Assembly: GCA_050258455.1 (NCBI GenBank)
Contig: JBLMYT010000061.1
Span: 41,049 to 105,048, forward strand
Reading direction: 5' to 3'
DNA length: 64,000 nucleotides
Origin: Candidatus Omnitrophota bacterium
GTDB lineage: Bacteria; Acidobacteriota; Aminicenantia; UBA2199
Part shown: positions 1 to 64,000 of the stretch, piece by piece
How positions within the stretch are numbered: the stretch's first letter is position 1
Layout: each line of letters starts with the position of its first letter
Position numbers and translations under genes: made by a program
The notes under the pieces: generated by a model
Told to the model about the DNA's origin: nothing
Database searches by the model: none
Seen by the model: the letters and a program-made list of their open reading frames with translations, nothing else

Positions 1-3000
1 CGTCCTCCGTGCGCTCCGTGAGAAACTCAAATCTTGCTTATATCCTCTACACATCCGGTTCCACCGGGAAACCCAAAGGTGTCATGATCCAACATTCCAA
101 CGTCCTCCGACTGGTCATCCATCCCAATTACATCGAATGGAACCCCAATCACCGGCTCCTCCTCAGCGGAAACATCGTGTTCGATATCACGACCTTTGAA
201 ATCTGGGGACCTCTCCTCAATGGATTAAACCTCTTTTTAACCCATTCCGATACCTTCCTCGACAGCGAAAAACTCAAAACCTTCTTATTTCAGCACGCGA
301 TTAATATCCTCCACCTGGTCCCGGAACTCTTCAACCGCCTGGCCACATCATCCTTAGGATGCGCCATCTTCTCCGGTCTCGATTACTTCCTCATTGGCGG
401 CGATCGCGTCAATCCTCAATACGTGAATCTACTGAGAAACGAATGCCAAAAACTGAAAATCCTCCACATGTACGGTCCCACCGAAAATACCACATTCTCC
501 TCTTTCCACCCGGTTGAACACGCCTACCACACTGCTATTCCCATCGGAAAACCTTTAAACAATACATCCATCTATATTATCGATCAATCCGATCAACTCG
601 TTCCCCCCGGAATCATCGGCGAACTCTGCGTCAGCGGAGACGGCATCGCGTTAGGCTACTTAAATAATCCCGAAATGACGGCTGAAAGATATTGCCTCCG
701 GCGGCCAGGAACCTTTTTGAAAAAAGGTTCCTGGACCTCCAAAAACTTTTGGTTTGGGGAAAGAGGTTTTGAAAGAGTTTATAAGACCGGGGATTTAGCC
801 CGCTGGCTGGAGAATGGGGATGTGGAATTCCTGGGCCGAATCGATAAGCAACTCAAAATCCGCGGCCAACGCATCGAACCCGGCGAAATTGAGAACAGTT
901 TATTGAGACATCCCGAAATCAAAGAAGCCGCGATCATCATCCGAGAAAAAGGCGGCGAATCCTACCTGTGCGCGTATGTGATTTCCCACGATCCTGCCCA
1001 TGATCAAAATTCAAGAGAAATGAAAGAAAGAGAATTGAGAGCGTATCTTTCCTCTTTCCTCCCGGATTACATGGTGCCGTCTTATTTTATCTTCATCGAT
1101 CACATGCCACTAACTCCGAATGGGAAAATCGACCGAAATGCCCTGCCTTCTCCGGAAACCATGCCCGAGGAGACCTACACCGCGCCACGCGACAAGATCG
1201 AAACCCAACTGGCCCAATTATGGAAAGACGTATTAGGCTCCTCGCACGCCATCGGTATCGATGATAATTTCTTCCAACTGGGCGGCCACTCCCTCAAAGC
1301 CGCGATCCTCGTTTCCAAAATCCACAAAGAATTAAATGTCAAATTCCCCCTGGTAGAGATATTTAAGCACCCGTCTGTCAGAGACCTCTCCGCCTATATC
1401 AAACAGACCAAAGGTTCAACGTTTTCAAGCATCGAACCGACCGAAGAAAAAGAATATTATGCACTGTCGTCTGCCCAAAAACGGATGTTCGTCCTCAGCC
1501 AAATGGATGCCACCGGCACTACGTATAACATGCCCATGATTCTACCCCTGCAAAAAGAAAACGGAGAACATGTCGATAAAAATAAACTGGAAAACGCATT
1601 CAACGCATTAATTGCTCGACACGAAAGCTTGAGAACTTCGTTTCATACCATTCACGATGTACCGGTTCAAATCATTCACGAAAACGTGGATTTTGAGATC
1701 GATTATTATGATGTGTCTCTCACGGAGGGCACGGAGGACACGGGGCGCATGTCATCTCTCACGGGGCACACGGAGGACACGGAGCACACGGGGGCTATCG
1801 TCAAACGATTTATCCGACCATTCGATCTTTCAAACGCACCGCTTATCCGGTCCGGGTTAATCCATTTGCCGGATCAACCTCATGATATCTGGATGATCGA
1901 CCTTCATCACATCATATCGGACGGAACCTCGCATAATGTGTTGAGAACAGATTTTATAACCTTGCTCAACGGAGAGAAACCGGATCCCTTACGCCTTCAA
2001 TACAAAGATTTCGCCGAATGGCAAAACGCGTTAATTCAGAAGGGAGAATTAAACGCGCAGGAAAACTATTGGTTGGATCTATATTCGGATGCGTCTCAGC
2101 TCCAGGCATTGGAGCTTCCGACCGATTTTAAACGACCCGATGTATTTACCTTTGAAGGCGATAATCTGAGCTTCATGCTGGATCGTGAAGATGCCGGCAA
2201 ATTAAGAGATCTGGCATTCAAAAATGGCGGAACCTTATTCATGACGCTTTTATCCGTCTTTAATGTTCTTTTTTATAAGTACAGCGGTCAGGAAGATATT
2301 GTCATCGGTGCAGGCATATCGGGCCGCACGCATCATGATGTGCAGAACATTATCGGCATGTTTGTGAATACCCTGGCGACGCGAAACCACCCGCGCAAGA
2401 ATACGCCATACGAAACATTTTTAAAAGACGTGGTTGCCCGAACGTTTGACGCTTTTGAAAATCAGGATGTCCAGTTCGATGCATTGGTTGAGAAACTTGA
2501 CCTGGAACGCAACCCGTCGCGAAATCCGTTATTCGATGTGCTCATTGTCTTGCAAAATTTCGAAAAGGATTTCACCCATAATTCCATGGTCAAAAACAAT
2601 GATGATGATGATAATAATAATGATGATAGTGATAATTATAGAAATAACGTTTCCCGGTTTGATTTGACATTTTCCATTTATGAACCGGGAGAGGATATTT
2701 ACATCAATATTGAGTATTACACGGGTGTTTTCAAACGAGAAACCATTCTTCGTATGGTTTCCCATTTCCAAACGCTGACAAGAAATATATGCCAAAATCC
2801 CCATGCGCAATTAAAAGATTTCGATATCATGACCGAAGAGGAAAAGAATCATATCCTCTTTGATTTTAATGATACGGCATCGGAATATCCGGCGCATCGA
2901 ACCATTCATGAATTATTTGAGGATCAGGTACTCCGGTCTCCGGATCATCTTGCTCTTATCGGTTTGACTTCTGTAGGGGCGCTTCGAGAAGCGCCCATAC

Positions 3001-6000
3001 AAATGTCCTATGCGGAACTCAACAACCAATCGAATGCCCTGGCCGAAACGTTGAAAGAAAAAGGCGCTGTTTCCGGTGATATTATTGCGATTAAAATGGA
3101 ACGGTCGATCGATATGATTGTGGCATTACTCGGAATACTAAAAGCCGGGTGTGCGTATCTGCCGATTGAGGTGGGTTATCCGCAGGAACGCATCGATTAC
3201 ATGTTAAAGGATAGTAATGCTAAATTGTTATTAGCCACAGAGGACACGGAGGACACAGAGGTTTTTTCAGAACAGATGGAATTGGGGCGGATACACGGTG
3301 TTGATCTATACCGTAGGGGCGCACCCGTGTGTGCGCCCGATGCAATTTCGGTACGCGACGAATTGGGGCGTATACATGAGGTTGATTTATACCGTAGGGG
3401 CGCACCCGTGTGTGCGCCCGATGCAATTTCGGTACGCGACGAATTGGGGCAGATACATGGTGTTGATTTATATCGTAGGGGCGCACCCGTGTGTGCGCCC
3501 GGGCAGACACATGGGTCTGCCCCTACAATGAATTTTTCAAAAAATCATTCAAAATCTCCCTCCTCTGTGTCCTCTGTGACCTCTGTGGCTAAAAACTTAG
3601 ATCTTGCCTACATTATCTATACATCCGGTTCAACGGGAAAACCCAAAGGTGTCTTAACCATGCATCACAATGTCACGCGTGTTGTAAAGAATACCAATTA
3701 TATCGACATCAAACCCGACGATCGTATCCTTCAATTATCCAATGTTGCGTTTGACGGATCGGTATTTGATATTTTCGGCGCGCTTCTCAATGGTGCGGCA
3801 TTGGTGATGATGGGAACCGGCGGAATCGAAGTCGATCATTTAGCCGATCGAATTAAACGAGAGCAGGTCACGGTATTTTTTACCACCACTGCGTTATTTA
3901 ATACCATCGTGGATGTGCGTATCGATAGTTTGAAACACATTCGAAACGTGTTATTTGGTGGTGAGCGGGTATCGGTCGGGCATACGCGCCGGGCATTGGA
4001 CTATATGGGAAAAGGAAAGATCATCCACATGTATGGACCCACAGAAACAACGGTTTATGCGTCTTATTATGTTATCGATGAAATTGAAAACCAAGCGATC
4101 ACCATACCCATTGGGAAACCGCTTTCCAATACCTCGATTTACATCCTGGATCAAAGCATGAACCCCTTACCGGTGGGTGTTCAGGGAGAAATTTATATCG
4201 GAGGAAAAGGAAACGCTCGCGGGTATTTGAACAATCCAGAGTTAACAAGCGATACTTTTTTAAATACACCATTTAAAATAACCCAAACCAAAAGTTTTTG
4301 CCCCGCTTTTTACAAAAAGCGGGCCGCCGGAGGCATATTATACAAAAGTGGTGACCTGGCAAGATGGTTGCCGGATGGCAACATTGAATTTTTGGGGCGG
4401 GTGGATCATCAGGTGAAGATACGGGGTTTTCGAATCGAATTGGGAGAGATTGAAAGTCGATTGATTCAGCATGACGAAATTCATGAAGCCATTGTGATGG
4501 CGCGGGAGGACAAACGCGGCGATAAATATTTAGCCGGGTATTTTGTTTCGGACCGGGTGTTTGATTCCGAAGACATTCACCAATTAAAAGAGTACTTATT
4601 GTTAGAACTGCCGGAGTTTATGGTTCCGTCGTATTTGGTTCAGGTGGAACACATGCCCTTGAACTCGAGTGGCAAAATCGATTGGCGGAAGTTACCGGAT
4701 CCGCGCATCATGGGTGAGAACCTGAATGAGGAGCATCATGTCGGACCGAGAAATTCGATTGAACACCAATTGGTGAACATATGGGCGGAACTTTTGGACT
4801 GTGACCCGGAGCGAATCGGTATCGATTCGGACTTTTTTGCGTTGGGTGGGCAGTCACTCAAGGCTACGGTATTGATTTCCAGGATTCACCATGTTTTTGA
4901 CACGCGTTTAACATTGGCGCAAGTGTTTACGTCGCCTACGATTCGGTCGATTGCCGGGTTTATTCATGAATCGGAAAAAGAGAGATATGAGTCGATCGAA
5001 AAAACCGAAGAAAAAGAGTACTATGAACTTTCGGCGTCGCAGAAAGGGTTGTATATCATGTATCAGCTCGATCCCATGAGTTTGGCGTACAACATGCCGT
5101 TTTTCTTTCCGCTTGAAGACCATGCGGACATGAAGAAGATCGAGGATACGGTTCAGGCGTTGATCGACCGTCATGAAGCGTTCCGAACATCGTTTGTGAT
5201 GGTGAACGGGGAACCGAAACAGAAGATACACGAAAGCGTTGATTTTAAATTGGAAGTGGCGGAATGCAGCCGGGAAGAACTGGAAACGCCGGCGATGTTC
5301 AAACGTTCGTTTGATTTGGCAAAAGCCCCTCTCATTCGAGCGTCGGTGTTAAGATGTGAAGAGACGTTTTATTTCTTTGTGGACATGCATCACATTATTT
5401 CGGATGGTATTTCTCAGGAGATATTAAAGCATGAGTTTATGGTTTTATATGACGGAAAGTCTTTACCGACTCTCCATCTTGAATATAAGGATTATTCCGA
5501 ATGGCAGAACCGTACGTTATCCGATAAGGGAAGTTCGATTCAGCAACAGGAAGCGTTCTGGCTCAACGAGTTTAGCGATGGTGTGCCGGTATTGGCGTTC
5601 CCGTTGGATTTTCCCCGGCCGTTGGTTAAGAATTTCGCCGGTGAGATGATCCGATTTACCGTTAATGAAGTATTAAGTCAAAAAGTGAAAGTATTGGCTG
5701 TTGAGACCGGGAGTACGTTAAACTTTCTGTTATTCTCGATTTATTCCATATTGATCTCGCGGTATGCCAACCAGGATGATATTGTCATTGGTTCGCCGGT
5801 ATTTGGAAGAAAACATGGCGATTTGCAAAACGTCATCGGACTATTCGTGAATATGCTGGCGCTTCGCACCCAACCGGTTGGAGATATCACGTATCGAGAA
5901 TTTTTGCATCAGGTCAAAGAGAAGCTTGTCCTTGCCATGGAAAATCAGGAATATCATTTTGGATTATTGGCTTCCAAATTGGGGGTTCAGGGAAGTGCCG

Positions 6001-6374
6001 GGCGAAACCCGTTATTTGATTTTGTTTTCATGTTGGGGGATATGGACAGCGGTCAAACAGGAAAAGCAAAAACGCAGATCGTCAAACACGATTCTCCAGA
6101 CATGGACGAGAATGCATCCGATTCAGTGGATAGTATTCCGTTTGATATGATTTTGACGGCAATGGAAGCCGGGGATACGATTCAGATGCTATTGCGTTAT
6201 TCATCGGAGTTATTCAAACGATCAACCATCGAACTCTTTGGGGAACGTTATTTGGAAATATTGGAAACGGTCATTTCCAATCCCGGTATCCTGTTAAACG
6301 ATGTGGTTCTCTCGCACCGTTTACTGTCTGTGGAAGTGACCAATGATAAGAATGAAGGAGATTTCGGTTTTTAA
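1..6374 (+). CDS. Non-ribosomal peptide synthetase, 5'-truncated by window edge; domain order (A)-T-C-A-T-C
   Basis: Frame is open from nt 3. A motifs: LAYILYTSGSTGKPKG, YKTGDLARW, KIRGQRIEPGEIE, NGKIDR, with a second set LAYIIYTSGSTGKPKG..NSSGKIDW. T motifs: FFQLGGHSLKA and FFALGGQSLKA. C motifs: RHESLRTSF/HHIISDGTS and RHEAFRTSF/MHHIISDGIS. Ends in a C domain; no TE or R domain. Confidence 0.95.
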   Translation, partial: SSVRSVRNSNLAYILYTSGSTGKPKGVMIQHSNVLRLVIHPNYIEWNPNHRLLLSGNIVFDITTFEIWGPLLNGLNLFLTHSDTFLDSEKLKTFLFQHAINILHLVPELFNRLATSSLGCAIFSGLDYFLIGGDRVNPQYVNLLRNECQKLKILHMYGPTENTTFSSFHPVEHAYHTAIPIGKPLNNTSIYIIDQSDQLVPPGIIGELCVSGDGIALGYLNNPEMTAERYCLRRPGTFLKKGSWTSKNFWFGERGFERVYKTGDLARWLENGDVEFLGRIDKQLKIRGQRIEPGEIENSLLRHPEIKEAAIIIREKGGESYLCAYVISHDPAHDQNSREMKERELRAYLSSFLPDYMVPSYFIFIDHMPLTPNGKIDRNALPSPETMPEETYTAPRDKIETQLAQLWKDVLGSSHAIGIDDNFFQLGGHSLKAAILVSKIHKELNVKFPLVEIFKHPSVRDLSAYIKQTKGSTFSSIEPTEEKEYYALSSAQKRMFVLSQMDATGTTYNMPMILPLQKENGEHVDKNKLENAFNALIARHESLRTSFHTIHDVPVQIIHENVDFEIDYYDVSLTEGTEDTGRMSSLTGHTEDTEHTGAIVKRFIRPFDLSNAPLIRSGLIHLPDQPHDIWMIDLHHIISDGTSHNVLRTDFITLLNGEKPDPLRLQYKDFAEWQNALIQKGELNAQENYWLDLYSDASQLQALELPTDFKRPDVFTFEGDNLSFMLDREDAGKLRDLAFKNGGTLFMTLLSVFNVLFYKYSGQEDIVIGAGISGRTHHDVQNIIGMFVNTLATRNHPRKNTPYETFLKDVVARTFDAFENQDVQFDALVEKLDLERNPSRNPLFDVLIVLQNFEKDFTHNSMVKNNDDDDNNNDDSDNYRNNVSRFDLTFSIYEPGEDIYINIEYYTGVFKRETILRMVSHFQTLTRNICQNPHAQLKDFDIMTEEEKNHILFDFNDTASEYPAHRTIHELFEDQVLRSPDHLALIGLTSVGALREAPIQMSYAELNNQSNALAETLKEKGAVSGDIIAIKMERSIDMIVALLGILKAGCAYLPIEVGYPQERIDYMLKDSNAKLLLATEDTEDTEVFSEQMELGRIHGVDLYRRGAPVCAPDAISVRDELGRIHEVDLYRRGAPVCAPDAISVRDELGQIHGVDLYRRGAPVCAPGQTHGSAPTMNFSKNHSKSPSSVSSVTSVAKNLDLAYIIYTSGSTGKPKGVLTMHHNVTRVVKNTNYIDIKPDDRILQLSNVAFDGSVFDIFGALLNGAALVMMGTGGIEVDHLADRIKREQVTVFFTTTALFNTIVDVRIDSLKHIRNVLFGGERVSVGHTRRALDYMGKGKIIHMYGPTETTVYASYYVIDEIENQAITIPIGKPLSNTSIYILDQSMNPLPVGVQGEIYIGGKGNARGYLNNPELTSDTFLNTPFKITQTKSFCPAFYKKRAAGGILYKSGDLARWLPDGNIEFLGRVDHQVKIRGFRIELGEIESRLIQHDEIHEAIVMAREDKRGDKYLAGYFVSDRVFDSEDIHQLKEYLLLELPEFMVPSYLVQVEHMPLNSSGKIDWRKLPDPRIMGENLNEEHHVGPRNSIEHQLVNIWAELLDCDPERIGIDSDFFALGGQSLKATVLISRIHHVFDTRLTLAQVFTSPTIRSIAGFIHESEKERYESIEKTEEKEYYELSASQKGLYIMYQLDPMSLAYNMPFFFPLEDHADMKKIEDTVQALIDRHEAFRTSFVMVNGEPKQKIHESVDFKLEVAECSREELETPAMFKRSFDLAKAPLIRASVLRCEETFYFFVDMHHIISDGISQEILKHEFMVLYDGKSLPTLHLEYKDYSEWQNRTLSDKGSSIQQQEAFWLNEFSDGVPVLAFPLDFPRPLVKNFAGEMIRFTVNEVLSQKVKVLAVETGSTLNFLLFSIYSILISRYANQDDIVIGSPVFGRKHGDLQNVIGLFVNMLALRTQPVGDITYREFLHQVKEKLVLAMENQEYHFGLLASKLGVQGSAGRNPLFDFVFMLGDMDSGQTGKAKTQIVKHDSPDMDENASDSVDSIPFDMILTAMEAGDTIQMLLRYSSELFKRSTIELFGERYLEILETVISNPGILLNDVVLSHRLLSVEVTNDKNEGDFGF
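695..750 (+). repeat. Hairpin element in A6-A7 loop (inverted orientation relative to the other three copies), translated in frame
   Basis: Perfect palindrome CCAGGAACCTTTTT-GA-AAAAAGGTTCCTGG at 705-734, flanked by CCTCCGGCGG and CAAAAACTTTT. The reverse complement aligns with copies at 4290, 20508 and 23883. Confidence 0.8.
1716..1792 (+). repeat. CACGGAGGA-type 9-mer array inside the C domain, in frame (LTEGTEDTG..LTGHTEDTEHTG)
   Basis: tctctcacggagggcacggaggacacgggg is followed 9 nt later by tctctcacggggcacacggaggacacggagcacacgggg. The same 9-mer forms the arms of the A2-A3 insertions. Confidence 0.7.
2977..2996. repeat. GGGCGCTTC-GA-GAAGCGCCC palindrome in the N-terminal A-domain region, in frame (VGALREAP)
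   Basis: Perfect 9-bp arms, followed by ATACAAA. Same hairpin + (C)TACAA flank family as 19270, 19306, 10603 and 14092. Confidence 0.8.
3233..3590 (+). repeat. MITE-like insertion bounded by ~29-bp imperfect inverted repeats, in frame between A2 and A3 motifs
   Basis: Left arm agccacagaggacacggaggacacagagg (3233-3261). Right arm cctctgtgtcctctgtgacctctgtggct (3562-3590). 27/29 match as reverse complements. Arms translate as TEDTEDTE and SSVSSVTSV. Confidence 0.7.
3279..3500 (+). repeat. 81-bp tandem repeat, ~2.7 copies, each carrying hairpin GGGCGCAC-CCGTGT-GTGCGCCC
   Basis: Units start at 3279, 3360 and 3441 and encode ELGRIHGVDLYRRGAPVCAPDAISVRD. The third unit runs into hairpin GGGCAGAC-ACATGG-GTCTGCCC (3501-3522). 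Confidence 0.85.
4290..4333 (+). repeat. Hairpin element in A6-A7 loop, in frame (KSFCPAFYKKRAAGG)
   Basis: AAAAGTTTTTG, then palindrome CCCGCTTTTT-AC-AAAAAGCGGG (4302-4323), then CCGCCGGAGG. Confidence 0.8.
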
Positions 6375-6406
6375 TCTCGTATGGCGTTACGTGTACTTAA
6401 CTCCGA

Positions 6407-9400
6407 CTATCTGTTTTGGCTACCGGAAATGGATATTCTATGGCAGTATTGTTTCATGATTTTAAGACCTTTTTCGGTCCAGTCGCTTTCTTGTTCCAGG
6501 TTTTCAAAGGAACATCCCTGAATCAATAGGCCCGGCACATTAATTATTTTCAATTCCGAAATACTCATATCGTTCGGTTCGTATACGGGGAAGTTTAGGG
6601 CATATTCTATTATATTAGTTCTTATGCATTTTCCAGTTTCCGCGTCCCATTCTTTGATGGTGTAATCACAGGAAGTTGAAAGGATGCGTTTCTCATCCAC
6701 ACGGTACACCGCGCTCCATACGTAATCTTCATGCCCGGTAATGGTCTTGATGCATTGGCCAGTTTCCGCATCCCACTCTTTGATGGTGCGGTCATGCGAA
6801 GCCGAAAGGATGCGTTTTCCATCGGCCCGGTACACCGCACTGTTTACCGCACCTTCATGCTCGGTAAGGGTCTTGACGCATTGCCCTGTTTCCGCGTCCC
6901 ACTCCTTGATGGTGCGGTCATGCGAAGCCGAAAGGATGCGTTTCCCATCCGAACGGTACACCGCATTAACTACTGCACTCGTATGCCCTGAAAGGGTTTT
7001 GAGGCATTGCCCGGTTTTCGCGTCCCACTCTTTGATGGTGTGATCATCCGAAGCCGTAAGGATGCGTTTTCCATCGGCGCGGTAAAACGCACTTCTTACA
7101 CCCCCCTCATACCCGAAAATGATCTTGATGCATTGCCCTGTTTCCGCGTCCCACTCCTTGAGGGTATGATCGCTGTAAGTGGAAATGATGTGTTTCCCAT
7201 CCTCACTATACTTCGCGCTTATTATATCACTTTTATGCCCTGAAAAGGTCTTGATGCATTGTCCGGTATCCGCGTCCCACTCTTTGATGGTGTGATCATC
7301 CGAAGCCGAAAGGATGCGTTTCCCATCAGAACGGTACACCATACTGGTTACTCTTTCTGCATACCCTGAAAAGGTCTTGATGCATTGTCCGGTTTCTGCA
7401 TCCCACTCTTTGATAGTGCGATCCGCAGAAGCCGAAAGGATGCGTTTCCCATCCGCACGATATACCGCGCTGTTTACTTCACCTTCATGCCCGGTAAGGG
7501 TCTTGATGCATTGCCCTGTTTCCGCGTCCCACTCTTTGATGGTGTGATCCGAGGAAGCCGAAAGGATGCGTTTGCCATCGGCACGGTACACCACGCTCCA
7601 TATAATATCGTCATGCCCGGAAATTGTCTTGATGCATTGCCCTGTTTCCGCGTCCCACTCTTTGATGATGCCATCCCGGAAAGCCGAAAGAATGCGTTTC
7701 CCATTCGAACTGTATACTGCACTGATTACCACATCGTCATGCCCGGAAAGGGTTTTGAGGCATTGCCCCGTTTCTGCATCCCACTCTTTGATGGTGCAAT
7801 CCGAAGCCGAAAGAATGCGTTTGCCATCGGCATGGTACACCACGCTCCATATAATATCGTCATGCCCGGAAATTGTCTTGATGCATTGCCCGGTTTCCGC
7901 GTCCCACTCTTTGATGATGCCATCCCGGAAAGCCGAAAGAATGCGTTTCCCATCGGCACGGTACACCACGCTATCTGCAGGTAAAAAATGCCCGTAAAGG
8001 GTCTTGTTGCATTGTCCTGTTTCCGCGTCCCATTCGTTGATGCCATCCCTCGAAGTCGAAAGGATGCGTTTCCCATCCGAACGATAGACCGCGCTTCTTA
8101 CCCAACCCTTATGCCCTGAAATTGTCTTGATGCATTGTCCGGTTTCCGCATCCCACTCTTTGATGGTGTGATCATCCGAAGCCGAAAGGATGCGTTTCCC
8201 ATCGGAACTGTATACCGCGCTTTTTACCCCCCCCTTATGCCCCTGGGGCAGCACATTCTTCTCATGCACCCGTGACCCTTCAAAATTTGCCGCTAAAAGA
8301 TACTGGTTATAATAATAACAACTGCATGTTACCCCATTCAACGATACTTCGGATAAATCAAGCCTCGTTAAATCCGCACCGGTTAATTCTGCTCGCACCA
8401 ATTTCCATATCTCCACTATATTCCATACGGCATAACCGATAGGATTCTCAGCCCCATTGAATTTACCCCGACATAAATCCAATGCCTGATGCAAAAAACT
8501 TTCTCTATTTATGTCAATCTTCCACCCCTCTCCTTCAACGATGTATGGCTTGACCCGGTGCTCCCCTTCAAACTCACCCATAAACCGGCGTACAAAATAA
8601 TCCAATACCCGCTCTTTCAATACGGAAGGTATCTCCCCCTTCTTGACACTCATCTCGACCTCATTCAGTACATGAACAGCGGCAAAAAAGTCACGGAAGT
8701 TCTGATGCAAAAACCGGTACATGCCTCTTTCTTCCACCAACATGGACATTTCCTGAATTAGGATCCCCCGAATTTTTGTATTTCTTTTCTTTATTTGCTT
8801 AAAATCCTTTAATTCTTCTACAGGAAGCACTTCAATAAATTTTTCATATTCGATAAATGTATCAAAAAAATCATTGTAAGAAAACCGAACGCAAAGCGCA
8901 TCGATATGCTGATCGAGTTGTTCTTTAGTAAACGCAAACAAACCGGCTTTCTCCATTTCATATCCCAACCCGGGCAGTAAAAATATTAAGAGAAATTTGT
9001 AATACGCAATCTGCTTTTCATCTTGACCCAACTTGTCCCGCCATACGGCCACCTGCGCTTGCATAAAGTTCCATAACAATTCACCGGGAGTTTCAACATC
9101 AGGTTTGAAATCACATCCCGGCGTATGCTGGTGGTTTTCCTGGATTTCGCATGACGCGGTATACAAGGTTAACATCATGGGGTTGCGGATTAAATTCTTT
9201 AATTCCGTTCCTTCCGGTAGGTTTTTTCTTATTTTTTTTAGATATTCAGCGATTTGGTGGTCTTCCAGCGGTTTCAACATCAACCCGCCCCAATGAATGA
9301 ATCCCCATTCTTTCCGGATGTCCCATCGGCCGGTAATCACAATCTGTACTCCCGGGTATTGTTCGGCAATGGTCTTGATTTCCAGAACCAATTGATTGTC

Positions 9401-23700: not shown

Positions 23701-25874
23701 CTCAGACATCGATTTTTATTTTGGATCGTTATATGGACCTATTACCGGTAGGTGTGCAAGGTGAGGTTTATATCGGTGGCTTCGGACTGGCCAGAGGATA
23801 TTTAAACAATCCCGAACTAACAAGCGATAAATTTATTAATATAAATAAAAATATAAATAAACAACCAAACAATCCCCAAAATAAAAGTTTTTGGTCCCAC
23901 CTTTTTTCAAAAAGGTGGGCCGCCGGAGGCATTGTCTATAAAACGGGGGATTTAGGACGATGGTTGCCGGATGGAGCGATTGAGTTCATGGGGAGAGTGG
24001 ATCATCAGGTGAAGATTCGGGGTTTTCGGATTGAATTGGGGGAAATTGAGAGCGTGTTGGTCAAGCATGAATCTGTTAAAGAAGCAGTGGTTGTTTCAAA
24101 GCAGGACCAGAAGGGGAGTCATCTGTATTTGATTGCTTATCTGGTCGGAGAACAAGAGCTAGAAGAGAAACAGATCAGGGAATACATGTCGAAGGAATGT
24201 CCGAGTCATATGATTCCCTCCTATTTTATTCCGGTTGAATCCTTTCCATTAACGCGAAATGGGAAGATCGATGTTGCTGCGTTACCGGAACCCGGGCAAA
24301 TGGCGAGCAAGAATTATGTGCCGCCTCAGAATGAAATCGAAGAAAAGTTAGCGGACATATGGTCTGAATTATTAAAAACGCAGCGCGATGTCATCGGCAT
24401 TGACGATAGTTTTTTTGAGTTGGGTGGGCATTCGTTAAAAGCGGCGCAATTGGTATCCCGGATGAAAAATGAATTGGATTCTTCCGTGACGCTTCCGGAA
24501 GTATTTAAAACGCCCACGATTCGGCAGTTGGCGGCGCGTGTTTCTGCCGGTTCGGATGAAAACATTGAAACCATACCGTTTGTCGAACAGAGAGAATATT
24601 ATCCCACATCTTATAGTCAACAGCGGATATGGAAGTTCCAGTCGAACCATCCCGGGAGTACGGCGTTCAGCCTTCACGAGCATATTCCGTTGAATCTTGA
24701 GGTTGATATCGATGTCATTCGACATGTTCTGGCCGAGTTAGCGAATCGGCATGAAAGTTTCCGAACCTGGTTTAAGGAAATCAACGGGGAACCCTTTCAG
24801 TTTATTGAACCGGTTGTAGAGATTCCCGTAGAAGTTATCGATATTTCATCCTTACCGGAAGAAGAGAGGGAAGCGGCCGTATCGAAAATTTATGATAATG
24901 TTGCCTTGAAACCGTTTGACCTTGGGCGTGCGCCATTGGTGGATGTCGTATTGGTAAAAAGGGAAAACCGGGTATGGGATTTCATATGGAATTTGCAGCA
25001 TATTATTACGGATGGGTATTCGCAGGACGTATTAAAAGATGAATTCATGGCGTTGTACACAGCCGCATTGGAAAAAAGACCTGCACCATTGGCGCCTATT
25101 TCCTTGACCTACAAAGATTTTGCCGTATGGCAGCGGCGCCGAGTCGGTCGTGCGGGAGACAAAGAAGAAGCGGTTCAATATTGGAAAACCAAACTCAAGG
25201 AAGGGTTTCCGGATCTTCGACTTCCGTTTGATTCGCGCCCGCCGTCGGATGACCTTCGGAGCATCCGGCTTCACACCTTTATACCTGAGAATATAAAAAC
25301 GGGTTTGGAAAAAATTATTGAAAAGCATCATTATACGCTGTTTATGGTATTACTGACCGCGTTTAATCTGGCGTTGCATCGATTGACCGGGCAGACCGAA
25401 ATTGCGCTCCGGGTTGTGAATGCCGGAAGGGAACGTCCTGAATTGCAACCGTTAATTGGGTATTTTGTTCACCCGGCGGTGGTCAAAAGCACGGTTGAAG
25501 GCGATGAACCGTTTATTGAGTTATTAACGCGAACGGCTGATAATGCCTTAAAGGTATTTCAATACCAATGGTATCCGTTGGAAGAAGCGGCCCGGGATTT
25601 GGGGATGAAAACACCGAACCTGTATATCTCTTTTAATATGCAAAACATCAGTGAAAGTCGGATTGATGCGGATGTAGACGTGAAAGAACCGTATATTACG
25701 GAGGATGAGAAGATAAAGGCCAAGTATCCGTTGAATGTACGGTTGATTGCGTATCGGAATTGCATTGGGGTTGTATGGGAAGCCCAAAAAGTGTTATTCA
25801 AGCCGCAAACGTTAAGAAAAATATTTGATGCGTATTTGGACGCGTTGGCAATCGCGGTTGGCGAAAAACCATAA
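17733..25874 (+). CDS. Non-ribosomal peptide synthetase, C-A-T-C-A-T-C
   Basis: C motifs: HHAIIDGWS, MHHIISDGVS (nt ~21643-21672), LQHIITDGYS (nt ~24992-25021). Two A domains: LAYVIYTSGSTGKPKG, YKTGDLGRW, KIRGFRIELGEIE, NGKIDV. Two T domains: FFELGGHSLKA. No TE or R domain. Confidence 0.95.
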   Translation: MSATKLPQDFEDLYPLTDIQKGMLFHSFSDSDRFVYYVVNVYYLNFKDFDANLFRRVFDLMVEKHSILRTGFNMHDFKEPVQIVYKTIIPDIVHHDISSMGKTEQDAYLERLISTEKTTAFDVLNAKALWRMRTVSLEGDRICFIWVAHHAIIDGWSFASLMTEVDNTYIRLKTDINFVPPKLRATYKHYVADQLAEKKKPENILFWKAELDDYKRLHFPGSSSITHESGRKMALTKDFDSGFSKRLTDVARTYNTSLKHLFFGAYVYMLSMLSYENDIVVGLITNCRPGFPDAEKIIGCFLNTVPVRLKIPAGLRWKDYILMVEAKLREIKKYDRYSFFEIVRTIGEMTQNQNPICDTIFNFTDFHVYDQMELGTSASSGPDHPMHDNHTDNGYRLLVLETDGTNTLFDFTISNSGGNFNLLLNFGEALVCSESAIALCRYFEKILYKFIEEPDCMISKEALITDEEKETLLFHFNRAGADDPSEKTISELFEDQALRSPDHLALIGSTSVGALREAPLKKSYWAVREPPLQMTYRELNERCNALTFKLMQQGVGPDSIVGIKMERSIEMIIGIMGILKAGGAYLPIDPSYPQERIDYMLNDSRAGLFLTGDTEVTENASGVFSEQVELGRIHVVDLFRRGAPACAPGQTHGSAPTENLPEYLNQASFPSVNSVSSVRNSNLAYVIYTSGSTGKPKGVLTMHRNVVRVVKNTNYIDIQPEDRVLQLSNVAFDGSVFDIYGALLNGACLVMIGKDEVIEIDRLARVIRQEQVTVFFSTTALFNTLVELRIDSLNRIRKVLFGGERVSIEHSRKALEYLGKGRIIHVYGPTETTVYASYYPIDEIKEKAMTIPIGKPLTQTSMFVLDRYMDLLPVGVQGEVYIGGFGLARGYLNNPELTAEKFIGCRLPVAGNLFPNQNNLNPPQNKSFWSHLFSKRWAAGGIVYKTGDLGRWLLDGSIEFMGRVDHQVKIRGFRIELGEIESVLIKHESVNEAMVVSKQDQKGSHLYLIAYLVVEQEIEEKRIREYMAKECPSYMIPSYFIQVESFPLTPNGKIDVKSLPQPDHASISTCNYVAPRDEIEKKLSDIWGEVLGIPNDRIGIEDNFFELGGHSLKATTMAAKIHKSLDIRISLGQVFKNPSIRGISEFIRGMQRNRFSSIEPVEMKEYYVLSSPQKRMYVLQQMEPGSVFYNIPEFIPMAGEVDIDRLEKVFQLLIQRHESLRTSFHMMGEEPVQKVHGNVEFRIELFLTVHTEDAEGEKKKLRSGEDEKLSIAERFIKRFDLAKAPLMRVGLLKGEKDYLLMIDMHHIISDGVSREVLKRDFVSIYNGEDLSPLRIQYKDFAEWQSGNSEREKRNQQEAYWVNEFEGEIPVLNITLDYPRPAVQSFEGSTFGFELDVEDIKGIRSIIKEENATIFMVLLAAYNILFMKLSGQEDVIIGTPVAGRVHADLEKIIGMFVNTLALRNYPAGEKTFRGFLRELKQQTLAAFENQEYYFEDLVERIALSRDVARNPLFDVMFALQNMGSDSVDASKTDENGGQESDSLYEGKTSKFDMTLHGVETGNRLLFKIEYCTRLFKRETIERFSRYFKQIISHGVKFPEDRLSDIVILTEEEKHRLLVEFNESGTDNPSDKTIPELFEDEVEKGPDRLAVVHSVVKITYKQLNEQSNVLAGILQEKGVGADTIVGIRMERSVELIIGILGILKAGGAYLPIDPSYPQERIDYMLNDSRAKLLLATEDTEFTEKIGGEVNFLFAAKEAEDNYRINIKYRINIKLIDGDSYQPSSYQSSSYPSSSYSSSPYPSFFSSVSSVNSVAKNLAYVIYTSGSTGKPKGVLTMHRNVVRVVKNTNYIDIQPEDRVLQLSNYAFDGSVFDIYGALLNGACLVMIGKDELIEMDRLARVIRQEQVTVFFSTTALFNTLVELRIDSLNRVRKVLFGGERVSIEHSRKASEHLGKGRIIHVYGPTETTVYASYYPIDEIKEKAVTVPIGMPLTQTSIFILDRYMDLLPVGVQGEVYIGGFGLARGYLNNPELTSDKFININKNINKQPNNPQNKSFWSHLFSKRWAAGGIVYKTGDLGRWLPDGAIEFMGRVDHQVKIRGFRIELGEIESVLVKHESVKEAVVVSKQDQKGSHLYLIAYLVGEQELEEKQIREYMSKECPSHMIPSYFIPVESFPLTRNGKIDVAALPEPGQMASKNYVPPQNEIEEKLADIWSELLKTQRDVIGIDDSFFELGGHSLKAAQLVSRMKNELDSSVTLPEVFKTPTIRQLAARVSAGSDENIETIPFVEQREYYPTSYSQQRIWKFQSNHPGSTAFSLHEHIPLNLEVDIDVIRHVLAELANRHESFRTWFKEINGEPFQFIEPVVEIPVEVIDISSLPEEEREAAVSKIYDNVALKPFDLGRAPLVDVVLVKRENRVWDFIWNLQHIITDGYSQDVLKDEFMALYTAALEKRPAPLAPISLTYKDFAVWQRRRVGRAGDKEEAVQYWKTKLKEGFPDLRLPFDSRPPSDDLRSIRLHTFIPENIKTGLEKIIEKHHYTLFMVLLTAFNLALHRLTGQTEIALRVVNAGRERPELQPLIGYFVHPAVVKSTVEGDEPFIELLTRTADNALKVFQYQWYPLEEAARDLGMKTPNLYISFNMQNISESRIDADVDVKEPYITEDEKIKAKYPLNVRLIAYRNCIGVVWEAQKVLFKPQTLRKIFDAYLDALAIAVGEKP
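19270..19289. repeat. GGGCGCTTC-GA-GAAGCGCCC palindrome, in frame (VGALREAP)
   Basis: Identical core to 2977-2996. Confidence 0.8.
19306..19325. repeat. GGGCGGTTCG/CGAACCGCCC palindrome, in frame (WAVREPP), followed by CTACAAA
   Basis: Perfect 10-bp arms. Differs from the intergenic GGGCGATTCG/CGAATCGCCC by one compensated pair. Confidence 0.8.
19563..19768 (+). repeat. Inverted-repeat-bounded insertion between A2 and A3 motifs, in frame
   Basis: Arms: cacaggggacacggaggtcacggag (19563-19587) and cctctgtgaactccgtgtcctccgtgag (19741-19768). Interior holds GGGCGCAC..GTGCGCCC (19655-19676) and GGGCAGAC..GTCTGCCC (19677-19698). Confidence 0.7.
20508..20554 (+). repeat. Hairpin element in A6-A7 loop, in frame (KSFWSHLFSKRWAAGG)
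   Basis: AAAAGTTTTTGG, then palindrome CCCACCTTTTT-TC-AAAAAGGTGGG (20521-20544), then CCGCCGGAGG. Confidence 0.8.
21468..21501 (+). repeat. CACGGAGGA-type 9-mer run inside the C domain, in frame (LTVHTEDAEG)
   Basis: tttctcacggtgcacacggaggacgcggaggggg, at the same C-domain position as 1716-1792. Confidence 0.6.
22929..23167 (+). repeat. Inverted-repeat-bounded insertion between A2 and A3 motifs, in frame, with different cargo
   Basis: Arms: gccacagaggacacagagttcacagag (22929-22955) and cctctgtgtcctctgtgaactctgtggc (23140-23167). Cargo: an 18-bp repeat (RINIKYRINIK) and five 15-bp repeats at 23061-23135 (SYQPS SYQSS SYPSS SYSSS PYPSF). Confidence 0.7.
23883..23929 (+). repeat. Hairpin element in A6-A7 loop, in frame
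   Basis: Same sequence as 20508-20554. Palindrome at 23896-23919. Confidence 0.8.
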
Positions 25875-25933
25875 ACGTGTTCGCGCATGCTTATGAATAA
25901 AACCATGCATCAAGAGTTGCATTGCAAAAAAAC

Positions 25934-25962
25934 TTGACCGTTATTCCCCGTTCTTTTATAAT
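25934..25962 (+). promoter_or_regulatory. Near-consensus sigma-70 promoter upstream of the M28 peptidase gene
   Basis: TTGACC (25934-25939), 17 nt, TATAAT (25957-25962). RBS AAGGAG lies 7 nt before the ATG at 26040. Confidence 0.55.
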
Positions 25963-26039
25963 GAAAGATAATGAAACCTAACCCATATCCGTCATATCGA
26001 TCATATCTATCATATATATCATATATATAAGGAGAAACC

Positions 26040-27569
26040 ATGAAACCAAGAACAAAACCTATTTCCATTCTGACCTTATTATCTGTTGGGATATTATTTT
26101 TTCTCTTTTTTACTTTTTCCCCTGTTCATTCTCAGGAAACGGAAAATGTTCCGTTAAGCAATGAACAAAAAATAATGAATGCCATGCATGCCATTTCCAG
26201 TCAGACGTTATTCGGGTACGTGAAGGAATGTTGTTCCGAGAAATATCAAGGGCGTCTGACCGGAACACCCGCGTATGATGCTTCCGCGCAATGGATCGCC
26301 TCATTGATGAACGAATGGGGAATTCAACCTGCCGGCGATAATGGGACTTACTTTCAGGATTTTCCCAATCCGTATACCCTCATTTTAAACGAAGGAAACG
26401 TCACCCTTCATATTCCCTATAAAAACAACAGCGTCATCGACAAAACATATGTCTACGAAACCGATTATTTTCCCGGCGGAACCTCGGATTCCGGAGAGAT
26501 CAACGCCGAAGTGGTCTATGTCGGATACAGTATCACGGCCCCTGAACTCAATTACGACGATTACAAAGGCATGGACGTCAAAGGCAAAATCGTTTTATTC
26601 GAACGGGAAGTGCCGGTTTCTCCCCAAAAAGAGCCCGTTGAATTCAAAAAATGGCGACCGTATTCCTTTCATCATTACAAAGTCAAAAACGCCAGAGATC
26701 ACGGAGCCGCAGGCGTCATGTTCAATTACCCCATCGCCAACCCCAATTGTACCTTTATTAAAGGATTGATTGTCTTCAACGTGGGCGATAAAATCGTCAA
26801 CGATCTGTTCGCCGGCACGGGACAAAAATACGATAAGGTGGTCGAATCGATCGATAAAACCCGGAAACCCCATTCCTTTAGTACCGGAAAAACCATGTCG
26901 CTCAAGGCGTCGACCCAACATCATCCCGAAGGCATCGGAAAAAACGTCATCGGTATCATCGAAGGCTCCGACCCGGAATTAAAAAAAGACGTGATCATGA
27001 TCGGCGGGCATCTGGACCACTGCGGAAGTACCCCCAAACTCATGCCCGGTGCCAATGACAATGCCTCTGCTGTTGCCGTCATGCTGGGAATTGCCGAAGC
27101 CATCCATCAGTCGGGTGTCAAACCCAAACGCACCATTGTTTTCAATTTCTTCGGCGCCGAAGAACAGGGCGTCAAAGGTTCGGAATACTATCTGAACCAT
27201 CCCTCTATTCGCAACAAAGAGGTCAAAGCCTTCATCAACATGGACGGCGTGGGACGAGGCGATAAACTCGAAGCTATCGCCGGAAAAAACTCTCCCGAAT
27301 TATGGAAGCATTTTGAAGACGCCAACAACAAATACATCCACCGAATTGTGACTCCGACCTATTTTGCCAATAATGCCCGTCCCAGACAGGATGCCTCTCA
27401 TTTCATGTGGGCCGGAATTCCGACGATTTCTTTTGGAACCCGCGGCGGAGATCCCCTTCCCTTTGATTATTACCACAATTCCTTCGATCATCCGTCCATC
27501 ATAACGCCGAATATCATGCAAGACCTTTCCCGCTTGATTTTCCTCACCGTTATGGAAATGGCCGAATAA
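26040..27569 (+). CDS. Secreted M28-family metallopeptidase with PA domain
   Basis: N-terminal signal/TM segment. GGHLDH..PGANDNASAVAVMLGIAEA and FNFFGAEEQGVKGSEYY zinc-ligand motifs. Confidence 0.85.
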   Translation: MKPRTKPISILTLLSVGILFFLFFTFSPVHSQETENVPLSNEQKIMNAMHAISSQTLFGYVKECCSEKYQGRLTGTPAYDASAQWIASLMNEWGIQPAGDNGTYFQDFPNPYTLILNEGNVTLHIPYKNNSVIDKTYVYETDYFPGGTSDSGEINAEVVYVGYSITAPELNYDDYKGMDVKGKIVLFEREVPVSPQKEPVEFKKWRPYSFHHYKVKNARDHGAAGVMFNYPIANPNCTFIKGLIVFNVGDKIVNDLFAGTGQKYDKVVESIDKTRKPHSFSTGKTMSLKASTQHHPEGIGKNVIGIIEGSDPELKKDVIMIGGHLDHCGSTPKLMPGANDNASAVAVMLGIAEAIHQSGVKPKRTIVFNFFGAEEQGVKGSEYYLNHPSIRNKEVKAFINMDGVGRGDKLEAIAGKNSPELWKHFEDANNKYIHRIVTPTYFANNARPRQDASHFMWAGIPTISFGTRGGDPLPFDYYHNSFDHPSIITPNIMQDLSRLIFLTVMEMAE

Positions 27570-27571
27570 AT

Positions 27572-28981
27572 TTACGCCTTCTTTTTCTTTCGGTCGCGGT
27601 ATACTTTCTTCAGATAAATTTCCCAGATGTCGTTTTGATACACGCACGCCGCCTTGTTTAACCGGTTCCATTGATCGATCCCGGACAAAATGCATCCGCC
27701 CGCGCAAATCCCAACCAATCGGCATTCCATACACTCGCGGCGCAACGTATCCATCCGCTCCCGGATGTACCGGGAGGAATGATCCCAGAGAGCCGGATCA
27801 TAGATATTCTCATTGAGATCTTTAAACGGCATGGCTGCCTTTTTAATGTATCCGCACAAGTGCGAGACAGAAAGCTCGGTTAAATTGAACTCGATACCCA
27901 AACGAGGGAAACCGGATAGCCCCGGACAATTGAAGGCAAAACGATACGCATCCTGGTTAATCTTATTTTTGGCCGTCGTGAAAATCGATTCCTCGACCCG
28001 GAATCCTTCCGGCGTATTGGATTCGAGAAACCATCCCATTAACTTCGCCTTTTCTCGGGCATCTTCTTCGGAAACCTCCAGTAAATTCGGGGCCAGCCGT
28101 GCTGCCGCAAACCCATACCGATCCATGCGGTAAACGTCTTCCGGCTTAAAATCCTCCAGGGATTTGATGGTGCCCTGAAAAATGACCGGGGGCGTATTCG
28201 GATTGTGCATCCGGTAAAGTTCGACGTTACGAATGACATCATCGAAGGACCCTTTTCCATTATGGTAAACCCGGCTCTTATCGTGTGCGTCCCGGTATCC
28301 GTCGATACTGAGATGCACTTTAAAATGGTGGCGATTGAAAAAACGGGCAATTTCTTCGGTTAATAACGTCATATTGGTATTGATGCTGTATTCCACATTG
28401 AACTGCGAATATCGGGTTGAAATCCGATTGACAATTTTTTCCATCAACGGCCAATCGGCCAGCATCTCGCCTCCGTTAAAAAAAACTTTGGCTTCCCGAA
28501 CCCCACGCTTCACTTTCCGTTCAAAGAATTGATCGATGCACATTTCAACCGCCCGCATCCGCTCGTGCGGATGGAATTGACCGCCACCCAGAGACGCCGC
28601 ATGTTTGTTCACACAGTAGGAACACCCCAGATTACACACATTGGTCATGAATTTCAATTCGTTGTAATCGGCTTCCGTGTCGTAAAATTCCCTGGCATTG
28701 CGGTCCAGTTCTTTCAGTTTTTGGTCGATCAGAGCCAGAAAATCCTTTTCTGACGGATCGGTATCCCCTTCATAAAGGAACTTGTGCTTTTTCGATTCAT
28801 TGATAAAGTAAGCAATATTGTCATTGGACTCAAAGGGTGTCTGTTGATCGATCCGATCCAGAAGCCCGATGGCTGCTTTATTCAAAATGAAAATCGAAGG
28901 AAAAAAACGGTTCCACCCAATGTAGATATCGGTATCTACCTCGACGTAATGCAAGTATTTCGATACATTTAAATCTGTCAT
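27572..28981 (-). CDS. Radical SAM / SPASM-domain peptide-modifying enzyme with N-terminal PqqD-like (RRE-like) region
   Basis: CNLGCSYC (CX3CX2C). C-terminal CMECRLVGICAGGC (CX2CX5CX3C, SPASM). The N-terminal ~90 aa (IYIGWNRF..IFILNKAAIGLLDRI) resemble a RiPP recognition element. Confidence 0.8.
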   Translation of the reverse strand: MTDLNVSKYLHYVEVDTDIYIGWNRFFPSIFILNKAAIGLLDRIDQQTPFESNDNIAYFINESKKHKFLYEGDTDPSEKDFLALIDQKLKELDRNAREFYDTEADYNELKFMTNVCNLGCSYCVNKHAASLGGGQFHPHERMRAVEMCIDQFFERKVKRGVREAKVFFNGGEMLADWPLMEKIVNRISTRYSQFNVEYSINTNMTLLTEEIARFFNRHHFKVHLSIDGYRDAHDKSRVYHNGKGSFDDVIRNVELYRMHNPNTPPVIFQGTIKSLEDFKPEDVYRMDRYGFAAARLAPNLLEVSEEDAREKAKLMGWFLESNTPEGFRVEESIFTTAKNKINQDAYRFAFNCPGLSGFPRLGIEFNLTELSVSHLCGYIKKAAMPFKDLNENIYDPALWDHSSRYIRERMDTLRRECMECRLVGICAGGCILSGIDQWNRLNKAACVYQNDIWEIYLKKVYRDRKKKKA

Positions 28982-29140
28982 CGCTTAATATTAACATCCC
29001 CCTATATTTTTTTCAATAAAATTTCGCTGGAATTGGAGGGTAATTTTTTTGGGGAAAAGGGTTGGATAAAAAAAGTGAACTGTGATATTTTATATAATCA
29101 TAATATATCAAACGGTTTCATTACCAATCAGAGGTTACAA

Positions 29141-30520
29141 ATGATTAAGATATTATTAATAGAAGATCAGCCAATCATGATTAAGATGCTCAAAATGCTT
29201 CTGGAACGCCATCTGTTCGGGGTCGTCGTTGCTCCCACCGTTGCCGAAGCAGCCGAAAAAATTGAACATGACAATTTTGATGTGATACTCCTGGATTTAC
29301 AATTGCCGGACGGAAACGGCATTGAATTGTTTGACCGATTTCCCAAAAAGATGGAATCCAAGACCATTATTATTACCTCCAACGTATCGGTATCCAGCGT
29401 TGTCCTGGCCATAAAAAAAGGAGCCTTCAATTACCTGGAAAAACCGGTGGACGAAGAATTACTCACCGCGCAAATTCGAAAAATCGCCGAGCTAAAAATT
29501 CTGGAACGCAGTTATCGATCCATCAAATCCGAAGTGACCTCGGATTACGGTTTCGAGGATATCGTTTACGAGAGCCGCCAAATTGCCGAGATCATCCATC
29601 GGGCCAAGATATTGGCCCAGACCGATAACGCCATTTTGATTCAGGGAGAAACCGGTGTGGGCAAGGATATCCTGTCCCGTTCGATTCACAATTGTTCCAA
29701 TCGAAAAAGCGAAGTATTTATGCCGCTCAATTGTGCGTCCATTCCCCACGAGCTATTCGAGTCGGAACTCTTTGGTTTTGCCAAAGGGGCCTTTACCGGC
29801 GCCGTGGATAGTTACAGCGGGCGATTGATCCAGGCCAATAAAGGCACCCTGTTTCTGGATGAAATCGGCGAATTGCCGCTTCATATCCAGGCCAAATTGT
29901 TACGCATCCTGGAAGAACGCGTCGTGTACCCGCTGAAAAGCAAAACCCCGGTAAAAATCGATATCCGGTTGATCTCCGCGACCAACAAGAGCCTGATGGA
30001 TGAAGTCAATCTCAAACAATTCCGAAGCGACCTGTACTACCGATTGAAAGAGTCGACCCTCTACATTCCGCCGCTTCGCGAACGGGCCGATGATATTTTA
30101 CCCCTCATCCGTCATTTTATCCGGATCTATAACCATGTGTATAATAAAAATATAACCAAAATCAGTCGAAGGGCCGAAAACTATTTCCTTAATTACTCAT
30201 GGAAAGGCAATGTGCGCGAATTAAAAAATTTGATTAAAAGCATGATTCCCTTCAAGAAAAACGATACGCTGGATCTGGACGATTTGTCCTATGCCACGAT
30301 GGAAGCCCGGGAACCGGTGGAGAAACGGTATTTGACGCTGGATGAACATGAAAAGAAATACATCCATGAGATATTGAAAGTCACCAATTATAATATCAGC
30401 CAATCCTCCAAATTATTGGGAATCAATCGGCCGCGGCTGTATCGAAAACTCAAACAATTTAATCTGGAAGAAGCATTGGTGAATTCGGAGATTTCGCAAG
30501 ACTCGATACCGGATCAATAA
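29141..30520 (+). CDS. Sigma-54-dependent response regulator (NtrC family): receiver + AAA+ + Fis-type HTH
   Basis: MIKILLIEDQ..DVILLDLQLPDGNG receiver. GETGVGKD Walker A. ESELFGFAKGAFTGA (GAFTGA loop). C-terminal NISQSSKLLGINRPRLYRKL HTH. Start chosen at 29141 (RBS GAGG 5-6 nt upstream) rather than the ORF-track 29033. Confidence 0.9.
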   Translation: MIKILLIEDQPIMIKMLKMLLERHLFGVVVAPTVAEAAEKIEHDNFDVILLDLQLPDGNGIELFDRFPKKMESKTIIITSNVSVSSVVLAIKKGAFNYLEKPVDEELLTAQIRKIAELKILERSYRSIKSEVTSDYGFEDIVYESRQIAEIIHRAKILAQTDNAILIQGETGVGKDILSRSIHNCSNRKSEVFMPLNCASIPHELFESELFGFAKGAFTGAVDSYSGRLIQANKGTLFLDEIGELPLHIQAKLLRILEERVVYPLKSKTPVKIDIRLISATNKSLMDEVNLKQFRSDLYYRLKESTLYIPPLRERADDILPLIRHFIRIYNHVYNKNITKISRRAENYFLNYSWKGNVRELKNLIKSMIPFKKNDTLDLDDLSYATMEAREPVEKRYLTLDEHEKKYIHEILKVTNYNISQSSKLLGINRPRLYRKLKQFNLEEALVNSEISQDSIPDQ

Positions 30521-30627
30521 GTGTTATATCAATAATCAATTAAATCCTTGACTTATTCGACAAATTGAACTATAAAATTAACTGATGATTCATGATGCAA
30601 TTTTTTTAATATCACACGGAGGACGAC

Positions 30628-31734
30628 ATGATCAGAACGACAGGCTCCCGATTCCGGGTCTTATTCTTATTCCTATTCCTAAGCGCGTCGGTAGTAACAC
30701 TGTATGCCACCGATAGTCAACCCTTAAAACTCGATAAAGAACGCGCATCCAAATTCGCTCAAATGGCAATGCGATGCGTCGAAAAAGAATTCCCCAATAA
30801 AATGGACCATGTTTTGGCCGGCGAAAAAGACGTTTTAACCCCCAAAACGCTTCATCCGTCTTTTTATGGGTGTTTCGATTGGCATTCATCGGTTCACGGG
30901 CACTGGATGTTGATTCGTCTGCTGAAAACATTCCCGGACCTTCCCGAAGCCCCGGCCATCCGTGAGATCCTGAACCGAAACCTCAGTGCGGAAAATATTC
31001 TCAAAGAAGCCGAATACCTCCGTCAGCCGGATCAGCGAAGCTTCGAACGGGCCTATGGGTGGGCGTGGTTTCTGAAACTCGCCGAAGAATTGTATACCTG
31101 GAATGATGCGGATGGGAAACAGTGGCTCAAGAATCTGGCCCCCCTGGAAGACGCCTTTGTGAAGCGTTACATGGATTTTTTACCCAAACAGATTTATCCG
31201 GTTCGAACCGGTGTGCATCCCAACACCGCCTTTGCTCTGGGATTTGCACTGGATTATGCCCGAACCGCCAAAAATAAAGCACTGGAAGATCTGATCATTC
31301 AGCGCAGTACCCTTTATTATTCCAAAGACCGGAATTGCCCCTGTGAGTGGGAACCGAGCGGTGAGGATTTTTTCTCCCCATGTCTCATGGAAGCCTCGTT
31401 GATGCAGCGGATCCTGAAACCGGAAGCCTTTATTCAATGGTTTCATCGGTTTATGCCTCGGGTCAATGCCGGGCAACTCGGTAATTTGATGGTTCCTGCC
31501 ATTGTCTCGGACCGAAGCGATGGAAAACTGGTGCATCTGGACGGTTTGAACCTCAGTCGCGCCTGGTGCATGATTCAAATCGCCAATGCGCTGCCCGCCC
31601 ATGATAAAGCCCGAAAGGCATTAAAAGAGGCGGCCATTCATCATACCACGGATGCCTTGAAAAATATCCAGAGCGGCGACTATGCCGGCGAGCATTGGCT
31701 GGCATCGTTTGCTACCTATCTACTGACCATGTGA
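30628..31734 (+). CDS. DUF2891-family protein with signal peptide
   Basis: FPNKMDHVL..LHPSFYGCFDWHSSVHGHWMLIRLL is typical of DUF2891. Confidence 0.7.
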   Translation: MIRTTGSRFRVLFLFLFLSASVVTLYATDSQPLKLDKERASKFAQMAMRCVEKEFPNKMDHVLAGEKDVLTPKTLHPSFYGCFDWHSSVHGHWMLIRLLKTFPDLPEAPAIREILNRNLSAENILKEAEYLRQPDQRSFERAYGWAWFLKLAEELYTWNDADGKQWLKNLAPLEDAFVKRYMDFLPKQIYPVRTGVHPNTAFALGFALDYARTAKNKALEDLIIQRSTLYYSKDRNCPCEWEPSGEDFFSPCLMEASLMQRILKPEAFIQWFHRFMPRVNAGQLGNLMVPAIVSDRSDGKLVHLDGLNLSRAWCMIQIANALPAHDKARKALKEAAIHHTTDALKNIQSGDYAGEHWLASFATYLLTM

Positions 31735-31799
31735 CGCATGGTTTTTTCGTTGTTTGTTATACGCTTTTTTATTTTTATATAAGCAGGCCGGAGGAGTAA

Positions 31800-33038
31800 A
31801 TGAGAGCCATATTTATTGCAGTCGGAAGCGAAATGCTGGAATTGGGACGCGTAGACACCAATTCCTCTTATGTGATCGAGAAACTGATGGAACGGGGCTT
31901 TCTGGTCGATATGAAGCTCGTTGTCGGCGATGATATGGAAAATTTGGTATTTGCGATCAAAAGCGCCTACAAGCGGACGCAACTCGTGGTCATTACCGGA
32001 GGTCTTGGGCCCACCCAGGATGACCTTACCCGCGAAGCCGTGGCCAATGCCTTGAAGCGTGAACTGGAATTCAGACCGGAGATCAAAGAGCAACTGGAGG
32101 AACGCTTTCAAAAGCGGGGCATGAAAATGCCGGAGATCAATACCCGGCAGGCATTTATCGTCCAGGGAGCCGACGTGATCCCCAACCCCAATGGCACGGC
32201 ACCCGGTCTTTACATCGACGAGGAATCGTGTCGGATTCTCATGCTTCCGGGCCCGCCGCAAGAGATGATCCCCATGTTTGATAAGATGCTGGAGGAGCGT
32301 CTCGGCCCGCTTTGCAATTACTTTATCTATAAACGCACGCTCAAATTCGGCGGGGTGACCGAATCCGGTCTGGATTCAGCCATTTCGGATCTGTACGTCA
32401 AGTATAAAAATCCGAGAACCACGATTCTGGCTTCACCCGGCGTGATCGAAGTGCACCTGCTGGGGCGCTCCAAGCGCGCGGTCGAAGAGGCCAAAGTCCT
32501 CACCGATGAACTGGCGGAAAAGATCAAAGACCGGATGAAGGAGGCGTTGATCACCGAAAAAGACATCAGTTTTGCCGAATACATCCTGGACGAGTTAAGG
32601 GCCCGAAACCTGACGCTCAGTGCAGCGGAAAGTTGTACGGGTGGGGGATTGGGGCATACCCTGACCAATGTTCCCGGTTCTTCCGAGGTTTATCTCGGCG
32701 GTGTGATCGCGTATTCCAATGAACTGAAAATGAACATCCTCGGTGTTGATCCCTATACGTTGACGCGTCACGGTGCGGTTTCGCGCGAAACCGCGCGGGA
32801 AATGGCCGGCGGCATCCGACGAGTCACCGGTTCGGATATCGGTATCGGGATTACCGGAATTGCCGGACCCGGCGGGGGAACACCGTCCAAACCGGTGGGG
32901 CTGGTGTTGATGCATCTTTCGGCCGCCGATGCCGAAATGGACGCTCATTTTGTCCTTTCCGGTTCACGGGAAATGGTAAAAGCCCGATCCGTCAATTCTT
33001 GCTTTAACCTGATCCGCGAATATCTCAAAAAGAAATAA
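31800..33038 (+). CDS. cinA: CinA-family protein (MoCF-like domain + nicotinamide-nucleotide amidase domain)
   Basis: IAVGSEML..GRVDTNS..VITGGLGPTQDDLTREAVA. C-terminal LSAAESCTGGGLG..GGVIAYSNE..LGV. Confidence 0.9.
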   Translation: MRAIFIAVGSEMLELGRVDTNSSYVIEKLMERGFLVDMKLVVGDDMENLVFAIKSAYKRTQLVVITGGLGPTQDDLTREAVANALKRELEFRPEIKEQLEERFQKRGMKMPEINTRQAFIVQGADVIPNPNGTAPGLYIDEESCRILMLPGPPQEMIPMFDKMLEERLGPLCNYFIYKRTLKFGGVTESGLDSAISDLYVKYKNPRTTILASPGVIEVHLLGRSKRAVEEAKVLTDELAEKIKDRMKEALITEKDISFAEYILDELRARNLTLSAAESCTGGGLGHTLTNVPGSSEVYLGGVIAYSNELKMNILGVDPYTLTRHGAVSRETAREMAGGIRRVTGSDIGIGITGIAGPGGGTPSKPVGLVLMHLSAADAEMDAHFVLSGSREMVKARSVNSCFNLIREYLKKK

Positions 33039-33060
33039 AAGATAATAAATATATAAACGG

Positions 33061-33792
33061 ATGTTATCGGACCTCGACAATTCAGCGATCACCCAGGATT
33101 ACTTTTACAAGAAAAAAGTCATCGTGTATCAACGCAAAAAAGGCTACCGCTTCTCGGTGGACGCCCCAATTCTGGCTGATTTTCTTCCCTCCCTTCCCAC
33201 CCAGCAGGCATTGGAAATCGGTATCGGCTCCGGGATTATTGCGTTGCTGGCCCTTCATAAAAAGAAGTTCTCCTCCATTTACGGCGTGGAGATCCATCCG
33301 GGACTGAGCCAATTGGCCAAACTCAATGCAGAGAAAAACGGATTTTCTCAGAATCTGCTGGTCATTAATGCCGACTTTAACGAAATTCATCGCGAATTCA
33401 AAGGAATCCGTCTGATTTTTTCCAATCCCCCCTTTTTTGAAACGCATCGCGGCAAACTGAGCCCGAACCCTGAAATACGAGACGCCAAAACCGAAACCCG
33501 GCTGACCCTGCACCAATTGCTGACCCACGCCTACGCCATCCTGGGGAAAAAGAGCAGCCTCTGCCTCGTTCTGCCGTACTCTCGATTCGATGAAGTCATG
33601 AAACTGGCCCCGCAAATCGGATACGCAGTGGCGCGATTGCGATACATTCTTTCATTTCCCGATGGAAAACCGGAGCGTTTTCTGGTACAATTAACCAATT
33701 ACGATGTTGCTCAACTCACCATGGAACCTTTGATTATCTTCCTGGAAAAAGGGGTTTACACGCCCGAGATGACTAACATATTGACAGGATGA
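33061..33792 (+). CDS. SAM-dependent methyltransferase, tRNA (adenine-N6)-methyltransferase (TrmN6/YfiC)-like
   Basis: YRFSVDAPILADF..LEIGIGSGIIAL (motif I), SNPPFFE (NPPY-type motif IV). Confidence 0.7.
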   Translation: MLSDLDNSAITQDYFYKKKVIVYQRKKGYRFSVDAPILADFLPSLPTQQALEIGIGSGIIALLALHKKKFSSIYGVEIHPGLSQLAKLNAEKNGFSQNLLVINADFNEIHREFKGIRLIFSNPPFFETHRGKLSPNPEIRDAKTETRLTLHQLLTHAYAILGKKSSLCLVLPYSRFDEVMKLAPQIGYAVARLRYILSFPDGKPERFLVQLTNYDVAQLTMEPLIIFLEKGVYTPEMTNILTG

Positions 33793-33805
33793 CAGCGACA
33801 CAACC

Positions 33806-34630
33806 ATGATTGAACGATTAAAAGAACTTTTTAAATACAGACAACTCATTTTAACACTCGTATCCAGAGAATTAAAAGCGCGGTATCGGGGGACGGTTTT
33901 GGGGTTTTTGTGGAGTTTTTTAAACCCGCTTCTCTTACTGGGCGTTTATACCATTGTCTTTGGGATCATCTTACCCGGAAGCAGCGGCAAAGTCGAAAAC
34001 GCCATGTTAAAGGGGATCGATTATGCCATTTTTCTCTTTACCGGAATTTTACCCTGGTTGTGGTTTAGCACCTCGACCCTGGAATCCGCCAACGTCCTTT
34101 TTATTCATGGCAATTTAATCAAAAAGATTCAATTCCCGATCGAAGTTCTCCCCATTATGGTCGTGCTGACCAACCTGGTGCATTTTGTGTTGGGAATCCC
34201 CATCCTGATTCTGATGATCGTTTTATTGGGAAAAACCGTGACGTTGAGCTGGTGGGTGTTCTTCTTTCCCATTGCCATCCTGGTTCAACTGGTATTTACG
34301 CTGGGTTTGGGGTTTCTCGTTTCTGCATTAACCGTCCATTTCCGGGATTTGAAAGATATCCTGTCCAATCTCCTGACACTCTGGTTTTTTGCCACTCCCA
34401 TTATTTACGCGTTTGCCACCGAGTCCATTCAGCGGCACAAGGCCATTGTCTGGATCCTGACCCTCAATCCCATGACCCATATTATCGAAGCGTATCATTA
34501 TTCCTTTGTATTTGGGAAACTGCCCCATTGGAAAAAGCTTCCGGTGACCTTTGCCGTGGGATTAATTTGTTTTTACCTGGGGTATTTGATTTTCAATAAG
34601 CTCCGGGACACGTTCGTCGAAGAGGTATAG
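33806..34630 (+). CDS. ABC-2 type polysaccharide/O-antigen exporter permease (Wzm/TagG-like)
   Basis: RELKARYRGTVLGFLWSFLNPLLLL signature, about 6 TM segments, adjacent ATPase gene. Confidence 0.85.
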   Translation: MIERLKELFKYRQLILTLVSRELKARYRGTVLGFLWSFLNPLLLLGVYTIVFGIILPGSSGKVENAMLKGIDYAIFLFTGILPWLWFSTSTLESANVLFIHGNLIKKIQFPIEVLPIMVVLTNLVHFVLGIPILILMIVLLGKTVTLSWWVFFFPIAILVQLVFTLGLGFLVSALTVHFRDLKDILSNLLTLWFFATPIIYAFATESIQRHKAIVWILTLNPMTHIIEAYHYSFVFGKLPHWKKLPVTFAVGLICFYLGYLIFNKLRDTFVEEV

Positions 34631-34636
34631 AGAGGT

Positions 34637-35905
34637 ATGGAGATGCATCCGGTTGTTGCCAATAATATTGTGAAGTGCTATAAAAAATACTCCCATAAGC
34701 ATAAATTTCTAACGCTCAAGAGTGCGTTGGTGAATCGCACGCTCTTTTCCGACTTAAAGAAGGATGATATTTTTGAAGCGCTCAAAGGCGTGAGCTTTCA
34801 TGTGGAAAAGGGAAAGACATTGAGCATTATCGGTGAAAACGGATCCGGTAAGAGTACCCTGCTCAAGATTCTCGCCGGAATCAGCCGGCCCACCTCCGGG
34901 GAGATGATCACCCATGGCCGGATCTCCGCCTTGATCGAATTAGGGGCCGGATTTCACCCGGAAATCTCCGGCCGCGAGAATATCTTTATCAATGGGATTA
35001 TTTTGGGATTAACCAAAAAGAAGATCCAGGAGCGCTTTGATGAGATTGTCAAATTTGCCGAATTGGAAGATTTTATCGATAATCCCGTCAAGTCGTATTC
35101 GTCCGGGATGTACATGCGCCTGGGATTTTCCATTGCCATTAATGTCGAACCGGATATCCTGCTCATCGACGAGGTGCTGGCCGTGGGGGATGCCTCGTTT
35201 GTCCCCCGGTGTCTGGACAAGATCAATGCGTTTAAGCGGGAAGGAAAGACCATTATCTTTGTGTCCCATGACCTGGCAACCGTCGAGCGGATCAGCGATG
35301 AGGTGATTTGGCTCAAAAATGGGGTGATTGAAATGCAGGGGTACCCCAAACGGGTCGTCGATGCTTACCTGGAATACATCGGAAAACGGGACCATCAGGG
35401 GGGAACCGACCGGGAAAAAGAAAAAAATGCCGAACCGGATCGGGAGAAGCGGTGGGGGAGTAAAGGGATTGAAATTGTGAATGTCAAACTGCTCGATCAA
35501 CAAGGCAAGGAAAGGTACATCTATGAACCGGATGAGCCGGTAACCCTGGAATTTGACGCATCAACCGAGGAAGAGAAAGACGATTTCGTTTTTGGAATCG
35601 GTATCTTTAATTCCGAAGGGGTTCAGTGTTACGGGAGCAACACCCTGATTGAAAATTATCGATCCCACCGGATGTCGGGCCGGGGGACGGTCAGGGTTCA
35701 TTTTCCGGCGCTCCATTTAATCAACGGCAGTTATTTTTTGGATGTGGCCGTCCACAAACGGGATGGATACCCCTTCGATTACCATCATTTTCAGTATACC
35801 TTTAAGATCGCATCCATCCGAAAAGATATCGGAATCGTCCGACTCCCGCATGAATGGGAGTTTTCCCCCAATATTCGATTGGAAAAAATCAAAGAAAATC
35901 ATTGA
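34637..35905 (+). CDS. ABC transporter ATP-binding protein (Wzt/TagH-like) with C-terminal carbohydrate-binding-type extension
   Basis: GENGSGKST Walker A, YSSGMYMRLGFS signature, LLIDEVLAVGD Walker B, and a ~170-aa C-terminal extension. Confidence 0.9.
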   Translation: MEMHPVVANNIVKCYKKYSHKHKFLTLKSALVNRTLFSDLKKDDIFEALKGVSFHVEKGKTLSIIGENGSGKSTLLKILAGISRPTSGEMITHGRISALIELGAGFHPEISGRENIFINGIILGLTKKKIQERFDEIVKFAELEDFIDNPVKSYSSGMYMRLGFSIAINVEPDILLIDEVLAVGDASFVPRCLDKINAFKREGKTIIFVSHDLATVERISDEVIWLKNGVIEMQGYPKRVVDAYLEYIGKRDHQGGTDREKEKNAEPDREKRWGSKGIEIVNVKLLDQQGKERYIYEPDEPVTLEFDASTEEEKDDFVFGIGIFNSEGVQCYGSNTLIENYRSHRMSGRGTVRVHFPALHLINGSYFLDVAVHKRDGYPFDYHHFQYTFKIASIRKDIGIVRLPHEWEFSPNIRLEKIKENH

Positions 35906-36046
35906 GAATTTTTTCGAATTTCGTCATTAATTAATCGATAAAAATCAGCGTACAGGGGGCAAATACATCATGAGCCCAAAAATCCAAATCATTTTTTATC
36001 AAAGATTGCCTATTGCCTTTGAATTAAAATGAGTGTATAATGCCGG

Positions 36047-37396
36047 ATGCTTATTCACTTACATTGGTACTCAAAAAAAAACACATCGTTAATCCTTCAC
36101 GCGATTGTTGTCGCATTCATTATATTTTATATTGGTTTGCTCTATCTGGCTGGAATGCCCGTGGTAAAGCCGATGAATGTGTCTCTAAAGCCGGTGGTTC
36201 CGACCCCGGTGATCGAGAAATCCGTGAAGGTCGTTAATCAAGTTGGGAAAGGTGACACCATTATCAGTGTCCTGACCACCGAAGGACTGATGGATCGTGA
36301 CCTTGCATACCGTTTTTTTACGGAAGTCAAATCGGTATATGATTTAAAACAAATTTGTTCCGGAAAAAAGTACACCCTTTATTTTTCGCCGGATCACAAG
36401 GCGTTGGAGCGGTTTCAATACGAGATTGACCCGGCTCGAACCCTGAATGTGGTGAAGGATAAGAAGAGGGGGGTATGGCACGCCGAGATCAAGACCGTTC
36501 TTTATGAAAAGAAGGATGAATTTGTATCCGGAGAAATTAAGGAGTCGCTCTTTGGCGCCATTGTCGCCGCGGGTGAAAAACCGGAGCTGGCCGATTCCAT
36601 GGCCTCGTTGTACGAGTACGATATCGATTTCAATCGGGATATTCAGAAAAAGGATAGGTTTAACCTGATTGTCGAAAAATTGTACTTGAATGGCCAATTT
36701 ATTAAGTACGGAAACATCCTGTCTGCCGAATTCACCAACCGCGGAAAAACGCTTCAGGTGCTTCGCTTTACCGACCCGGAAGGCAAAACCGCCTATTATC
36801 AACCCGATGGAAAATCGATTAAAAAGATGTTTTTGCGGTGTCCGCTTCCCTTCATGCACGTCACATCCAGTTACGGGAATCGGATGCATCCCCTGTTGGG
36901 GTATTCGGCCCAGCACAATGGAATCGATTTGGGGGCACCTTCCGGAACTCCCATTAAGGCAACGGCGTCGGGCATTGTTCGGGAAGCCGGGCGTAGCGGT
37001 TCGAGAGGAAATTTTGTCTTGATTGAACATCCCAACCATTACATCAGTCACTATTACCATATGAGTCGGATCAGTAGCGGCGTTAAGGTTGGAAAACGGG
37101 TGGACCAGAGTCAGGTCATCGGTTTTGTCGGAAGCACCGGTTGGTCGACCGGCCCGCACCTGCATTACGGGATGCAAAAAAGTGGAAGTTTTCTGAACCC
37201 GCTGAGATTGAATTCGCCCACCACCGAACCGGTCAAGGATATTTACTTTCCGGGATTTAAACTTTATGCGTCGCGGGTGTTCCTCCTGATGTCCGGGAGT
37301 AAACTGGTGAAAATACCGCCGGTATTTACGGAGGAGTTCTTTAAAGCGATTGATTCCAGGAAAGTCCTTCCCATGCCGAACGGTCGTCGCGGGTAA
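36047..37396 (+). CDS. M23-family peptidoglycan endopeptidase with N-terminal membrane anchor
   Basis: HNGIDLGAPSGTPIKATASG and GSTGWSTGPHLHYG motifs. Exact start uncertain. Confidence 0.85.
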   Translation: MLIHLHWYSKKNTSLILHAIVVAFIIFYIGLLYLAGMPVVKPMNVSLKPVVPTPVIEKSVKVVNQVGKGDTIISVLTTEGLMDRDLAYRFFTEVKSVYDLKQICSGKKYTLYFSPDHKALERFQYEIDPARTLNVVKDKKRGVWHAEIKTVLYEKKDEFVSGEIKESLFGAIVAAGEKPELADSMASLYEYDIDFNRDIQKKDRFNLIVEKLYLNGQFIKYGNILSAEFTNRGKTLQVLRFTDPEGKTAYYQPDGKSIKKMFLRCPLPFMHVTSSYGNRMHPLLGYSAQHNGIDLGAPSGTPIKATASGIVREAGRSGSRGNFVLIEHPNHYISHYYHMSRISSGVKVGKRVDQSQVIGFVGSTGWSTGPHLHYGMQKSGSFLNPLRLNSPTTEPVKDIYFPGFKLYASRVFLLMSGSKLVKIPPVFTEEFFKAIDSRKVLPMPNGRRG

Positions 37397-37474
37397 CGAC
37401 CGGAAATTTTTTTTCATTATTTTTCATTATTGTTTGACATCGTCTGTTAAATATAATATAATATTATTTTGGAT

Positions 37475-37551
37475 CGCGGGGTGGAGCAGCCTGGTAGCTC
37501 ATTGGGCTCATAACCCAAAGGTCGTAGGTTCAAATCCTACCCCCGCTACCA
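37475..37551 (+). tRNA. Initiator-type tRNA-Met (anticodon CAT), CCA encoded
   Basis: 77 nt, folded by hand. Acceptor CGCGGGG/CCCCGCT with a C1-U72 mismatch. D stem GAGC/GCTC. Anticodon stem TTGGG/CCCAA has three G-C pairs next to loop CTCATAA. T arm GTAGG-TTCAAAT-CCTAC. Very close to E. coli tRNA-fMet. Confidence 0.9.
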
Positions 37552-37556
37552 ATATG

Positions 37557-37628
37557 TTCTCCTCTCTTATCTTTTTTCGAGTGTTCACATCCCTTCCCTT
37601 TTTAGCACTCAAGAGGAGAATACTTTTT
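37557..37628 (+). terminator. Possible terminator after the tRNA (interrupted long stem + T-run)
   Basis: TTCTCCTCT (37557-37565) pairs with AGAGGAGAA (37612-37620). An inner GAGTG/CACTC pair is present. Followed by TACTTTTT. Confidence 0.35.
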
Positions 37629-37698
37629 AATTTAATTCAGATCATTTAATTCCAAATCCGATAATCCGATAATTATAAATTTAATTGATTTAATTCAT

Positions 37699-38832
37699 TT
37701 AATTTCGAGAATCGTAATTTTTCTCGATCCATGACCGGTAGTCGCCGGATCGGACGCGTTCGATCCAGGGGGTATGATTCAAATACCATTGCACGGTCTC
37801 TCTCAATCCGGTATTAAAATCGATGGACGGCTTCCAATTGAGTTCCTGTTTGATTTTATCGCAGTTGACCGCGTACCGGCGGTCATGACCGGGGCGGTCC
37901 TTGACAAAGGTGATCAAGTCGTTGTACCGTTGAATGGGGCGGTTGGTTGGAATCGGAAGGAGCGTTTCGAGAATATCGGTTATCTTCTGGATGACGGCAA
38001 TATTGGATTGTTCATTTTCCCCACCGATATTGTAGGTTTCCCCGAGTGTTCCGTTTCGGATAATGGCGTAGATGGCCGCGCAGTGATCGTCGACATAAAG
38101 CCAATCTCGGACATTCATTCCGTCGCCGTAAACCGGGAGTTTTTTTCCTTCGATCGCATTGAGAATCATCAGGGGAATCAATTTTTCGGGAAACTGATAC
38201 GGACCGTAATTATTGGAACAATTGGAGAGGGTAATGGGTAAGTGGTACGTATGGAAATAGGCCTTGACCAGGTGATCGGAAGAGGCTTTGGAGGCCGAGT
38301 ACGGGCTTCGGGGATCATAGGGGGTGGATTCGAAAAAGTGGCCGGTATCGCCCAGGCTTCCATAGACCTCATCGGTCGAGATATGATGAAAGAGGGCATT
38401 TGTCATTTCGGTGCTTAACCAATGTTTTCGGGCGCCTTCCAGGAGTGAGAATGTGCCGAGGATATTGGTTTGAATAAAATCCGCGGGTCCGTGAATCGAT
38501 CGGTCCACGTGGGATTCGGCGGCGAAATGGATCACGGTATCGATATCGTATCGGGAAAAGATGTCCCGGATAGACGAAATGTCGCAAATATCCATCCGAT
38601 GAAAGAAATAACGTTTGAAGCCGTCGGGGCCATATATGCGTTCGATTTCCGATAAATTGTCGAGGTTTCCGGCGTAGGTGAGTTTATCGATATTTATAAT
38701 TGTTCCCTGGAAATCGGGTTGTTTGAACAGATAATGAATAAAATTACTTCCGATGAATCCGGCGCCGCCCGTGACCAGAACGGCGTGGGGGGAGCGTTGA
38801 AACGAGCATACGCGGTGTTTGAACTCTGTCAT
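37699..38832 (-). CDS. rfbB: dTDP-glucose 4,6-dehydratase
   Basis: VTGGAGFIGSNF, LTYAGN, HFAAESHVDRSI, SPYSASKASSDHLVKAY, CSNNYGPYQFPEKLIPL, DRPGHDRRYA. Confidence 0.95.
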   Translation of the reverse strand: MTEFKHRVCSFQRSPHAVLVTGGAGFIGSNFIHYLFKQPDFQGTIINIDKLTYAGNLDNLSEIERIYGPDGFKRYFFHRMDICDISSIRDIFSRYDIDTVIHFAAESHVDRSIHGPADFIQTNILGTFSLLEGARKHWLSTEMTNALFHHISTDEVYGSLGDTGHFFESTPYDPRSPYSASKASSDHLVKAYFHTYHLPITLSNCSNNYGPYQFPEKLIPLMILNAIEGKKLPVYGDGMNVRDWLYVDDHCAAIYAIIRNGTLGETYNIGGENEQSNIAVIQKITDILETLLPIPTNRPIQRYNDLITFVKDRPGHDRRYAVNCDKIKQELNWKPSIDFNTGLRETVQWYLNHTPWIERVRSGDYRSWIEKNYDSRN

Positions 38833-38964
38833 GTTTAAACTTCCTTTTTGGTTTTAACGGTTTTAAAGGCTTGAAAGGTTTTAAAAAGTCATATTATAAA
38901 GCAAAACCGTTCAAAAATCCATGACTCTGCCAAATTCCGCTGTGTTTTAATTTTTTGAACTTTT

Positions 38965-38993
38965 TTGACTTTATTGTCTGGTAATGATAAAAT
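38965..38993 (+). promoter_or_regulatory. Putative sigma-70 promoter upstream of the M16 peptidase gene
   Basis: TTGACT (38965-38970), 17 nt, TAAAAT (38988-38993). Confidence 0.35.
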
Positions 38994-39060
38994 TCCCTTA
39001 TGAAAATGTGATTCGAATTCGAGATTCGCGTATGGAAATCTTGAAAATGGAGGCTCTCAC

Positions 39061-40299
39061 ATGGTGGAACGTACGGTACTGGATTCAGGACTGGTGATTA
39101 TTAGCGAATATATTCCGACATTTCCTTCTTTTGATCTGAGTTATACCATTCGGGGGGGATCGAGAAACGAAACCCTTGAGAATAACGGTATTTACCATAT
39201 GATCGAGCATATGCTCTTTAAAGGAACAAAAAAATACAATTTGCGAGATATTGCCGATATTTCGGACCGCCTGGGCGGAAAACTCGACGCGTACACGGGG
39301 AAGGAGACGACCCATTTTCGGATTAAGGCCGTGGACGAGTATCTGGAACTCTCTTTTGATTTGTTAACGGATATGATGAAAAATTCGATTTTTCCACCGG
39401 ATGAATTTGAAAAAGAAAAGAATGTGATCCTGCAAGAAATCCACGAAGCCGACGACAGCCCGGATGAGAACGCCTTTGAAACGTTTTATGAGCGAGTGTT
39501 CGGCCGAAATGGGCTGGCTTACCCGGTCGGCGGAAAAATTGAAAGTGTTTCGGCCTTTAAACGGGATGCCGTCTTTGAGTTTTATAAAAAGGTCTATACT
39601 CCCGATAACATGCTCCTGGCAACGATCGGAAAAGCGCCCCATGAGCAAATCGTGGCCATGGCACAACAGGCGTTTAGCGATTATCCATCCAAAAAACCGG
39701 CCAATTTTGTCTTTGATTCCCCGCAGATCCAGCATTCCTCGTTTAGTAAACAAAATAATTCCTTGAACCAGGTATACGTGATCATCGGGTTTGACGGGTT
39801 AAGTATGACGGCGCCCCTTCGTCATCGGTACATGATTTTAAACGATATATTGGGTGCGGGTATGAGTTCCCGTTTGTTTCAGCGAATCCGAGAAGAAAAG
39901 GGGCTCTCCTATACCATCAGTTCCTTTAACGACGCTTACCAGGATTGCGGCCTTCACGTCGTTTATTCGACCGTTGAGCCGATGAAAGTCAACGAGTATC
40001 AAACGGCTGTAAATGACGAAATTGCGCGATTAAAAAGCGACGGGATTACCGAAGAGGAATTAAAACGAGCCAAGGATTCCATCAAATCTTCGATCATTCT
40101 GGGGTTCGAAAGTCGGATGACCAAATTGCGCTTTAATGTGAATAACGAGCTGTTTATAAAGAAAAATTTATCCCTTGAAGAAATTATTACCAATATCAAT
40201 GAGACAACCGTCGACGATATCAATCGGCTCTTTAACGAGCATCTTGATCTCGATCATATGTCGGTCTTCCTTTATGGGGATTTGAGAAAACGAAAATAA
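39061..40299 (+). CDS. M16-family (pitrilysin/insulinase-like) zinc peptidase
   Basis: HMIEHMLFKGT (HxxEH) and a typical M16 two-domain length. Confidence 0.85.
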   Translation: MVERTVLDSGLVIISEYIPTFPSFDLSYTIRGGSRNETLENNGIYHMIEHMLFKGTKKYNLRDIADISDRLGGKLDAYTGKETTHFRIKAVDEYLELSFDLLTDMMKNSIFPPDEFEKEKNVILQEIHEADDSPDENAFETFYERVFGRNGLAYPVGGKIESVSAFKRDAVFEFYKKVYTPDNMLLATIGKAPHEQIVAMAQQAFSDYPSKKPANFVFDSPQIQHSSFSKQNNSLNQVYVIIGFDGLSMTAPLRHRYMILNDILGAGMSSRLFQRIREEKGLSYTISSFNDAYQDCGLHVVYSTVEPMKVNEYQTAVNDEIARLKSDGITEEELKRAKDSIKSSIILGFESRMTKLRFNVNNELFIKKNLSLEEIITNINETTVDDINRLFNEHLDLDHMSVFLYGDLRKRK

Positions 40300-42117
40300 T
40301 CAGAGCGAGCGCACCGGTCGCACGTACACGTTGTTACCGGGGTCCACTTTGTTCACATCTCCACTGAAAAAATCGATCACCCACAGTTTTTTTCGCTCAA
40401 ACGTATCCCCGGTCCAGATGTAGCGTTGGTCGGAGAAAAAAAGCGGATCAATGAACAAACCGTCACTCGATTCGGCACCTTCCATCAAGGATTCCAGTTC
40501 TTCCAGGGTGGGAAACCGCCAGTTGGAGTAGCCGACATATCCCTGTTGGTTTAACTCCGCCAGCCATTTTTTCGCTCGGGCCCAATTTAAGGATTGTTCG
40601 GATCCGGCTTGATGCCACATCAAACCGGTGGTCCGGTCAATCACGGCTTTCTCTTTCTTTACGGTGATTAATTCGAAATTATTTTTAAATTTTCCATCTT
40701 TATTGTAGTATTTGTCAAAGAAGCCGTATCGGGAGAGCATGGCTTTCACATCATTGGTTGTTAAATCCTTGTATTGAGACCGAAGGGTGATCGCACGGAC
40801 AGCGGGCGATGGCGGGGCAATGGCCGGAGACGGCGTCGGCGCAGGTTTTTCTTTTGAAATCTCTGCCGGAGTACGAACGGGGATTTGGGCCGGTTTTGTG
40901 GTACGGGCCTTGGATTTTGCTGTCGCCGGGCGAGGACGGGTGGGTTTGATGAGAATGGAGGGTTGATCGTTGGATGAATTTCTGGAAAATGGATTGAAAA
41001 ACAATAGAATAACGGCGATTAAAACCACAACCCCGACAATCGGAAGAATTCGTTTCACAGGAAGCGGCGTCAATGAGGGCAATTTGGAAAACCATTGGGA
41101 ACGTTCGGGAGAGGGGGTTTTTAATTTCGGGGGAGCAGTTGGTTTCTTTTGTTTAATGGCTTTTTGAGTGGAAGCCGGTTGTTCGGAAGGAACCTCGAGC
41201 GCTCGATGCTGTTGGCGTCGGTTTTCAGGGAGTTCATAACTCAAATCATCGATGGCCCGGATCAGTTCGAGAGCAGAGGAAAACCGGTTGTCTTTGTTTT
41301 TTTCCATCATCCGGTCCAGGAGCGGTTGGAAACTCGCCTGGTTATCGGGCAATTGAGGAATGGGTTCGATAATATGTTGATTTTCGATGGCAATCGGTTC
41401 ATCGGCATTGTAAGGGACGCTTCCGGTAAGCATTTCATAAAAGACCACCCCCAGGCTGTAGATGTCGCTGGCTGGCTCCAGGGGTTTGCGAAGGGCCTGT
41501 TCCGGGCTCACGTAGTGGGGTGAAAAGAACGTGAGTCCCTTTTTTTTCAACGCCTCAACGTGGGGGATGATGAGCTTGGATAAGAAGAAGCCATCGACAG
41601 CCGGCGTACCATCGGACCGAAACCGGATGGTTTCGGGAGTCAGGTCCATGTGAATCACGCCTTCTTTATGGGCGTAATCCAATGCCCAGGCAATGTGCTT
41701 GACGATATCGATGATTGTAAAATGGTCGAGCGATGAATCCGTTTCGGTATCGATGGCATTTGGTTCGGGAAGGTCGTCTCCGATTTCAAGCAAGGGGCTG
41801 ATATCCAGGGCATAGCAGCGGCTGATTTTATCGCGGAGGTTTTCCGGAAAATATTCGGTAACGATGTAATAATGTCCACCGGATTCCCCGGCTTCGAGAA
41901 TATTGGCGATATTGGGGTGAGTAAACCGACTTATTTTTTGGGCCTCCTTAAGAAAGCTGTCCCGAAAGGCTTTGTCTTCGAAAAAGAGGGGAGAAAGAAT
42001 TTTAATTGCGGTTTTTCGATCCAGATCTTCCTGAACCGCGAGATACACATCGGCGAATTTTCCCTGACCGAGTTTGCGTTCGATTTTATATCCGGGTATT
42101 AATGGAAAATAATCCAT
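40300..42117 (-). CDS. Ser/Thr protein kinase with TM segment, Pro-rich linker and C-terminal DUF1566 (Lcl C-terminal) domain
   Basis: Kinase: GQGKFADVY..AIK, IHMDLTPETI, DIYSLGVVFYEMLTG. TM: ILPIVGVVVLIAVILLFF. C-terminus: TGLMWHQAGS..NWRFPTLEELESL. Confidence 0.85.
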   Translation of the reverse strand: MDYFPLIPGYKIERKLGQGKFADVYLAVQEDLDRKTAIKILSPLFFEDKAFRDSFLKEAQKISRFTHPNIANILEAGESGGHYYIVTEYFPENLRDKISRCYALDISPLLEIGDDLPEPNAIDTETDSSLDHFTIIDIVKHIAWALDYAHKEGVIHMDLTPETIRFRSDGTPAVDGFFLSKLIIPHVEALKKKGLTFFSPHYVSPEQALRKPLEPASDIYSLGVVFYEMLTGSVPYNADEPIAIENQHIIEPIPQLPDNQASFQPLLDRMMEKNKDNRFSSALELIRAIDDLSYELPENRRQQHRALEVPSEQPASTQKAIKQKKPTAPPKLKTPSPERSQWFSKLPSLTPLPVKRILPIVGVVVLIAVILLFFNPFSRNSSNDQPSILIKPTRPRPATAKSKARTTKPAQIPVRTPAEISKEKPAPTPSPAIAPPSPAVRAITLRSQYKDLTTNDVKAMLSRYGFFDKYYNKDGKFKNNFELITVKKEKAVIDRTTGLMWHQAGSEQSLNWARAKKWLAELNQQGYVGYSNWRFPTLEELESLMEGAESSDGLFIDPLFFSDQRYIWTGDTFERKKLWVIDFFSGDVNKVDPGNNVYVRPVRSL

Positions 42118-42128
42118 GTTGCCTCTCC

Positions 42129-43607
42129 TTAAAAACGAAACCAGTCGGAAACGATCTCTTTGCTGATACCCGGAAAGCGGTTATTTCGGTATTCGTTGGT
42201 GTGAGGCGAATACGTATAATCTCTTTCCCATTCCCTGGCATTGCCGATGATCTGTTGGATGGCATCAATAATATAATACAATTCATCATTGGACATGGTC
42301 GGATGAAGGGAAAGCCTGACCCATCCGGGTTTGGCAGAAAGGTCTCCCTGATCGATCAGGTCGGTAATGTGCTTGGATTGTTCGGGTGGAACATGGAGCA
42401 GGTAATGGCCATAGGTGCCGGCGCAGGCGCATCCGCCCCTGACCTGGATACCGAAGCGGTCGCTCAGCAGTTTAACCACCAGATTATAATGGAGATCCTC
42501 GATATAGAACGAAATGCACCCCAGTCGGTCTTCGACGTTATCGGCGAGGATATTGACTTTGGAAAGCTTTCGTAATTCGTGAAAGGCAATTTTGAGGAGC
42601 TCCTTTTCGCGCGCCTGAATATTGGGGACCCCCATTTTTTCTTTGAGTTCGATTGCAAACGCCGCTCGAATGGCCTGGAGAAAACCCGGCGTGCCGCCAT
42701 CTTCCCGAATTTCGATATCATCGATGTATTTGTATTGCCCCCAGGGATTGGTCCAATTGACCGTTCCTCCGCCCGGATCATCGGGGGCTTTTCGGTGATA
42801 GAGTGCGGAATCGAACACCAGTACGCCGGCAGACCCGGGACCTCCCAGAAATTTATGGGGAGAGAAAAAGATCGCATCCAGCTTTTCATTCGGGTCTTCC
42901 GGATGCATGTTGATATCGACATACGGGGCTGCGGCTGCAAAATCCACAAAGCAAAGACCATTTGCTTCATGCATGATTTTGGCCATTTGATGAAACGGCG
43001 TATGAATGCCGGTCACATTGGAGGCTGCCGTAAATGACCCGATCTTAAACTTCCGATTTCGGTACTGCTTCAGTCGGTCCCTCAATTGATCCAGATCGAT
43101 GAGTAAATCCTTATTGGGTTCCAGAGTGACCACGTCACAGATCGTTTCCAGCCATGAGGTATGGTTGGAATGATGCTCCATATGGGTAATAAATACCACC
43201 GGCTTTTCCAGACTGTTGATGCAGGAACTCCCCATCAGGCAACCGGAAATTTTCAATCCCAGTATGCGTTGAAACTTATTGATGACGCCGGTCATGCCCG
43301 TATCCTGCGTAATGATCACGTCTTTTGAACCGGCATTGACGTGATGTTTGATAAATTCGTGGGCATAGTGGTAGGCCTGGGTCATCCGGGTACCGGTTTC
43401 ACTGGTTTCCGTATGGGTATTGGCCACAAAAGGTCCGAATTGAGTCCTGATTTGATCTTCGATCGGCCCATACAAACGTCCGCTTGCAATCCAGTCGGCA
43501 TAGACGATGCGTTGCTTGCCATAGGGGGAGGTATAGAACGCGTTATTTCCGATGGTATTCTTCTTGAATGGTTCAAAAAAATTTTCGAAATCGCTTGCTT
43601 GTTCCAT
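42129..43607 (-). CDS. Class V aminotransferase-fold PLP-dependent enzyme (cysteine desulfurase/selenocysteine lyase-like)
   Basis: HHSNHTSW, FFSPHKFLGGPGSAGVLVF (PLP-Lys region), VRGGCACAGTYGHYLL. Confidence 0.75.
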   Translation of the reverse strand: MEQASDFENFFEPFKKNTIGNNAFYTSPYGKQRIVYADWIASGRLYGPIEDQIRTQFGPFVANTHTETSETGTRMTQAYHYAHEFIKHHVNAGSKDVIITQDTGMTGVINKFQRILGLKISGCLMGSSCINSLEKPVVFITHMEHHSNHTSWLETICDVVTLEPNKDLLIDLDQLRDRLKQYRNRKFKIGSFTAASNVTGIHTPFHQMAKIMHEANGLCFVDFAAAAPYVDINMHPEDPNEKLDAIFFSPHKFLGGPGSAGVLVFDSALYHRKAPDDPGGGTVNWTNPWGQYKYIDDIEIREDGGTPGFLQAIRAAFAIELKEKMGVPNIQAREKELLKIAFHELRKLSKVNILADNVEDRLGCISFYIEDLHYNLVVKLLSDRFGIQVRGGCACAGTYGHYLLHVPPEQSKHITDLIDQGDLSAKPGWVRLSLHPTMSNDELYYIIDAIQQIIGNAREWERDYTYSPHTNEYRNNRFPGISKEIVSDWFRF

Positions 43608-43663
43608 AAAAATATTATACCATCTATTGGAAAAAAATAAAATAATAAGGAGGAAAAAACACG

Positions 43664-43954
43664 ATGGAACCAGAAGGGCAAAAAAAAACCAGAAAAGAAG
43701 AATTTAAATTATCGGGGGGTGAAATTGTCGACAAGATCAAGCAATTGATCCACGAGGGGAACATTCGGCGGATAATTATCAAAAATGAAGAAGGAAAAAC
43801 CTTGATGGAAATCCCTCTGACCTGGGGATTGGTCGGTGCGGCCCTGGCGCCTCTGCTGGCGGCAATCGGAGCCATGGCCGCCTTATTGGCCAACTTAACG
43901 CTGGTGGTTGAAAAAGAAGAGGACGACGAAACTCCGGGGAACCCGAAATATTAA
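43664..43954 (+). CDS. DUF4342-family small membrane-associated protein
   Basis: EEFKLSGGEIVDKIKQLIHEGNIRRIIIKNEEGKTLMEIPLTWGLVGAALAPLLAAIGA. Confidence 0.65.
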   Translation: MEPEGQKKTRKEEFKLSGGEIVDKIKQLIHEGNIRRIIIKNEEGKTLMEIPLTWGLVGAALAPLLAAIGAMAALLANLTLVVEKEEDDETPGNPKY

Positions 43955-44394
43955 TCGACCCAATCGATGAAGTGGCGGTGCAACTGAAAGGGGTTGATCC
44001 CCTTTTTCGAAATCGCCTTTCCCTTGATGGAGTGTCCGGATTGATGGACCAGATCCGGGTTTCCCGAAACCAGGGGATGCCACCAGGGAAGGTCTTTACC
44101 TTCCCCGAGCAAGCGGTAGGCGCAGGTTTTCGGAAGCCAGTCAAACATTTTGACCCGGTCGGGGGTCAGGACCTTGCAGGTTGAAACGATTTTCCCTCGG
44201 CCCTCATAGTGAGTGCAACGGCAGGTTTGGGGATCCAGGAGATGGCAACACGCGTCGGTGTATCGGACCGCACCGGTGTCCTTATCTTCGATCTTGAATA
44301 AACAGCATTTGCCGCACCCGGCACATATCGATTCCCATTCGTCCCGGGTCATGCGGTTAAGGGGTTTTTGTTTCCAAAAGGGTGGGGGGGCCAT
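43951..44394 (-). CDS. ycgN: UPF0260/YcgN-family cysteine-cluster protein
   Basis: CAGCGKCCLFKIED..YTDACCHLLD..CRCTHYE..WLPKTCAYRLL..LPWWHPLVSG. Confidence 0.8.
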   Translation of the reverse strand: MAPPPFWKQKPLNRMTRDEWESICAGCGKCCLFKIEDKDTGAVRYTDACCHLLDPQTCRCTHYEGRGKIVSTCKVLTPDRVKMFDWLPKTCAYRLLGEGKDLPWWHPLVSGNPDLVHQSGHSIKGKAISKKGINPFQLHRHFIDWVD

Positions 44395-44409
44395 GATGCG
44401 GTGAGAAAC

Positions 44410-45792
44410 TTATGCCCGGGTTCCGCCGGGAATCCAATCGATGGAAACGACGTCAAGCTGGCCATTTTCCATAACATTGACGGCGCTTTCGGTTAAATCC
44501 CGATCGATATCCCCACCAATGAGGATGCATTGGTCGATCGTCACGTTGCGGCGAATGCGATGGCGGTCACTGGTTGTTCGTTCCGACGCACGAATCTCTC
44601 TTCCCTGACGGTTGGTATTTTCGGTAAAATAGGAATAGCGTTTCCATAATACCGAATGCCGAATGTGGGCGTTGGCGTCAATGGTCCAATCATCACCGAT
44701 TACGGCATAGGGGCCCAGAGTGACGCCCGGGGCAATCGTGCAGTGATTTCCCATGACGACCGGGGGGATGATCCTGACCGTCGAGAAATCAATGGCCACA
44801 TGGGTTCCCACGTATCCCCAGGGACATTTCTCGTACGGTAACTCCAGTGGAATGTCCCCATCCAGAAAGGATTGATTGACACTCAAATAATCGCGTTTTC
44901 GTCCCACATCAAACCATAGCCCATCGTATTGAATGCCCCATAACACATAATCGCTAGGTAAGGAGAGATAGCTTAAATTTCCGAGCATGGCGGGGAAAAC
45001 ATGTTTTCCGAAATCATAGAACGGTTCGTTAAGCGATGGATCGGCCGCTGTGCGGAGCGGGTCCAGTGCCTTTAATAGATCCATCTCAATCATGTAAATC
45101 GAGGCATTGTTCAGGTTGCTGGGGGATTGGGGATCTTTTTCTCTGAATTTGACGATTCGCCCCGACCGGGAAATTTCGCCGGTTAAAACCTCGGGGGACT
45201 CCAGTTCCACGGTTCCGAACTCTCCCCGCTGGTCCCAGGGGACCGGACTTAAGACCATGGTTAAGGCGGCTCCCTTTTTTTTGTGGATGTCATACATCTC
45301 TTCCAATAAGGCTGAACCGAAATTACTGATAATATCCCCGCTGGGCGCAATAATGGTTGTCCCCTGAAAGGGGGGAATGGCAAGGGGGGGTTCCGTTGCG
45401 TATACGGGTTTGGCCCGATTTCCGAGGGCTTGCTTGCATACCCCTCCCAGTGTCCCGGAGGGTACATCTTCTTCTACATACTTAATATGGGCGCCGAATT
45501 TGGTCCCGTCCTGAAAATGGTTTTTTATCGTATTGCCGAGCACGCACAGGTTCATCGATATATCCGTGATACCGGCCTCAACGCCCCGGCGTACCCACAT
45601 CTCGGTCATGGGAACGCATCCCCCCAGGGGAAACATCGGCTTGGGGAGATAATGGGTCGTGAGAGGATCCATCCGTTTCCCCAGACCCGCTGCCAATATG
45701 GCCAGTTTAATTTGATTGTTAACCCCGCGTTGATAAGTCCAACTCCTGGTTACATCATTGGATTCAATTAATTCTATTGTCTCACTCGTCAT
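44410..45792 (-). CDS. Sugar-phosphate nucleotidyltransferase with C-terminal left-handed beta-helix
   Basis: LAILAAGLGKRMDPLTTHYLPKPMFPLGG N-terminal NTP-transferase motif. C-terminal hexapeptide-like repeats. Confidence 0.75.
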   Translation of the reverse strand: MTSETIELIESNDVTRSWTYQRGVNNQIKLAILAAGLGKRMDPLTTHYLPKPMFPLGGCVPMTEMWVRRGVEAGITDISMNLCVLGNTIKNHFQDGTKFGAHIKYVEEDVPSGTLGGVCKQALGNRAKPVYATEPPLAIPPFQGTTIIAPSGDIISNFGSALLEEMYDIHKKKGAALTMVLSPVPWDQRGEFGTVELESPEVLTGEISRSGRIVKFREKDPQSPSNLNNASIYMIEMDLLKALDPLRTAADPSLNEPFYDFGKHVFPAMLGNLSYLSLPSDYVLWGIQYDGLWFDVGRKRDYLSVNQSFLDGDIPLELPYEKCPWGYVGTHVAIDFSTVRIIPPVVMGNHCTIAPGVTLGPYAVIGDDWTIDANAHIRHSVLWKRYSYFTENTNRQGREIRASERTTSDRHRIRRNVTIDQCILIGGDIDRDLTESAVNVMENGQLDVVSIDWIPGGTRA

Positions 45793-45855
45793 CCTGATCC
45801 TTATTGAAATTCGTATGGAAGCGATATTTTAAATGAAATGGATACCGGTGTCAAG

Positions 45856-45884
45856 TTGACAATTAGCGGGTAAGATAATATACT
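45856..45884 (+). promoter_or_regulatory. Consensus-like sigma-70 promoter upstream of folE
   Basis: TTGACA (45856-45861), 17 nt, TATACT (45879-45884). Confidence 0.6.
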
Positions 45885-45887
45885 AAA

Positions 45888-46490
45888 ATGACAGCAATGA
45901 AAAAGGAGTTGACGGTTCAAATGGATTTAAAAAAAATAGAAGAAGGCGTCAAGTTGATATTGGAAGGCGTGGGAGAAGATCCCGACTCGCTCCGATTGAA
46001 ACGCACGCCCGAACGCGTGGCCGAAATGTACGGTGAAGTCTTGTCTGGAACCAACCGCAATCCCGATGATTTTCTCAAGGCGCTGACCGAAGAAAAGCAC
46101 GAAGAAATGGTGATATTGAAAGACATTCCCCTTTACTCGATGTGTGAACATCACATGCTTCCGTTTTCCGGTACGGCCAGCATCGCGTATATTCCGAAAA
46201 ACGGAAAGATCATGGGATTTAATACCGTGGCCCTGCTGGTGGACGTACTGGCCAAGCGCCTCCAGATCCAGGAACGATTAACCAAACAAATTGCCGACCA
46301 CCTGGTCAAAGTCTTAACCCCGATGGGCGTCATGGTGGTCATCAAAGCCGAACATTTATGCATGTGCATGCGCGGTGCCCGAAAACCCGGGGCGCAGACC
46401 ATCACCTCTGCGGTTCGCGGCATTTTCAGAGACAAAATGGCCACACGCGAAGAGGCCATGTCGCTCATCATGATCAAAGAAAAATATTAA
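45888..46490 (+). CDS. folE: GTP cyclohydrolase I (FolE)
   Basis: TPERVAEMYGE, SMCEHHMLPF, HLCMCMRGA. The -10 box ends 3 nt before the ORF-track ATG, so the real start is probably downstream: the ATG at 45897, or at 45921 (MDLKK, preceded by AAGGAG). Confidence 0.9.
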   Translation: MTAMKKELTVQMDLKKIEEGVKLILEGVGEDPDSLRLKRTPERVAEMYGEVLSGTNRNPDDFLKALTEEKHEEMVILKDIPLYSMCEHHMLPFSGTASIAYIPKNGKIMGFNTVALLVDVLAKRLQIQERLTKQIADHLVKVLTPMGVMVVIKAEHLCMCMRGARKPGAQTITSAVRGIFRDKMATREEAMSLIMIKEKY

Positions 46491-46640
46491 ACATGTCTTT
46501 TCACTTGAAATTTCACATTAAATATTATATATTTAACACATGCAACTACATTTCTCGAATAAGTATGCGGGTGTCCAGTATTTGACAAAAAAAACGTTCT
46601 ATAATATCATAAATAATCTAATGACAAAGGAGACATTTTA

Positions 46641-47186
46641 ATGAAAAGATTTTATGTTATTTTGTTAGCTGTCGTGTTGATGATCACATTCTCGACCTCT
46701 TGCAAAAAGGAAATCAAAACCGAACCCAAAATAAAAGAAGAGCCCAAAAAAGTGGAGAAAGTTGAAGAAGTTCAACCCCAAATCGAAAAACCTCAGCCCA
46801 CCGAAGAAGATATTTTCAGACAAAGCACCCTTGAAGAACTGAACAATAAAGGTTATTTAAAGCGAATCAACTTCGACTTCGATAAATATGATATTAGAGA
46901 GGATATGAAGCCCGTCCTGGAACAAAATGCCCAGTGGTTGCTCAAGCACCCGACCGTGATGGTCATCATCGGTGGCCATTGCGATGAGCGCGGAACCGAA
47001 GAATACAACATGGCGCTGGGTGAAAAAAGAGCGGATGCAATGAAAAAATATTTGGTATCCCTCGGCGTCCCTGCCGATCGGTTAAACGTGGTCTCGTATG
47101 GGAAATCCATGCCTCTGGTCAAAGGGAACGACGAAGAAAGCTTCTTCCTTAACCGAAGAGCCGAGCCCCTGATTTCCAAAAAATAA
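46641..47186 (+). CDS. pal: Peptidoglycan-associated lipoprotein Pal (OmpA-like)
   Basis: Lipobox FSTSC. FDFDKYDIR..IGGHCDERGTEEYNMALGEKRA. Confidence 0.9.
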   Translation: MKRFYVILLAVVLMITFSTSCKKEIKTEPKIKEEPKKVEKVEEVQPQIEKPQPTEEDIFRQSTLEELNNKGYLKRINFDFDKYDIREDMKPVLEQNAQWLLKHPTVMVIIGGHCDERGTEEYNMALGEKRADAMKKYLVSLGVPADRLNVVSYGKSMPLVKGNDEESFFLNRRAEPLISKK

Positions 47187-47251
47187 CCGAAATAACAAAT
47201 AACAATGCATTTTAAACATTATACATATATAATGGAAGGATACAGACGTAA

Positions 47252-48028
47252 ATGAAAGGATCGATTATTCTTTTTCTGGCATTCATCTTATTGACTGCGT
47301 TCCCCACTTTTGCTAAAAAGGACACAGAGATATTGGAGCGAGTCACGCAACTGGCCGAAGATGTCCGGGATCTTAATGATAAAGTCAATAGTATTGCCAC
47401 CCAGACCGGAGCCATGGCCAAGATTCTTTCGGCCCTTGACGAAAAAGTCAGTGCCATTACCCGGAATCAGGCCGATGGGAATGAAAACAAGGAAAAGCTG
47501 ATGGTAAGCCTTCAATTCATCAAAGAAGAATTAAATGAATTGAAAAACAGTGTCAACAAAATCAATGATAAACTCGTTTCCATTCCTTCGGGGGCCGGCC
47601 CCATCTCGGATAAAACGGCTTCGACCGCCGACCCGCAGCCAGTTCCCCAGGTGAATCAGGAAACGGCTTATTACGCTGCCTATTCGGATTACATCAAAAA
47701 GAACTACCCATTGGCAATCGAAGGGTTTAAACAATTTATCAAGGCCTATCCCAGACACGATCTTGCCGATAACGCCCTGTACTGGATCGGGGAATGTTAT
47801 TACTCTCAAAAATCATACAAAGAGGCGGTAAGTGCGTTTTCGGAACTGATTACCAGTTTCCCGGAAGGCGACAAATTATCCGATGCGTTATTAAAAAAAG
47901 GGTATGCCCTTCTGGAAATGGGGAAACAGCCGGATGGAATCGCGACGTTAAAAGAGTTAATTTCCCGGTTTCCCCTCTCGGAAGAGGCTTCCCTGGCGCA
48001 GCAAAAAATTAAAGAGGTTACAGAATAA
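47252..48028 (+). CDS. cpoB: Tol-Pal system protein YbgF/CpoB (coiled coil + TPR)
   Basis: Signal peptide and coiled-coil N-terminus. AYYAAYSDYIKKNY..YPRHDLADNALYWIGECYYSQKSY TPR region. Position directly after pal. Confidence 0.85.
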   Translation: MKGSIILFLAFILLTAFPTFAKKDTEILERVTQLAEDVRDLNDKVNSIATQTGAMAKILSALDEKVSAITRNQADGNENKEKLMVSLQFIKEELNELKNSVNKINDKLVSIPSGAGPISDKTASTADPQPVPQVNQETAYYAAYSDYIKKNYPLAIEGFKQFIKAYPRHDLADNALYWIGECYYSQKSYKEAVSAFSELITSFPEGDKLSDALLKKGYALLEMGKQPDGIATLKELISRFPLSEEASLAQQKIKEVTE

Positions 48029-48030
48029 AT

Positions 48031-48540
48031 ATGGCAAATAAACGAAGTTTAAATCGCGTGATTTTAATCGGCACCGTTGGCCGAGACCCTGAAATCACGC
48101 ATATCCCCAGTATCGATCGAGACGTGGCAAAATTTAGCCTGGCAACAACCGAAGTGTGGATGGATAAAAATTCGAACCAATTTCAGGAATCCACGGAGTG
48201 GCACAACATCGTCGCCTGGGGACCCACAGCTAAAAAAATTGAACGGGGCGTCAGCAAAGGCACTCTGGTGCTGGTGGAGGGTAAACTCAAAACCCGAAAG
48301 TGGAAAGATCAAAACGATCAGGAAAGACGGACAACCGATATTCAAGCCGACTCAGTGGTCGTGCTGGAAAAATCGGCCAGAGAACGGGAAGCCTCTTCCT
48401 ATGGGAAAAACAGCGGCTCGGGCGGGTATAGCAAAGAATCGCACGATTATTCCTACCCCAATTCAGGCTCCCAGGTTCCTCCCGAAATGCAATACGACGA
48501 TATCAACGATATCCCTTACGACAATGGCGATCCCTTTTAG
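48031..48540 (+). CDS. ssb: Single-stranded DNA-binding protein
   Basis: LNRVILIGTVGRDPE OB-fold start, WHNIVAWG, Gly/Ser-rich tail ending DIPYDNGDPF. Confidence 0.9.
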   Translation: MANKRSLNRVILIGTVGRDPEITHIPSIDRDVAKFSLATTEVWMDKNSNQFQESTEWHNIVAWGPTAKKIERGVSKGTLVLVEGKLKTRKWKDQNDQERRTTDIQADSVVVLEKSAREREASSYGKNSGSGGYSKESHDYSYPNSGSQVPPEMQYDDINDIPYDNGDPF

Positions 48541-48562
48541 TTTAACAGCGATAAACTAGCAG

Positions 48563-49804
48563 ATGGCATTTATAAATTATAACAATAAAGAGATTACAGT
48601 TAAAATCGTTTACTATGGGCCTGCATTGAGTGGGAAGACCACCTGCCTCCGATATATTTACGAAGGCGGGGAATTTCGCAAAAAGGGGAAATTGATCACC
48701 CTGGATACGGAAGGAGATCGCACGCTGTTCTTCGATTTTCTTCCCATCGAAGTCGGGAAACTCGGGGATTATTCAATTAAAATGCAACTCTACACCGTTC
48801 CGGGACAGGTCGCCTATAATACCACCCGGAAATTGGTCCTTCAAGGCTCGGACGGCATTGTGTTCGTCGCCGAGTCCCAGGCCGTGATGCGGGAACAGAA
48901 CATCGACAGTTTTAAAAACCTCAAGGAAAATCTCAAGGCCAATAATATCTCCTTTGAAGAAATCCCTCTGATCTTTCAATACAACAAACGGGATCTGAGA
49001 GAAATTTTGCCGATCGACGCACTCAATAAGGATTTAAACCCTGATAACAAAGCCTTCTTTCCATCCGTGGGAACGACCGGTGAAAATATCCTCGAGGCCC
49101 TTCATGCGATTATGAAAAAGGTCATTTTCCATTTGAAAAACAAACTGTCGATTTTTCAAAAGGATAAGACCGTCATGTTTTCCCGCGAGGAAATGCTGGA
49201 TGCGGCCCAGGCCATTCCCCCGAAGAAAAACGAACCGGTAATCCCTCCTGTTATACCCACTATACCGACTGTACCTGCTGTACCGACTCCACCTAACCCA
49301 AAACTCAAACCGAACCATCCCGTTGAATTCGAGGATACGGAAAAAGAAGATATTTTCGAATTATCGTCTTCTCTGGCTGAGGAACCACTCAAAACCGTCA
49401 ATTATAAAAAACAGGAAGAAGAGGATATTTTCAATCTTGCCGATGAAAACCGGGTGGAAACCGGAGAGCTGAATCTGGAAATTCCGGAAATGGTATTGAC
49501 CGACGAAGAGCTAACGGATAAAAAGGATACCAATGAGGCCGACCTCTCCAAACTGAAAAATTTGAAAGATGAACCGGTACAAGACATTTCCGAACCCGAA
49601 CCCGGCCCTCTGGAGGTGGAATCCTGGGACGACGCGCCGGTGTCTCCGGTTGGCCCCCCTGTTTTCGCCGATGAAAAACTCCCTGCCCGATTCGCGGATA
49701 CCACGGTGAGTGTCCCGATTCATATCGAAATTCCTGAAGATAAAAGCGAAGTCCAAATCAATTTGAATCTTCATATTATCATTAAGAAAAATACCCAAGA
49801 ATGA
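48563..49804 (+). CDS. MglA-like Ras-superfamily GTPase with ~215-aa acidic/Pro-rich C-terminal extension
   Basis: KIVYYGPALSGKTT (P-loop), TVPGQ (MglA-type G3 with Thr in place of Asp), QYNKRD (G4). The tail is rich in P, E, D and T. Confidence 0.8.
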   Translation: MAFINYNNKEITVKIVYYGPALSGKTTCLRYIYEGGEFRKKGKLITLDTEGDRTLFFDFLPIEVGKLGDYSIKMQLYTVPGQVAYNTTRKLVLQGSDGIVFVAESQAVMREQNIDSFKNLKENLKANNISFEEIPLIFQYNKRDLREILPIDALNKDLNPDNKAFFPSVGTTGENILEALHAIMKKVIFHLKNKLSIFQKDKTVMFSREEMLDAAQAIPPKKNEPVIPPVIPTIPTVPAVPTPPNPKLKPNHPVEFEDTEKEDIFELSSSLAEEPLKTVNYKKQEEEDIFNLADENRVETGELNLEIPEMVLTDEELTDKKDTNEADLSKLKNLKDEPVQDISEPEPGPLEVESWDDAPVSPVGPPVFADEKLPARFADTTVSVPIHIEIPEDKSEVQINLNLHIIIKKNTQE

Positions 49805-51261
49805 ATAATAAAGCATTCTTTGCCTACTTGTATCTCTTTTTACTTATTTTTTTTATTGCCTGCGGAAGTTGGGGGTATGGCCAGGGGATGGATGAGTTGG
49901 CGGATAAAACCGCCCGTTCGATCCTGGATTATTTTACCGATAAATACAACATCAAAACCTCCATCACCAGTTTTGAGAATTTCTCCGGGATTTCGGATCA
50001 GGCCGCTCAAAAATTTTATCAACTGCTGGTTTCCAAGCTGGAAACCGCAACCATGCCCGAAGACGCATCGGATAAAAGAATCGAATACACGGATTTAATG
50101 ATCAACTACAGCCAGAATAGGGGCGAATTCAATTTGAACCGAATCGCTCCCCTCAACCATTTAATTTATATCCGGCTTATCCGTAATAAAAATTATATGG
50201 GGGCAGGGATCTCGATTTTTTCCAGGACCCAGGACCGCGTGGTCTATGTCAAGTATGTGGAATCCGAATTTGTCCCGGCCGAAGAGGACATTCTGGATAT
50301 TGGTCGCTTCAATTTTAAAGGCACGGGGTTTTCCAAAGTCATCGAATTGGAGGCCCGTGGCGATCTGCTCGATGTTCGCTCCCTCTTAAACCCCGAAGGC
50401 ATCCTATCCGTTTTTTTTTATTACCCGGAACGAATCGAAATCTATAAACTTCAAGATAGCCGGCTGATCAAGTCGTTTACGTACAAGATCGATTGGAAAC
50501 AACCCCTTTATCCGACCATGCAGCCCGAGGGCCGACTCTGTGTCTTTACGGAAGGGAAGAACCTGTATGTCGGTGTAGGGAGTAATTTTTCAACCCATTC
50601 GAAACTCCTGACCTGTAACGATTTCAAATGGGAAGACGCAACAGCCGTTGATCTTAATTTTGTTCCTTTTCGATACATTCGGCTGAATGGCACCTCGTAC
50701 CTTGCCGGTGCCCGCTATGCCCTGGGCCGAAATTATTTTGAAAACAAATTGGTTCTGGCCCCTTTTTCCTCCGGCCAACCGACCACCGCCCCAAACGCCC
50801 CATCCCCGGATATTCTTGAAAAACAAGTGCCGCCCTTTTATGCCCTGGATTTTGCAACCGGGGATCATGCCCCGGCGTTAAATTCGATTCACGGCATTGA
50901 TCGGGATTACAAATACCGCTTTTTGGGTGATAATTTCGAACAACTGGCCGTGGAAAAAGAGCCGCGCGGCGCCGCGCTTTGCTCCCTGAATGGTCAGTGG
51001 ATGGCGATCAGCGATTTTTCGCACGATAATCATGATAGCATTGATAAACTGTACTTCTACAAAATCGAAAACGGCAGCCGGCGTCTCGTATTTGAACAAC
51101 AATCGGATCATGAAATCCTCTTTATTTCCGATGGGGTATGGAACGGTGTGGGGGGATTTTGGGTGTACGTCAAGCGTCAGCCGGAAAAAAACACGGAGAA
51201 TGGAGAAACCAAACCTTACACGGAATATAAACTGCAGTTTTGGAGTAAACAGAGTGAGTAG
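49801..51261 (+). CDS. Hypothetical lipoprotein/exported protein
   Basis: N-terminal hydrophobic segment ending FIAC (lipobox-like). 4-nt overlap with the upstream GTPase gene. No recognisable domain. Confidence 0.6.
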   Translation: MNNKAFFAYLYLFLLIFFIACGSWGYGQGMDELADKTARSILDYFTDKYNIKTSITSFENFSGISDQAAQKFYQLLVSKLETATMPEDASDKRIEYTDLMINYSQNRGEFNLNRIAPLNHLIYIRLIRNKNYMGAGISIFSRTQDRVVYVKYVESEFVPAEEDILDIGRFNFKGTGFSKVIELEARGDLLDVRSLLNPEGILSVFFYYPERIEIYKLQDSRLIKSFTYKIDWKQPLYPTMQPEGRLCVFTEGKNLYVGVGSNFSTHSKLLTCNDFKWEDATAVDLNFVPFRYIRLNGTSYLAGARYALGRNYFENKLVLAPFSSGQPTTAPNAPSPDILEKQVPPFYALDFATGDHAPALNSIHGIDRDYKYRFLGDNFEQLAVEKEPRGAALCSLNGQWMAISDFSHDNHDSIDKLYFYKIENGSRRLVFEQQSDHEILFISDGVWNGVGGFWVYVKRQPEKNTENGETKPYTEYKLQFWSKQSE

Positions 51262-52672
51262 TTTAAAAAAACTAGTGATCCTCTTATTGGCGTTGCCCTG
51301 CCTATTTGCCACCAAACCGTATTATGGCGGTGAAGTGACCATCCGCCTAAATGAACCGGACGATTTTACCAACAATCCCTCGAATTATTCGAATCTGGTG
51401 TTTTATTCGTTTATCTATGAGAACTTCTTTTATTTGACGAAAAACGGAGAAATTCTGACGCATATTTTTCAGGATTACCGTTACGATAAACAAACGCTGA
51501 CGTTGAACCTGCATCTGAAAGACGGTATCTGTTTTTCCAATGGAAAACCGGTCACCGCCGAGAGCATTGAAGGATCGTTGAAGCTGTTTATGGATATGAA
51601 TTTGGCATCGGGACGGAAATTAAGACGGGCCGTCAAACAAATTCGGGCATTGCCTCAGGAAAACCGGGTACTGATCGAGCTCATGCACGACGATCCCACG
51701 ATTGTCGGTACCCTGGCGTCTCCGGAATTGGTCCTGATTACGGGAAGCGGGGATGTATTTTCGGGTTTATTTTATCCCGTGGAATGGGAGAAAGGAAAAC
51801 ACATCGTCTTAAAGGCCAATCCGTTTTACCCCGGTGGGCGATGCTACCTCGATTCGCTTAAAGTGGTTTTTTATAACTACGATTATCCCGATGTGTTTTT
51901 GGGAGAACCCGCAACGGTGAAGGAAAAATTTTCGGCATGGGATCCCGGCGTCTATCAAAACGTGTACCTGGCTTTTCCCGGAGGAAAAGAGGAAAATTTC
52001 AGTATGAATGTCCGTGTCGCCCTGTATTCGCTCATGAAAGAGTTTTTTAAATCGCAGGCCAAAGGACAGAGCGTTTCCGAACATGCCGATTCGTATGCCG
52101 GTTTGGTGGATCTCAATACGCTGACCTCGAATGAAGAATCCCCGGTTTCCATGAACATCAAAACCTTTCCGGTCGCCAAAGTGCGATCGGTGTTACGCCA
52201 TTCCAAGATTAAGCTCTATATGGTGACCTCCTTAAAACTGAAGCACATGGAGGAGTCGTTTACTGCGTTTTTAAAGCAAGAAGCGATTCCGATCGAAACT
52301 GTGTATGTCCGAGATGATCAATTGCTCAATGTCATGACCAACACCCCGGTCAAATACCTGATTGTGGGAAAAATATTTAACCATCAGATGCCGGTTGAAG
52401 AGAAGATTAAAAAGATATTAAAAGAATTGAGTTTCGATAAATTTGATGAGGAATACCTCAAACTGGTCAATCAACTTGACGAGTTGAAAAATTTGAAAAA
52501 CGATGAATTGACAATGAACCTGGTGTCTACCATCACCTCCAAACTCATTCAGGATGGGGTGATCATGCCCCTTTACCAGAAACGGTATGCGCTTCTGGTT
52601 AAAGACCATATCAAGGGGATCGGGATGGATTACTTCGGAAGACCGATAGTCAATCAATGCCGGGTCAAGTAA
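51254..52672 (+). CDS. Family-5 (OppA/DppA-like) solute-binding protein
   Basis: Start placed at GTG 51254 (VSSLKKLVILLLALPCLFA signal, GGAG 8 nt upstream). LHLKDGICFSNGKPVTAESIEGSL and YPVEWEKGKHIVLKANPFYPGG fit the SBP_bac_5 pattern. Confidence 0.6.
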   Translation: MSSLKKLVILLLALPCLFATKPYYGGEVTIRLNEPDDFTNNPSNYSNLVFYSFIYENFFYLTKNGEILTHIFQDYRYDKQTLTLNLHLKDGICFSNGKPVTAESIEGSLKLFMDMNLASGRKLRRAVKQIRALPQENRVLIELMHDDPTIVGTLASPELVLITGSGDVFSGLFYPVEWEKGKHIVLKANPFYPGGRCYLDSLKVVFYNYDYPDVFLGEPATVKEKFSAWDPGVYQNVYLAFPGGKEENFSMNVRVALYSLMKEFFKSQAKGQSVSEHADSYAGLVDLNTLTSNEESPVSMNIKTFPVAKVRSVLRHSKIKLYMVTSLKLKHMEESFTAFLKQEAIPIETVYVRDDQLLNVMTNTPVKYLIVGKIFNHQMPVEEKIKKILKELSFDKFDEEYLKLVNQLDELKNLKNDELTMNLVSTITSKLIQDGVIMPLYQKRYALLVKDHIKGIGMDYFGRPIVNQCRVK

Positions 52673-52708
52673 GTTAAAGAAAACATACGAATAACAAAGG
52701 AGGAGACC

Positions 52709-53173
52709 ATGCGGCAAATAGTTTGGGTTTTGGGTATATTGGTATTTTTAATGTGGGGGGCATCTTCCGGTTTATACGCGTTGGAAGCCGGCTTAAATCT
52801 GGGGACCATCAGTGGGCCCCGAGAGACGTGCTATGGCGTCAGCGCCGGTATGGGAATGCTCATCCCGATGGTGAAGGTGGAATTGGAATATTATCGAGCA
52901 GCCAATGCCTATCCATTCCCGAACACCGCCACCGCGGGATTGAAGTTCCGCCCGAAATTCGGAGCCCTGGCTCCTTACGTGGGCGTTGGGATCGGGGCCG
53001 AGTTTGATCGCCTCAAATTAAAACTGGGTGAATACCAAAAGTTCTCGTTTATCGGCGGCGGTCTCCATCTCTTTTTGACAAGCATGATCTCGCTTCGCGG
53101 CGATGTCCGCTTCCTCCATTTTTCCGGCTACCGGCGCACCCGGATCAGCGGGGGGATATTTCTTCACTTATAA
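52709..53173 (+). CDS. Small outer-membrane beta-barrel protein
   Basis: Signal peptide, alternating-hydrophobic strands with aromatic girdle residues. Confidence 0.55.
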   Translation: MRQIVWVLGILVFLMWGASSGLYALEAGLNLGTISGPRETCYGVSAGMGMLIPMVKVELEYYRAANAYPFPNTATAGLKFRPKFGALAPYVGVGIGAEFDRLKLKLGEYQKFSFIGGGLHLFLTSMISLRGDVRFLHFSGYRRTRISGGIFLHL

Positions 53174-53202
53174 GATTTAACGTCTTGCCATTTATTTAAG
53201 AC

Positions 53203-54156
53203 TTACCATTTCTCGTAGATTTTAATATGACTATCCTTCTTTAAATCCTGGATAAAATCCTTCATCTTTTTATTTTCCTCTTCCTGCCTTAGTGTCCCTT
53301 CAATATCGTCCCGGACGCTTTTGTATTCCATAAATTGAGACTCCACTTTATTGGTCAATTGGAGGGCGTACCAGCCGGCCTTGGTCTCAATCCAGCCGCT
53401 GTGTTCTCCCTTCTTCAGGCCCAGCGCACTCTTTTCAAGCGCCGGATCGAGGTCTCCCTGTTTGAATTCACCCAGAAAAATTTCTTTATCCGGCAGTTCG
53501 GTATATTTTTTGGCCGTGTCTTCAAATTTCGACGCGGCGAGCTCGGCGTCGATGGCCTTCATTTTTTCCTGAAGCGAATCGGGAGTGGGATAATTGGATT
53601 TATTGAGAAAAATGCAATTGAGGGATACCTTGGCGGGCAAGGTGTAGTTTTGGATGTTTTTCTTATAGTATTCCATAATGGCCGAACTATCGATTTTGAT
53701 CTTGGAACCGATCATTTCATCGATATAGTGGCGCTGCATCTGGGTCTCCCTGGCCTGCTGCTTCCACTCTTCGAAATTTAATCCCTGAGAGGTCAGGGCT
53801 TGCTTGAGCTCATCGTCGGAATTGAGGTTATTCTCCTTTTTGACATTTTTAATGATCAGTTCCAATTCGCCATCGACATTGTAGTTTTTATCCTTTGCAA
53901 AAGAGAGAAGGACCTTCTGTTCGATCATGCGATCCAGAAGCGATTTTTTCATTTCTTCGATTTTATTTTGAAGCTCGTTGCCCTTATACTCCTGGGACAG
54001 GACCCCGGTCATCTGGATTTCGGTGCTCTTTAAATCCGTGTACGTAATCATTTCACCGTTGACAACCGCATATATCTTTTCAATAACCGTTGGCGCACCG
54101 GCGGCGTAAACACCGATGCTAAGCAGTGCCAGCGTTATTAGTATTCTTATTTTCAT
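53203..54156 (-). CDS. SurA-like periplasmic chaperone / parvulin-type peptidyl-prolyl isomerase
   Basis: Signal peptide. IYAVVNGEMITYTDL SurA-N-like start. C-terminal parvulin-like FEDTAKKYTE..LGEFKQGDLDPALEKSALGLKKGEHSGWIETKAGWYALQL. Confidence 0.75.
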   Translation of the reverse strand: MKIRILITLALLSIGVYAAGAPTVIEKIYAVVNGEMITYTDLKSTEIQMTGVLSQEYKGNELQNKIEEMKKSLLDRMIEQKVLLSFAKDKNYNVDGELELIIKNVKKENNLNSDDELKQALTSQGLNFEEWKQQARETQMQRHYIDEMIGSKIKIDSSAIMEYYKKNIQNYTLPAKVSLNCIFLNKSNYPTPDSLQEKMKAIDAELAASKFEDTAKKYTELPDKEIFLGEFKQGDLDPALEKSALGLKKGEHSGWIETKAGWYALQLTNKVESQFMEYKSVRDDIEGTLRQEEENKKMKDFIQDLKKDSHIKIYEKW

Positions 54157-55226
54157 TTTGAATCTCCTTCGTCATTCTCATTTTTTTGATAATTGAAGTT
54201 TAATTGGTTATACTCAACCGTCAGGTTTAAATTTTGTTTGGTGGTGCTTAGGAATTTTTGATAGGCATCTCTTATTTTTTCAGTCATCAGGATGTTTTGA
54301 ATATCCGGTTTGACTTTGTCGATGTAGAGCAAGCGTTCCTTTTTTTTGGATTCGACCTTGAAGATATGAAAGCCATACGTGGATTGAATCACCGGGCTAA
54401 TGGTGTTGGGGCTCAGGGCAAATACCACATCCTCCATATCCTTGGGGAGGGTGCCTTTTTCAAAAAAACCCATATCTCCGCCCTTATCCGCTTCCATTTT
54501 GGATTGAGACTCTTTTTTCGCCAATTCGGAGAATTTCTCCGGGTTGTTGGCGAGGATCCCCCGAATTCGCTCTGCCGTGTCTCGGTCTTTGACCAATATC
54601 TGGAATAAGTGAACTTCGGATTGTTTTCGGAACTGGTTGATGTTGTTGCGGTAATAGTCCTGGATTTCTTTCTCGGATACTTCGGTATTTTCATAGGCCT
54701 TATAGTACAAAAGTTTTTGCACTTTCACGGCATCCGAGATGGCGTTTTTATCGATGCGATCCTTGGGGATCTGGAGTTTGGCCAGCAATTTGTCGATTTC
54801 GTCTTCGCTTGCGGGAATGTGTTGTTGGGCAGCCGCATAAGAGAGGATTTTATGTTCGACAAAGGAATCAAACAAGCGGGACATAAACCGGGACGTATTG
54901 GTATACTGGGATTTGGTCGATTCCAGATTCGGGTAATTAATCCGCAGATAATTCCGGAAATCTCGGTTGGTGTATGTTTGGTTATTGATTTTAAGGATGA
55001 TTTTGGTGTCGCCAGGCGAAGCGGGAGAAGCCGTTCCGTCTTTGTCGTCTCCATTTTTTCCGGCAGGGTGCTTGCTCCCGGCGCATCCGATGTAAAACCA
55101 GAAAGCCAAACCGATCAATAGGATGTGTACCTTTTTTGTGCCCATATCTTCTTTTCGATAGTGATTCAATTTTATTTCTAACAGGGGATTATATACTATT
55201 TTTGCGTAACTTTCAAATATTTTCAA
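54153..55226 (-). CDS. Parvulin-type peptidyl-prolyl isomerase (PrsA/PpiD-like lipoprotein)
   Basis: Lipobox-like YIGC. HLFQILVKD..FSELAKKESQS..GGDMGFFEKGTLPKDMEDVVFAL..SPVIQSTYGFHIFKV. Confidence 0.8.
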   Translation of the reverse strand: MKIFESYAKIVYNPLLEIKLNHYRKEDMGTKKVHILLIGLAFWFYIGCAGSKHPAGKNGDDKDGTASPASPGDTKIILKINNQTYTNRDFRNYLRINYPNLESTKSQYTNTSRFMSRLFDSFVEHKILSYAAAQQHIPASEDEIDKLLAKLQIPKDRIDKNAISDAVKVQKLLYYKAYENTEVSEKEIQDYYRNNINQFRKQSEVHLFQILVKDRDTAERIRGILANNPEKFSELAKKESQSKMEADKGGDMGFFEKGTLPKDMEDVVFALSPNTISPVIQSTYGFHIFKVESKKKERLLYIDKVKPDIQNILMTEKIRDAYQKFLSTTKQNLNLTVEYNQLNFNYQKNENDEGDSK

Positions 55227-55287
55227 TAAATAATACCGGTAATTTCCGCCGATTGACCCGGATGGCTAAATTCGGATTTAAAAAGAT

Positions 55288-57156
55288 TTAACGGTAAGGG
55301 TTGGCGGGCAGGGCCAGATTCAAATACCGATCATCCATGTGTAACACCAGATCCTTTTCCATCAAATCGGCCAGTGTTTTCTGAAGCCATTCCACGTCGT
55401 CGTCAAAACGCTTGGTCAGGGCATCCCAACTGCTGGCATCATCCAGAAATTCAATCAACTCGGCTTCCCGATCCATATACACATACCGGCAGAGTACGCC
55501 GCTTCGGGTGTCTTCCACATGGACCGTGTCCACGGATTTGTGGTACCGCAGTTTGGGCCGACTCCCGGTTTCCCAGCGCTTTTTCCATTCGGCGACTTTG
55601 GAAAGGATGTTGCGATAATTGGATACCTCCGGCGTATTTCCGACTTTGTGCATGAAGTAATACGACACGTGCTGGAGGTCAAAGCGTTCCCCGGGAAAAA
55701 TGTAATTGTAACAATAGGCCGGGATCATATCGGATATGGCGTAATCCCAGCGATTCAGATACATCGGAGACCCCCGTTCGGCCCGTGCGCGCGTAATCGC
55801 GTAAGGCGGCTGAAAATGCGGAATTTTGGAAATGACCTTGCACTGCAATTCATAATCCTCAATGGTTTCACCCGGGAAACCAAAGAGAAGGTTATACAAA
55901 TCGACAATCCCATAGTAGGTACACCACTTGACGAATTCAATATTGCGAATACCGATGATGTGCTTCTTCATCAATTGGAGGATATGGGTGGAAAAGCTCT
56001 CGATACCGGGCTGAACGGAGAAGAGTCCCCCGCTTTTCAGGCGCTTTAACTGAGCCCGGGTGAAACACGGCCTCACTTCGTAATGGATCAGAAAGTCCGA
56101 CCGATTATCGGCCAGCCGACCGAACACCTTCTCAATGTACTCCGGGGCCATAATATTATCGATGGCATTGAAATACAGGTAATTGTACTTTCGGGAAAGC
56201 GTTTTGAGCATGCCCAACACATTTTCGGCACTCTTGCAGCGAAACTCCAAACCCGCGCGGTTCAAGCCGCAAAACGTGCAGTGATTTTTCATGCCCCACC
56301 AGCATCCCCGGGCGGTCTCAATCGGTAACATGGGATTTTTTTTGCCCGGAAATTGCGCAGAACTGTACCCGCTTTCCTTATAAGCGTAGAAGTACTCGTC
56401 ATAATCGGGAACCGGTGTGATGTCCATATTATTCAATATGGGAGACCTGCCATTGTAAATGATCTGGCCGTCTTTTCGCCACATCAAGCCCGGTAACCCC
56501 TCCATCGACTCGTCTCGTTCCAGCCGGTGGATCATCTCGGGTAAGGTCTTATCGGCATCCCCGCAATGGATGTAATCGATAAACGGGCACCCGGTCATGA
56601 TGCTTTCCGCAATGTCATCTTCGAAGGTTCCGCCGCCAAAAATAATCGGGATATGCGGGTAGCGTCCCTTAAGGGCTCGCGCCAGGGCAATACTGGACGC
56701 CATCTGCTGAAAGACCACCGAGAACCCAATCAGTTGAAAACGGCTCCAGTCGATGCGATTCAGGCAAAATTCAATAAACGAAAAGGTTTTGTTGTTTCGA
56801 ATTTCCAGGAGATCGTCGATCGTACAATCGGCTTGGTTGCACAGGTCCTCCAGGCTCTCCTTGTAGTAACTGATGTAGTCTTTGTCCTCGTTGAACTGAC
56901 CAAAGGCGGCTTTGGACCAGATCCACTCGCCGGCAATACAGGGGCGGGCCTCGGAGAGCACTTCATTGAGCGTATATCCGATATGCATCCCAAAGTACAT
57001 ATACATCGAAAAGGTCTGCACATCGATCCCTTCGCGCTGAAGGGTGGGTTTGAGTAATGCCAACTGAAAGGATGGCAAATAACCTGCCAATACCGGCATA
57101 CTGACCAATGCCGTCCGGATTTTGGTTGTTTTGTCTTCGTTTGATTCACCCATCAA
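55288..57156 (-). CDS. B12-binding-domain radical SAM enzyme of the RiPP-maturation C-methyltransferase type
   Basis: N-terminal ALVSMPVLAGYLPSFQLALLKPTL. IFGGGTFED B12-like region. Cluster motif ARGCWWGMKNHCTFCGLN (Cx7Cx2C, nt 56269-56304). From memory this matches the family TIGRFAMs names rSAM_ocin_1. Confidence 0.75.
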   Translation of the reverse strand: MMGESNEDKTTKIRTALVSMPVLAGYLPSFQLALLKPTLQREGIDVQTFSMYMYFGMHIGYTLNEVLSEARPCIAGEWIWSKAAFGQFNEDKDYISYYKESLEDLCNQADCTIDDLLEIRNNKTFSFIEFCLNRIDWSRFQLIGFSVVFQQMASSIALARALKGRYPHIPIIFGGGTFEDDIAESIMTGCPFIDYIHCGDADKTLPEMIHRLERDESMEGLPGLMWRKDGQIIYNGRSPILNNMDITPVPDYDEYFYAYKESGYSSAQFPGKKNPMLPIETARGCWWGMKNHCTFCGLNRAGLEFRCKSAENVLGMLKTLSRKYNYLYFNAIDNIMAPEYIEKVFGRLADNRSDFLIHYEVRPCFTRAQLKRLKSGGLFSVQPGIESFSTHILQLMKKHIIGIRNIEFVKWCTYYGIVDLYNLLFGFPGETIEDYELQCKVISKIPHFQPPYAITRARAERGSPMYLNRWDYAISDMIPAYCYNYIFPGERFDLQHVSYYFMHKVGNTPEVSNYRNILSKVAEWKKRWETGSRPKLRYHKSVDTVHVEDTRSGVLCRYVYMDREAELIEFLDDASSWDALTKRFDDDVEWLQKTLADLMEKDLVLHMDDRYLNLALPANPYR

Positions 57157-57204
57157 ATTCCCCCTAAATTTAAATTTTAAATTTAATTCTTTATTCTTTT
57201 AAAT

Positions 57205-60057
57205 TTAATTTGCCAACAGTTTTAAAACGGCTGCCAGGGTATGTTGAACAAAATCGGTTCGGATGTCGCTTTGATACAGGCTGGCTCGAACGCCTCCCAA
57301 CGCCCACTCCGAATTGGGCAATATCGGAGCGTCTCGCTCCTGAATGATCAGGCGATCCAAAAAACCGACCCCTTTCAAACAGGCCTCCCGATACCGGTCC
57401 GCCCGTCTCCGTTCTCCCAAAACCGTCGCCAGTGTCGCCGCATCCCCCAGCCCTTCCAGGTACAGGGCCGTGGTAAACCCCGGCGTATCGGGTTGGTGAT
57501 CATTCCAAAAGCCGCCTCCTTTTTGATCCTGAAATTCCAGGATCCACTCGCCGATTTCGAAAACAAAGGCTGCAAATTCGGGTTCATGGGTGACCAAAAA
57601 CCATTCGCTAAAGGCTTGCATCATCCACGAGACCTGACCGAAATCACGCTTGTACCGAAATCGCCGACGGTAGAATTCAAAGGCACGCTGCAATTTTACC
57701 GCGTCCACCGTACTGATTCCGACCCGGCACGCCTTACCCAGCGCCAGCAACATCTGGCCCGGAAAGTAATCCTGAAACCCATCGTTGTCCATGGCAGGGT
57801 CTAAAAAGACCTCGACTTTACCGTGACGGTTGATGCGAGACCACAAGGTGTCGGCGATTTGAGACCCGATGGTCCGATATATTTCAACATCCGGCGAATG
57901 AGAAATCGCCAACAGCAAAAAGCTACTTTCCGAAACCGACGGGCTGTTGTCTTCCTGTTTGAGCCATACCTGGCCATGGGGATCCGATTCCACCAGGTTT
58001 AACAGATACGAAAGGAGTTTGGCCGAAGATTCCCGGACCTCCGAACGGTTGGTTTTTTCGCCCAGAACCATCAGCGCCCAACATGCGTGTGCCAGCCGCG
58101 GCAGGTCGACTTTTTCCGTGAGCGTGTCCGTGAAAGGGGAATAGTGAAAATACAACGCCCCATCTTCCTTTTGAAGCCGCAGGAGATAATCGGAAAGCAG
58201 CCGGGCATCGTACTCAAGGTTTTCTTCCGGATGATCCGAGGGGGGGGCAATGGGAAACATCCCCTTCATCATTCGGGGTTCCTGACCCGGCACCACCATC
58301 CAGGTTTGGCATTCGTACCGCCGCCAGTGATACGGCGGTCGGGTAATCCCGGCTTTATCGATGACCTCCAGGGCGTACGCGTCCGGCGTGAGGTTGAGTA
58401 ACGCGGCGGTAAAGGGGAGCAGCAGCCCGCTCCGCTTTCCTTGAGAGACCATGAGGGCCTGCTCACCGAAACGGATCCGGACCATGATCTCGTCGGGAGG
58501 AAGAACACCGATATCCAGCGGATCTCGGAGAAAGGAGACGGTCACTGCGGTGCAATTGGCTATCGGGGATTCCCCAAAGCGGGAATCGGCGATCACTTGG
58601 TGGCATATCGTTTGAAGATCCTCGTCCAGATGAGCGATCGTTGAGCCCATGCATCCTTTTAGTTTTCCCTCTTCATAAACGGTGACGAAAATCGAATCCA
58701 GATCCGTAAACATGAGATTATCCGGCAGAGGGTCGGTCGAGGGAGGCGTGTGAGCGAGCGTGGACGTCACCAGATCCAATGCCCGATGGGCAATCTTTCC
58801 TGCGGCCTGGAGATCGGCGTACCATTCCCAGGTATCGTGTTTGGGTACGCCGGTGGGTTGCCAAACTTCATTCGGTTCCACCACTTTGACCACATCGTGG
58901 CGGAGAATTCGGTAAGGCTCGAAACGAACAAGACCGGCGTTTTTGATTCGGGCATGTTGAAACTGCATCCAGGAATTGGAAATCCCGGGCATGCGGGGCA
59001 GGGCGCCCCCCATGACTCCCGGGCGTTCCCGGCTGAGTACCACAATCCCATACCGGTCATTATCCAGTTCACCCACCGTGCATTCTTCCATGGCGGAAAA
59101 AAACGTGACCGCAACCGCACTTTCTTGCAATTGCTTCTTTCCGGCGTCTCCCTTCTCCAACTTGAGGACCGTCTTTAACGCCGCCCGAACCAAATCTTCG
59201 CCGATCGGCCCAAAAGACTCGCCGGGAAAATGCCACATGCCTTCCCGAGCATGACGCTGGTAAATGTCGGACCGAGGACGGACGCTGACCCAAACCCCTC
59301 CCGCACCGTCAACCTCCCGATCCAGACTCAACGGCGGACGAAGAAGCGTCCCGGAATCCAGATACTCGTTCAGGACCAATCGGGCCAGAACGGCCGGATG
59401 CATTCCTTCGGGAGCATGCCGGTTATTCCAGGTAAAATCCGGGTAGAGTTTGGTCGGATTCAAGACCGGGCGGGGTTCATTTTCCATATGGACCATGACG
59501 TCTTCCCAGATATCAAAGAGGGCTTCCATATGATACCCCAATTCCTGCATCTTGCCAAACCCATTGTACCACCCGAAACGCACCAGGCAGACCCCGCCTT
59601 CGACACAAAAACCCTCCTCTTCCAGCCGTCTGCGGCATTCCAACATCGTCCGGCCCGAACTGATCGAGTCATCCACGATGATCACCGGTTCGTCCTTGTG
59701 GATTCGCCCTTCAATGGATTTGCGCGAACCATAGGTTTTGATTTCTTTGCGAACCAGGAGCCCTTCGTAACGCCCGTCCGACTGGAGGATGCAGGAAGCC
59801 ATGAGCGGGATCCCGATGGTGCCGTAGGTGGCCAGGGTATGCCCATTAAAGGTTTCCAGTAGTTTCAAGAGACAGCGGCCAGCCAGGCGAAGGCCTTCGG
59901 TTGTCAGGGACACGCCCAGGGAATCCAACATCCAGCGCGCCGGTTTTCCATCGCCCGACAGAACCGGACGCTCGGGCGTCCCGTAATAGATCCCGTCTTT
60001 AAGCAAAAGCGCCAGTAAACGGTTTTTTTCGTTTGAAAATTGTTCTTTTCCATCCAT
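57205..60057 (-). CDS. Fusion protein: type I phosphoribosyltransferase + two AMMECR1-like domains + C-terminal helical-repeat (alpha/alpha-toroid-like) domain
   Basis: PRTase PRPP loop VIIVDDSISSGRTM (aa 125-138). AMMECR1-like GKLKGCMGST..DSRF..GLLLPF, plus a degenerate upstream copy (GIVVLS..GGALPRMPG..ARIKNAGL). The C-terminal ~330 aa are helical repeats (domain assignment there is inference only). Confidence 0.7.
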   Translation of the reverse strand: MDGKEQFSNEKNRLLALLLKDGIYYGTPERPVLSGDGKPARWMLDSLGVSLTTEGLRLAGRCLLKLLETFNGHTLATYGTIGIPLMASCILQSDGRYEGLLVRKEIKTYGSRKSIEGRIHKDEPVIIVDDSISSGRTMLECRRRLEEEGFCVEGGVCLVRFGWYNGFGKMQELGYHMEALFDIWEDVMVHMENEPRPVLNPTKLYPDFTWNNRHAPEGMHPAVLARLVLNEYLDSGTLLRPPLSLDREVDGAGGVWVSVRPRSDIYQRHAREGMWHFPGESFGPIGEDLVRAALKTVLKLEKGDAGKKQLQESAVAVTFFSAMEECTVGELDNDRYGIVVLSRERPGVMGGALPRMPGISNSWMQFQHARIKNAGLVRFEPYRILRHDVVKVVEPNEVWQPTGVPKHDTWEWYADLQAAGKIAHRALDLVTSTLAHTPPSTDPLPDNLMFTDLDSIFVTVYEEGKLKGCMGSTIAHLDEDLQTICHQVIADSRFGESPIANCTAVTVSFLRDPLDIGVLPPDEIMVRIRFGEQALMVSQGKRSGLLLPFTAALLNLTPDAYALEVIDKAGITRPPYHWRRYECQTWMVVPGQEPRMMKGMFPIAPPSDHPEENLEYDARLLSDYLLRLQKEDGALYFHYSPFTDTLTEKVDLPRLAHACWALMVLGEKTNRSEVRESSAKLLSYLLNLVESDPHGQVWLKQEDNSPSVSESSFLLLAISHSPDVEIYRTIGSQIADTLWSRINRHGKVEVFLDPAMDNDGFQDYFPGQMLLALGKACRVGISTVDAVKLQRAFEFYRRRFRYKRDFGQVSWMMQAFSEWFLVTHEPEFAAFVFEIGEWILEFQDQKGGGFWNDHQPDTPGFTTALYLEGLGDAATLATVLGERRRADRYREACLKGVGFLDRLIIQERDAPILPNSEWALGGVRASLYQSDIRTDFVQHTLAAVLKLLAN

Positions 60058-60136
60058 GTGTTTACCCTTACTCGGAATTTTTGAGATTCCGAAAACTCGC
60101 CAATGATACGATTAAACGATAAAAACGATTAATGAA

Positions 60137-60646
60137 TTATTTGGGTTGTCGAACTTCCGGGGCCACTTCGACGACAATGCCGGGGGGACCATACGGGGCA
60201 ACCTCCACCTGAACCGGTGTGATCCCGATTCGAATCGGCGCTATTTCGACAACCGGGTGATAGGGGACTGTTTCCGGTGCAATCTCGACAACGATCCCTC
60301 CCGGGCGACCCCAACCGGATGGGCTGGGCGCCATTTCCACAATGGGTTTCGGTCGCCAATACGGCGGCCCAACTTCCGTGGCCACTTCCGGATGAGGGCC
60401 AGGGTGTCTGACCTCATACCTGACCTCATATGCCACTTCCGGATGGGGCGGAATAAATACGGCAATTTCCGGATGCGTCGGCACCTGCGGTGCTATTTCC
60501 GGCATTATTTCGGGTGCTATTTCCACGATGATCCCCGAATGGATCGGCGCCCGATAATCCGGCCTTGCATTTTTTAACGTCGGTACATCCCCCTCAGGTG
60601 AAATTTTCCCTGATTTTGATACGACATTTGGTTTTTTTTCTGCCAT
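60137..60646 (-). CDS. 169-aa Pro/Glu/Val/Ile-rich repeat protein, candidate modified-peptide precursor
   Basis: Strong RBS AGGAGGAGGAG 5 nt upstream of the ATG. About 10 copies of [PV]E[IVM]A[PVYT] (VEIAPE x3, VEVAP x2, VEMAP, PEIAP, PEIAV, PEVAY, PEVAT). No signal peptide and no Cys. Confidence 0.65.
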   Translation of the reverse strand: MAEKKPNVVSKSGKISPEGDVPTLKNARPDYRAPIHSGIIVEIAPEIMPEIAPQVPTHPEIAVFIPPHPEVAYEVRYEVRHPGPHPEVATEVGPPYWRPKPIVEMAPSPSGWGRPGGIVVEIAPETVPYHPVVEIAPIRIGITPVQVEVAPYGPPGIVVEVAPEVRQPK

Positions 60647-60740
60647 CTTCTCCTCCTCCTAAAGGACTTTATTTAAATCATCTTTCATTTAAATAAGAAT
60701 CAAAAGTCCAAAATACTATAAATACTTTTTGTCCCACACG

Positions 60741-60769
60741 GTTATAGCACAGCGATTTTCAAAAAGCAA
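60741..60769 (-). promoter_or_regulatory. Possible sigma-70 promoter for the repeat-peptide operon
   Basis: Minus strand: TTGCTT (60764-60769), 17 nt, TATAAC (60741-60746). Confidence 0.3.
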
Positions 60770-60801
60770 TACTCGGGGTAAGCAAATTTTTATTTTACGA
60801 T

Positions 60802-61905
60802 TTATCTTACCAGTTGAACCCGGACGATCTCATTTCCTGAAAAGACGCGCATCGGCACTCCCATCACGCTCGAACCCGGTGAGGTATAAATGTAGGCCTT
60901 CCCTCTATGATACAAGCCATTGGCATACGAATAAACAAAGGGAATAACTAAATTGAGGGGCGGAATTTGGCCGGCATGGGTATGGCCGGAAAGCTGGAGG
61001 TCAACTCCGTAACTTTGCGCCATATTAAAATAATTCGGCCGATGAGAGAGCAGGATGACCGGGAGGGAAGGATTAACGGTTTTAAAGGCTTTGGACAGGT
61101 CCGGCCCTCCGATCGGGCAACTCACGCCTCGGGGGTCATTGATGCCGACCAATTGAATGCCTCCGGCCACGGTAACGGCTTCGTTGGTCAGAATCCGGAG
61201 GTTGCTTTGGGAGGCAAATTTTGAAAAATTTCTCCATCCTCGGACCAGATCATGGTTACCGGGAACTGCCATGGTTCCGTATTTGGCCTTCAGGCCTTTA
61301 AGCAGGGGAATAAAAGGGGCCCAATCCTCCACGGGTTTGAGGCCTTCGACCAGATCGCCGGTAATGACAATGAGATCCGGGTGCAGCCGGTTCACCTTTC
61401 GAACGGTTTGTTCCATCCATTCGGGTGTGGCAATGCTCCCCAGGTGGAGATCCGAGAGATGCACAATGGTAAACCCGGATAATGTTTGGGGCAATTTGGG
61501 CATCGGGATTTTAACGTCGTTGACCCGGGGAAGTCCCAGTCCATTAAATACTGCGTAAGCCGATAGGACAATAAACAGGCCAAGGCCGCCAAACACGATA
61601 TTGGCGCGATGACCGGGAAATAAAATGGAAATTCCCGTGACCGTGATGTAAAACGTTACCATGATACCGAGAACTCCCACCCAGGTTCCGGGGTATCGGA
61701 CAAAGACGGGAGCTTCTCCGGTGATCACATCGGGGATGAGGAGAAACAGGAGACCGGCCAGAAGAAGAAGGAGAAGGGTTTGTTTTTTGTGCCGGGGCAA
61801 TTGCAGTTTAAAGGTGAATGCTTTATACACCAGTAACAGTACCGCTATACCAAGGAATACACTAACCATAAGTTCTATCTTAATTATATATTCAATATTG
61901 ACCAA
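60802..61905 (-). CDS. Membrane-anchored calcineurin-like metallophosphoesterase
   Basis: N-terminal TM helices. HLSDLHLG, TGDLV, PGNHD, LLSHRP, SGHTHAGQ. Confidence 0.85.
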   Translation of the reverse strand: MVNIEYIIKIELMVSVFLGIAVLLLVYKAFTFKLQLPRHKKQTLLLLLLAGLLFLLIPDVITGEAPVFVRYPGTWVGVLGIMVTFYITVTGISILFPGHRANIVFGGLGLFIVLSAYAVFNGLGLPRVNDVKIPMPKLPQTLSGFTIVHLSDLHLGSIATPEWMEQTVRKVNRLHPDLIVITGDLVEGLKPVEDWAPFIPLLKGLKAKYGTMAVPGNHDLVRGWRNFSKFASQSNLRILTNEAVTVAGGIQLVGINDPRGVSCPIGGPDLSKAFKTVNPSLPVILLSHRPNYFNMAQSYGVDLQLSGHTHAGQIPPLNLVIPFVYSYANGLYHRGKAYIYTSPGSSVMGVPMRVFSGNEIVRVQLVR

Positions 61906-61913
61906 TCAGACGA

Positions 61914-62798
61914 CTAACGAAGGTTATTGGGTGGTTTGGAGATGGGGGATGATTCCGGTGTCGGTGGGGTGGCGGATTCCGTCCCTGTTTCCGACGGTGG
62001 GATTAAGGACGGGTTTTCGGGATTATTGAAGTAGTAGAAGATCAGGCTGATGCGGCGGTTGGTCGGACTGAACGGATCGGCGGAAATCGGTTTGGTATCT
62101 GCCAGACCGGTGACCCGAAGCAGGTTACTGGGAAGGAAACCGAGGCGTTCGAGTTCGCGTCGTGCCGAGGAGGCCCGTTCCGTGGACAATTCCCAATTCG
62201 TTTTCCCACCGGCTGAATACCGGTGGGCATCGGTGTGACCTTCGATGGCAACTTTGACCCCTTCCTGGCGGATCTTTTCCCACAGCACGGCCATGATCTT
62301 TTTCGCCATGGGGGTGAGTTCCGTACTGCCTGCGGCAAACATCGGGGCTCCTTCTTTATCGACCAACTGGATCATCAATGCGCCGTCTTCGGTCACTTCG
62401 ATCATGACCTGGTCCGAAACATCAGTTAATTTTTGCTGAATTTCGTTTTTCCATTCATCCATGATTTTGCGGGCTGCTTCGGAATATTTGTTGATGAAAA
62501 TGGGTTTGATGGGCGCTGCGTCTTTGTCTGCCTGATTGAATGTGATCTTTAATTTCTTGATCTTCTCATCGATTTTCTTTTTAATATCGGCTTCGCCTTT
62601 GGTGACATCGTATTCCTGGAAATATTCCTGAAGACCGATTTTCTCTTCCATTTTTTTAGCCGTCACCAGCCACATTAAGAGAAAGAAGGCCATCATGGCA
62701 GTGACAAAATCGGCGTACGCCACTTTCCAGCTTCCGCCGTGTGCCTTGTGGTCTTCGCCCTTTTTGACTTTTTTTATTTTTACGCCTTGCCTTTCCAT
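61914..62798 (-). CDS. motB: MotB-like stator protein (OmpA-like C-terminal domain)
   Basis: WKVAYADFVTAMMAFFLLMWL plug/TM region. IEGHTDA..NWELSTERASSARREL. Confidence 0.85.
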   Translation of the reverse strand: MERQGVKIKKVKKGEDHKAHGGSWKVAYADFVTAMMAFFLLMWLVTAKKMEEKIGLQEYFQEYDVTKGEADIKKKIDEKIKKLKITFNQADKDAAPIKPIFINKYSEAARKIMDEWKNEIQQKLTDVSDQVMIEVTEDGALMIQLVDKEGAPMFAAGSTELTPMAKKIMAVLWEKIRQEGVKVAIEGHTDAHRYSAGGKTNWELSTERASSARRELERLGFLPSNLLRVTGLADTKPISADPFSPTNRRISLIFYYFNNPENPSLIPPSETGTESATPPTPESSPISKPPNNLR

Positions 62799-63637
62799 TT
62801 TCGAATCTCGTTTTCAATTTCCTGAAATGTCGGGCGGCCGTGCGTGGGAATCGCGCGCCGGGCGGCTTCAACGGCCAGGGTCGGGTGGGTGCCTTCGGCG
62901 AACGCAACCAGTGCCATTTTAATGGCAATAAAGAACGCTTCTTCATCGCTTACCGCGTGTTCCAGGTAGGTGGCAATGGGGCCGACAAAACCGTAACACA
63001 TCAACACGCCCAGGAAGGTACCGACCAGGGCGGCGGCAACCGTGTGACCGAGTACTTCCGGGGGAGCCGCGATTTTGGCCATGGCCAGGGTAACGCCCAG
63101 AACGGCCGCGACAATTCCCAGACCCGGGAGACCGTCGGCGATTTTGGTGATCAGGCCGGGCGCGTACAAGGCTTCTTTATGTTGGGTTTCGATATCGATT
63201 TCGATCAGGCTTTCCAGTTGGTCCGGGGATCCGCCGGAGATTAAAATTCGAAGGTTATCCGTGATACTCAACCGGATTTTGGTGTGAGAGGTGATGGATT
63301 GAAATCGTTTAAAAATATCGCTTTTATCCGGGGCATCGATGTGCGGTTCCAGGGATATCAAGCCTTCTTTTTGGGCTTTGGCAAAAAGATTGTGAAGCAG
63401 CAGCAGCAAATCGAGGTAATTTTTTTTGTTTCCCAGAGACGGTTTGAATATCAATGTCACGTTTTTTATGACAGCGGAAAAATTTTTCCCCGCGGAGATA
63501 ATCAGAGAGAAAAAGGCAGCGCCGCCGATGATAATGTATTCGGCGGGTTGGAACATAATGCTGAGATTGCCCTGTTCCATCTTATAGCCCACGACTATCG
63601 ATAAAATAACACCGACCATACCAATTATTGCCATCAT
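62780..63637 (-). CDS. motA: MotA-like proton-channel stator protein
   Basis: 285 aa with 4 TM segments. LPGLGIVAAVLG..ALVGTFLGVLMCYGFVGP. Overlaps motB. Confidence 0.85.
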   Translation of the reverse strand: MMAIIGMVGVILSIVVGYKMEQGNLSIMFQPAEYIIIGGAAFFSLIISAGKNFSAVIKNVTLIFKPSLGNKKNYLDLLLLLHNLFAKAQKEGLISLEPHIDAPDKSDIFKRFQSITSHTKIRLSITDNLRILISGGSPDQLESLIEIDIETQHKEALYAPGLITKIADGLPGLGIVAAVLGVTLAMAKIAAPPEVLGHTVAAALVGTFLGVLMCYGFVGPIATYLEHAVSDEEAFFIAIKMALVAFAEGTHPTLAVEAARRAIPTHGRPTFQEIENEIRKWKGKA

Positions 63638-63726
63638 GTTACGTACTCCTTAACCAGCGTAAGTATGACTAAAAATCATGGAGTGAATATTGAACTGATG
63701 AACATCCGTATCATGTTCAAAAACGC

Positions 63727-63755
63727 ATTATACTAACTCGATAATGAATTGTCAA
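63727..63755 (-). promoter_or_regulatory. Consensus sigma-70 promoter upstream of motA
   Basis: Minus strand: TTGACA (63750-63755), 17 nt, TATAAT (63727-63732). A 7-bp-stem hairpin TGAACAT..ATGTTCA (63699-63719) lies in the leader. Confidence 0.55.
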
Positions 63756-64000
63756 TGAATTGTCGATGCGGTTTTAAATGGGTATGATAATTTTAATGGC
63801 TGATTAGGGGCCGCCCATACGGAAAACCGCGAACCGGCTGCCGGCCATCGGTTAATCTTCCGAATTTCGAGCCTCTATCAGGGTCGTCCATTCCTGCATT
63901 TTTTCCTTCAATAGGGATCTGGGAATGAGTTTGTGTTCATATTCGGTTACAAGCGTAGGGGAAAGTGTTCGGTTTAAGGCATACTCAACCACTTCATCAT

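What the first reader, a model, noticed from the sequence alone, without database searches (positions are those of the whole stretch)
3233..3590. MITE-like ~360-bp insertion bounded by 29-bp inverted repeats, kept in frame between A2 and A3 motifs
In insert-free A domains, roughly 45-60 aa separate LKAGxAYLPI..YPQERIDYML from LAYxIYTSGSTG. Here about 130 aa intervene.

The extra DNA is bracketed by agccacagaggacacggaggacacagagg and its near reverse complement cctctgtgtcctctgtgacctctgtggct (27/29). Both arms are short runs of a 9-mer (GAGGACACN / NGTGTCCTC), translated TEDTEDTE and SSVSSVTSV.

The window starts with the same right-arm motif (cctccgtgcgctccgtgag, nt ~4-22) just before the first LAYILYTSGSTG. 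So that A domain also appears to carry the insertion.

A 29-bp stem around a ~300-nt loop would be a strong mRNA structure inside a coding region. No stop codon occurs despite the palindromic, repetitive content.
Basis: partly seen in the sequence, partly recalled or inferred. Interest (0 to 1): 0.8.

Follow-up and report, generated by a model that had tools for sequence, protein, structure and literature searches.

The report
In-frame palindromic repeats inside NRPS genes
A 360-base stretch inside a peptide-synthetase gene is a nest of hairpin-forming repeat DNA that replaces a surface loop of the enzyme and is read through in frame; this kind of thing is known from Rickettsia and from REP elements, but I found no description of the outer hairpin's repeat family, which occurs in many phyla.

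Summary
Arms 3227-3261 and 3562-3596 are 35 nt long and 91% complementary. Each arm is about three tandem copies of CACRGAGGA. They sit in the A2-A3 linker of an NRPS adenylation domain, which is 132 aa here against about 48-50 aa in canonical domains.

"A MITE insertion" is only partly right. The stretch is a composite:
- The outer part is a foldback whose arms belong to a repeat family found in more than 120 loci of many phyla. Those copies are mostly intergenic and lie just after stop codons. They have no target-site duplication and no linked transposase.
- The loop holds GTAG-headed REP hairpins. One is an inverted REPIN-like doublet, and the unit is triplicated as an 81-bp tandem repeat. 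The same REPs lie in this window's intergenic spacers and in more than 112 loci elsewhere.

The same arms bracket the same loop in three more A domains here, with different interiors. Related NRPSs carry foldbacks with other tandem units (8-mer, 7-mer) at that loop.

Only the translated frame is stop-free, and all three insert lengths are multiples of three. The peptide has no homologues and is modelled at low confidence on an otherwise confident A-domain fold.

Best reading: tolerated, translated repeat DNA of the Rickettsia RPE / intragenic REP kind. Any function is untested.

The parts
3227..3261 (+). Left arm of the foldback: outer stem GTTATTAG plus about 3 tandem 9-mers CACRGAGGA. Translated (K)LLLATEDTEDTE; the outer part overlaps the conserved A-domain strand KLLLA.
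   Evidence: (I1)
3562..3596 (+). Right arm: about 3 tandem TCCTCTGTG units plus outer stem CTAAAAAC. Translated SSVSSVTSVAKN.
   Evidence: (I1)
3279..3521 (+). 81-bp tandem repeat, three units (3279-3359, 3360-3440, 3441-3521; the last is 75% identical because its 3' part is the inverted REP). Each unit is 27 codons, so the frame is kept.
   Evidence: (D1)
3313..3338 (+). GTAG-headed REP hairpin GTAGGGGCGCACCCGTGTGTGCGCCC. Further copies at 3394-3419 and 3475-3500. Read as RRGAPVCAP.
3501..3526 (-). Inverted partner REP (GTAGGGGCAGACCCATGTGTCTGCCC on the minus strand), abutting the REP at 3475-3500. Together they form a REPIN-like doublet. Read as GQTHGSAPT.
2..29 (+). Right-arm copy (GTCCTCCGTGCGCTCCGTGAGAAACTCA) just before A3 of the A domain that is cut by the window start.
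   Evidence: (I2, I4, I11)
19556..19772 (+). Same foldback in the A2-A3 linker of the first A domain of NRPS gene 2. Arms 19556-19586 / 19742-19772 (31 nt, 87%). The loop holds one unit homologous to the 81-bp unit, with a REPIN doublet at 19651-19676(+) / 19677-19702(-).
22923..23173 (+). Same arms in the second A domain of gene 2 (22923-22959 / 23137-23173, 37 nt, 84%), but with an unrelated AT-rich loop that includes a 15-bp tandem repeat at 23060-23131 (SSY repeats).
1716..1797 (+). Overlapping direct left-arm-type runs (1716-1749, 1755-1788, 1764-1797) in frame in a condensation domain (LTEGTEDTGRMSSLTGHTEDTEHTG), with no local partner arm. A decayed counterpart lies at 21477-21493 in gene 2.
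   Evidence: (D2)
2966..3007 (+). Another GTAG REP-type hairpin (GTAGGGGCGCTTCGAGAAGCGCCC), in frame before the A1 motif (SVGALREAPIQ). It is a 9-aa gap in LgrA. Counterparts in gene 2 at 19266-19290(+) and 19305-19329(-).
   Evidence: (I9)
693..758 (+). A second palindromic element in the loop before YKTGD (A7): TGCCTCCGGCGGCC - hairpin - CAAAAACTTTTGG. It is present in the opposite orientation at 4282-4335, 20508-20556 and 23883-23931, always in frame. The hairpin stem differs between copies with compensating changes.
   Evidence: (I6, I15, I16)

Best explanation
The 3227-3596 stretch is nested palindromic repeat DNA that occupies, and has replaced, the surface linker between core motifs A2 and A3 of an NRPS adenylation domain. 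It is translated straight through as a roughly 120-aa, mostly unstructured loop.

**Proposed history (inferred)**
1. A foldback with arms made of tandem CACRGAGGA units came to lie in this loop in an ancestral module. This repeat family normally sits in intergenic spacers just after stop codons, in many phyla.
2. Its arms were carried to the other modules by module duplication or gene conversion.
3. The loop of the foldback then turned over. In this copy it took up a GTAG-headed REP/REPIN of the kind that fills the neighbouring intergenic spacers. The REP-bearing unit was then triplicated as an 81-bp (27-codon) tandem repeat.

**Why it persists**
- The 9-mer has no stop codon in any of the six frames when R is A or G (shown).
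- Only variants that keep the frame survive (inferred).
- This loop, like the loop before A7 and the stretch before A1, tolerates extra residues (inferred).

**Likely effect (inferred)**
Probably neutral or nearly so. The enzyme keeps all its core motifs and its fold, with a floppy surface loop and a strong hairpin in its DNA and mRNA.

**Shown:** anatomy, family membership of the parts, frame conservation, absence of protein homology.
**Inferred:** order of events, tolerance, neutrality.
For: **Anatomy:**

**The arms belong to a dispersed family**
- CACNGAGGACACNGAGGACAC gives more than 120 loci in a species-representative genome set, against roughly 4 expected by chance from my own count.
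- 89 of the arm runs form hairpin pairs with loops of 12-430 nt.
- Of the 48 pairs with classifiable neighbouring ORFs (crude six-frame ORF calls), 31 are unidirectional, 13 convergent and 4 divergent. The median distance from a facing stop codon is 27 nt.

**The interior is this genome's own REP**
- The same GTAG hairpin types lie in intergenic spacers at 10774, 13904, 13987, 17467 and 17550.
- The exact 26-mer occurs in more than 112 loci elsewhere, often followed by the same inverted partner.

**Translation is maintained**
- Insert lengths are 360, 213 and 243 nt.
- Stops are 0 in the used frame and 1-9 in each of the other five frames.
- Only 23, 153 and 14 of 2000 dinucleotide shuffles are stop-free.
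- The host ORFs are intact over 2121+ and 2713 aa, with all A motifs present.

**It is not a protein domain:**

**It is a surface loop**
- In the AlphaFold2 model the A-domain core is mostly above pLDDT 90. Within the insert, residues 140-166 and 189-243 are below 50. A stretch around 169-187 is modelled as a weak strand and helix (block means 55 and 78). The A7-loop element (488-498) is also below 50.
- The alignment to LgrA (PDB 6mfy) has gaps exactly at the three palindromic elements.

**The loop is a hot spot**
- Relatives carry other tandem-unit foldbacks at the same loop: an 8-mer unit in L121 and a 7-mer unit in L300.
- L299 carries a near loop-less version of this same foldback.
- Firmicutes relatives have the canonical 66-67-aa spacing with no inverted repeat.

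**Independent in-frame case:** the same hairpin, in the same TEDTE..SSVSSV frame, sits inside a class-I aminoacyl-tRNA synthetase of a Tepidisphaeraceae MAG (L075).

**Precedent:** in-frame RPEs and intragenic GTAG/CGTC REPs encoding 20-82 aa are documented (PMC10969869; PMC3733652).
Against: - In this 64-kb window the 9-mer arms occur only inside the two NRPS genes (14 of 14 matches). None is intergenic, although REPs are. So there is no sign that the foldback is mobile in this genome now. An NRPS-specific role cannot be excluded.
- No insert-free orthologue was found. The closest A domains are only 62-68% identical and also have odd linkers. The insertion event itself is therefore inferred, not seen.
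- No target-site duplication and no transposase were found. The way the foldback family spreads is unknown.
- The near-identity of its arms across phyla is unexplained.
- Expression, translation and enzyme activity are untested.
- The source genome could not be found in the collections, so no genome-wide census was possible.
Confidence: 0.7

Rival explanations
1. The hairpins are kept because they do something for these very long genes. One possibility is that they provide portable homology or cruciform sites that promote exchange of the specificity-conferring Acore segment between modules. Another is that they act in the mRNA as internal stabilisers or translation pauses.
For: - Within the window the arms are NRPS-only.
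- The A2-A3 foldback and the A7-loop palindrome bracket the A3-A6 segment.
- Natural NRPS recombination mainly swaps variable parts of Acore (PMC8097286).
- Homology between two paralogous modules breaks exactly between the arms, and the interiors are unrelated.
- The A7-loop element occurs in both orientations at the same site, and its stem differs between copies with compensating changes.
- Several unrelated foldback families sit at the same loop in relatives.
- REPs are proposed mRNA stabilisers (PMC3733652).
Against: - No recombination tract bounded by the two repeat sites was seen. The 84%-identity tract between the gene-2 modules runs 1.3 kb from the right arm (19733-21074 against 23133-24443), which appears to reach well past the A7 loop. 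I did not map its end against the domain boundaries.
- Only three of the four arm-subtype and interior combinations exist, so the four-gamete test is not met.
- Stem mismatches show no G-U bias for the sense strand: 3 against 2 here and 116 against 127 across the family. This argues against RNA-level selection.
- The same repeats also sit in unrelated genes and in spacers.
Confidence: 0.15
2. The genes are decaying pseudogenes, or the region is an assembly artefact, so the repeats are simply junk in a dead or mis-built locus.
For: - The repeat density is unusual: 9 GTAG hairpins and 7 arm sites in two genes.
- The source is evidently an uncultured organism, and read support cannot be checked.
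Against: - The ORFs of 2121+ and 2713 aa are uninterrupted, with every domain and core motif scoring strongly.
- Every repeat is in frame. Only the used frame is open.
- The pattern recurs in four A domains here and in independent assemblies (L299, L121, L300, L075).
Confidence: 0.05
3. The insert is removed before the protein works, as an intron-like RNA excision at the stem, translational bypassing, or an intein.
For: A 35-bp stem brings the two flanks together.
Against: - Removal would lift the need for an open frame. Yet all three inserts are multiples of 3 and are stop-free only in the used frame.
- There is no Rfam family at gathering threshold or at E<=1 other than a chance miRNA hit.
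- There is no Hint or intein domain.
- The flanking residues are not intein-like.
Confidence: 0.03
4. It is a genuine auxiliary protein subdomain, making this an 'interrupted' A domain like those that carry embedded methyltransferases.
For: From my own knowledge, interrupted A domains with extra domains between core motifs exist.
Against: - No Pfam family beyond AMP-binding.
- No homologue at E<=1e-3 in 5.8 billion proteins.
- Low model confidence over most of the insert.
- The three paralogous inserts share only the arms.
- The sequence is built of DNA repeats that also lie in non-coding spacers.
Confidence: 0.02

Closest known systems
[quoted passage not shown] 2000, as summarised in PMC10969869)
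   Same: Palindromic repeat of about 100-150 bp or more, found in many copies. It is inserted in frame into unrelated genes, translated as an extra peptide, and thought to sit where the fold tolerates it.
   Different: - The host here is evidently not Rickettsia.
- The arms are tandem 9-mers.
- The loop is variable and itself colonised by REPs.
- No conserved RPE-type peptide is present.
- In this window the copies are confined to NRPS paralogues.
- Sequence similarity to RPE families was not tested.
GTAG-tagged REPs / REPINs, including intragenic ones (Di Nocera et al. 2013, PMC3733652; Bertels & Rainey 2011, PMC3116915)
   Same: The interior hairpins have the GTAG head and a 20-40-nt GC-rich palindrome. 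They form inverted doublets and tandem reiteration together with flanking DNA. They are mainly extragenic, with some in-frame intragenic copies encoding tens of residues.
   Different: - No RAYT gene was seen.
- The copies here are nested inside another palindrome.
- The exact 26-mer is shared by very distant phyla. The RAREFAN preprint abstract (10.1101/2022.05.22.493013, listed) describes REPIN-RAYT systems as mostly vertically inherited.
Bacterial MITEs (PMC10969869)
   Same: Small, non-coding, multi-copy, with terminal inverted repeats. In-frame fusions with host ORFs are known.
   Different: - No target-site duplication.
- No cognate IS or transposase.
- Loop length varies from 12 to 430 nt while only the arms are conserved.
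- The arms are internally tandem-repetitive.
Foldback (FB) transposons of eukaryotes (from my own knowledge, not tested)
   Same: Long inverted arms built of short tandem repeats around a variable middle.
   Different: Those are eukaryotic, much larger, and associated with a transposase in some copies. No homology is implied.
Coding palindromes in Nematomorpha mitochondrial genes (PMC6649704, abstract seen)
   Same: Long inverted repeats embedded in protein-coding sequence, with both arms translated.
   Different: Those are perfect, gene-internal palindromes in mitochondria. They are not members of a dispersed cross-genome repeat family.
Interrupted adenylation domains (from my own knowledge)
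   Same: Extra residues between A-domain core motifs.
   Different: Those carry folded, conserved catalytic domains. This insert has no domain, no homologues and low predicted order.

Membership tests
MITE | Terminal inverted repeats | tested here: met
   35-nt arms, 91% complementary. 31 nt at 87% and 37 nt at 84% in the two paralogous copies.
MITE | Small size and no transposase ORF inside | tested here: met
   The element is 370 nt. Its only open frame is the host gene's, and there is no Pfam domain.
MITE | Target-site duplication flanking the element | tested here: not met
   Across 48 elements, 2-bp direct repeats flank 2 and 3-bp direct repeats flank 2. Instead the flanks continue the palindrome (47 of 48 at the first base, 27 of 48 at two bases). 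In the window a TA on each side cannot be told apart from palindrome extension.
MITE | Multiple dispersed copies in the same genome | tested here: inconclusive
   There are 7 arm sites in the window, but all lie in two NRPS genes and are explainable by module duplication. The rest of the genome was not available. Other genomes do hold several dispersed copies (for example CAYNFN01, and L056).
MITE | A parent IS or transposase with the same ends | tested here: not met
   No protein family recurs beside the elements in 120 loci, apart from common regulators and ABC ATPases. Only about 4 kb on each side was examined.
GTAG REP / REPIN (interior hairpins) | 20-40-nt imperfect palindrome with a terminal GTAG | tested here: met
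   GTAGGGGCGCACCCGTGTGTGCGCCC occurs three times, plus an inverted GTAGGGGCAGACCCATGTGTCTGCCC.
GTAG REP / REPIN (interior hairpins) | Repeated, mainly extragenic copies | tested here: met
   5 intergenic copies lie within 20 kb of the window. More than 112 loci elsewhere hold the exact 26-mer; the flanks were viewed but not classified as coding or non-coding. The copy number in the source genome is unknown.
GTAG REP / REPIN (interior hairpins) | Inverted doublets (REPIN / BIME-like) | tested here: met
   3475-3500(+) / 3501-3526(-) and 19651-19676(+) / 19677-19702(-). The same two-type doublet recurs across phyla.
GTAG REP / REPIN (interior hairpins) | A cognate RAYT (TnpA-REP) gene in the genome | not testable with these tools
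   None of the 22 window ORFs scanned against Pfam showed a Y1 transposase domain; the smaller ORFs were not scanned. The rest of the genome is not available.
Rickettsia palindromic elements | In-frame insertion into unrelated ORFs, with translation | tested here: met
   For the in-frame part: NRPS A and C domains here, and a class-I aaRS in L075. Translation itself was not tested.
Rickettsia palindromic elements | Sequence membership in an RPE family; Rickettsia host | not tested
   No RPE sequences were compared. The gene content (NRPS, WD40, sigma-54 activator) and 46% G+C do not suggest Rickettsia.
Interrupted A domain | A folded auxiliary domain with a recognisable family signature between core motifs | tested here: not met
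   No Pfam hit, no homologues, and pLDDT below 50 over most of the insert.
Intein / intron | Hint domain with splice-junction residues, or a known self-splicing RNA fold | tested here: not met
   No Hint domain. No Rfam match. Frame conservation argues for read-through.

The most novel reading that the evidence does not exclude
The outer hairpin may represent an undescribed class of prokaryotic repeat: foldbacks whose arms are short tandem units. Here the unit is CACRGAGGA. Sister types with 8-mer and 7-mer units sit at the same NRPS loop. These repeats are free of stop codons in all six frames and keep near-identical arms across bacterial phyla and at least one archaeal MAG. In NRPS genes they, together with the A7-loop palindrome, may act as built-in recombination or cruciform sites that flank the specificity-determining Acore segment and drive module diversification.
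Probability: 0.12. Interest if true: 0.85.

Novelty: new variant of a known kind. Interest (0 to 1): 0.55.

Why it matters
**NRPS biology.** The A2-A3 linker (normally a helix-strand unit), the loop before A7 and the stretch before A1 can be replaced or extended by 10-120 residues of arbitrary repeat-encoded sequence while every core motif stays intact. If activity is confirmed, that is practical information about permissive sites for engineering.

**Mobile DNA.**
- It adds a large multi-module enzyme family to the short list of genes that carry translated palindromic repeats.
- It shows nesting (a REPIN inside a foldback loop inside a gene).
- It points to a tandem-9-mer foldback family, and to a GTAG REP 26-mer, that are shared almost unchanged by very distant phyla. 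The view that such repeats are lineage-bound does not explain this.

**Annotation.** Peptides such as TEDTEDTE, SSVSSV, RRGAPVCAP and GQTHGSAPT in predicted proteins are signatures of translated repeats, not of protein families.

Tried and rejected
- **Known RNA family.** None at gathering threshold in the window or in ten hairpin loci. Only a chance miRNA hit at E = 0.34 in 3100-3700.
- **Literature on the arm sequence.** No paper holds either strand of the two-unit motif. No paper links NRPS, MITEs and in-frame insertion in bacteria.
- **Source genome.** The exact protein look-up failed. The NRPS finds at best 65-68% identity, to a Candidatus Deferrimicrobium MAG. CinA finds at most 38%. The organism stays unplaced and no genome-wide count was possible.
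- **Same arm-plus-A3 junction in metagenomes.** The strict pattern gave 0 hits. One call was lost to a syntax rule. The relaxed pattern gave 1 hit, L299.
- **Insert-free orthologue.** None found. The closest relatives have other odd linkers.
- **RNA-level selection.** There is no excess of G-U over A-C mismatches on either strand.
- **Transposase neighbour.** No enriched family.
- **Target-site duplications.** Absent.
- **Remnant of the native linker inside the loop.** AlphaFold2 drew a weak strand and helix on one 27-aa unit (residues 169-187; block pLDDT means 55 and 78). I do not rely on this.
- **Look-up and tool failures.** P0004 was not on record. The L301 DNA did not translate to its query and could not be read by the script. 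Two tool calls failed on syntax.
Full report
**1. What is at 3233-3590**

The window opens inside a non-ribosomal peptide synthetase gene. The frame is open from base 3 to the stop at 6374. The domain order is A(cut)-T-C-A-T-C. A second NRPS gene lies at 17733-25874 with the order C-A-T-C-A-T-C.

The finding lies in the second A domain of the first gene, between LKAGCAYLPIEVGYPQERIDYML (A2) and LAYIIYTSGSTG (A3).

They extend to 35 nt (3227-3261 / 3562-3596) at 91% complementarity, 300 nt apart.
- Each arm is about three tandem 9-mers: CACAGAGGA, or TCCTCTGTG on the right side.
- The distance from YML to LAY is 132 aa. It is about 48 aa in canonical relatives and about 50 aa in LgrA.
- The motif is far above chance: 12 matches against 0.19 expected.
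- Predicted folding pairs the two arms around the interior (z = -9.0). The antisense strand folds as well (z = -8.9).

**2. The interior is also repeat DNA**

Between the arms lies an 81-bp unit repeated 2.8 times (3279-3501, 92% matches). Each unit carries GTAGGGGCGCACCCGTGTGTGCGCCC, a GC-rich hairpin with a GTAG head (3313, 3394, 3475). The last copy abuts an inverted second type, GTAGGGGCAGACCCATGTGTCTGCCC on the minus strand at 3501-3526. The two differ by a compensated stem change.

This is the anatomy of GTAG-tagged REPs and REPIN/BIME-type doublets (PMC3733652; titles and abstracts).

- The same hairpin types lie in this window's intergenic spacers at 10774, 13904, 13987, 17467 and 17550.
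- The exact 26-mer occurs in more than 112 loci of the species-representative genome set. These come from Chloroflexota, several deltaproteobacterial lineages, Ruminococcus and other Clostridia, Bacteroidales, Planctomycetota, Omnitrophota, Glassbacteria and others.
- It is often followed after 0-30 nt by the same inverted partner type.

**3. The arms belong to a widespread foldback family**

My own estimate of the chance expectation is about 4. Nearly all are outside NRPS genes.

The hosts include Burkholderiales, other Proteobacteria, Acidobacteriota, Planctomycetota (including Candidatus Kuenenia and the isolate Lacipirellula limnantheis), Verrucomicrobiota, Chloroflexota, Bacteroidota (including a complete Bacteroides hominis genome), Gemmatimonadota and a Thermoplasmata archaeon MAG.

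- 89 arm runs form left/right pairs with loops of 12-430 nt (median loop 44 nt).
- Of the 48 pairs with classifiable neighbouring ORFs, 31 lie between unidirectional ORFs, 13 between convergent and 4 between divergent. The ORF calls are crude six-frame calls. The median distance from a facing stop codon is 27 nt. That is the distribution reported for REPs (PMC3733652).
- The palindrome continues beyond the 9-mers into a variable outer stem. TTCACCAC...GTGGTGAA is the commonest form; TTAGCCAC...GTGGCTAA is the form here.
- There are no flanking direct repeats.
- No protein family recurs next to the elements.
- There is no Rfam family and no paper containing the sequence.
- Mismatches in the stems show no G-U bias for either strand (116 against 127). 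Nothing therefore points to an RNA-level constraint.

**4. The same thing elsewhere in these genes**

The same arms bracket the A2-A3 linker of both A domains of gene 2.

| Copy | Arms | Loop content |
|---|---|---|
| Gene 2, first A domain | 19556-19586 / 19742-19772 (87%) | One unit homologous to the 81-bp unit, with the same REPIN doublet |
| Gene 2, second A domain | 22923-22959 / 23137-23173 (84%) | Unrelated AT-rich loop with a 15-bp tandem repeat |
| Gene 1, cut A domain | Right arm only, at 2-29 | Cut off by the window start |

- Left-arm-type runs without a partner sit in frame in the C domains at 1716-1797 and 21477-21493.
- Homology between the two gene-2 modules (80-84%) runs up to and through the arms and breaks between them.
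- All 14 arm matches in the window are inside the two NRPS genes.
- Of 14 GTAG hairpins, 9 are in the NRPS genes, 5 are intergenic and none is in the other roughly 34 ORFs.

Two further in-frame palindromes are present.

- A REP-type hairpin lies before A1 (2966-3007; SVGALREAPIQ).
- A roughly 60-nt element lies in the loop before YKTGD. It sits in one orientation at 693-758 and in the other at 4282-4335, 20508-20556 and 23883-23931. Its hairpin stem differs between copies with compensating changes.

**5. Is it translated, and what does the protein look like?**

- The three complete inserts are 360, 213 and 243 nt long.
- Each has no stop in the gene's frame and 1-9 stops in each of the other five frames.
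- Only 23, 153 and 14 of 2000 dinucleotide-preserving shuffles are stop-free.
- The 9-mer itself has no stop in any of the six frames when its variable base is A or G. This helps explain why it can sit in a gene.
- All A-domain core motifs are intact.
- The insert peptide finds nothing at E<=1e-3 among 5.8 billion proteins and no Pfam family.

An AlphaFold2 model of residues 945-1566 (window 2835-4700), built with 48 homologues, has mean pLDDT 82.9. The A-domain core is mostly above 90. Within the insert (model residues 134-253), residues 140-166 and 189-243 are below 50. A stretch around 169-187 is modelled as a weak strand and helix, which I do not rely on. The A7-loop element (488-498) is also below 50, and the block holding the pre-A1 hairpin dips to about 70.

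The alignment to LgrA (PDB 6mfy) has gaps in LgrA exactly at these three places.

No canonical linker residues (the TQ..L...LP.....V..LD... stretch) remain between KLLLA and NLDLAY. The repeat has therefore replaced the native helix-strand unit rather than being added to it.

**6. Relatives**

The closest A domains are 62-68% identical. They come from Candidatus Deferrimicrobium, Aminicenantes, Omnitrophota and Acidobacteriota MAGs. They have short, odd A2-A3 linkers. Firmicutes and cyanobacterial relatives have the canonical 60-69-aa spacing with no inverted repeat.

At the DNA level, two of the odd linkers are foldbacks with other tandem units.

- L121 has AAGGTGAG x4 facing CTTACCYT x4.
- L300 has AAATCCGAAATTCGAAATC facing GATTTCGGATTTCGGATTT at 95%.

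One metagenome contig (L299) carries this same 9-mer foldback at the same loop with almost no loop sequence and the identical right end, SVTSVAK. A stricter pattern found nothing.

The loop before A7 shows the same picture in relatives.

Outside NRPSs, the same hairpin sits in the same frame (TTEDTEDTE...SSVSSV) inside the catalytic domain of a class-I aminoacyl-tRNA synthetase in a Tepidisphaeraceae MAG (L075).

**7. Interpretation**

The best-supported reading is translated, tolerated repeat DNA. The shown facts are:
- the nested anatomy;
- the membership of both layers in dispersed repeat families;
- the conservation of the reading frame;
- the lack of any protein-level conservation.

The inferred history is as follows. 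A foldback entered this permissive loop in an ancestral module. It was copied with the modules. Its loop then turned over by REP/REPIN entry, an 81-bp triplication, or AT-rich slippage. A possible reason for loop entry, which is inference only, is that the loop of an extruded hairpin is single-stranded, and single-stranded DNA is the substrate of the HUH enzymes thought to move REPs.

The main rival is that the hairpins are kept for a purpose in these long genes, as recombination sites flanking the Acore segment or as mRNA structures. It has circumstantial support: the arms are NRPS-only in this window, different foldbacks hit the same loops repeatedly, and Acore is the natural recombination target (PMC8097286). 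No direct evidence for it was found.

A pseudogene or artefact, removal at the RNA or protein level, and a true protein subdomain are each contradicted by the frame statistics, the intact domains and the absence of any domain or RNA-family signal.

**8. Comparison with known systems and novelty**

In-frame palindromic repeats in genes are known: Rickettsia RPEs (PMC10969869) and intragenic GTAG/CGTC REPs encoding 20-82 aa (PMC3733652). The interior hairpins meet the sequence-level REP/REPIN criteria. The RAYT criterion could not be tested.

The outer foldback works like a REP or MITE but fails the MITE tests for target-site duplication and a parent transposase. I found no description of it.

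The new points are:
- the tandem-9-mer foldback family and its sister types;
- their recurrent, in-frame occupation of specific NRPS loops;
- the nesting;
- the near-identity of both repeat types across distant phyla, which remains unexplained.

I rate it a new variant of a known kind, of moderate interest.

Noticed in passing
window 693-758, 4282-4335, 20508-20556, 23883-23931: A roughly 60-nt palindromic element (TGCCTCCGGCGGCC - hairpin - CAAAAACTTTTGG) lies in frame in the loop before YKTGD of all four A domains. It is in one orientation in the first domain and the opposite orientation in the other three. The hairpin stem differs between copies with compensating changes. Related peptides (KSFW..FSKRWAAEG, FCGG..FSKEPPGRRR) occur at the same loop in NRPSs of other uncultured bacteria.
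   Followed up: partly
Genome-contig loci L164-L275: The exact 26-nt GTAG REP of the insert occurs in more than 112 loci from very distant phyla (Ruminococcus, Bacteroidales, Chloroflexota, deltaproteobacterial lineages, Planctomycetota, Glassbacteria, Omnitrophota). It is often paired with the same inverted partner type. Such cross-phylum identity of a REP is unexpected and unexplained.
   Followed up: partly
L075:2212-2292 (Tepidisphaeraceae MAG): The same 9-mer foldback is inserted in frame (TTEDTEDTEKKEELNSGLTSASSVSSV) in the catalytic domain of a class-I aminoacyl-tRNA synthetase, just before the conserved TTRPETMLGDT stretch.
   Followed up: partly
L010:2115-2177 (Dehalococcoidia MAG): Seven tandem 9-mers with no partner arm lie in frame (TEDTED x7) in an ORF that looks SecD-like from its N-terminal sequence. 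No domain search was run on it.
   Followed up: no
window 11552-11988, flanks 11440-11520 and 12005-12090, also 17420-17500: An intergenic array of about 21/43-nt units (AAGGAGCCAAACTTTTGGAACAAGGAGACCAACCATTGAACAG, 6.8 copies at 87%). It is flanked on both sides by a roughly 70-nt repeat (CCAGCAATTCGCATTCTG...CCACATCGAACACACGGG) that ends in a REP-type hairpin. It has no spacers, so it is not CRISPR-like. Its nature is unknown.
   Followed up: no
window 12131-13897 and 15667-17382: Two paralogous AAA-ATPase / PD-(D/E)XK (PDDEXK_9) genes. Each is followed by the same REP-laden spacer (13897-14231 and 17382-17733), so this is a local segmental duplication between the two NRPS genes.
   Followed up: no
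window 2590-2640: An in-frame Asn/Asp-rich low-complexity run (NNDDDDNNNDDSDN) made of 3-, 15- and 21-bp tandem repeats, inside the first C domain.
   Followed up: no
window 20441-20465: A 7-bp tandem repeat (CGGTTGC x3.6), translated in frame (GCRLPVAG), lies just upstream of the A7-loop palindrome of gene 2. This is another slippage-type insertion in the same loop.
   Followed up: no
window 1-26000 versus 26000-64000: All 14 GTAG hairpins and all 9-mer arms lie in the first 20 kb (the NRPS region and its spacers). None lies in the remaining 44 kb of ordinary genes and spacers.
   Followed up: partly

What the first reader, a model, noticed from the sequence alone, without database searches (positions are those of the whole stretch)
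55288..60646. Three-gene cassette: Pro-rich repeat peptide + PRTase/AMMECR1x2/helical-repeat fusion + B12-type radical SAM (Cx7Cx2C)
The three genes are co-oriented on the minus strand with 79-bp and 48-bp gaps: 60646-60137, 60057-57205, 57156-55288.

The radical SAM enzyme carries the GCWWGxxxHCTFCGLN motif of the RiPP-maturation C-methyltransferase-type family.

AMMECR1 proteins are otherwise known for an unexplained genomic partnership with radical SAM enzymes (the AmmeMemoRadiSam system defined in TIGRFAMs). Here two AMMECR1-like domains are fused to an orotate-PRTase-like domain (VIIVDDSISSGRTM) and a large helical-repeat domain. No Memo homologue is present, and a repeat peptide is encoded first in the operon.

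I know of no described pathway with this combination. It could be a peptide-modification system using a PRPP-derived group, or a new variant of the AMMECR1/rSAM partnership with a visible candidate substrate.
Basis: partly seen in the sequence, partly recalled or inferred. Interest (0 to 1): 0.85.

Follow-up and report, generated by a model that had tools for sequence, protein, structure and literature searches.

The report
Repeat-peptide modification cassette with AMMECR1 fusion enzyme
A three-gene unit (a protein made of tandem Pro-Glu-Val/Ile-x repeats, a B12-type radical SAM enzyme, and a large four-domain enzyme) recurs in at least 190 bacterial species, I found no description of it, and it offers a concrete candidate substrate for the long-unexplained AMMECR1 domain.

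Summary
**Observation: confirmed.**
- The three minus-strand genes sit exactly where stated.
- The radical SAM enzyme matches TIGR03975 end to end (515 bits, cutoff 282).
- The 950-aa protein folds confidently (pLDDT 94.6) into four domains: an OPRT-like PRTase with intact catalytic and PRPP loops, two AMMECR1 domains, and an (α/α)6 toroid. The first AMMECR1 domain is recognisable only by structure.
- The small ORF has a strong ribosome-binding site.

**The cassette is conserved.**
- Relatives of the fusion occur in 190 GTDB species representatives across at least four phyla.
- In 68 of 80 fetched loci the rSAM lies directly next to it.
- 53 loci carry a 67–430 aa protein made of 6–40 tandem P-E-[V/I]-[A/R/K] units.

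**Best reading (inferred, not shown).** This is an undescribed RiPP-like system.
- The repeat protein is the substrate.
- The rSAM C-methylates each unit.
- The fusion enzyme acts independently, possibly using PRPP. It persists without the rSAM in two well-flanked loci that retain the repeat protein.

**What was not supported.** It is not an AmmeMemoRadiSam variant. There is no Memo, the rSAM is of a different class, and the AMMECR1 score is below that model's cutoff.

**Prior work.** None was found in the searchable library. The chemistry needs experiment.

The parts
60650..60660 (-). Shine-Dalgarno sequence AGGAGGAGGAG, 3 nt upstream of the repeat-protein start codon
   Evidence: Read directly from the sequence.
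60137..60646 (-). Repeat protein, 169 aa and 19.5% Pro, with 9 E-[VILM]-x-P motifs (IVVEIAPE, VVEIAP, VEVAP, IVEMAP). It is the candidate substrate and a somewhat degenerate member of the (P-E-[V/I]-x)n family.
   Evidence: ORF. Motif density is about 10x any other window ORF. Family members head the cassette in 53 related loci and in the closest relatives L084 and L085. No Pfam or NCBIfam hit.
57205..60057 (-). Four-domain fusion enzyme, 950 aa
   Evidence: ORF. At least 855 homologs, mostly full length. AF2 model has pLDDT 94.6 and pTM 0.92.
59473..60057 (-). OPRT-like type I phosphoribosyltransferase domain (residues 1-195). Catalytic loop VRKEIKTYG is at residues 102-110 (nt 59728-59754). 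PRPP loop VDDSISSG is at residues 128-135 (nt 59653-59676).
   Evidence: Foldseek TM 0.86-0.90 to M. tuberculosis and C. diphtheriae OPRT/PRTase. Profile E 2e-13 to 4e-13. Residue-level alignment. R103 and K107 are invariant and D129/D130 nearly so in 77 diverse sequences.
58858..59460 (-). AMMECR1-like domain A (residues 200-400). It lacks the RGChG cysteine yet is the most conserved domain: 21.9% invariant, including R226, R260, R268, R271, R345, H368, H387, K391 and the block GGALPRMPGI (residues 350-359).
   Evidence: Folded alone it has pLDDT 94.2. Its only significant PDB matches are AMMECR1 structures 1vaj, 1zq7 and 1wsc. No sequence-level signal. Conservation.
58243..58830 (-). Canonical AMMECR1 domain B (residues 410-605), with K467-G468-C469-M-G471 (family consensus RGCMG; nt 58645-58659) and D491-S-R493-F494 (nt 58576-58587)
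   Evidence: PF01871 scores 49.5 bits against a cutoff of 25. The motifs are those defined in PMC2034487. G468, C469, D491 and R493 are invariant in 77 sequences.
57208..58242 (-). (α/α)6 toroid domain (residues 606-950) with no family assignment. E868, D935 and H939 are invariant, and several Trp, Tyr and Gln residues are invariant in the 120-sequence alignment.
   Evidence: Foldseek matches GH76, GH88, AGE-family isomerases and class II terpene cyclases. No Pfam hit. 1346 relatives, many fused to AMMECR1 alone. Conservation.
55288..57156 (-). B12-binding radical SAM enzyme of family TIGR03975 (622 aa). The Cx7Cx2C cluster motif CWWGMKNHCTFC is at residues 285-296 (nt 56269-56304).
   Evidence: TIGR03975 scores 515.1 bits against a cutoff of 281.85, end to end. 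Pfam hits. Motif. Adjacent to the fusion gene in 68 of 80 loci.

Best explanation
This is a self-contained, horizontally scattered cassette for post-translational modification of a leaderless repeat protein.

**Shown**
- The gene set, its conservation, the domain identities and the repeat motif P-E-[V/I]-[A/R/K].

**Inferred**
1. The repeat protein is the substrate, and the repeats themselves are the recognition element.
2. The TIGR03975 B12-radical SAM enzyme adds methyl groups to an unactivated side-chain carbon in each unit. The most likely site is the always-present beta-branched Val/Ile (giving tert-Leu or beta-methyl-Ile). This is what I recall the characterised family members PoyB and PoyC doing (established knowledge, not tested here). 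Glu or Pro carbons are alternatives.
3. The fusion enzyme works on the same repeats independently of the rSAM. The Arg-rich AMMECR1-A domain and/or the toroid would hold the extended Pro/Glu-rich chain. The OPRT-like domain would use PRPP to attach a phosphoribosyl-derived group. The invariant Glu carboxylate is the only conserved nucleophile in the unit. The Cys of AMMECR1-B and the toroid's Glu/Asp/His site would process the adduct further.
4. In Acidobacteriota a 2OG-Fe(II) oxygenase encoded just upstream adds a further, optional modification.

**My sub-probabilities**
- The cassette is a functional unit with the repeat protein as substrate: about 0.8.
- The rSAM acts as a C-methyltransferase on the repeats: about 0.55.
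- There is a PRPP-dependent modification of the peptide: about 0.25.
For: **Conservation of the unit**
- 190 relatives of the fusion occur in GTDB species representatives.
- The rSAM is directly adjacent and co-oriented in 68 of 80 loci, in two gene orders.
- A repeat protein is present on the same strand in 53 loci, lying directly upstream of the first enzyme gene in most loci where the flank was recovered.
- The three closest relatives keep the window's order.
- No other gene is conserved across lineages.

**The repeat motif**
- In 1001 motif instances anchored on E-[VILM]-x-P, position +1 is 97% I/V, position -1 is 74% Pro, and x is 51% Ala, 24% Arg, 14% Lys.
- Copy number ranges from 6 to 40. 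This pattern is expected of an iteratively modified substrate.

**The rSAM**
- It is a full-length member of a RiPP-maturase family.
- A repeat precursor processed by one rSAM plus a 2OG oxidase has a precedent in TvgA/TvgB/TvgC (PMC9062424).

**The fusion enzyme**
- The OPRT catalytic loop and PRPP loop align residue for residue with active OPRTs.
- Key residues in all four domains are invariant across 77 diverse sequences, including the loci without an rSAM.
- The fold to which AMMECR1 belongs includes the proline-rich-peptide-binding GYF domain (PMC2034487).
Against: - No chemistry has been tested, so every enzymatic step is inferred.
- I know of no PRTase that uses a peptide or a carboxylate as nucleophile; the type I PRTases I know act on small nitrogen nucleophiles.
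- The toroid's nearest folds are sugar- and terpene-active enzymes, and AMMECR1 was predicted to act on RNA bases. Either could point to a non-peptide substrate.
- No protease, exporter, leader peptide or RRE domain is conserved, which is unusual for a RiPP.
- The related AMMECR1-toroid two-domain proteins occur without any repeat protein or rSAM.
- The window's own repeat protein is more degenerate than most family members.
Confidence: 0.5

Rival explanations
1. The repeat protein is a multi-copy precursor of a small molecule, following the logic of PQQ or mycofactocin. Each P-E-[V/I]-x unit would be modified by the rSAM and excised. The Cys of AMMECR1-B or the toroid could do the cutting. 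The resulting small amine or heterocycle would then be phosphoribosylated by the OPRT-like domain, yielding a nucleotide-like metabolite.
For: - As far as I know, PRTases act on small nucleophiles, and the OPRT catalytic machinery is intact.
- High copy number (median 19, up to 40) would give many product molecules per precursor.
- The sugar-enzyme-like toroid fits handling of a ribosyl product.
- There is no exporter for a large peptide.
Against: - No recognisable protease is conserved.
- The unit offers no obvious heterocycle-forming chemistry.
- Repeat spacing is irregular (extra P-I, T or V residues between units), which is awkward for precise excision.
Confidence: 0.15
2. The fusion protein is mainly a non-catalytic partner. 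It would act as a docking scaffold or chaperone that presents the leaderless repeats to the rSAM, in place of an RRE domain. Its PRTase-like domain would serve as a PRPP or nucleotide sensor rather than a transferase.
For: - The rSAM has no extra recognition domain; TIGR03975 is covered end to end.
- The precursor has no leader.
- From memory, PRTase folds are reused as regulators, for example PyrR and PurR.
Against: - The fusion and repeat protein occur without any rSAM in L059 and L067, with all motifs kept.
- Invariant catalytic-type residues in all four domains are more than a scaffold needs.
Confidence: 0.12
3. The two enzymes act on a non-peptide substrate such as a nucleotide, sugar-phosphate, RNA base or cofactor. 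The repeat protein would be something else: a carrier, a binding partner for the product, or a structural protein whose gene merely travels with them.
For: - AMMECR1 was predicted to be an RNA-base-modifying enzyme.
- OPRT and the toroid's nearest folds act on small molecules.
- AMMECR1-toroid proteins exist without repeat proteins.
Against: - The rSAM belongs to a family named and used for peptide maturation.
- The repeat protein's tight linkage across phyla and two gene orders, together with strict conservation of three positions per unit, is hard to explain unless it is acted upon.
Confidence: 0.12
4. The cassette is a derived form of the AmmeMemoRadiSam system, with Memo lost and the rSAM replaced.
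For: An AMMECR1 domain and a radical SAM enzyme are neighbours.
Against: - TIGR04335 scores 50 bits against a cutoff of 99.
- No Memo was found in the window ORFs scanned, and no further gene family is conserved in the related loci.
- The rSAM is of a different class.
- The fusion does not depend on an rSAM.
Confidence: 0.03

Closest known systems
Proteusin-type B12-radical SAM C-methyltransferases (TIGR03975; PoyB and PoyC of polytheonamide biosynthesis)
   Same: The rSAM is a full-length, above-cutoff member of the same HMM family. It has a gene for a Val/Ile-rich ribosomal substrate next to it. From memory, these enzymes methylate many sites of one precursor iteratively, including Val to tert-Leu.
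   Different: The precursor has no NHLP or Nif11 leader and no family hit. It is a leaderless tandem repeat. No other maturase gene family is conserved around the cassette. The partner enzyme is unprecedented.
TvgA/TvgB/TvgC poly-cyclopropylglycine system (PMC9062424)
   Same: The precursor consists of a short tandem motif (TVGG) containing Val. It is modified at each repeat by one radical SAM enzyme, with a 2OG/Fe oxidase as accessory. In 22 loci here a 2OG-Fe(II) oxygenase precedes the repeat gene.
   Different: TvgB is an rSAM-SPASM enzyme, not a B12 type. The tvg cluster has peptidase/transporter genes, and this cassette has none. tvg has no AMMECR1, PRTase or toroid protein.
AmmeMemoRadiSam system (TIGR04335, TIGR04336, TIGR04337)
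   Same: It contains an AMMECR1 domain with the RGChG and DxRa motifs intact, encoded next to a radical SAM enzyme.
   Different: There is no Memo. The rSAM belongs to another class. The AMMECR1 part is below the TIGR04335 cutoff. AMMECR1 is duplicated and fused to a PRTase and a toroid. A candidate protein substrate is encoded alongside.
Orotate phosphoribosyltransferase (PyrE)
   Same: The fold matches (TM up to 0.90). The flexible catalytic loop RKExKxxG and the PRPP-binding loop DDxxSSG are shared.
   Different: It is below the equivalog cutoff (48.7 bits against 106.8). It is fused into a 950-aa protein and encoded in a peptide-modification context rather than a pyrimidine operon. Its acceptor is unknown.
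Stand-alone AMMECR1-toroid proteins (about 590 aa, uncharacterised)
   Same: They share the C-terminal half of the architecture: canonical AMMECR1 followed by a homologous (α/α)6 toroid at 26-30% identity.
   Different: They lack the PRTase and AMMECR1-A domains. They occur in varied contexts with no rSAM or repeat protein.

Membership tests
TIGR03975 RiPP maturation radical SAM C-methyltransferase | HMM score above the curated cutoff over the full model | tested here: met
   515.1 bits against 281.85; protein residues 16-616 cover model positions 2-606 of 606.
TIGR03975 RiPP maturation radical SAM C-methyltransferase | Radical SAM cluster motif and an N-terminal cobalamin-binding domain | tested here: met
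   CWWGMKNHCTFC at residues 285-296. Radical_SAM scores 42.8 bits. B12-binding scores 30.4 bits, marginally under Pfam's 32.1 cutoff. Many B12-rSAM models hit the same region.
TIGR03975 RiPP maturation radical SAM C-methyltransferase | Adjacent ribosomal precursor with an NHLP or Nif11-type leader (from memory of the family's usual context) | tested here: not met
   A precursor-like gene is adjacent, but it has no Pfam or NCBIfam family and no conserved leader.
TIGR03975 RiPP maturation radical SAM C-methyltransferase | C-methyl transfer to a peptide side chain | not testable with these tools
   Needs mass spectrometry after co-expression or in vitro reconstitution.
AmmeMemoRadiSam system | AMMECR1 protein scoring as TIGR04335 (system protein A) | tested here: not met
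   50.2 bits against a cutoff of 99.
AmmeMemoRadiSam system | A Memo-family partner encoded nearby | tested here: not met
   No Memo hit in the 34 window ORFs of at least 180 aa that were scanned. No further gene family is conserved across the 80 loci apart from a 2OG oxygenase and a loosely linked SPASM rSAM. Those loci were not scanned with a Memo model.
AmmeMemoRadiSam system | The system's own radical SAM partner (TIGR04337) | tested here: not met
   The adjacent rSAM is a B12-binding TIGR03975 enzyme. TIGR04337 is not among its 15 NCBIfam hits.
AMMECR1 (PF01871) | Domain B: HMM above cutoff, with the RGChG and DxRa motifs | tested here: met
   49.5 bits against 25. G468, C469, D491 and R493 are invariant in 77 sequences. 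Motif definitions come from PMC2034487.
AMMECR1 (PF01871) | Domain A: AMMECR1 fold | tested here: met
   Its only significant PDB matches are 1vaj (E 5.7e-8, TM 0.69), 1zq7 and 1wsc.
AMMECR1 (PF01871) | Domain A: sequence signature with the catalytic Cys | tested here: not met
   No Pfam hit at E up to 1. hhalign against domain B gives probability 0.4%. The motif position reads R-[E/D/G]-G-[F/M]-W, with no Cys.
Orotate phosphoribosyltransferase (TIGR00336 pyrE) | Equivalog HMM cutoff | tested here: not met
   48.7 bits against 106.8.
Orotate phosphoribosyltransferase (TIGR00336 pyrE) | Type I PRTase fold, PRPP-binding loop and flexible catalytic loop | tested here: met
   TM 0.86-0.90. Alignments to 2p1z, 2wns, 3qw4 and 5hkf. 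R103 and K107 invariant, D129/D130 nearly invariant.
Orotate phosphoribosyltransferase (TIGR00336 pyrE) | Orotate as acceptor | not testable with these tools
   Needs an enzyme assay.
TvgB-type repeat-RiPP cyclopropyl synthases | rSAM with a SPASM domain acting on a tandem-repeat precursor | tested here: not met
   A tandem-repeat precursor is present, but the rSAM is a B12 type without SPASM. TvgB is SPASM-type.

The most novel reading that the evidence does not exclude
The fusion enzyme performs a new kind of protein modification: PRPP-dependent phosphoribosylation of the invariant glutamate, or of another position, in each P-E-[V/I]-x unit. The two AMMECR1 domains would bind and process the peptide-linked adduct. 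This would give the first substrate and reaction for the AMMECR1 family, which is conserved from archaea to humans and has had no known function since the 1990s. It would also add a nucleotide-precursor-derived group to the RiPP repertoire.
Probability: 0.2. Interest if true: 0.92.

Novelty: new variant of a known kind. Interest (0 to 1): 0.8.

Why it matters
**AMMECR1.** It is a widely conserved domain named for a human contiguous-gene syndrome, and its biochemical function is unknown. Here it sits in one polypeptide with a recognisable transferase, next to a gene for a highly stereotyped candidate substrate. That turns an open question into a bench experiment with a clear read-out.

**RiPP biology.** The cassette would add three things:
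- a new precursor class: leaderless, 6-40 tandem four-residue units;
- a new context for B12-radical SAM methyltransferases;
- possibly a PRPP-derived modification, for which I found no precedent.

**Scale and tractability.**
- The system is not a curiosity. At least 855 homologous fusion proteins were found, and 190 GTDB species representatives carry a relative.
- They span Acidobacteriota, Pseudomonadota (Alpha- and Gammaproteobacteria), Myxococcota and Actinomycetota.
- Two carriers are cultured isolates, Blastococcus deserti CGMCC 1.15935 and Mycobacterium sp. OAS707.

Tried and rejected
1. **The rSAM needs the Ala form of the repeat (E-[VI]-A-P).** This was suggested by L059 and L067, which have no rSAM and no Ala motifs. 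It was rejected because L079 has 38 motifs, none with Ala, and an intact rSAM.
2. **Sequence homology between the two AMMECR1 domains.**
   - hhalign gave probability 0.4%.
   - Pfam found nothing for domain A.
   - The domain A profile against PDB gave only E 0.24 to PH0010.
   - The question was settled by folding domain A alone.
3. **Homology search with the repeat protein.** It found only itself, so motif counting was used instead.
4. **Single-sequence locus scans.** Scans with the fusion protein and with P0209 found nothing. An alignment of the 590-aa group was too divergent to seed a scan.
5. **Context of stand-alone AMMECR1-toroid proteins.** It was variable, with no rSAM or repeat protein, so it gave no functional clue.
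6. **My recollection that TvgB is a B12 enzyme.** This was wrong; it is SPASM-type.
7. **Base composition as evidence for horizontal transfer.** GC is 52.8% against 45.4% for the rest of the window, but GC3 is barely different. The evidence is weak. The patchy cross-phylum distribution is the better argument.
8. **Plasmid carriage.** None; the only hit is one distant toroid match.
9. **Solved structures near the rSAM.** None at E up to 1e-3.
10. **Taxonomic placement of the window.** It was not achieved. Its genome is apparently not among the GTDB representatives searched, since the fusion protein's own peptide patterns found no relative there.


Full report
**1. Observation**

The three co-oriented minus-strand ORFs are exactly as reported: 60646-60137 (169 aa), 60057-57205 (950 aa) and 57156-55288 (622 aa). 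The intergenic gaps are 79 and 48 bp. The small ORF is preceded by AGGAGGAGGAG ending 3 nt before its ATG.

The radical SAM protein:
- It carries CWWGMKNHCTFC (Cx7Cx2C) at residues 285-296.
- It matches NCBIfam TIGR03975 'RiPP maturation radical SAM C-methyltransferase' from end to end, at 515 bits against a cutoff of 282.
- It has Pfam Radical_SAM and a near-threshold B12-binding hit.

The flanking genes are ordinary: MotA, MotB and a metallophosphoesterase upstream, and two SurA-like PPIases downstream. No Memo hit appeared in the 34 of 39 window ORFs of at least 180 aa that were scanned.

**2. The 950-aa protein**

With a 120-sequence alignment, AlphaFold2 gives a confident single-body model (pLDDT 94.6, pTM 0.92). 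Comparison with the PDB resolves the domains.

- **Residues 1-195: OPRT-like type I PRTase.**
  - TM is 0.86-0.90 normalised to M. tuberculosis and C. diphtheriae enzymes.
  - Single-sequence HMM scores are below cutoff, but the family profile hits OPRTs at E about 1e-13.
  - The alignments show the flexible catalytic loop (VRKEIKTYGSRKSIEG against human RRKETKDYGTKRLVEG) and the PRPP loop (VDDSISSG) in register.
- **Residues about 410-605: canonical AMMECR1.**
  - Pfam scores 49.5 bits against a cutoff of 25.
  - It carries the two signature motifs defined by Balaji and Aravind, RGChG and DxRa (PMC2034487).
- **Residues about 200-400: a second AMMECR1 fold.**
  - It gives no sequence signal at all.
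  - Folded alone (pLDDT 94.2), its only significant PDB matches are the three AMMECR1 crystal structures (1vaj E 5.7e-8, TM 0.69).
- **Residues 606-950: an (α/α)6 toroid.** It resembles GH76, GH88, AGE-family isomerases and class II terpene cyclases. No closer assignment was possible.

Conservation is informative. AMMECR1-A, the 'degenerate' copy, is the most conserved domain, with 21.9% invariant columns. These include five arginines, two histidines, a lysine and the block GGALPRMPGI.

Across 77 sequences from several phyla the following are invariant:
- R103 and K107 (PRTase);
- R260, R268, R271, R345, H387 and K391 (AMMECR1-A);
- G468, C469, D491 and R493 (AMMECR1-B);
- E868, D935 and H939 (toroid).

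All four domains therefore look functional.

**3. Conservation of the cassette**

- The fusion architecture has at least 855 homologs, mostly full length at 50-60% identity.
- A profile-seeded scan of one genome per GTDB species found 190 loci.
- The 80 loci retrieved come from the following groups:
  - Acidobacteriota: Pyrinomonadaceae, Blastocatellia, Bryobacterales and others;
  - Alphaproteobacteria;
  - Thiothrix;
  - Myxococcota;
  - Actinomycetota, including the isolates Blastococcus deserti and Mycobacterium sp. OAS707.
- The TIGR03975-type rSAM is directly adjacent and co-oriented in 68 of 80 loci. The order is rSAM then fusion in 57, and fusion then rSAM (as in the window) in 11.
- Most of the remainder are cut by contig ends or have a frameshifted rSAM.
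- The three closest relatives (59-60% identity) share the window's order of repeat protein, fusion, rSAM.
- Clustering of all neighbouring ORFs shows no other gene conserved across lineages, and in particular no conserved protease or exporter family. The loci were not scanned with a Memo model.
- Two accessories recur:
  - A 2OG-Fe(II) oxygenase (PF13640) lies immediately upstream of the repeat gene in 22 acidobacterial loci.
  - A TIGR03913 rSAM/SPASM gene is loosely linked in 15 loci, in variable position and orientation.
- Neither accessory is in the window.

**4. The repeat protein**

53 loci encode, on the same strand, a protein of 67-430 aa made almost wholly of tandem four-residue units. 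It heads the cassette in most loci where the flank was recovered.

In 1001 motif instances anchored on E-[VILM]-x-P:
- the residue after Glu is Ile (51%) or Val (46%);
- the residue before Glu is Pro (74%), Thr or Val;
- the variable position is Ala (51%), Arg (24%) or Lys (14%).

There are 6-40 units per protein, with a median of 19. An extreme case is (PEIR)x40 in a Myxococcaceae MAG (L059). There is no conserved leader, no signal peptide and no family hit.

The window's protein is a somewhat degenerate member. It has nine motifs such as IVVEIAPE, at about ten times the density of any other ORF in the window. Its closest relatives carry IVEIAPEI and ITEVGPEI repeats.

**5. Relationship between the enzymes**

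- Two well-flanked loci keep the repeat protein and the fusion enzyme but have no rSAM: L059 (Myxococcaceae) and L067 (Thiothrix). The fusion's catalytic-type residues are still intact there.
- L045 has the fusion gene with neither partner detected.
- The fusion enzyme is therefore not merely an accessory of the rSAM.
- I tested whether the rSAM correlates with the Ala form of the repeat. L079 (38 units, none with Ala, rSAM present) rejects that idea.
- The C-terminal half of the fusion (AMMECR1 plus toroid) also exists as a widespread family of about 590 aa. It occurs in varied contexts without an rSAM or repeat protein.
- The PRTase and AMMECR1-A domains are thus the additions specific to this cassette.

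**6. Mechanism**

*Shown:* gene content, linkage, domain identities, motif and residue conservation.

*Inferred:*
- The repeat protein is the substrate, and the repeats serve as their own recognition element.
- The rSAM most likely adds methyl groups to an unactivated carbon of each unit.
  - The obvious target is the invariant beta-branched Val/Ile, by analogy with what I recall of PoyB and PoyC in the same HMM family (from memory).
  - Glu or Pro carbons cannot be excluded.
- The fusion enzyme probably binds the extended acidic, proline-rich chain through the Arg-rich AMMECR1-A domain and/or the toroid. The fold class of AMMECR1 includes the proline-rich-peptide-binding GYF domain.
- The intact OPRT machinery suggests PRPP is used. 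The only conserved nucleophile in the unit is the Glu carboxylate.
- I know of no precedent for a PRTase acting on a peptide or a carboxylate, so I give this step only about 0.25.

*Rivals:*
- a peptide-derived small molecule that is then phosphoribosylated;
- a largely non-catalytic docking role for the fusion protein;
- a non-peptide substrate.

**7. Comparison with known systems and novelty**

- The rSAM is a member of TIGR03975. Its substrate context (leaderless tandem repeats) and its partner enzyme are new.
- The nearest conceptual precedent is TvgA/TvgB/TvgC: a TVGG repeat precursor, one rSAM and a 2OG oxidase (PMC9062424). That rSAM is SPASM-type.
- The cassette fails all three membership tests for AmmeMemoRadiSam.
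- Full-text searches for AMMECR1 with radical SAM or RiPP, TIGR03975, PRTase or PRPP with RiPP, and B12-rSAM with repeats found no description of this system. This covers open-access papers and bioRxiv only.
- I rate it a new variant of a known kind, namely radical-SAM-dependent modification of a ribosomal peptide. It could prove categorically new if the PRPP chemistry is real.

**8. Verdict**

- The interpretation as an undescribed peptide-modification cassette is supported by comparative genomics.
- The AmmeMemoRadiSam link is not supported.
- The chemistry is open, and it is directly testable in culturable carriers.

Noticed in passing
window 9-6374 (+) and 17733-25874 (+): Two large non-ribosomal peptide synthetase genes with Condensation, AMP-binding and PP-binding domains. 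The first runs off the window start. They are unrelated to the cassette, but the genome region is rich in secondary metabolism.
   Followed up: no
window 12131-13897, 14231-15508, 15667-17382 (+): Three consecutive AAA-ATPase genes sit between the NRPS genes. Two carry PF09820 plus a PD-(D/E)XK nuclease domain, and one carries AAA_14/DUF4143. A 1375-aa WD40-repeat protein lies at 6407-10534 (-).
   Followed up: no
window 27572-28981 (-): A second, unrelated radical SAM protein (469 aa) lies next to a sigma-54 response regulator at 29033-30520. It gives only a weak tblastn match to the TIGR03913 SPASM enzyme.
   Followed up: partly
L050 199-6137: A variant arrangement in a Candidatus Angelobacter MAG. 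The fusion gene is followed by a 310-aa repeat-like protein and then a second, divergent rSAM (32% identity). The tail of another rSAM precedes the fusion gene at the contig start.
   Followed up: partly
L006, L007, L009, L016, L018, L025, L033, L040, L041, L051, L052, L056, L063, L066, L068: A TIGR03913 'GDL motif peptide-associated radical SAM/SPASM maturase' (650 bits against a cutoff of 592) lies within about 6 kb of the cassette in 15 loci, in varying position and orientation. It may be a neighbouring RiPP system or part of a larger island.
   Followed up: partly
L039 5125-6396 / 6113-9844 and L057 5073-6930: In two alphaproteobacterial MAGs the rSAM reading frame is split. This could be a real pseudogene or an assembly error.
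   Followed up: no
L083 2293-5869; L081 5689-8872: Stand-alone AMMECR1-toroid genes occur as tandem paralogs in L083. In L081 one is preceded by a toroid-only paralog whose N-terminus looks like a signal peptide by eye.
   Followed up: partly
Repeat proteins of many Acidobacteriota loci (e.g. L005, L009, L012, L013, L018, L019, L025, L052, L062): Many end in a lineage-specific basic tail finishing in Tyr (...PKKY...KKKY...KKTY...KKSY). This may be a processing or recognition signal.
   Followed up: no
window 58858-59460 (fusion residues 200-400): The AMMECR1 copy that lost the catalytic Cys is the most conserved part of the protein and is rich in invariant Arg residues. This is the opposite of what a decayed duplicate would show.
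   Followed up: partly

What the first reader, a model, noticed from the sequence alone, without database searches (positions are those of the whole stretch)
60137..60646. 169-aa protein built from ~10 copies of a [PV]E[IVM]A[PVYT] motif: candidate multi-core precursor
The sequence after a ~35-aa non-repetitive N-terminus (MAEKKPNVVSKSGKISPEGDVPTLKNARPDY) consists of motifs such as IIVEIAPEIMPEIAPQVP, HPEIAVFIPPHPEVAYEV, HPEVATEV, IVEMAPSP, IVVEIAPETVP, VVEIAPIRIG, VQVEVAPYGPP and IVVEVAPEVRQPK.

There is no signal peptide and no Cys. The RBS is very strong (AGGAGGAGGAG).

A leader plus repeated Val/Ile/Pro-rich cores would suit iterative C-methylation by the downstream B12-rSAM, as in proteusin-type pathways. 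A structural elastic or PEVK-like protein is the alternative.
Basis: inference. Interest (0 to 1): 0.7.

Follow-up and report, generated by a model that had tools for sequence, protein, structure and literature searches.

The report
Tetrapeptide-repeat substrate of conserved enzyme cassette
The 169-residue repeat protein is a real gene and the likely substrate of two neighbouring enzymes, a B12 radical-SAM methyltransferase and a large uncharacterised fusion enzyme, in a three-gene set found in several bacterial phyla and not found in the papers or curated family libraries searched here.

Summary
Window 60137-60646 (minus strand) encodes 169 aa with 10 copies of [PV]E[IVM]A[PVYT]; composition-matched shuffles give 0.05 on average.

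The gene belongs to a conserved three-gene cassette:
- the repeat protein;
- a 950-aa fusion: OPRTase-like domain, unknown domain, AMMECR1, (alpha/alpha)6 toroid;
- a B12 radical-SAM enzyme of NCBIfam TIGR03975 (515 bits, cutoff 282).

I anchored searches separately on the fusion (80 genome loci), on the rSAM (80 metagenome loci) and on the repeat protein (3 contexts). The other partners were adjacent wherever the contig left room. The exceptions are two to three loci that lack the rSAM. Gene order differs between phyla, so the linkage is not inherited synteny.

The family-wide unit is a tetrapeptide, P-E-[V/I]-X. The window protein is a degenerate, Ala-rich member.

N-termini are not conserved and can be as short as 8 residues. 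No NHLP/Nif11 leader, RRE, protease or exporter is conserved. It is therefore not a proteusin, and the "leader plus cleavable cores" picture is unproven.

Most likely the enzymes recognise the repeat itself and modify it many times. C-methylation by the rSAM is inferred. A PRPP-dependent step by the fusion is speculative.

No paper or curated model searched describes the cassette.

The parts
60137..60646 (-). Repeat protein gene, 169 aa. Non-repetitive N-terminus (residues 1-40), then 10 x-E-[IVM]-A-x units within a degenerate P-E-[V/I]-X tetrapeptide array. Proposed substrate of the cassette.
   Evidence: ORF and motif statistics. Synonymous codon variation between copies. Homologous repeat ORFs beside the enzyme pair in 68 of 80 genome loci, 56 metagenome loci and the two nearest relatives. 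AF2 single-sequence model has mean pLDDT 32, so no stable fold is predicted.
60650..60660 (-). Shine-Dalgarno-like AGGAGGAGGAG, 3 nt upstream of the ATG.
   Evidence: Read directly from the sequence.
57205..60057 (-). 950-aa four-domain fusion enzyme, 79 nt downstream of the repeat gene. It is the most constant partner of the repeat protein.
   Evidence: Pfam AMMECR1 at 49.5 bits, above its cutoff of 25. Hundreds of full-length homologues at 50-60% identity. 569 cluster representatives at E<=1e-30. AF2 model with pLDDT 86.7 and pTM 0.83. Foldseek domain matches.
59458..60057 (-). Fusion residues 1-200: orotate-phosphoribosyltransferase-like type I PRTase domain.
   Evidence: Aligns with PDB OPRTases, including the flexible loop (VRKEIKTYGSRKSIEG against VRKEAKKHGMQRRIEG) and the PRPP loop (VIIVDDSISSGRTM). 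Both motifs are invariant in the family. Foldseek target-normalised TM 0.86 to 2p1z and 5hki. Scores fall below the PyrE equivalog and Pfam cutoffs.
58828..59445 (-). Fusion residues ~205-410: the most conserved segment (GGALPRMPGI and neighbours), of unassigned type.
   Evidence: Dense invariant columns. No Pfam or NCBIfam match. hhalign does not support homology to the AMMECR1 domain (probability 0.3).
58258..58815 (-). Fusion residues ~415-600: AMMECR1 domain with intact RGCMG and DxRF signatures.
   Evidence: Pfam and NCBIfam hits. PDB matches 1zq7, 1vaj, 1wsc. Near-invariant R467 and invariant G468, C469, G471, D491, R493, F494 match the proposed active site in PMC2034487.
57208..58245 (-). 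Fusion residues ~605-950: (alpha/alpha)6 toroid.
   Evidence: Foldseek matches to small class II terpene cyclases (8paj, 6sbg), GH88, GH76 and AGE-family epimerases, with target-normalised TM 0.6-0.7. Many invariant Arg, His, Gln and Trp residues.
55288..57156 (-). B12-binding radical SAM enzyme, 622 aa, 48 nt downstream of the fusion.
   Evidence: TIGR03975 at 515 bits, cutoff 281.85, full-length match. Pfam Radical_SAM is above its cutoff; B12-binding is just below. Cassette orthologues are 50-58% identical, while other TIGR03975-like paralogues in the same loci are only 25-29% identical.

Best explanation
The 169-aa ORF is a real gene. Its product is an intrinsically unstructured array of P-E-[V/I]-X tetrapeptide units, here mostly x-E-[V/I]-A-P. 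It is the ribosomally made substrate of a dedicated modification system encoded just downstream on the same strand.

Shown here:
- The three genes (repeat protein, PRTase-AMMECR1-toroid fusion, TIGR03975-type B12-rSAM) travel together across Acidobacteriota, Actinomycetota, Myxococcota and other lineages.
- They do so in three different gene orders.

Inferred:
- There is no conserved leader, RRE, protease or exporter, so the enzymes recognise the repeat unit itself and act many times along one chain.
- The rSAM installs C-methyl groups, most plausibly on the invariant beta-branched Val/Ile next to Glu, or elsewhere within the E-[V/I]-A-P unit.
- rSAM presence tracks the Ala-containing units that dominate the window protein.

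Speculative:
- The fusion has intact OPRTase catalytic and PRPP loops and an intact AMMECR1 Cys signature. It may carry out a second, PRPP-dependent step on the feature shared by all family members, the P-E-[V/I] core, possibly the Glu carboxylate. The toroid may bind the extended chain or process the sugar.
- The end product is more likely a long, poly-modified polypeptide than a set of excised small peptides.
For: Reality of the gene:
- Motif count is far above chance.
- Copies vary in synonymous codons.
- A strong RBS precedes the start.
- Gaps to the next genes are 79 and 48 nt on the same strand, with no terminator-like site in either gap.

Linkage anchored on the fusion (80 genome loci):
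- A repeat ORF is adjacent in all 68 loci that leave room. The other 12 loci are cut within 260 bp upstream.
- The rSAM is adjacent in every locus with room on the relevant side except L043, L053 and probably L036.

Linkage anchored on the rSAM (80 metagenome loci):
- 68 carry the fusion. The other 12 end within 350 bp.
- 56 carry a repeat ORF.

Linkage anchored on the repeat profile:
- All 3 contexts inspected carry both enzymes.
- The two closest relatives, L082 and L083, show the same layout.

Gene order differs (rep-rSAM-fus, rep-fus-rSAM, rSAM-fus-rep), so the linkage has survived rearrangement.

Enzymes:
- rSAM class assignment and a tight orthologous group.
- PRTase catalytic motifs.
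- AMMECR1 signature.

Substrate features:
- Family logo E-[VI]-x-P-E-[VI]-[A/R/K]-P-E.
- Loci without the rSAM have no E[VI]AP unit: naive Fisher p = 2e-4, or 2.7e-3 without L036.
- Extra tailoring genes sit beside the repeat gene in Acidobacteriota: a 2OG-Fe(II) oxygenase in 24 loci and a carbamoyltransferase in 15.
Against: - There is no expression or mass-spectrometry evidence. Every modification is inferred.
- No leader, RRE, protease or transporter is conserved. This is atypical for RiPPs and leaves the end product undefined.
- Type I PRTases normally act on small molecules, so the enzyme pair might make a small molecule while the repeat protein plays another role.
- One locus, L068, keeps the rSAM with pure (PEIK)n repeats. 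The rSAM-Ala link is therefore not strict, and it is not corrected for phylogeny.
- The window protein is a degenerate member of the family.
- The disorder call rests on a single-sequence AF2 run.
Confidence: 0.68

Rival explanations
1. Classical multi-core RiPP precursor. The N-terminal ~40 residues act as a leader. Each V/I-E-V/I-A-P unit is a core that is methylated, then cut out and exported as a small peptide.
For: - The adjacent rSAM belongs to a RiPP maturase family.
- The window protein and its two nearest relatives share an M-x-x-KKP-x-[IV]-[VL] start and a ~40-residue non-repeat N-terminus.
- Repeat number varies freely, as in known multi-core precursors.
Against: - N-termini are not conserved across the family, and many arrays start at residue 8-20.
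- There is no NHLP/Nif11 or RRE match.
- No protease or transporter is conserved next to the cassette in 160 loci.
- The units are contiguous, with no recognisable spacer or cleavage sites.
Confidence: 0.2
2. The repeat protein is an unmodified structural or spacer protein, a PEVK-, TonB- or procyclin-like extended rod or spring. It is merely co-regulated with two enzymes that act on something else, such as a nucleotide-like small molecule.
For: - The composition is Pro/Glu/Val/Ile-rich, many relatives are polyampholytes, and no fold is predicted.
- The PRTase domain resembles small-molecule enzymes.
- Some relatives attach the array to globular domains.
Against: - The strict three-gene linkage has survived gene-order changes across phyla.
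- The rSAM belongs to a peptide-modifying family.
- Repeat sequence type co-varies with rSAM presence.
- No signal peptide or anchoring domain is present, read directly from the sequence.
Confidence: 0.1
3. The ORF is spurious, and the opposite-strand ORF (60146-60577) or no ORF at all is the real feature.
For: A 143-aa antisense ORF exists.
Against: - Each antisense frame has 4-5 stops across the gene in the window.
- In 69 homologues one antisense frame is fully open in 31 and another in 23, which is the pattern expected from E/P/V/I/A codon composition.
- Only the sense frame carries the conserved motif, the RBS and the operon orientation.
Confidence: 0.02

Closest known systems
Proteusins (polytheonamide PoyA with the B12-rSAM C-methyltransferases PoyB/PoyC)
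   Same: A ribosomal peptide rich in Val/Ile sits next to a TIGR03975-class B12-rSAM. From my own knowledge, that class makes tert-leucine and beta-methyl-Ile by repeated C-methylation.
   Different: No NHLP/Nif11 leader. No rSAM epimerase or other Poy-type partner. The substrate is a 4-residue repeat array. The partner is a PRTase-AMMECR1-toroid fusion. The cassette rSAM is only 25-29% identical to other TIGR03975-like paralogues in the same loci.
Repeat-motif rSAM substrates: TvgA (TVGG repeats, poly-cyclopropylglycine, rSAM-SPASM TvgB; PMC10878394, seen). From my own knowledge also Haft's HxsA (His-Xaa-Ser repeats) and GrrA (Gly-rich repeats).
   Same: A short motif is repeated many times in a small protein encoded beside a radical SAM enzyme. 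Recognition is motif-level and modification is iterative.
   Different: Those systems use SPASM-type rSAMs and generally have a leader. This one uses a B12-type rSAM plus an unrelated large fusion enzyme, and has no conserved leader.
AmmeMemoRadiSam system (TIGR04335-04337) and the AMMECR1 family
   Same: An AMMECR1 domain with the RGChG and DxRa signature is genetically tied to a radical SAM enzyme.
   Different: No MEMO1/LigB-like partner. The rSAM is a B12 class-B enzyme, not an activase-like one. AMMECR1 is embedded in a four-domain fusion. A candidate protein substrate is encoded alongside. The TIGR04335 score of 50 is far below its cutoff of 99.
Titin PEVK segment, TonB Pro-rich spacer, trypanosome procyclin EP repeats
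   Same: Pro/Glu/Val(Ile)/Lys-rich, low-complexity, probably extended and unstructured. A canonical relative gives a weak sub-threshold hit to procyclin.
   Different: No homology. The period is 4 residues with an invariant Glu-[V/I] pair. The gene sits in an enzyme cassette and encodes no secretion or anchoring signal.

Membership tests
RiPP precursor (general definition) | Small ribosomal peptide encoded next to its modifying enzyme(s) | tested here: met
   The repeat gene is adjacent to the rSAM and fusion in all loci with room, apart from two to three loci that lack the rSAM.
RiPP precursor (general definition) | Conserved leader or follower, or an RRE on an enzyme, that guides recognition | tested here: not met
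   N-termini are unrelated between clades and can be 8-12 residues long. No RRE/PqqD-like, NHLP or Nif11 match on any cassette protein.
RiPP precursor (general definition) | Dedicated protease and/or exporter in the cluster | tested here: not met
   Neighbour clustering of 81 loci finds none conserved beyond the three genes. An RND pump follows the cassette only in Thiothrix L053.
RiPP precursor (general definition) | The peptide is actually post-translationally modified | not testable with these tools
   Needs mass spectrometry of the co-expressed or native protein.
Proteusin | Nitrile-hydratase-like (NHLP, TIGR03793) or Nif11-type leader | tested here: not met
   No NCBIfam or Pfam hit at E<=0.01 for the window protein, or at E<=1 for 7 relatives.
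Proteusin | B12-rSAM C-methyltransferase of the PoyB/C class | tested here: met
   TIGR03975 at 515 bits, cutoff 281.85.
Proteusin | Radical SAM epimerase (PoyD-like) in the cluster | tested here: not met
   The only rSAM in the window cassette is the B12 enzyme.
TIGR03975 RiPP maturation rSAM C-methyltransferase (the 622-aa protein) | Full-length HMM match above the curated cutoff; B12-binding and radical SAM domains; Cys triad | tested here: met
   Model positions 2-606 of 606 are matched. Radical_SAM scores 42.8 against a cutoff of 29.5; B12-binding scores 30.4, just under its cutoff of 32.1. C285, C293 and C296 are invariant. Methyltransferase activity was not tested.
AMMECR1 (PF01871) | HMM above the gathering score, plus the RGChG and DxRa motifs | tested here: met
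   49.5 bits against a cutoff of 25. R467 is near-invariant; G468, C469, G471, D491, R493 and F494 are invariant in 20 sequences. Motifs as defined in PMC2034487.
Orotate phosphoribosyltransferase (PyrE) | Equivalog-level HMM score | tested here: not met
   TIGR00336 scores 48.7 bits against a cutoff of 106.8. Pfam Pribosyltran scores 19.6 against 26.3.
Orotate phosphoribosyltransferase (PyrE) | Type I PRTase fold with PRPP loop and catalytic flexible loop | tested here: met
   Target-normalised TM 0.86. The VRKExKxxG and DDSISSG motifs align with OPRTases and are invariant. The acceptor substrate is unknown.
PEVK-type elastic protein | Homology to, or the ~28-residue PPAK repeat organisation of, titin PEVK | tested here: not met
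   No Pfam match. The period is 4 residues, not ~28.

The most novel reading that the evidence does not exclude
The cassette makes a new kind of ribosomal polymer. A leaderless P-E-[V/I]-X tetrapeptide array is modified at every unit. The B12-rSAM adds C-methyl groups. A PRPP-dependent enzyme transfers phosphoribosyl, or a derivative processed by the toroid and AMMECR1 domains, to the invariant Glu. This would be the first biochemical function and first defined substrate for an AMMECR1 domain.
Probability: 0.15. Interest if true: 0.92.

Novelty: new variant of a known kind. Interest (0 to 1): 0.74.

Why it matters
- **A new, widespread pairing.** A radical-SAM RiPP-type maturase is paired with an enzyme architecture never linked to peptides (OPRTase-like + AMMECR1 + toroid) and with an unusual leaderless tetrapeptide-repeat substrate. 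The fusion family has 569 representatives at 50% clustering with E<=1e-30, mostly from soil Acidobacteriota.
- **A handle on AMMECR1.** In the AMMECR1 papers this library returned, no reaction is assigned; the 2007 RAGNYA-fold analysis (PMC2034487) calls it uncharacterised. The domain is conserved from archaea to humans. Here it comes with a candidate protein substrate encoded next door, so its chemistry can be tested by co-expression and mass spectrometry.
- **A tractable organism.** A cultured carrier exists: Blastococcus deserti CGMCC 1.15935.
- **Annotation.** BGC-mining tools that key on TIGR03975 would flag these loci without recognising the precursor or the second enzyme.

Tried and rejected
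- **Word-index homology search with the window protein alone.** It found only itself. The family became visible only through the neighbouring enzymes and then a profile.
- **First genome scan with the single 950-aa sequence.** It found nothing. An alignment was needed.
- **Intergenic hairpin between the repeat gene and the fusion as an attenuator.** Its fold energy is no better than shuffles, z = -0.11. Rejected.
- **Promoter and terminator scans.** Counts are at chance level. Uninformative.
- **Fusion residues 205-410 as a second, Cys-less AMMECR1 copy.** I suspected this by eye. hhalign gives probability 0.3. Not claimed.
- **The two PPIase/SurA genes downstream as cassette members acting on a Pro-rich substrate.** They are not conserved in any other locus. 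Rejected.
- **P0151 as a natural repeat-PRTase fusion (Rosetta stone).** In its contig the fusion and rSAM genes are broken into fragments, so this is probably a frameshift artefact. Not used as evidence.
- **PDB sequence search with the rSAM.** No hit.
- **Rfam.** Only a distant tRNA; no riboswitch near the cassette.
- **Literature.** Nine searches found nothing on the cassette, including AMMECR1 + radical SAM + RiPP, TIGR03975, and the motif strings themselves.
- **Source organism of the window.** Not determined.

Full report
**1. The observation**

Window 60137-60646 holds a 169-codon ORF on the minus strand. Its product has 10 matches to [PV]E[IVM]A[PVYT], starting at residue 41. In 20,000 residue shuffles the mean count is 0.05 and the maximum is 2.

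The protein is P33, V24, E18, I17, A13 and has no Cys. AGGAGGAGGAG lies at 60650-60660, 3 nt before the ATG.

The ten copies use varied synonymous codons, and at DNA level only two weak 12-nt tandem arrays are found. The repeat is therefore conserved as protein, not as recently duplicated DNA.

A single-sequence AlphaFold run predicts no fold, with mean pLDDT 32. This is weak evidence, as only one sequence was used.

**2. The neighbourhood**

Three genes lie on the same strand:
- the repeat gene;
- 79 nt later, a 950-aa ORF (57205-60057);
- 48 nt later, a 622-aa ORF (55288-57156).

The 622-aa protein matches NCBIfam TIGR03975, "RiPP maturation radical SAM C-methyltransferase". The match is end to end at 515 bits, against a cutoff of 282.

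The 950-aa protein has four parts:
- **OPRTase-like domain.** It keeps the OPRTase flexible loop (VRKEIKTYGSRKSIEG) and the PRPP loop (VIIVDDSISSGRTM). Both are invariant in 20 homologues.
- **Unassigned segment (~205-410).** It is very conserved and matches no known family.
- **AMMECR1 domain.** The RGCMG and DxRF motifs are intact. Balaji and Aravind proposed these as the active site.
- **(alpha/alpha)6 toroid.** It resembles small class II terpene cyclases, GH76/GH88 and AGE epimerases.

The AF2 model is confident, with pLDDT 86.7 and pTM 0.83.

**3. Is the linkage real?**

The window protein alone finds no homologue by word search. The fusion, however, has hundreds of full-length homologues at 50-60% identity. 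It has 569 representatives at 50% clustering with E<=1e-30.

I tested the linkage from three independent anchors.

*Anchored on the fusion.* I fetched 80 genome loci.
- The rSAM orthologue is adjacent in every locus with room on the relevant side, except L043, L053 and probably L036.
- A Pro/Glu/Val/Ile-rich repeat ORF of 57-430 aa flanks the pair in all 68 loci with room.
- The 12 loci without one are cut within 260 bp upstream.

*Anchored on the rSAM.* I fetched 80 metagenome loci.
- 68 carry the fusion, and the other 12 end within 350 bp.
- 56 carry the repeat ORF, and the remainder lack room on the relevant side.

*Anchored on a profile of the repeat proteins.* This gave 62 hits. All three contexts inspected contain both enzymes.

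The two nearest relatives of the window cassette, L082 and L083, have the same rep-fus-rSAM layout.

Three gene orders occur:
- rep-rSAM-fus in most Acidobacteriota;
- rep-fus-rSAM in the window, Actinomycetota and Myxococcota;
- rSAM-fus-rep in Bryobacterales and Acidobacteriaceae.

The association has therefore survived rearrangement. Cassette rSAMs are 50-58% identical to the window enzyme. Other TIGR03975-like paralogues in the same loci are only 25-29% identical, so this is a dedicated orthologous group.

**4. What the repeat really is**

Across about 1,500 sites the logo around each Glu is E-[VI]-x-P-**E**-[VI]-[A/R/K]-P-E. Glu-to-Glu spacing is enriched at 4, 8, 12 and 16 residues. The unit is a tetrapeptide, P-E-[V/I]-X.

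Variants range from pure (PEIR)n and (PEIK)n through PIPEVAPEIRP to EVITEVAPE. The window protein is a degenerate member in which X is mostly Ala.

N-termini are unrelated between clades. In many members the array starts at residue 8-20. Only the two nearest relatives share the window's M-x-x-KKP-x-[IV]-[VL] start.

None of the repeat proteins matches Pfam or NCBIfam. The one exception is a sub-threshold procyclin hit.

**5. Comparative hints to mechanism**

The loci that lack the rSAM are Thiothrix L053, Myxococcaceae L043 and probably Bryobacteraceae L036. None of them has an E[VI]AP unit. Of the 65 rSAM-positive loci, 63 have such units. Naive Fisher p = 2e-4, or 2.7e-3 without L036.

L068 is an exception: it keeps the rSAM with pure PEIK repeats. 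The test also ignores phylogeny.

My reading is that the fusion serves the common P-E-[V/I] core, and the rSAM is tied to the Ala-type unit that dominates the window protein.

Accessory tailoring genes occur only in Acidobacteriota. A 2OG-Fe(II) oxygenase (PF13640) lies directly upstream of the repeat gene in 24 loci, and a carbamoyltransferase is present in 15. This fits a Pro-rich chain that is chemically decorated.

No protease or transporter is conserved.

**6. Interpretation**

What is shown is a conserved three-gene unit with a repeat protein at its centre.

What is inferred is that the repeat protein is the substrate and is recognised through its own motif. C-methylation by the rSAM follows from the known chemistry of the PoyB/PoyC class, which I cite from my own knowledge. 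The Val/Ile next to Glu is the natural candidate site.

What is speculative is that the fusion uses PRPP on the invariant Glu.

The product may remain a long modified polypeptide. Some relatives attach the array to globular or DUF1843 domains, which favours a modified-protein reading over excised peptides.

The antisense ORF is a by-product of composition.

**7. Comparison and novelty**

- It works like a repeat-motif rSAM system of the TvgA, HxsA or GrrA type, and it uses a proteusin-class methyltransferase.
- It fails the proteusin test (no NHLP/Nif11 leader, no epimerase).
- It fails the classical RiPP criteria of leader, RRE, protease and exporter.
- Nine literature searches and the NCBIfam (June 2026) and Pfam libraries hold nothing on the cassette.

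I rate it a new variant of a known kind. It has high follow-up value because it offers AMMECR1 a candidate substrate.

Noticed in passing
L007:6458-7090 (and 23 other Acidobacteriota loci); L010:5034-6710: A 2OG-Fe(II) oxygenase (PF13640, prolyl-hydroxylase-like) lies directly upstream of the repeat gene in 24 loci. A carbamoyltransferase lies upstream of that in 15. These are possible extra tailoring steps (hydroxylation, then O-carbamoylation). Both are absent from the window.
   Followed up: partly
L087:7001-9414; L007:3648-6117: Small DUF1843 proteins (K-rich N-terminus, PPYG...ARGD...EM helix domain) plus an rSAM-SPASM enzyme form a second system often beside the cassette in Acidobacteriota. 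Some repeat proteins (P0147, P0134, P0173) carry a C-terminal DUF1843 domain, which links the two systems.
   Followed up: partly
P0122, P0127, P0128, P0136, P0155 (L085:7001-8059): Some repeat proteins have a ~190-aa conserved N-terminal globular domain (MARSVRLASRQS...GGFAGFHHLFVR) with no Pfam match, placed before the EVAP array.
   Followed up: partly
L053:9050-16108: Thiothrix variant. The repeat is pure PE[IV][KR] with an ~85-aa Ser/Gly/Asn-rich N-terminus. There is no rSAM within 10 kb, and an AcrB-type RND pump lies directly downstream of the fusion.
   Followed up: partly
L044:~19050-19860: A second repeat-protein gene, (PEIRPEIK)n ending in EVIVEVAPEKREKPGS, lies about 6 kb from the cassette in a Bryobacterales MAG.
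   Followed up: no
L168:6001-10947: The cassette is broken into fragments: the fusion into three ORFs and the rSAM into two. The apparent repeat-PRTase fusion protein P0151 is probably a frameshift or assembly artefact or a pseudogene.
   Followed up: partly
window 53203-55226 (-): Two SurA/PpiC-type peptidyl-prolyl isomerase genes follow the rSAM on the same strand. They are not found next to the cassette in any other locus.
   Followed up: yes
window 17733-25874 (+): A 2713-aa non-ribosomal peptide synthetase with condensation, adenylation and carrier domains. The 2121-aa ORF at 9-6374 was not examined.
   Followed up: partly
window 6407-10534 (-): A 1375-aa protein whose C-terminal part carries about 12 WD40 repeats.
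   Followed up: no
window 40300-42117 (-): A Ser/Thr protein kinase with a C-terminal Lcl_C domain.
   Followed up: no
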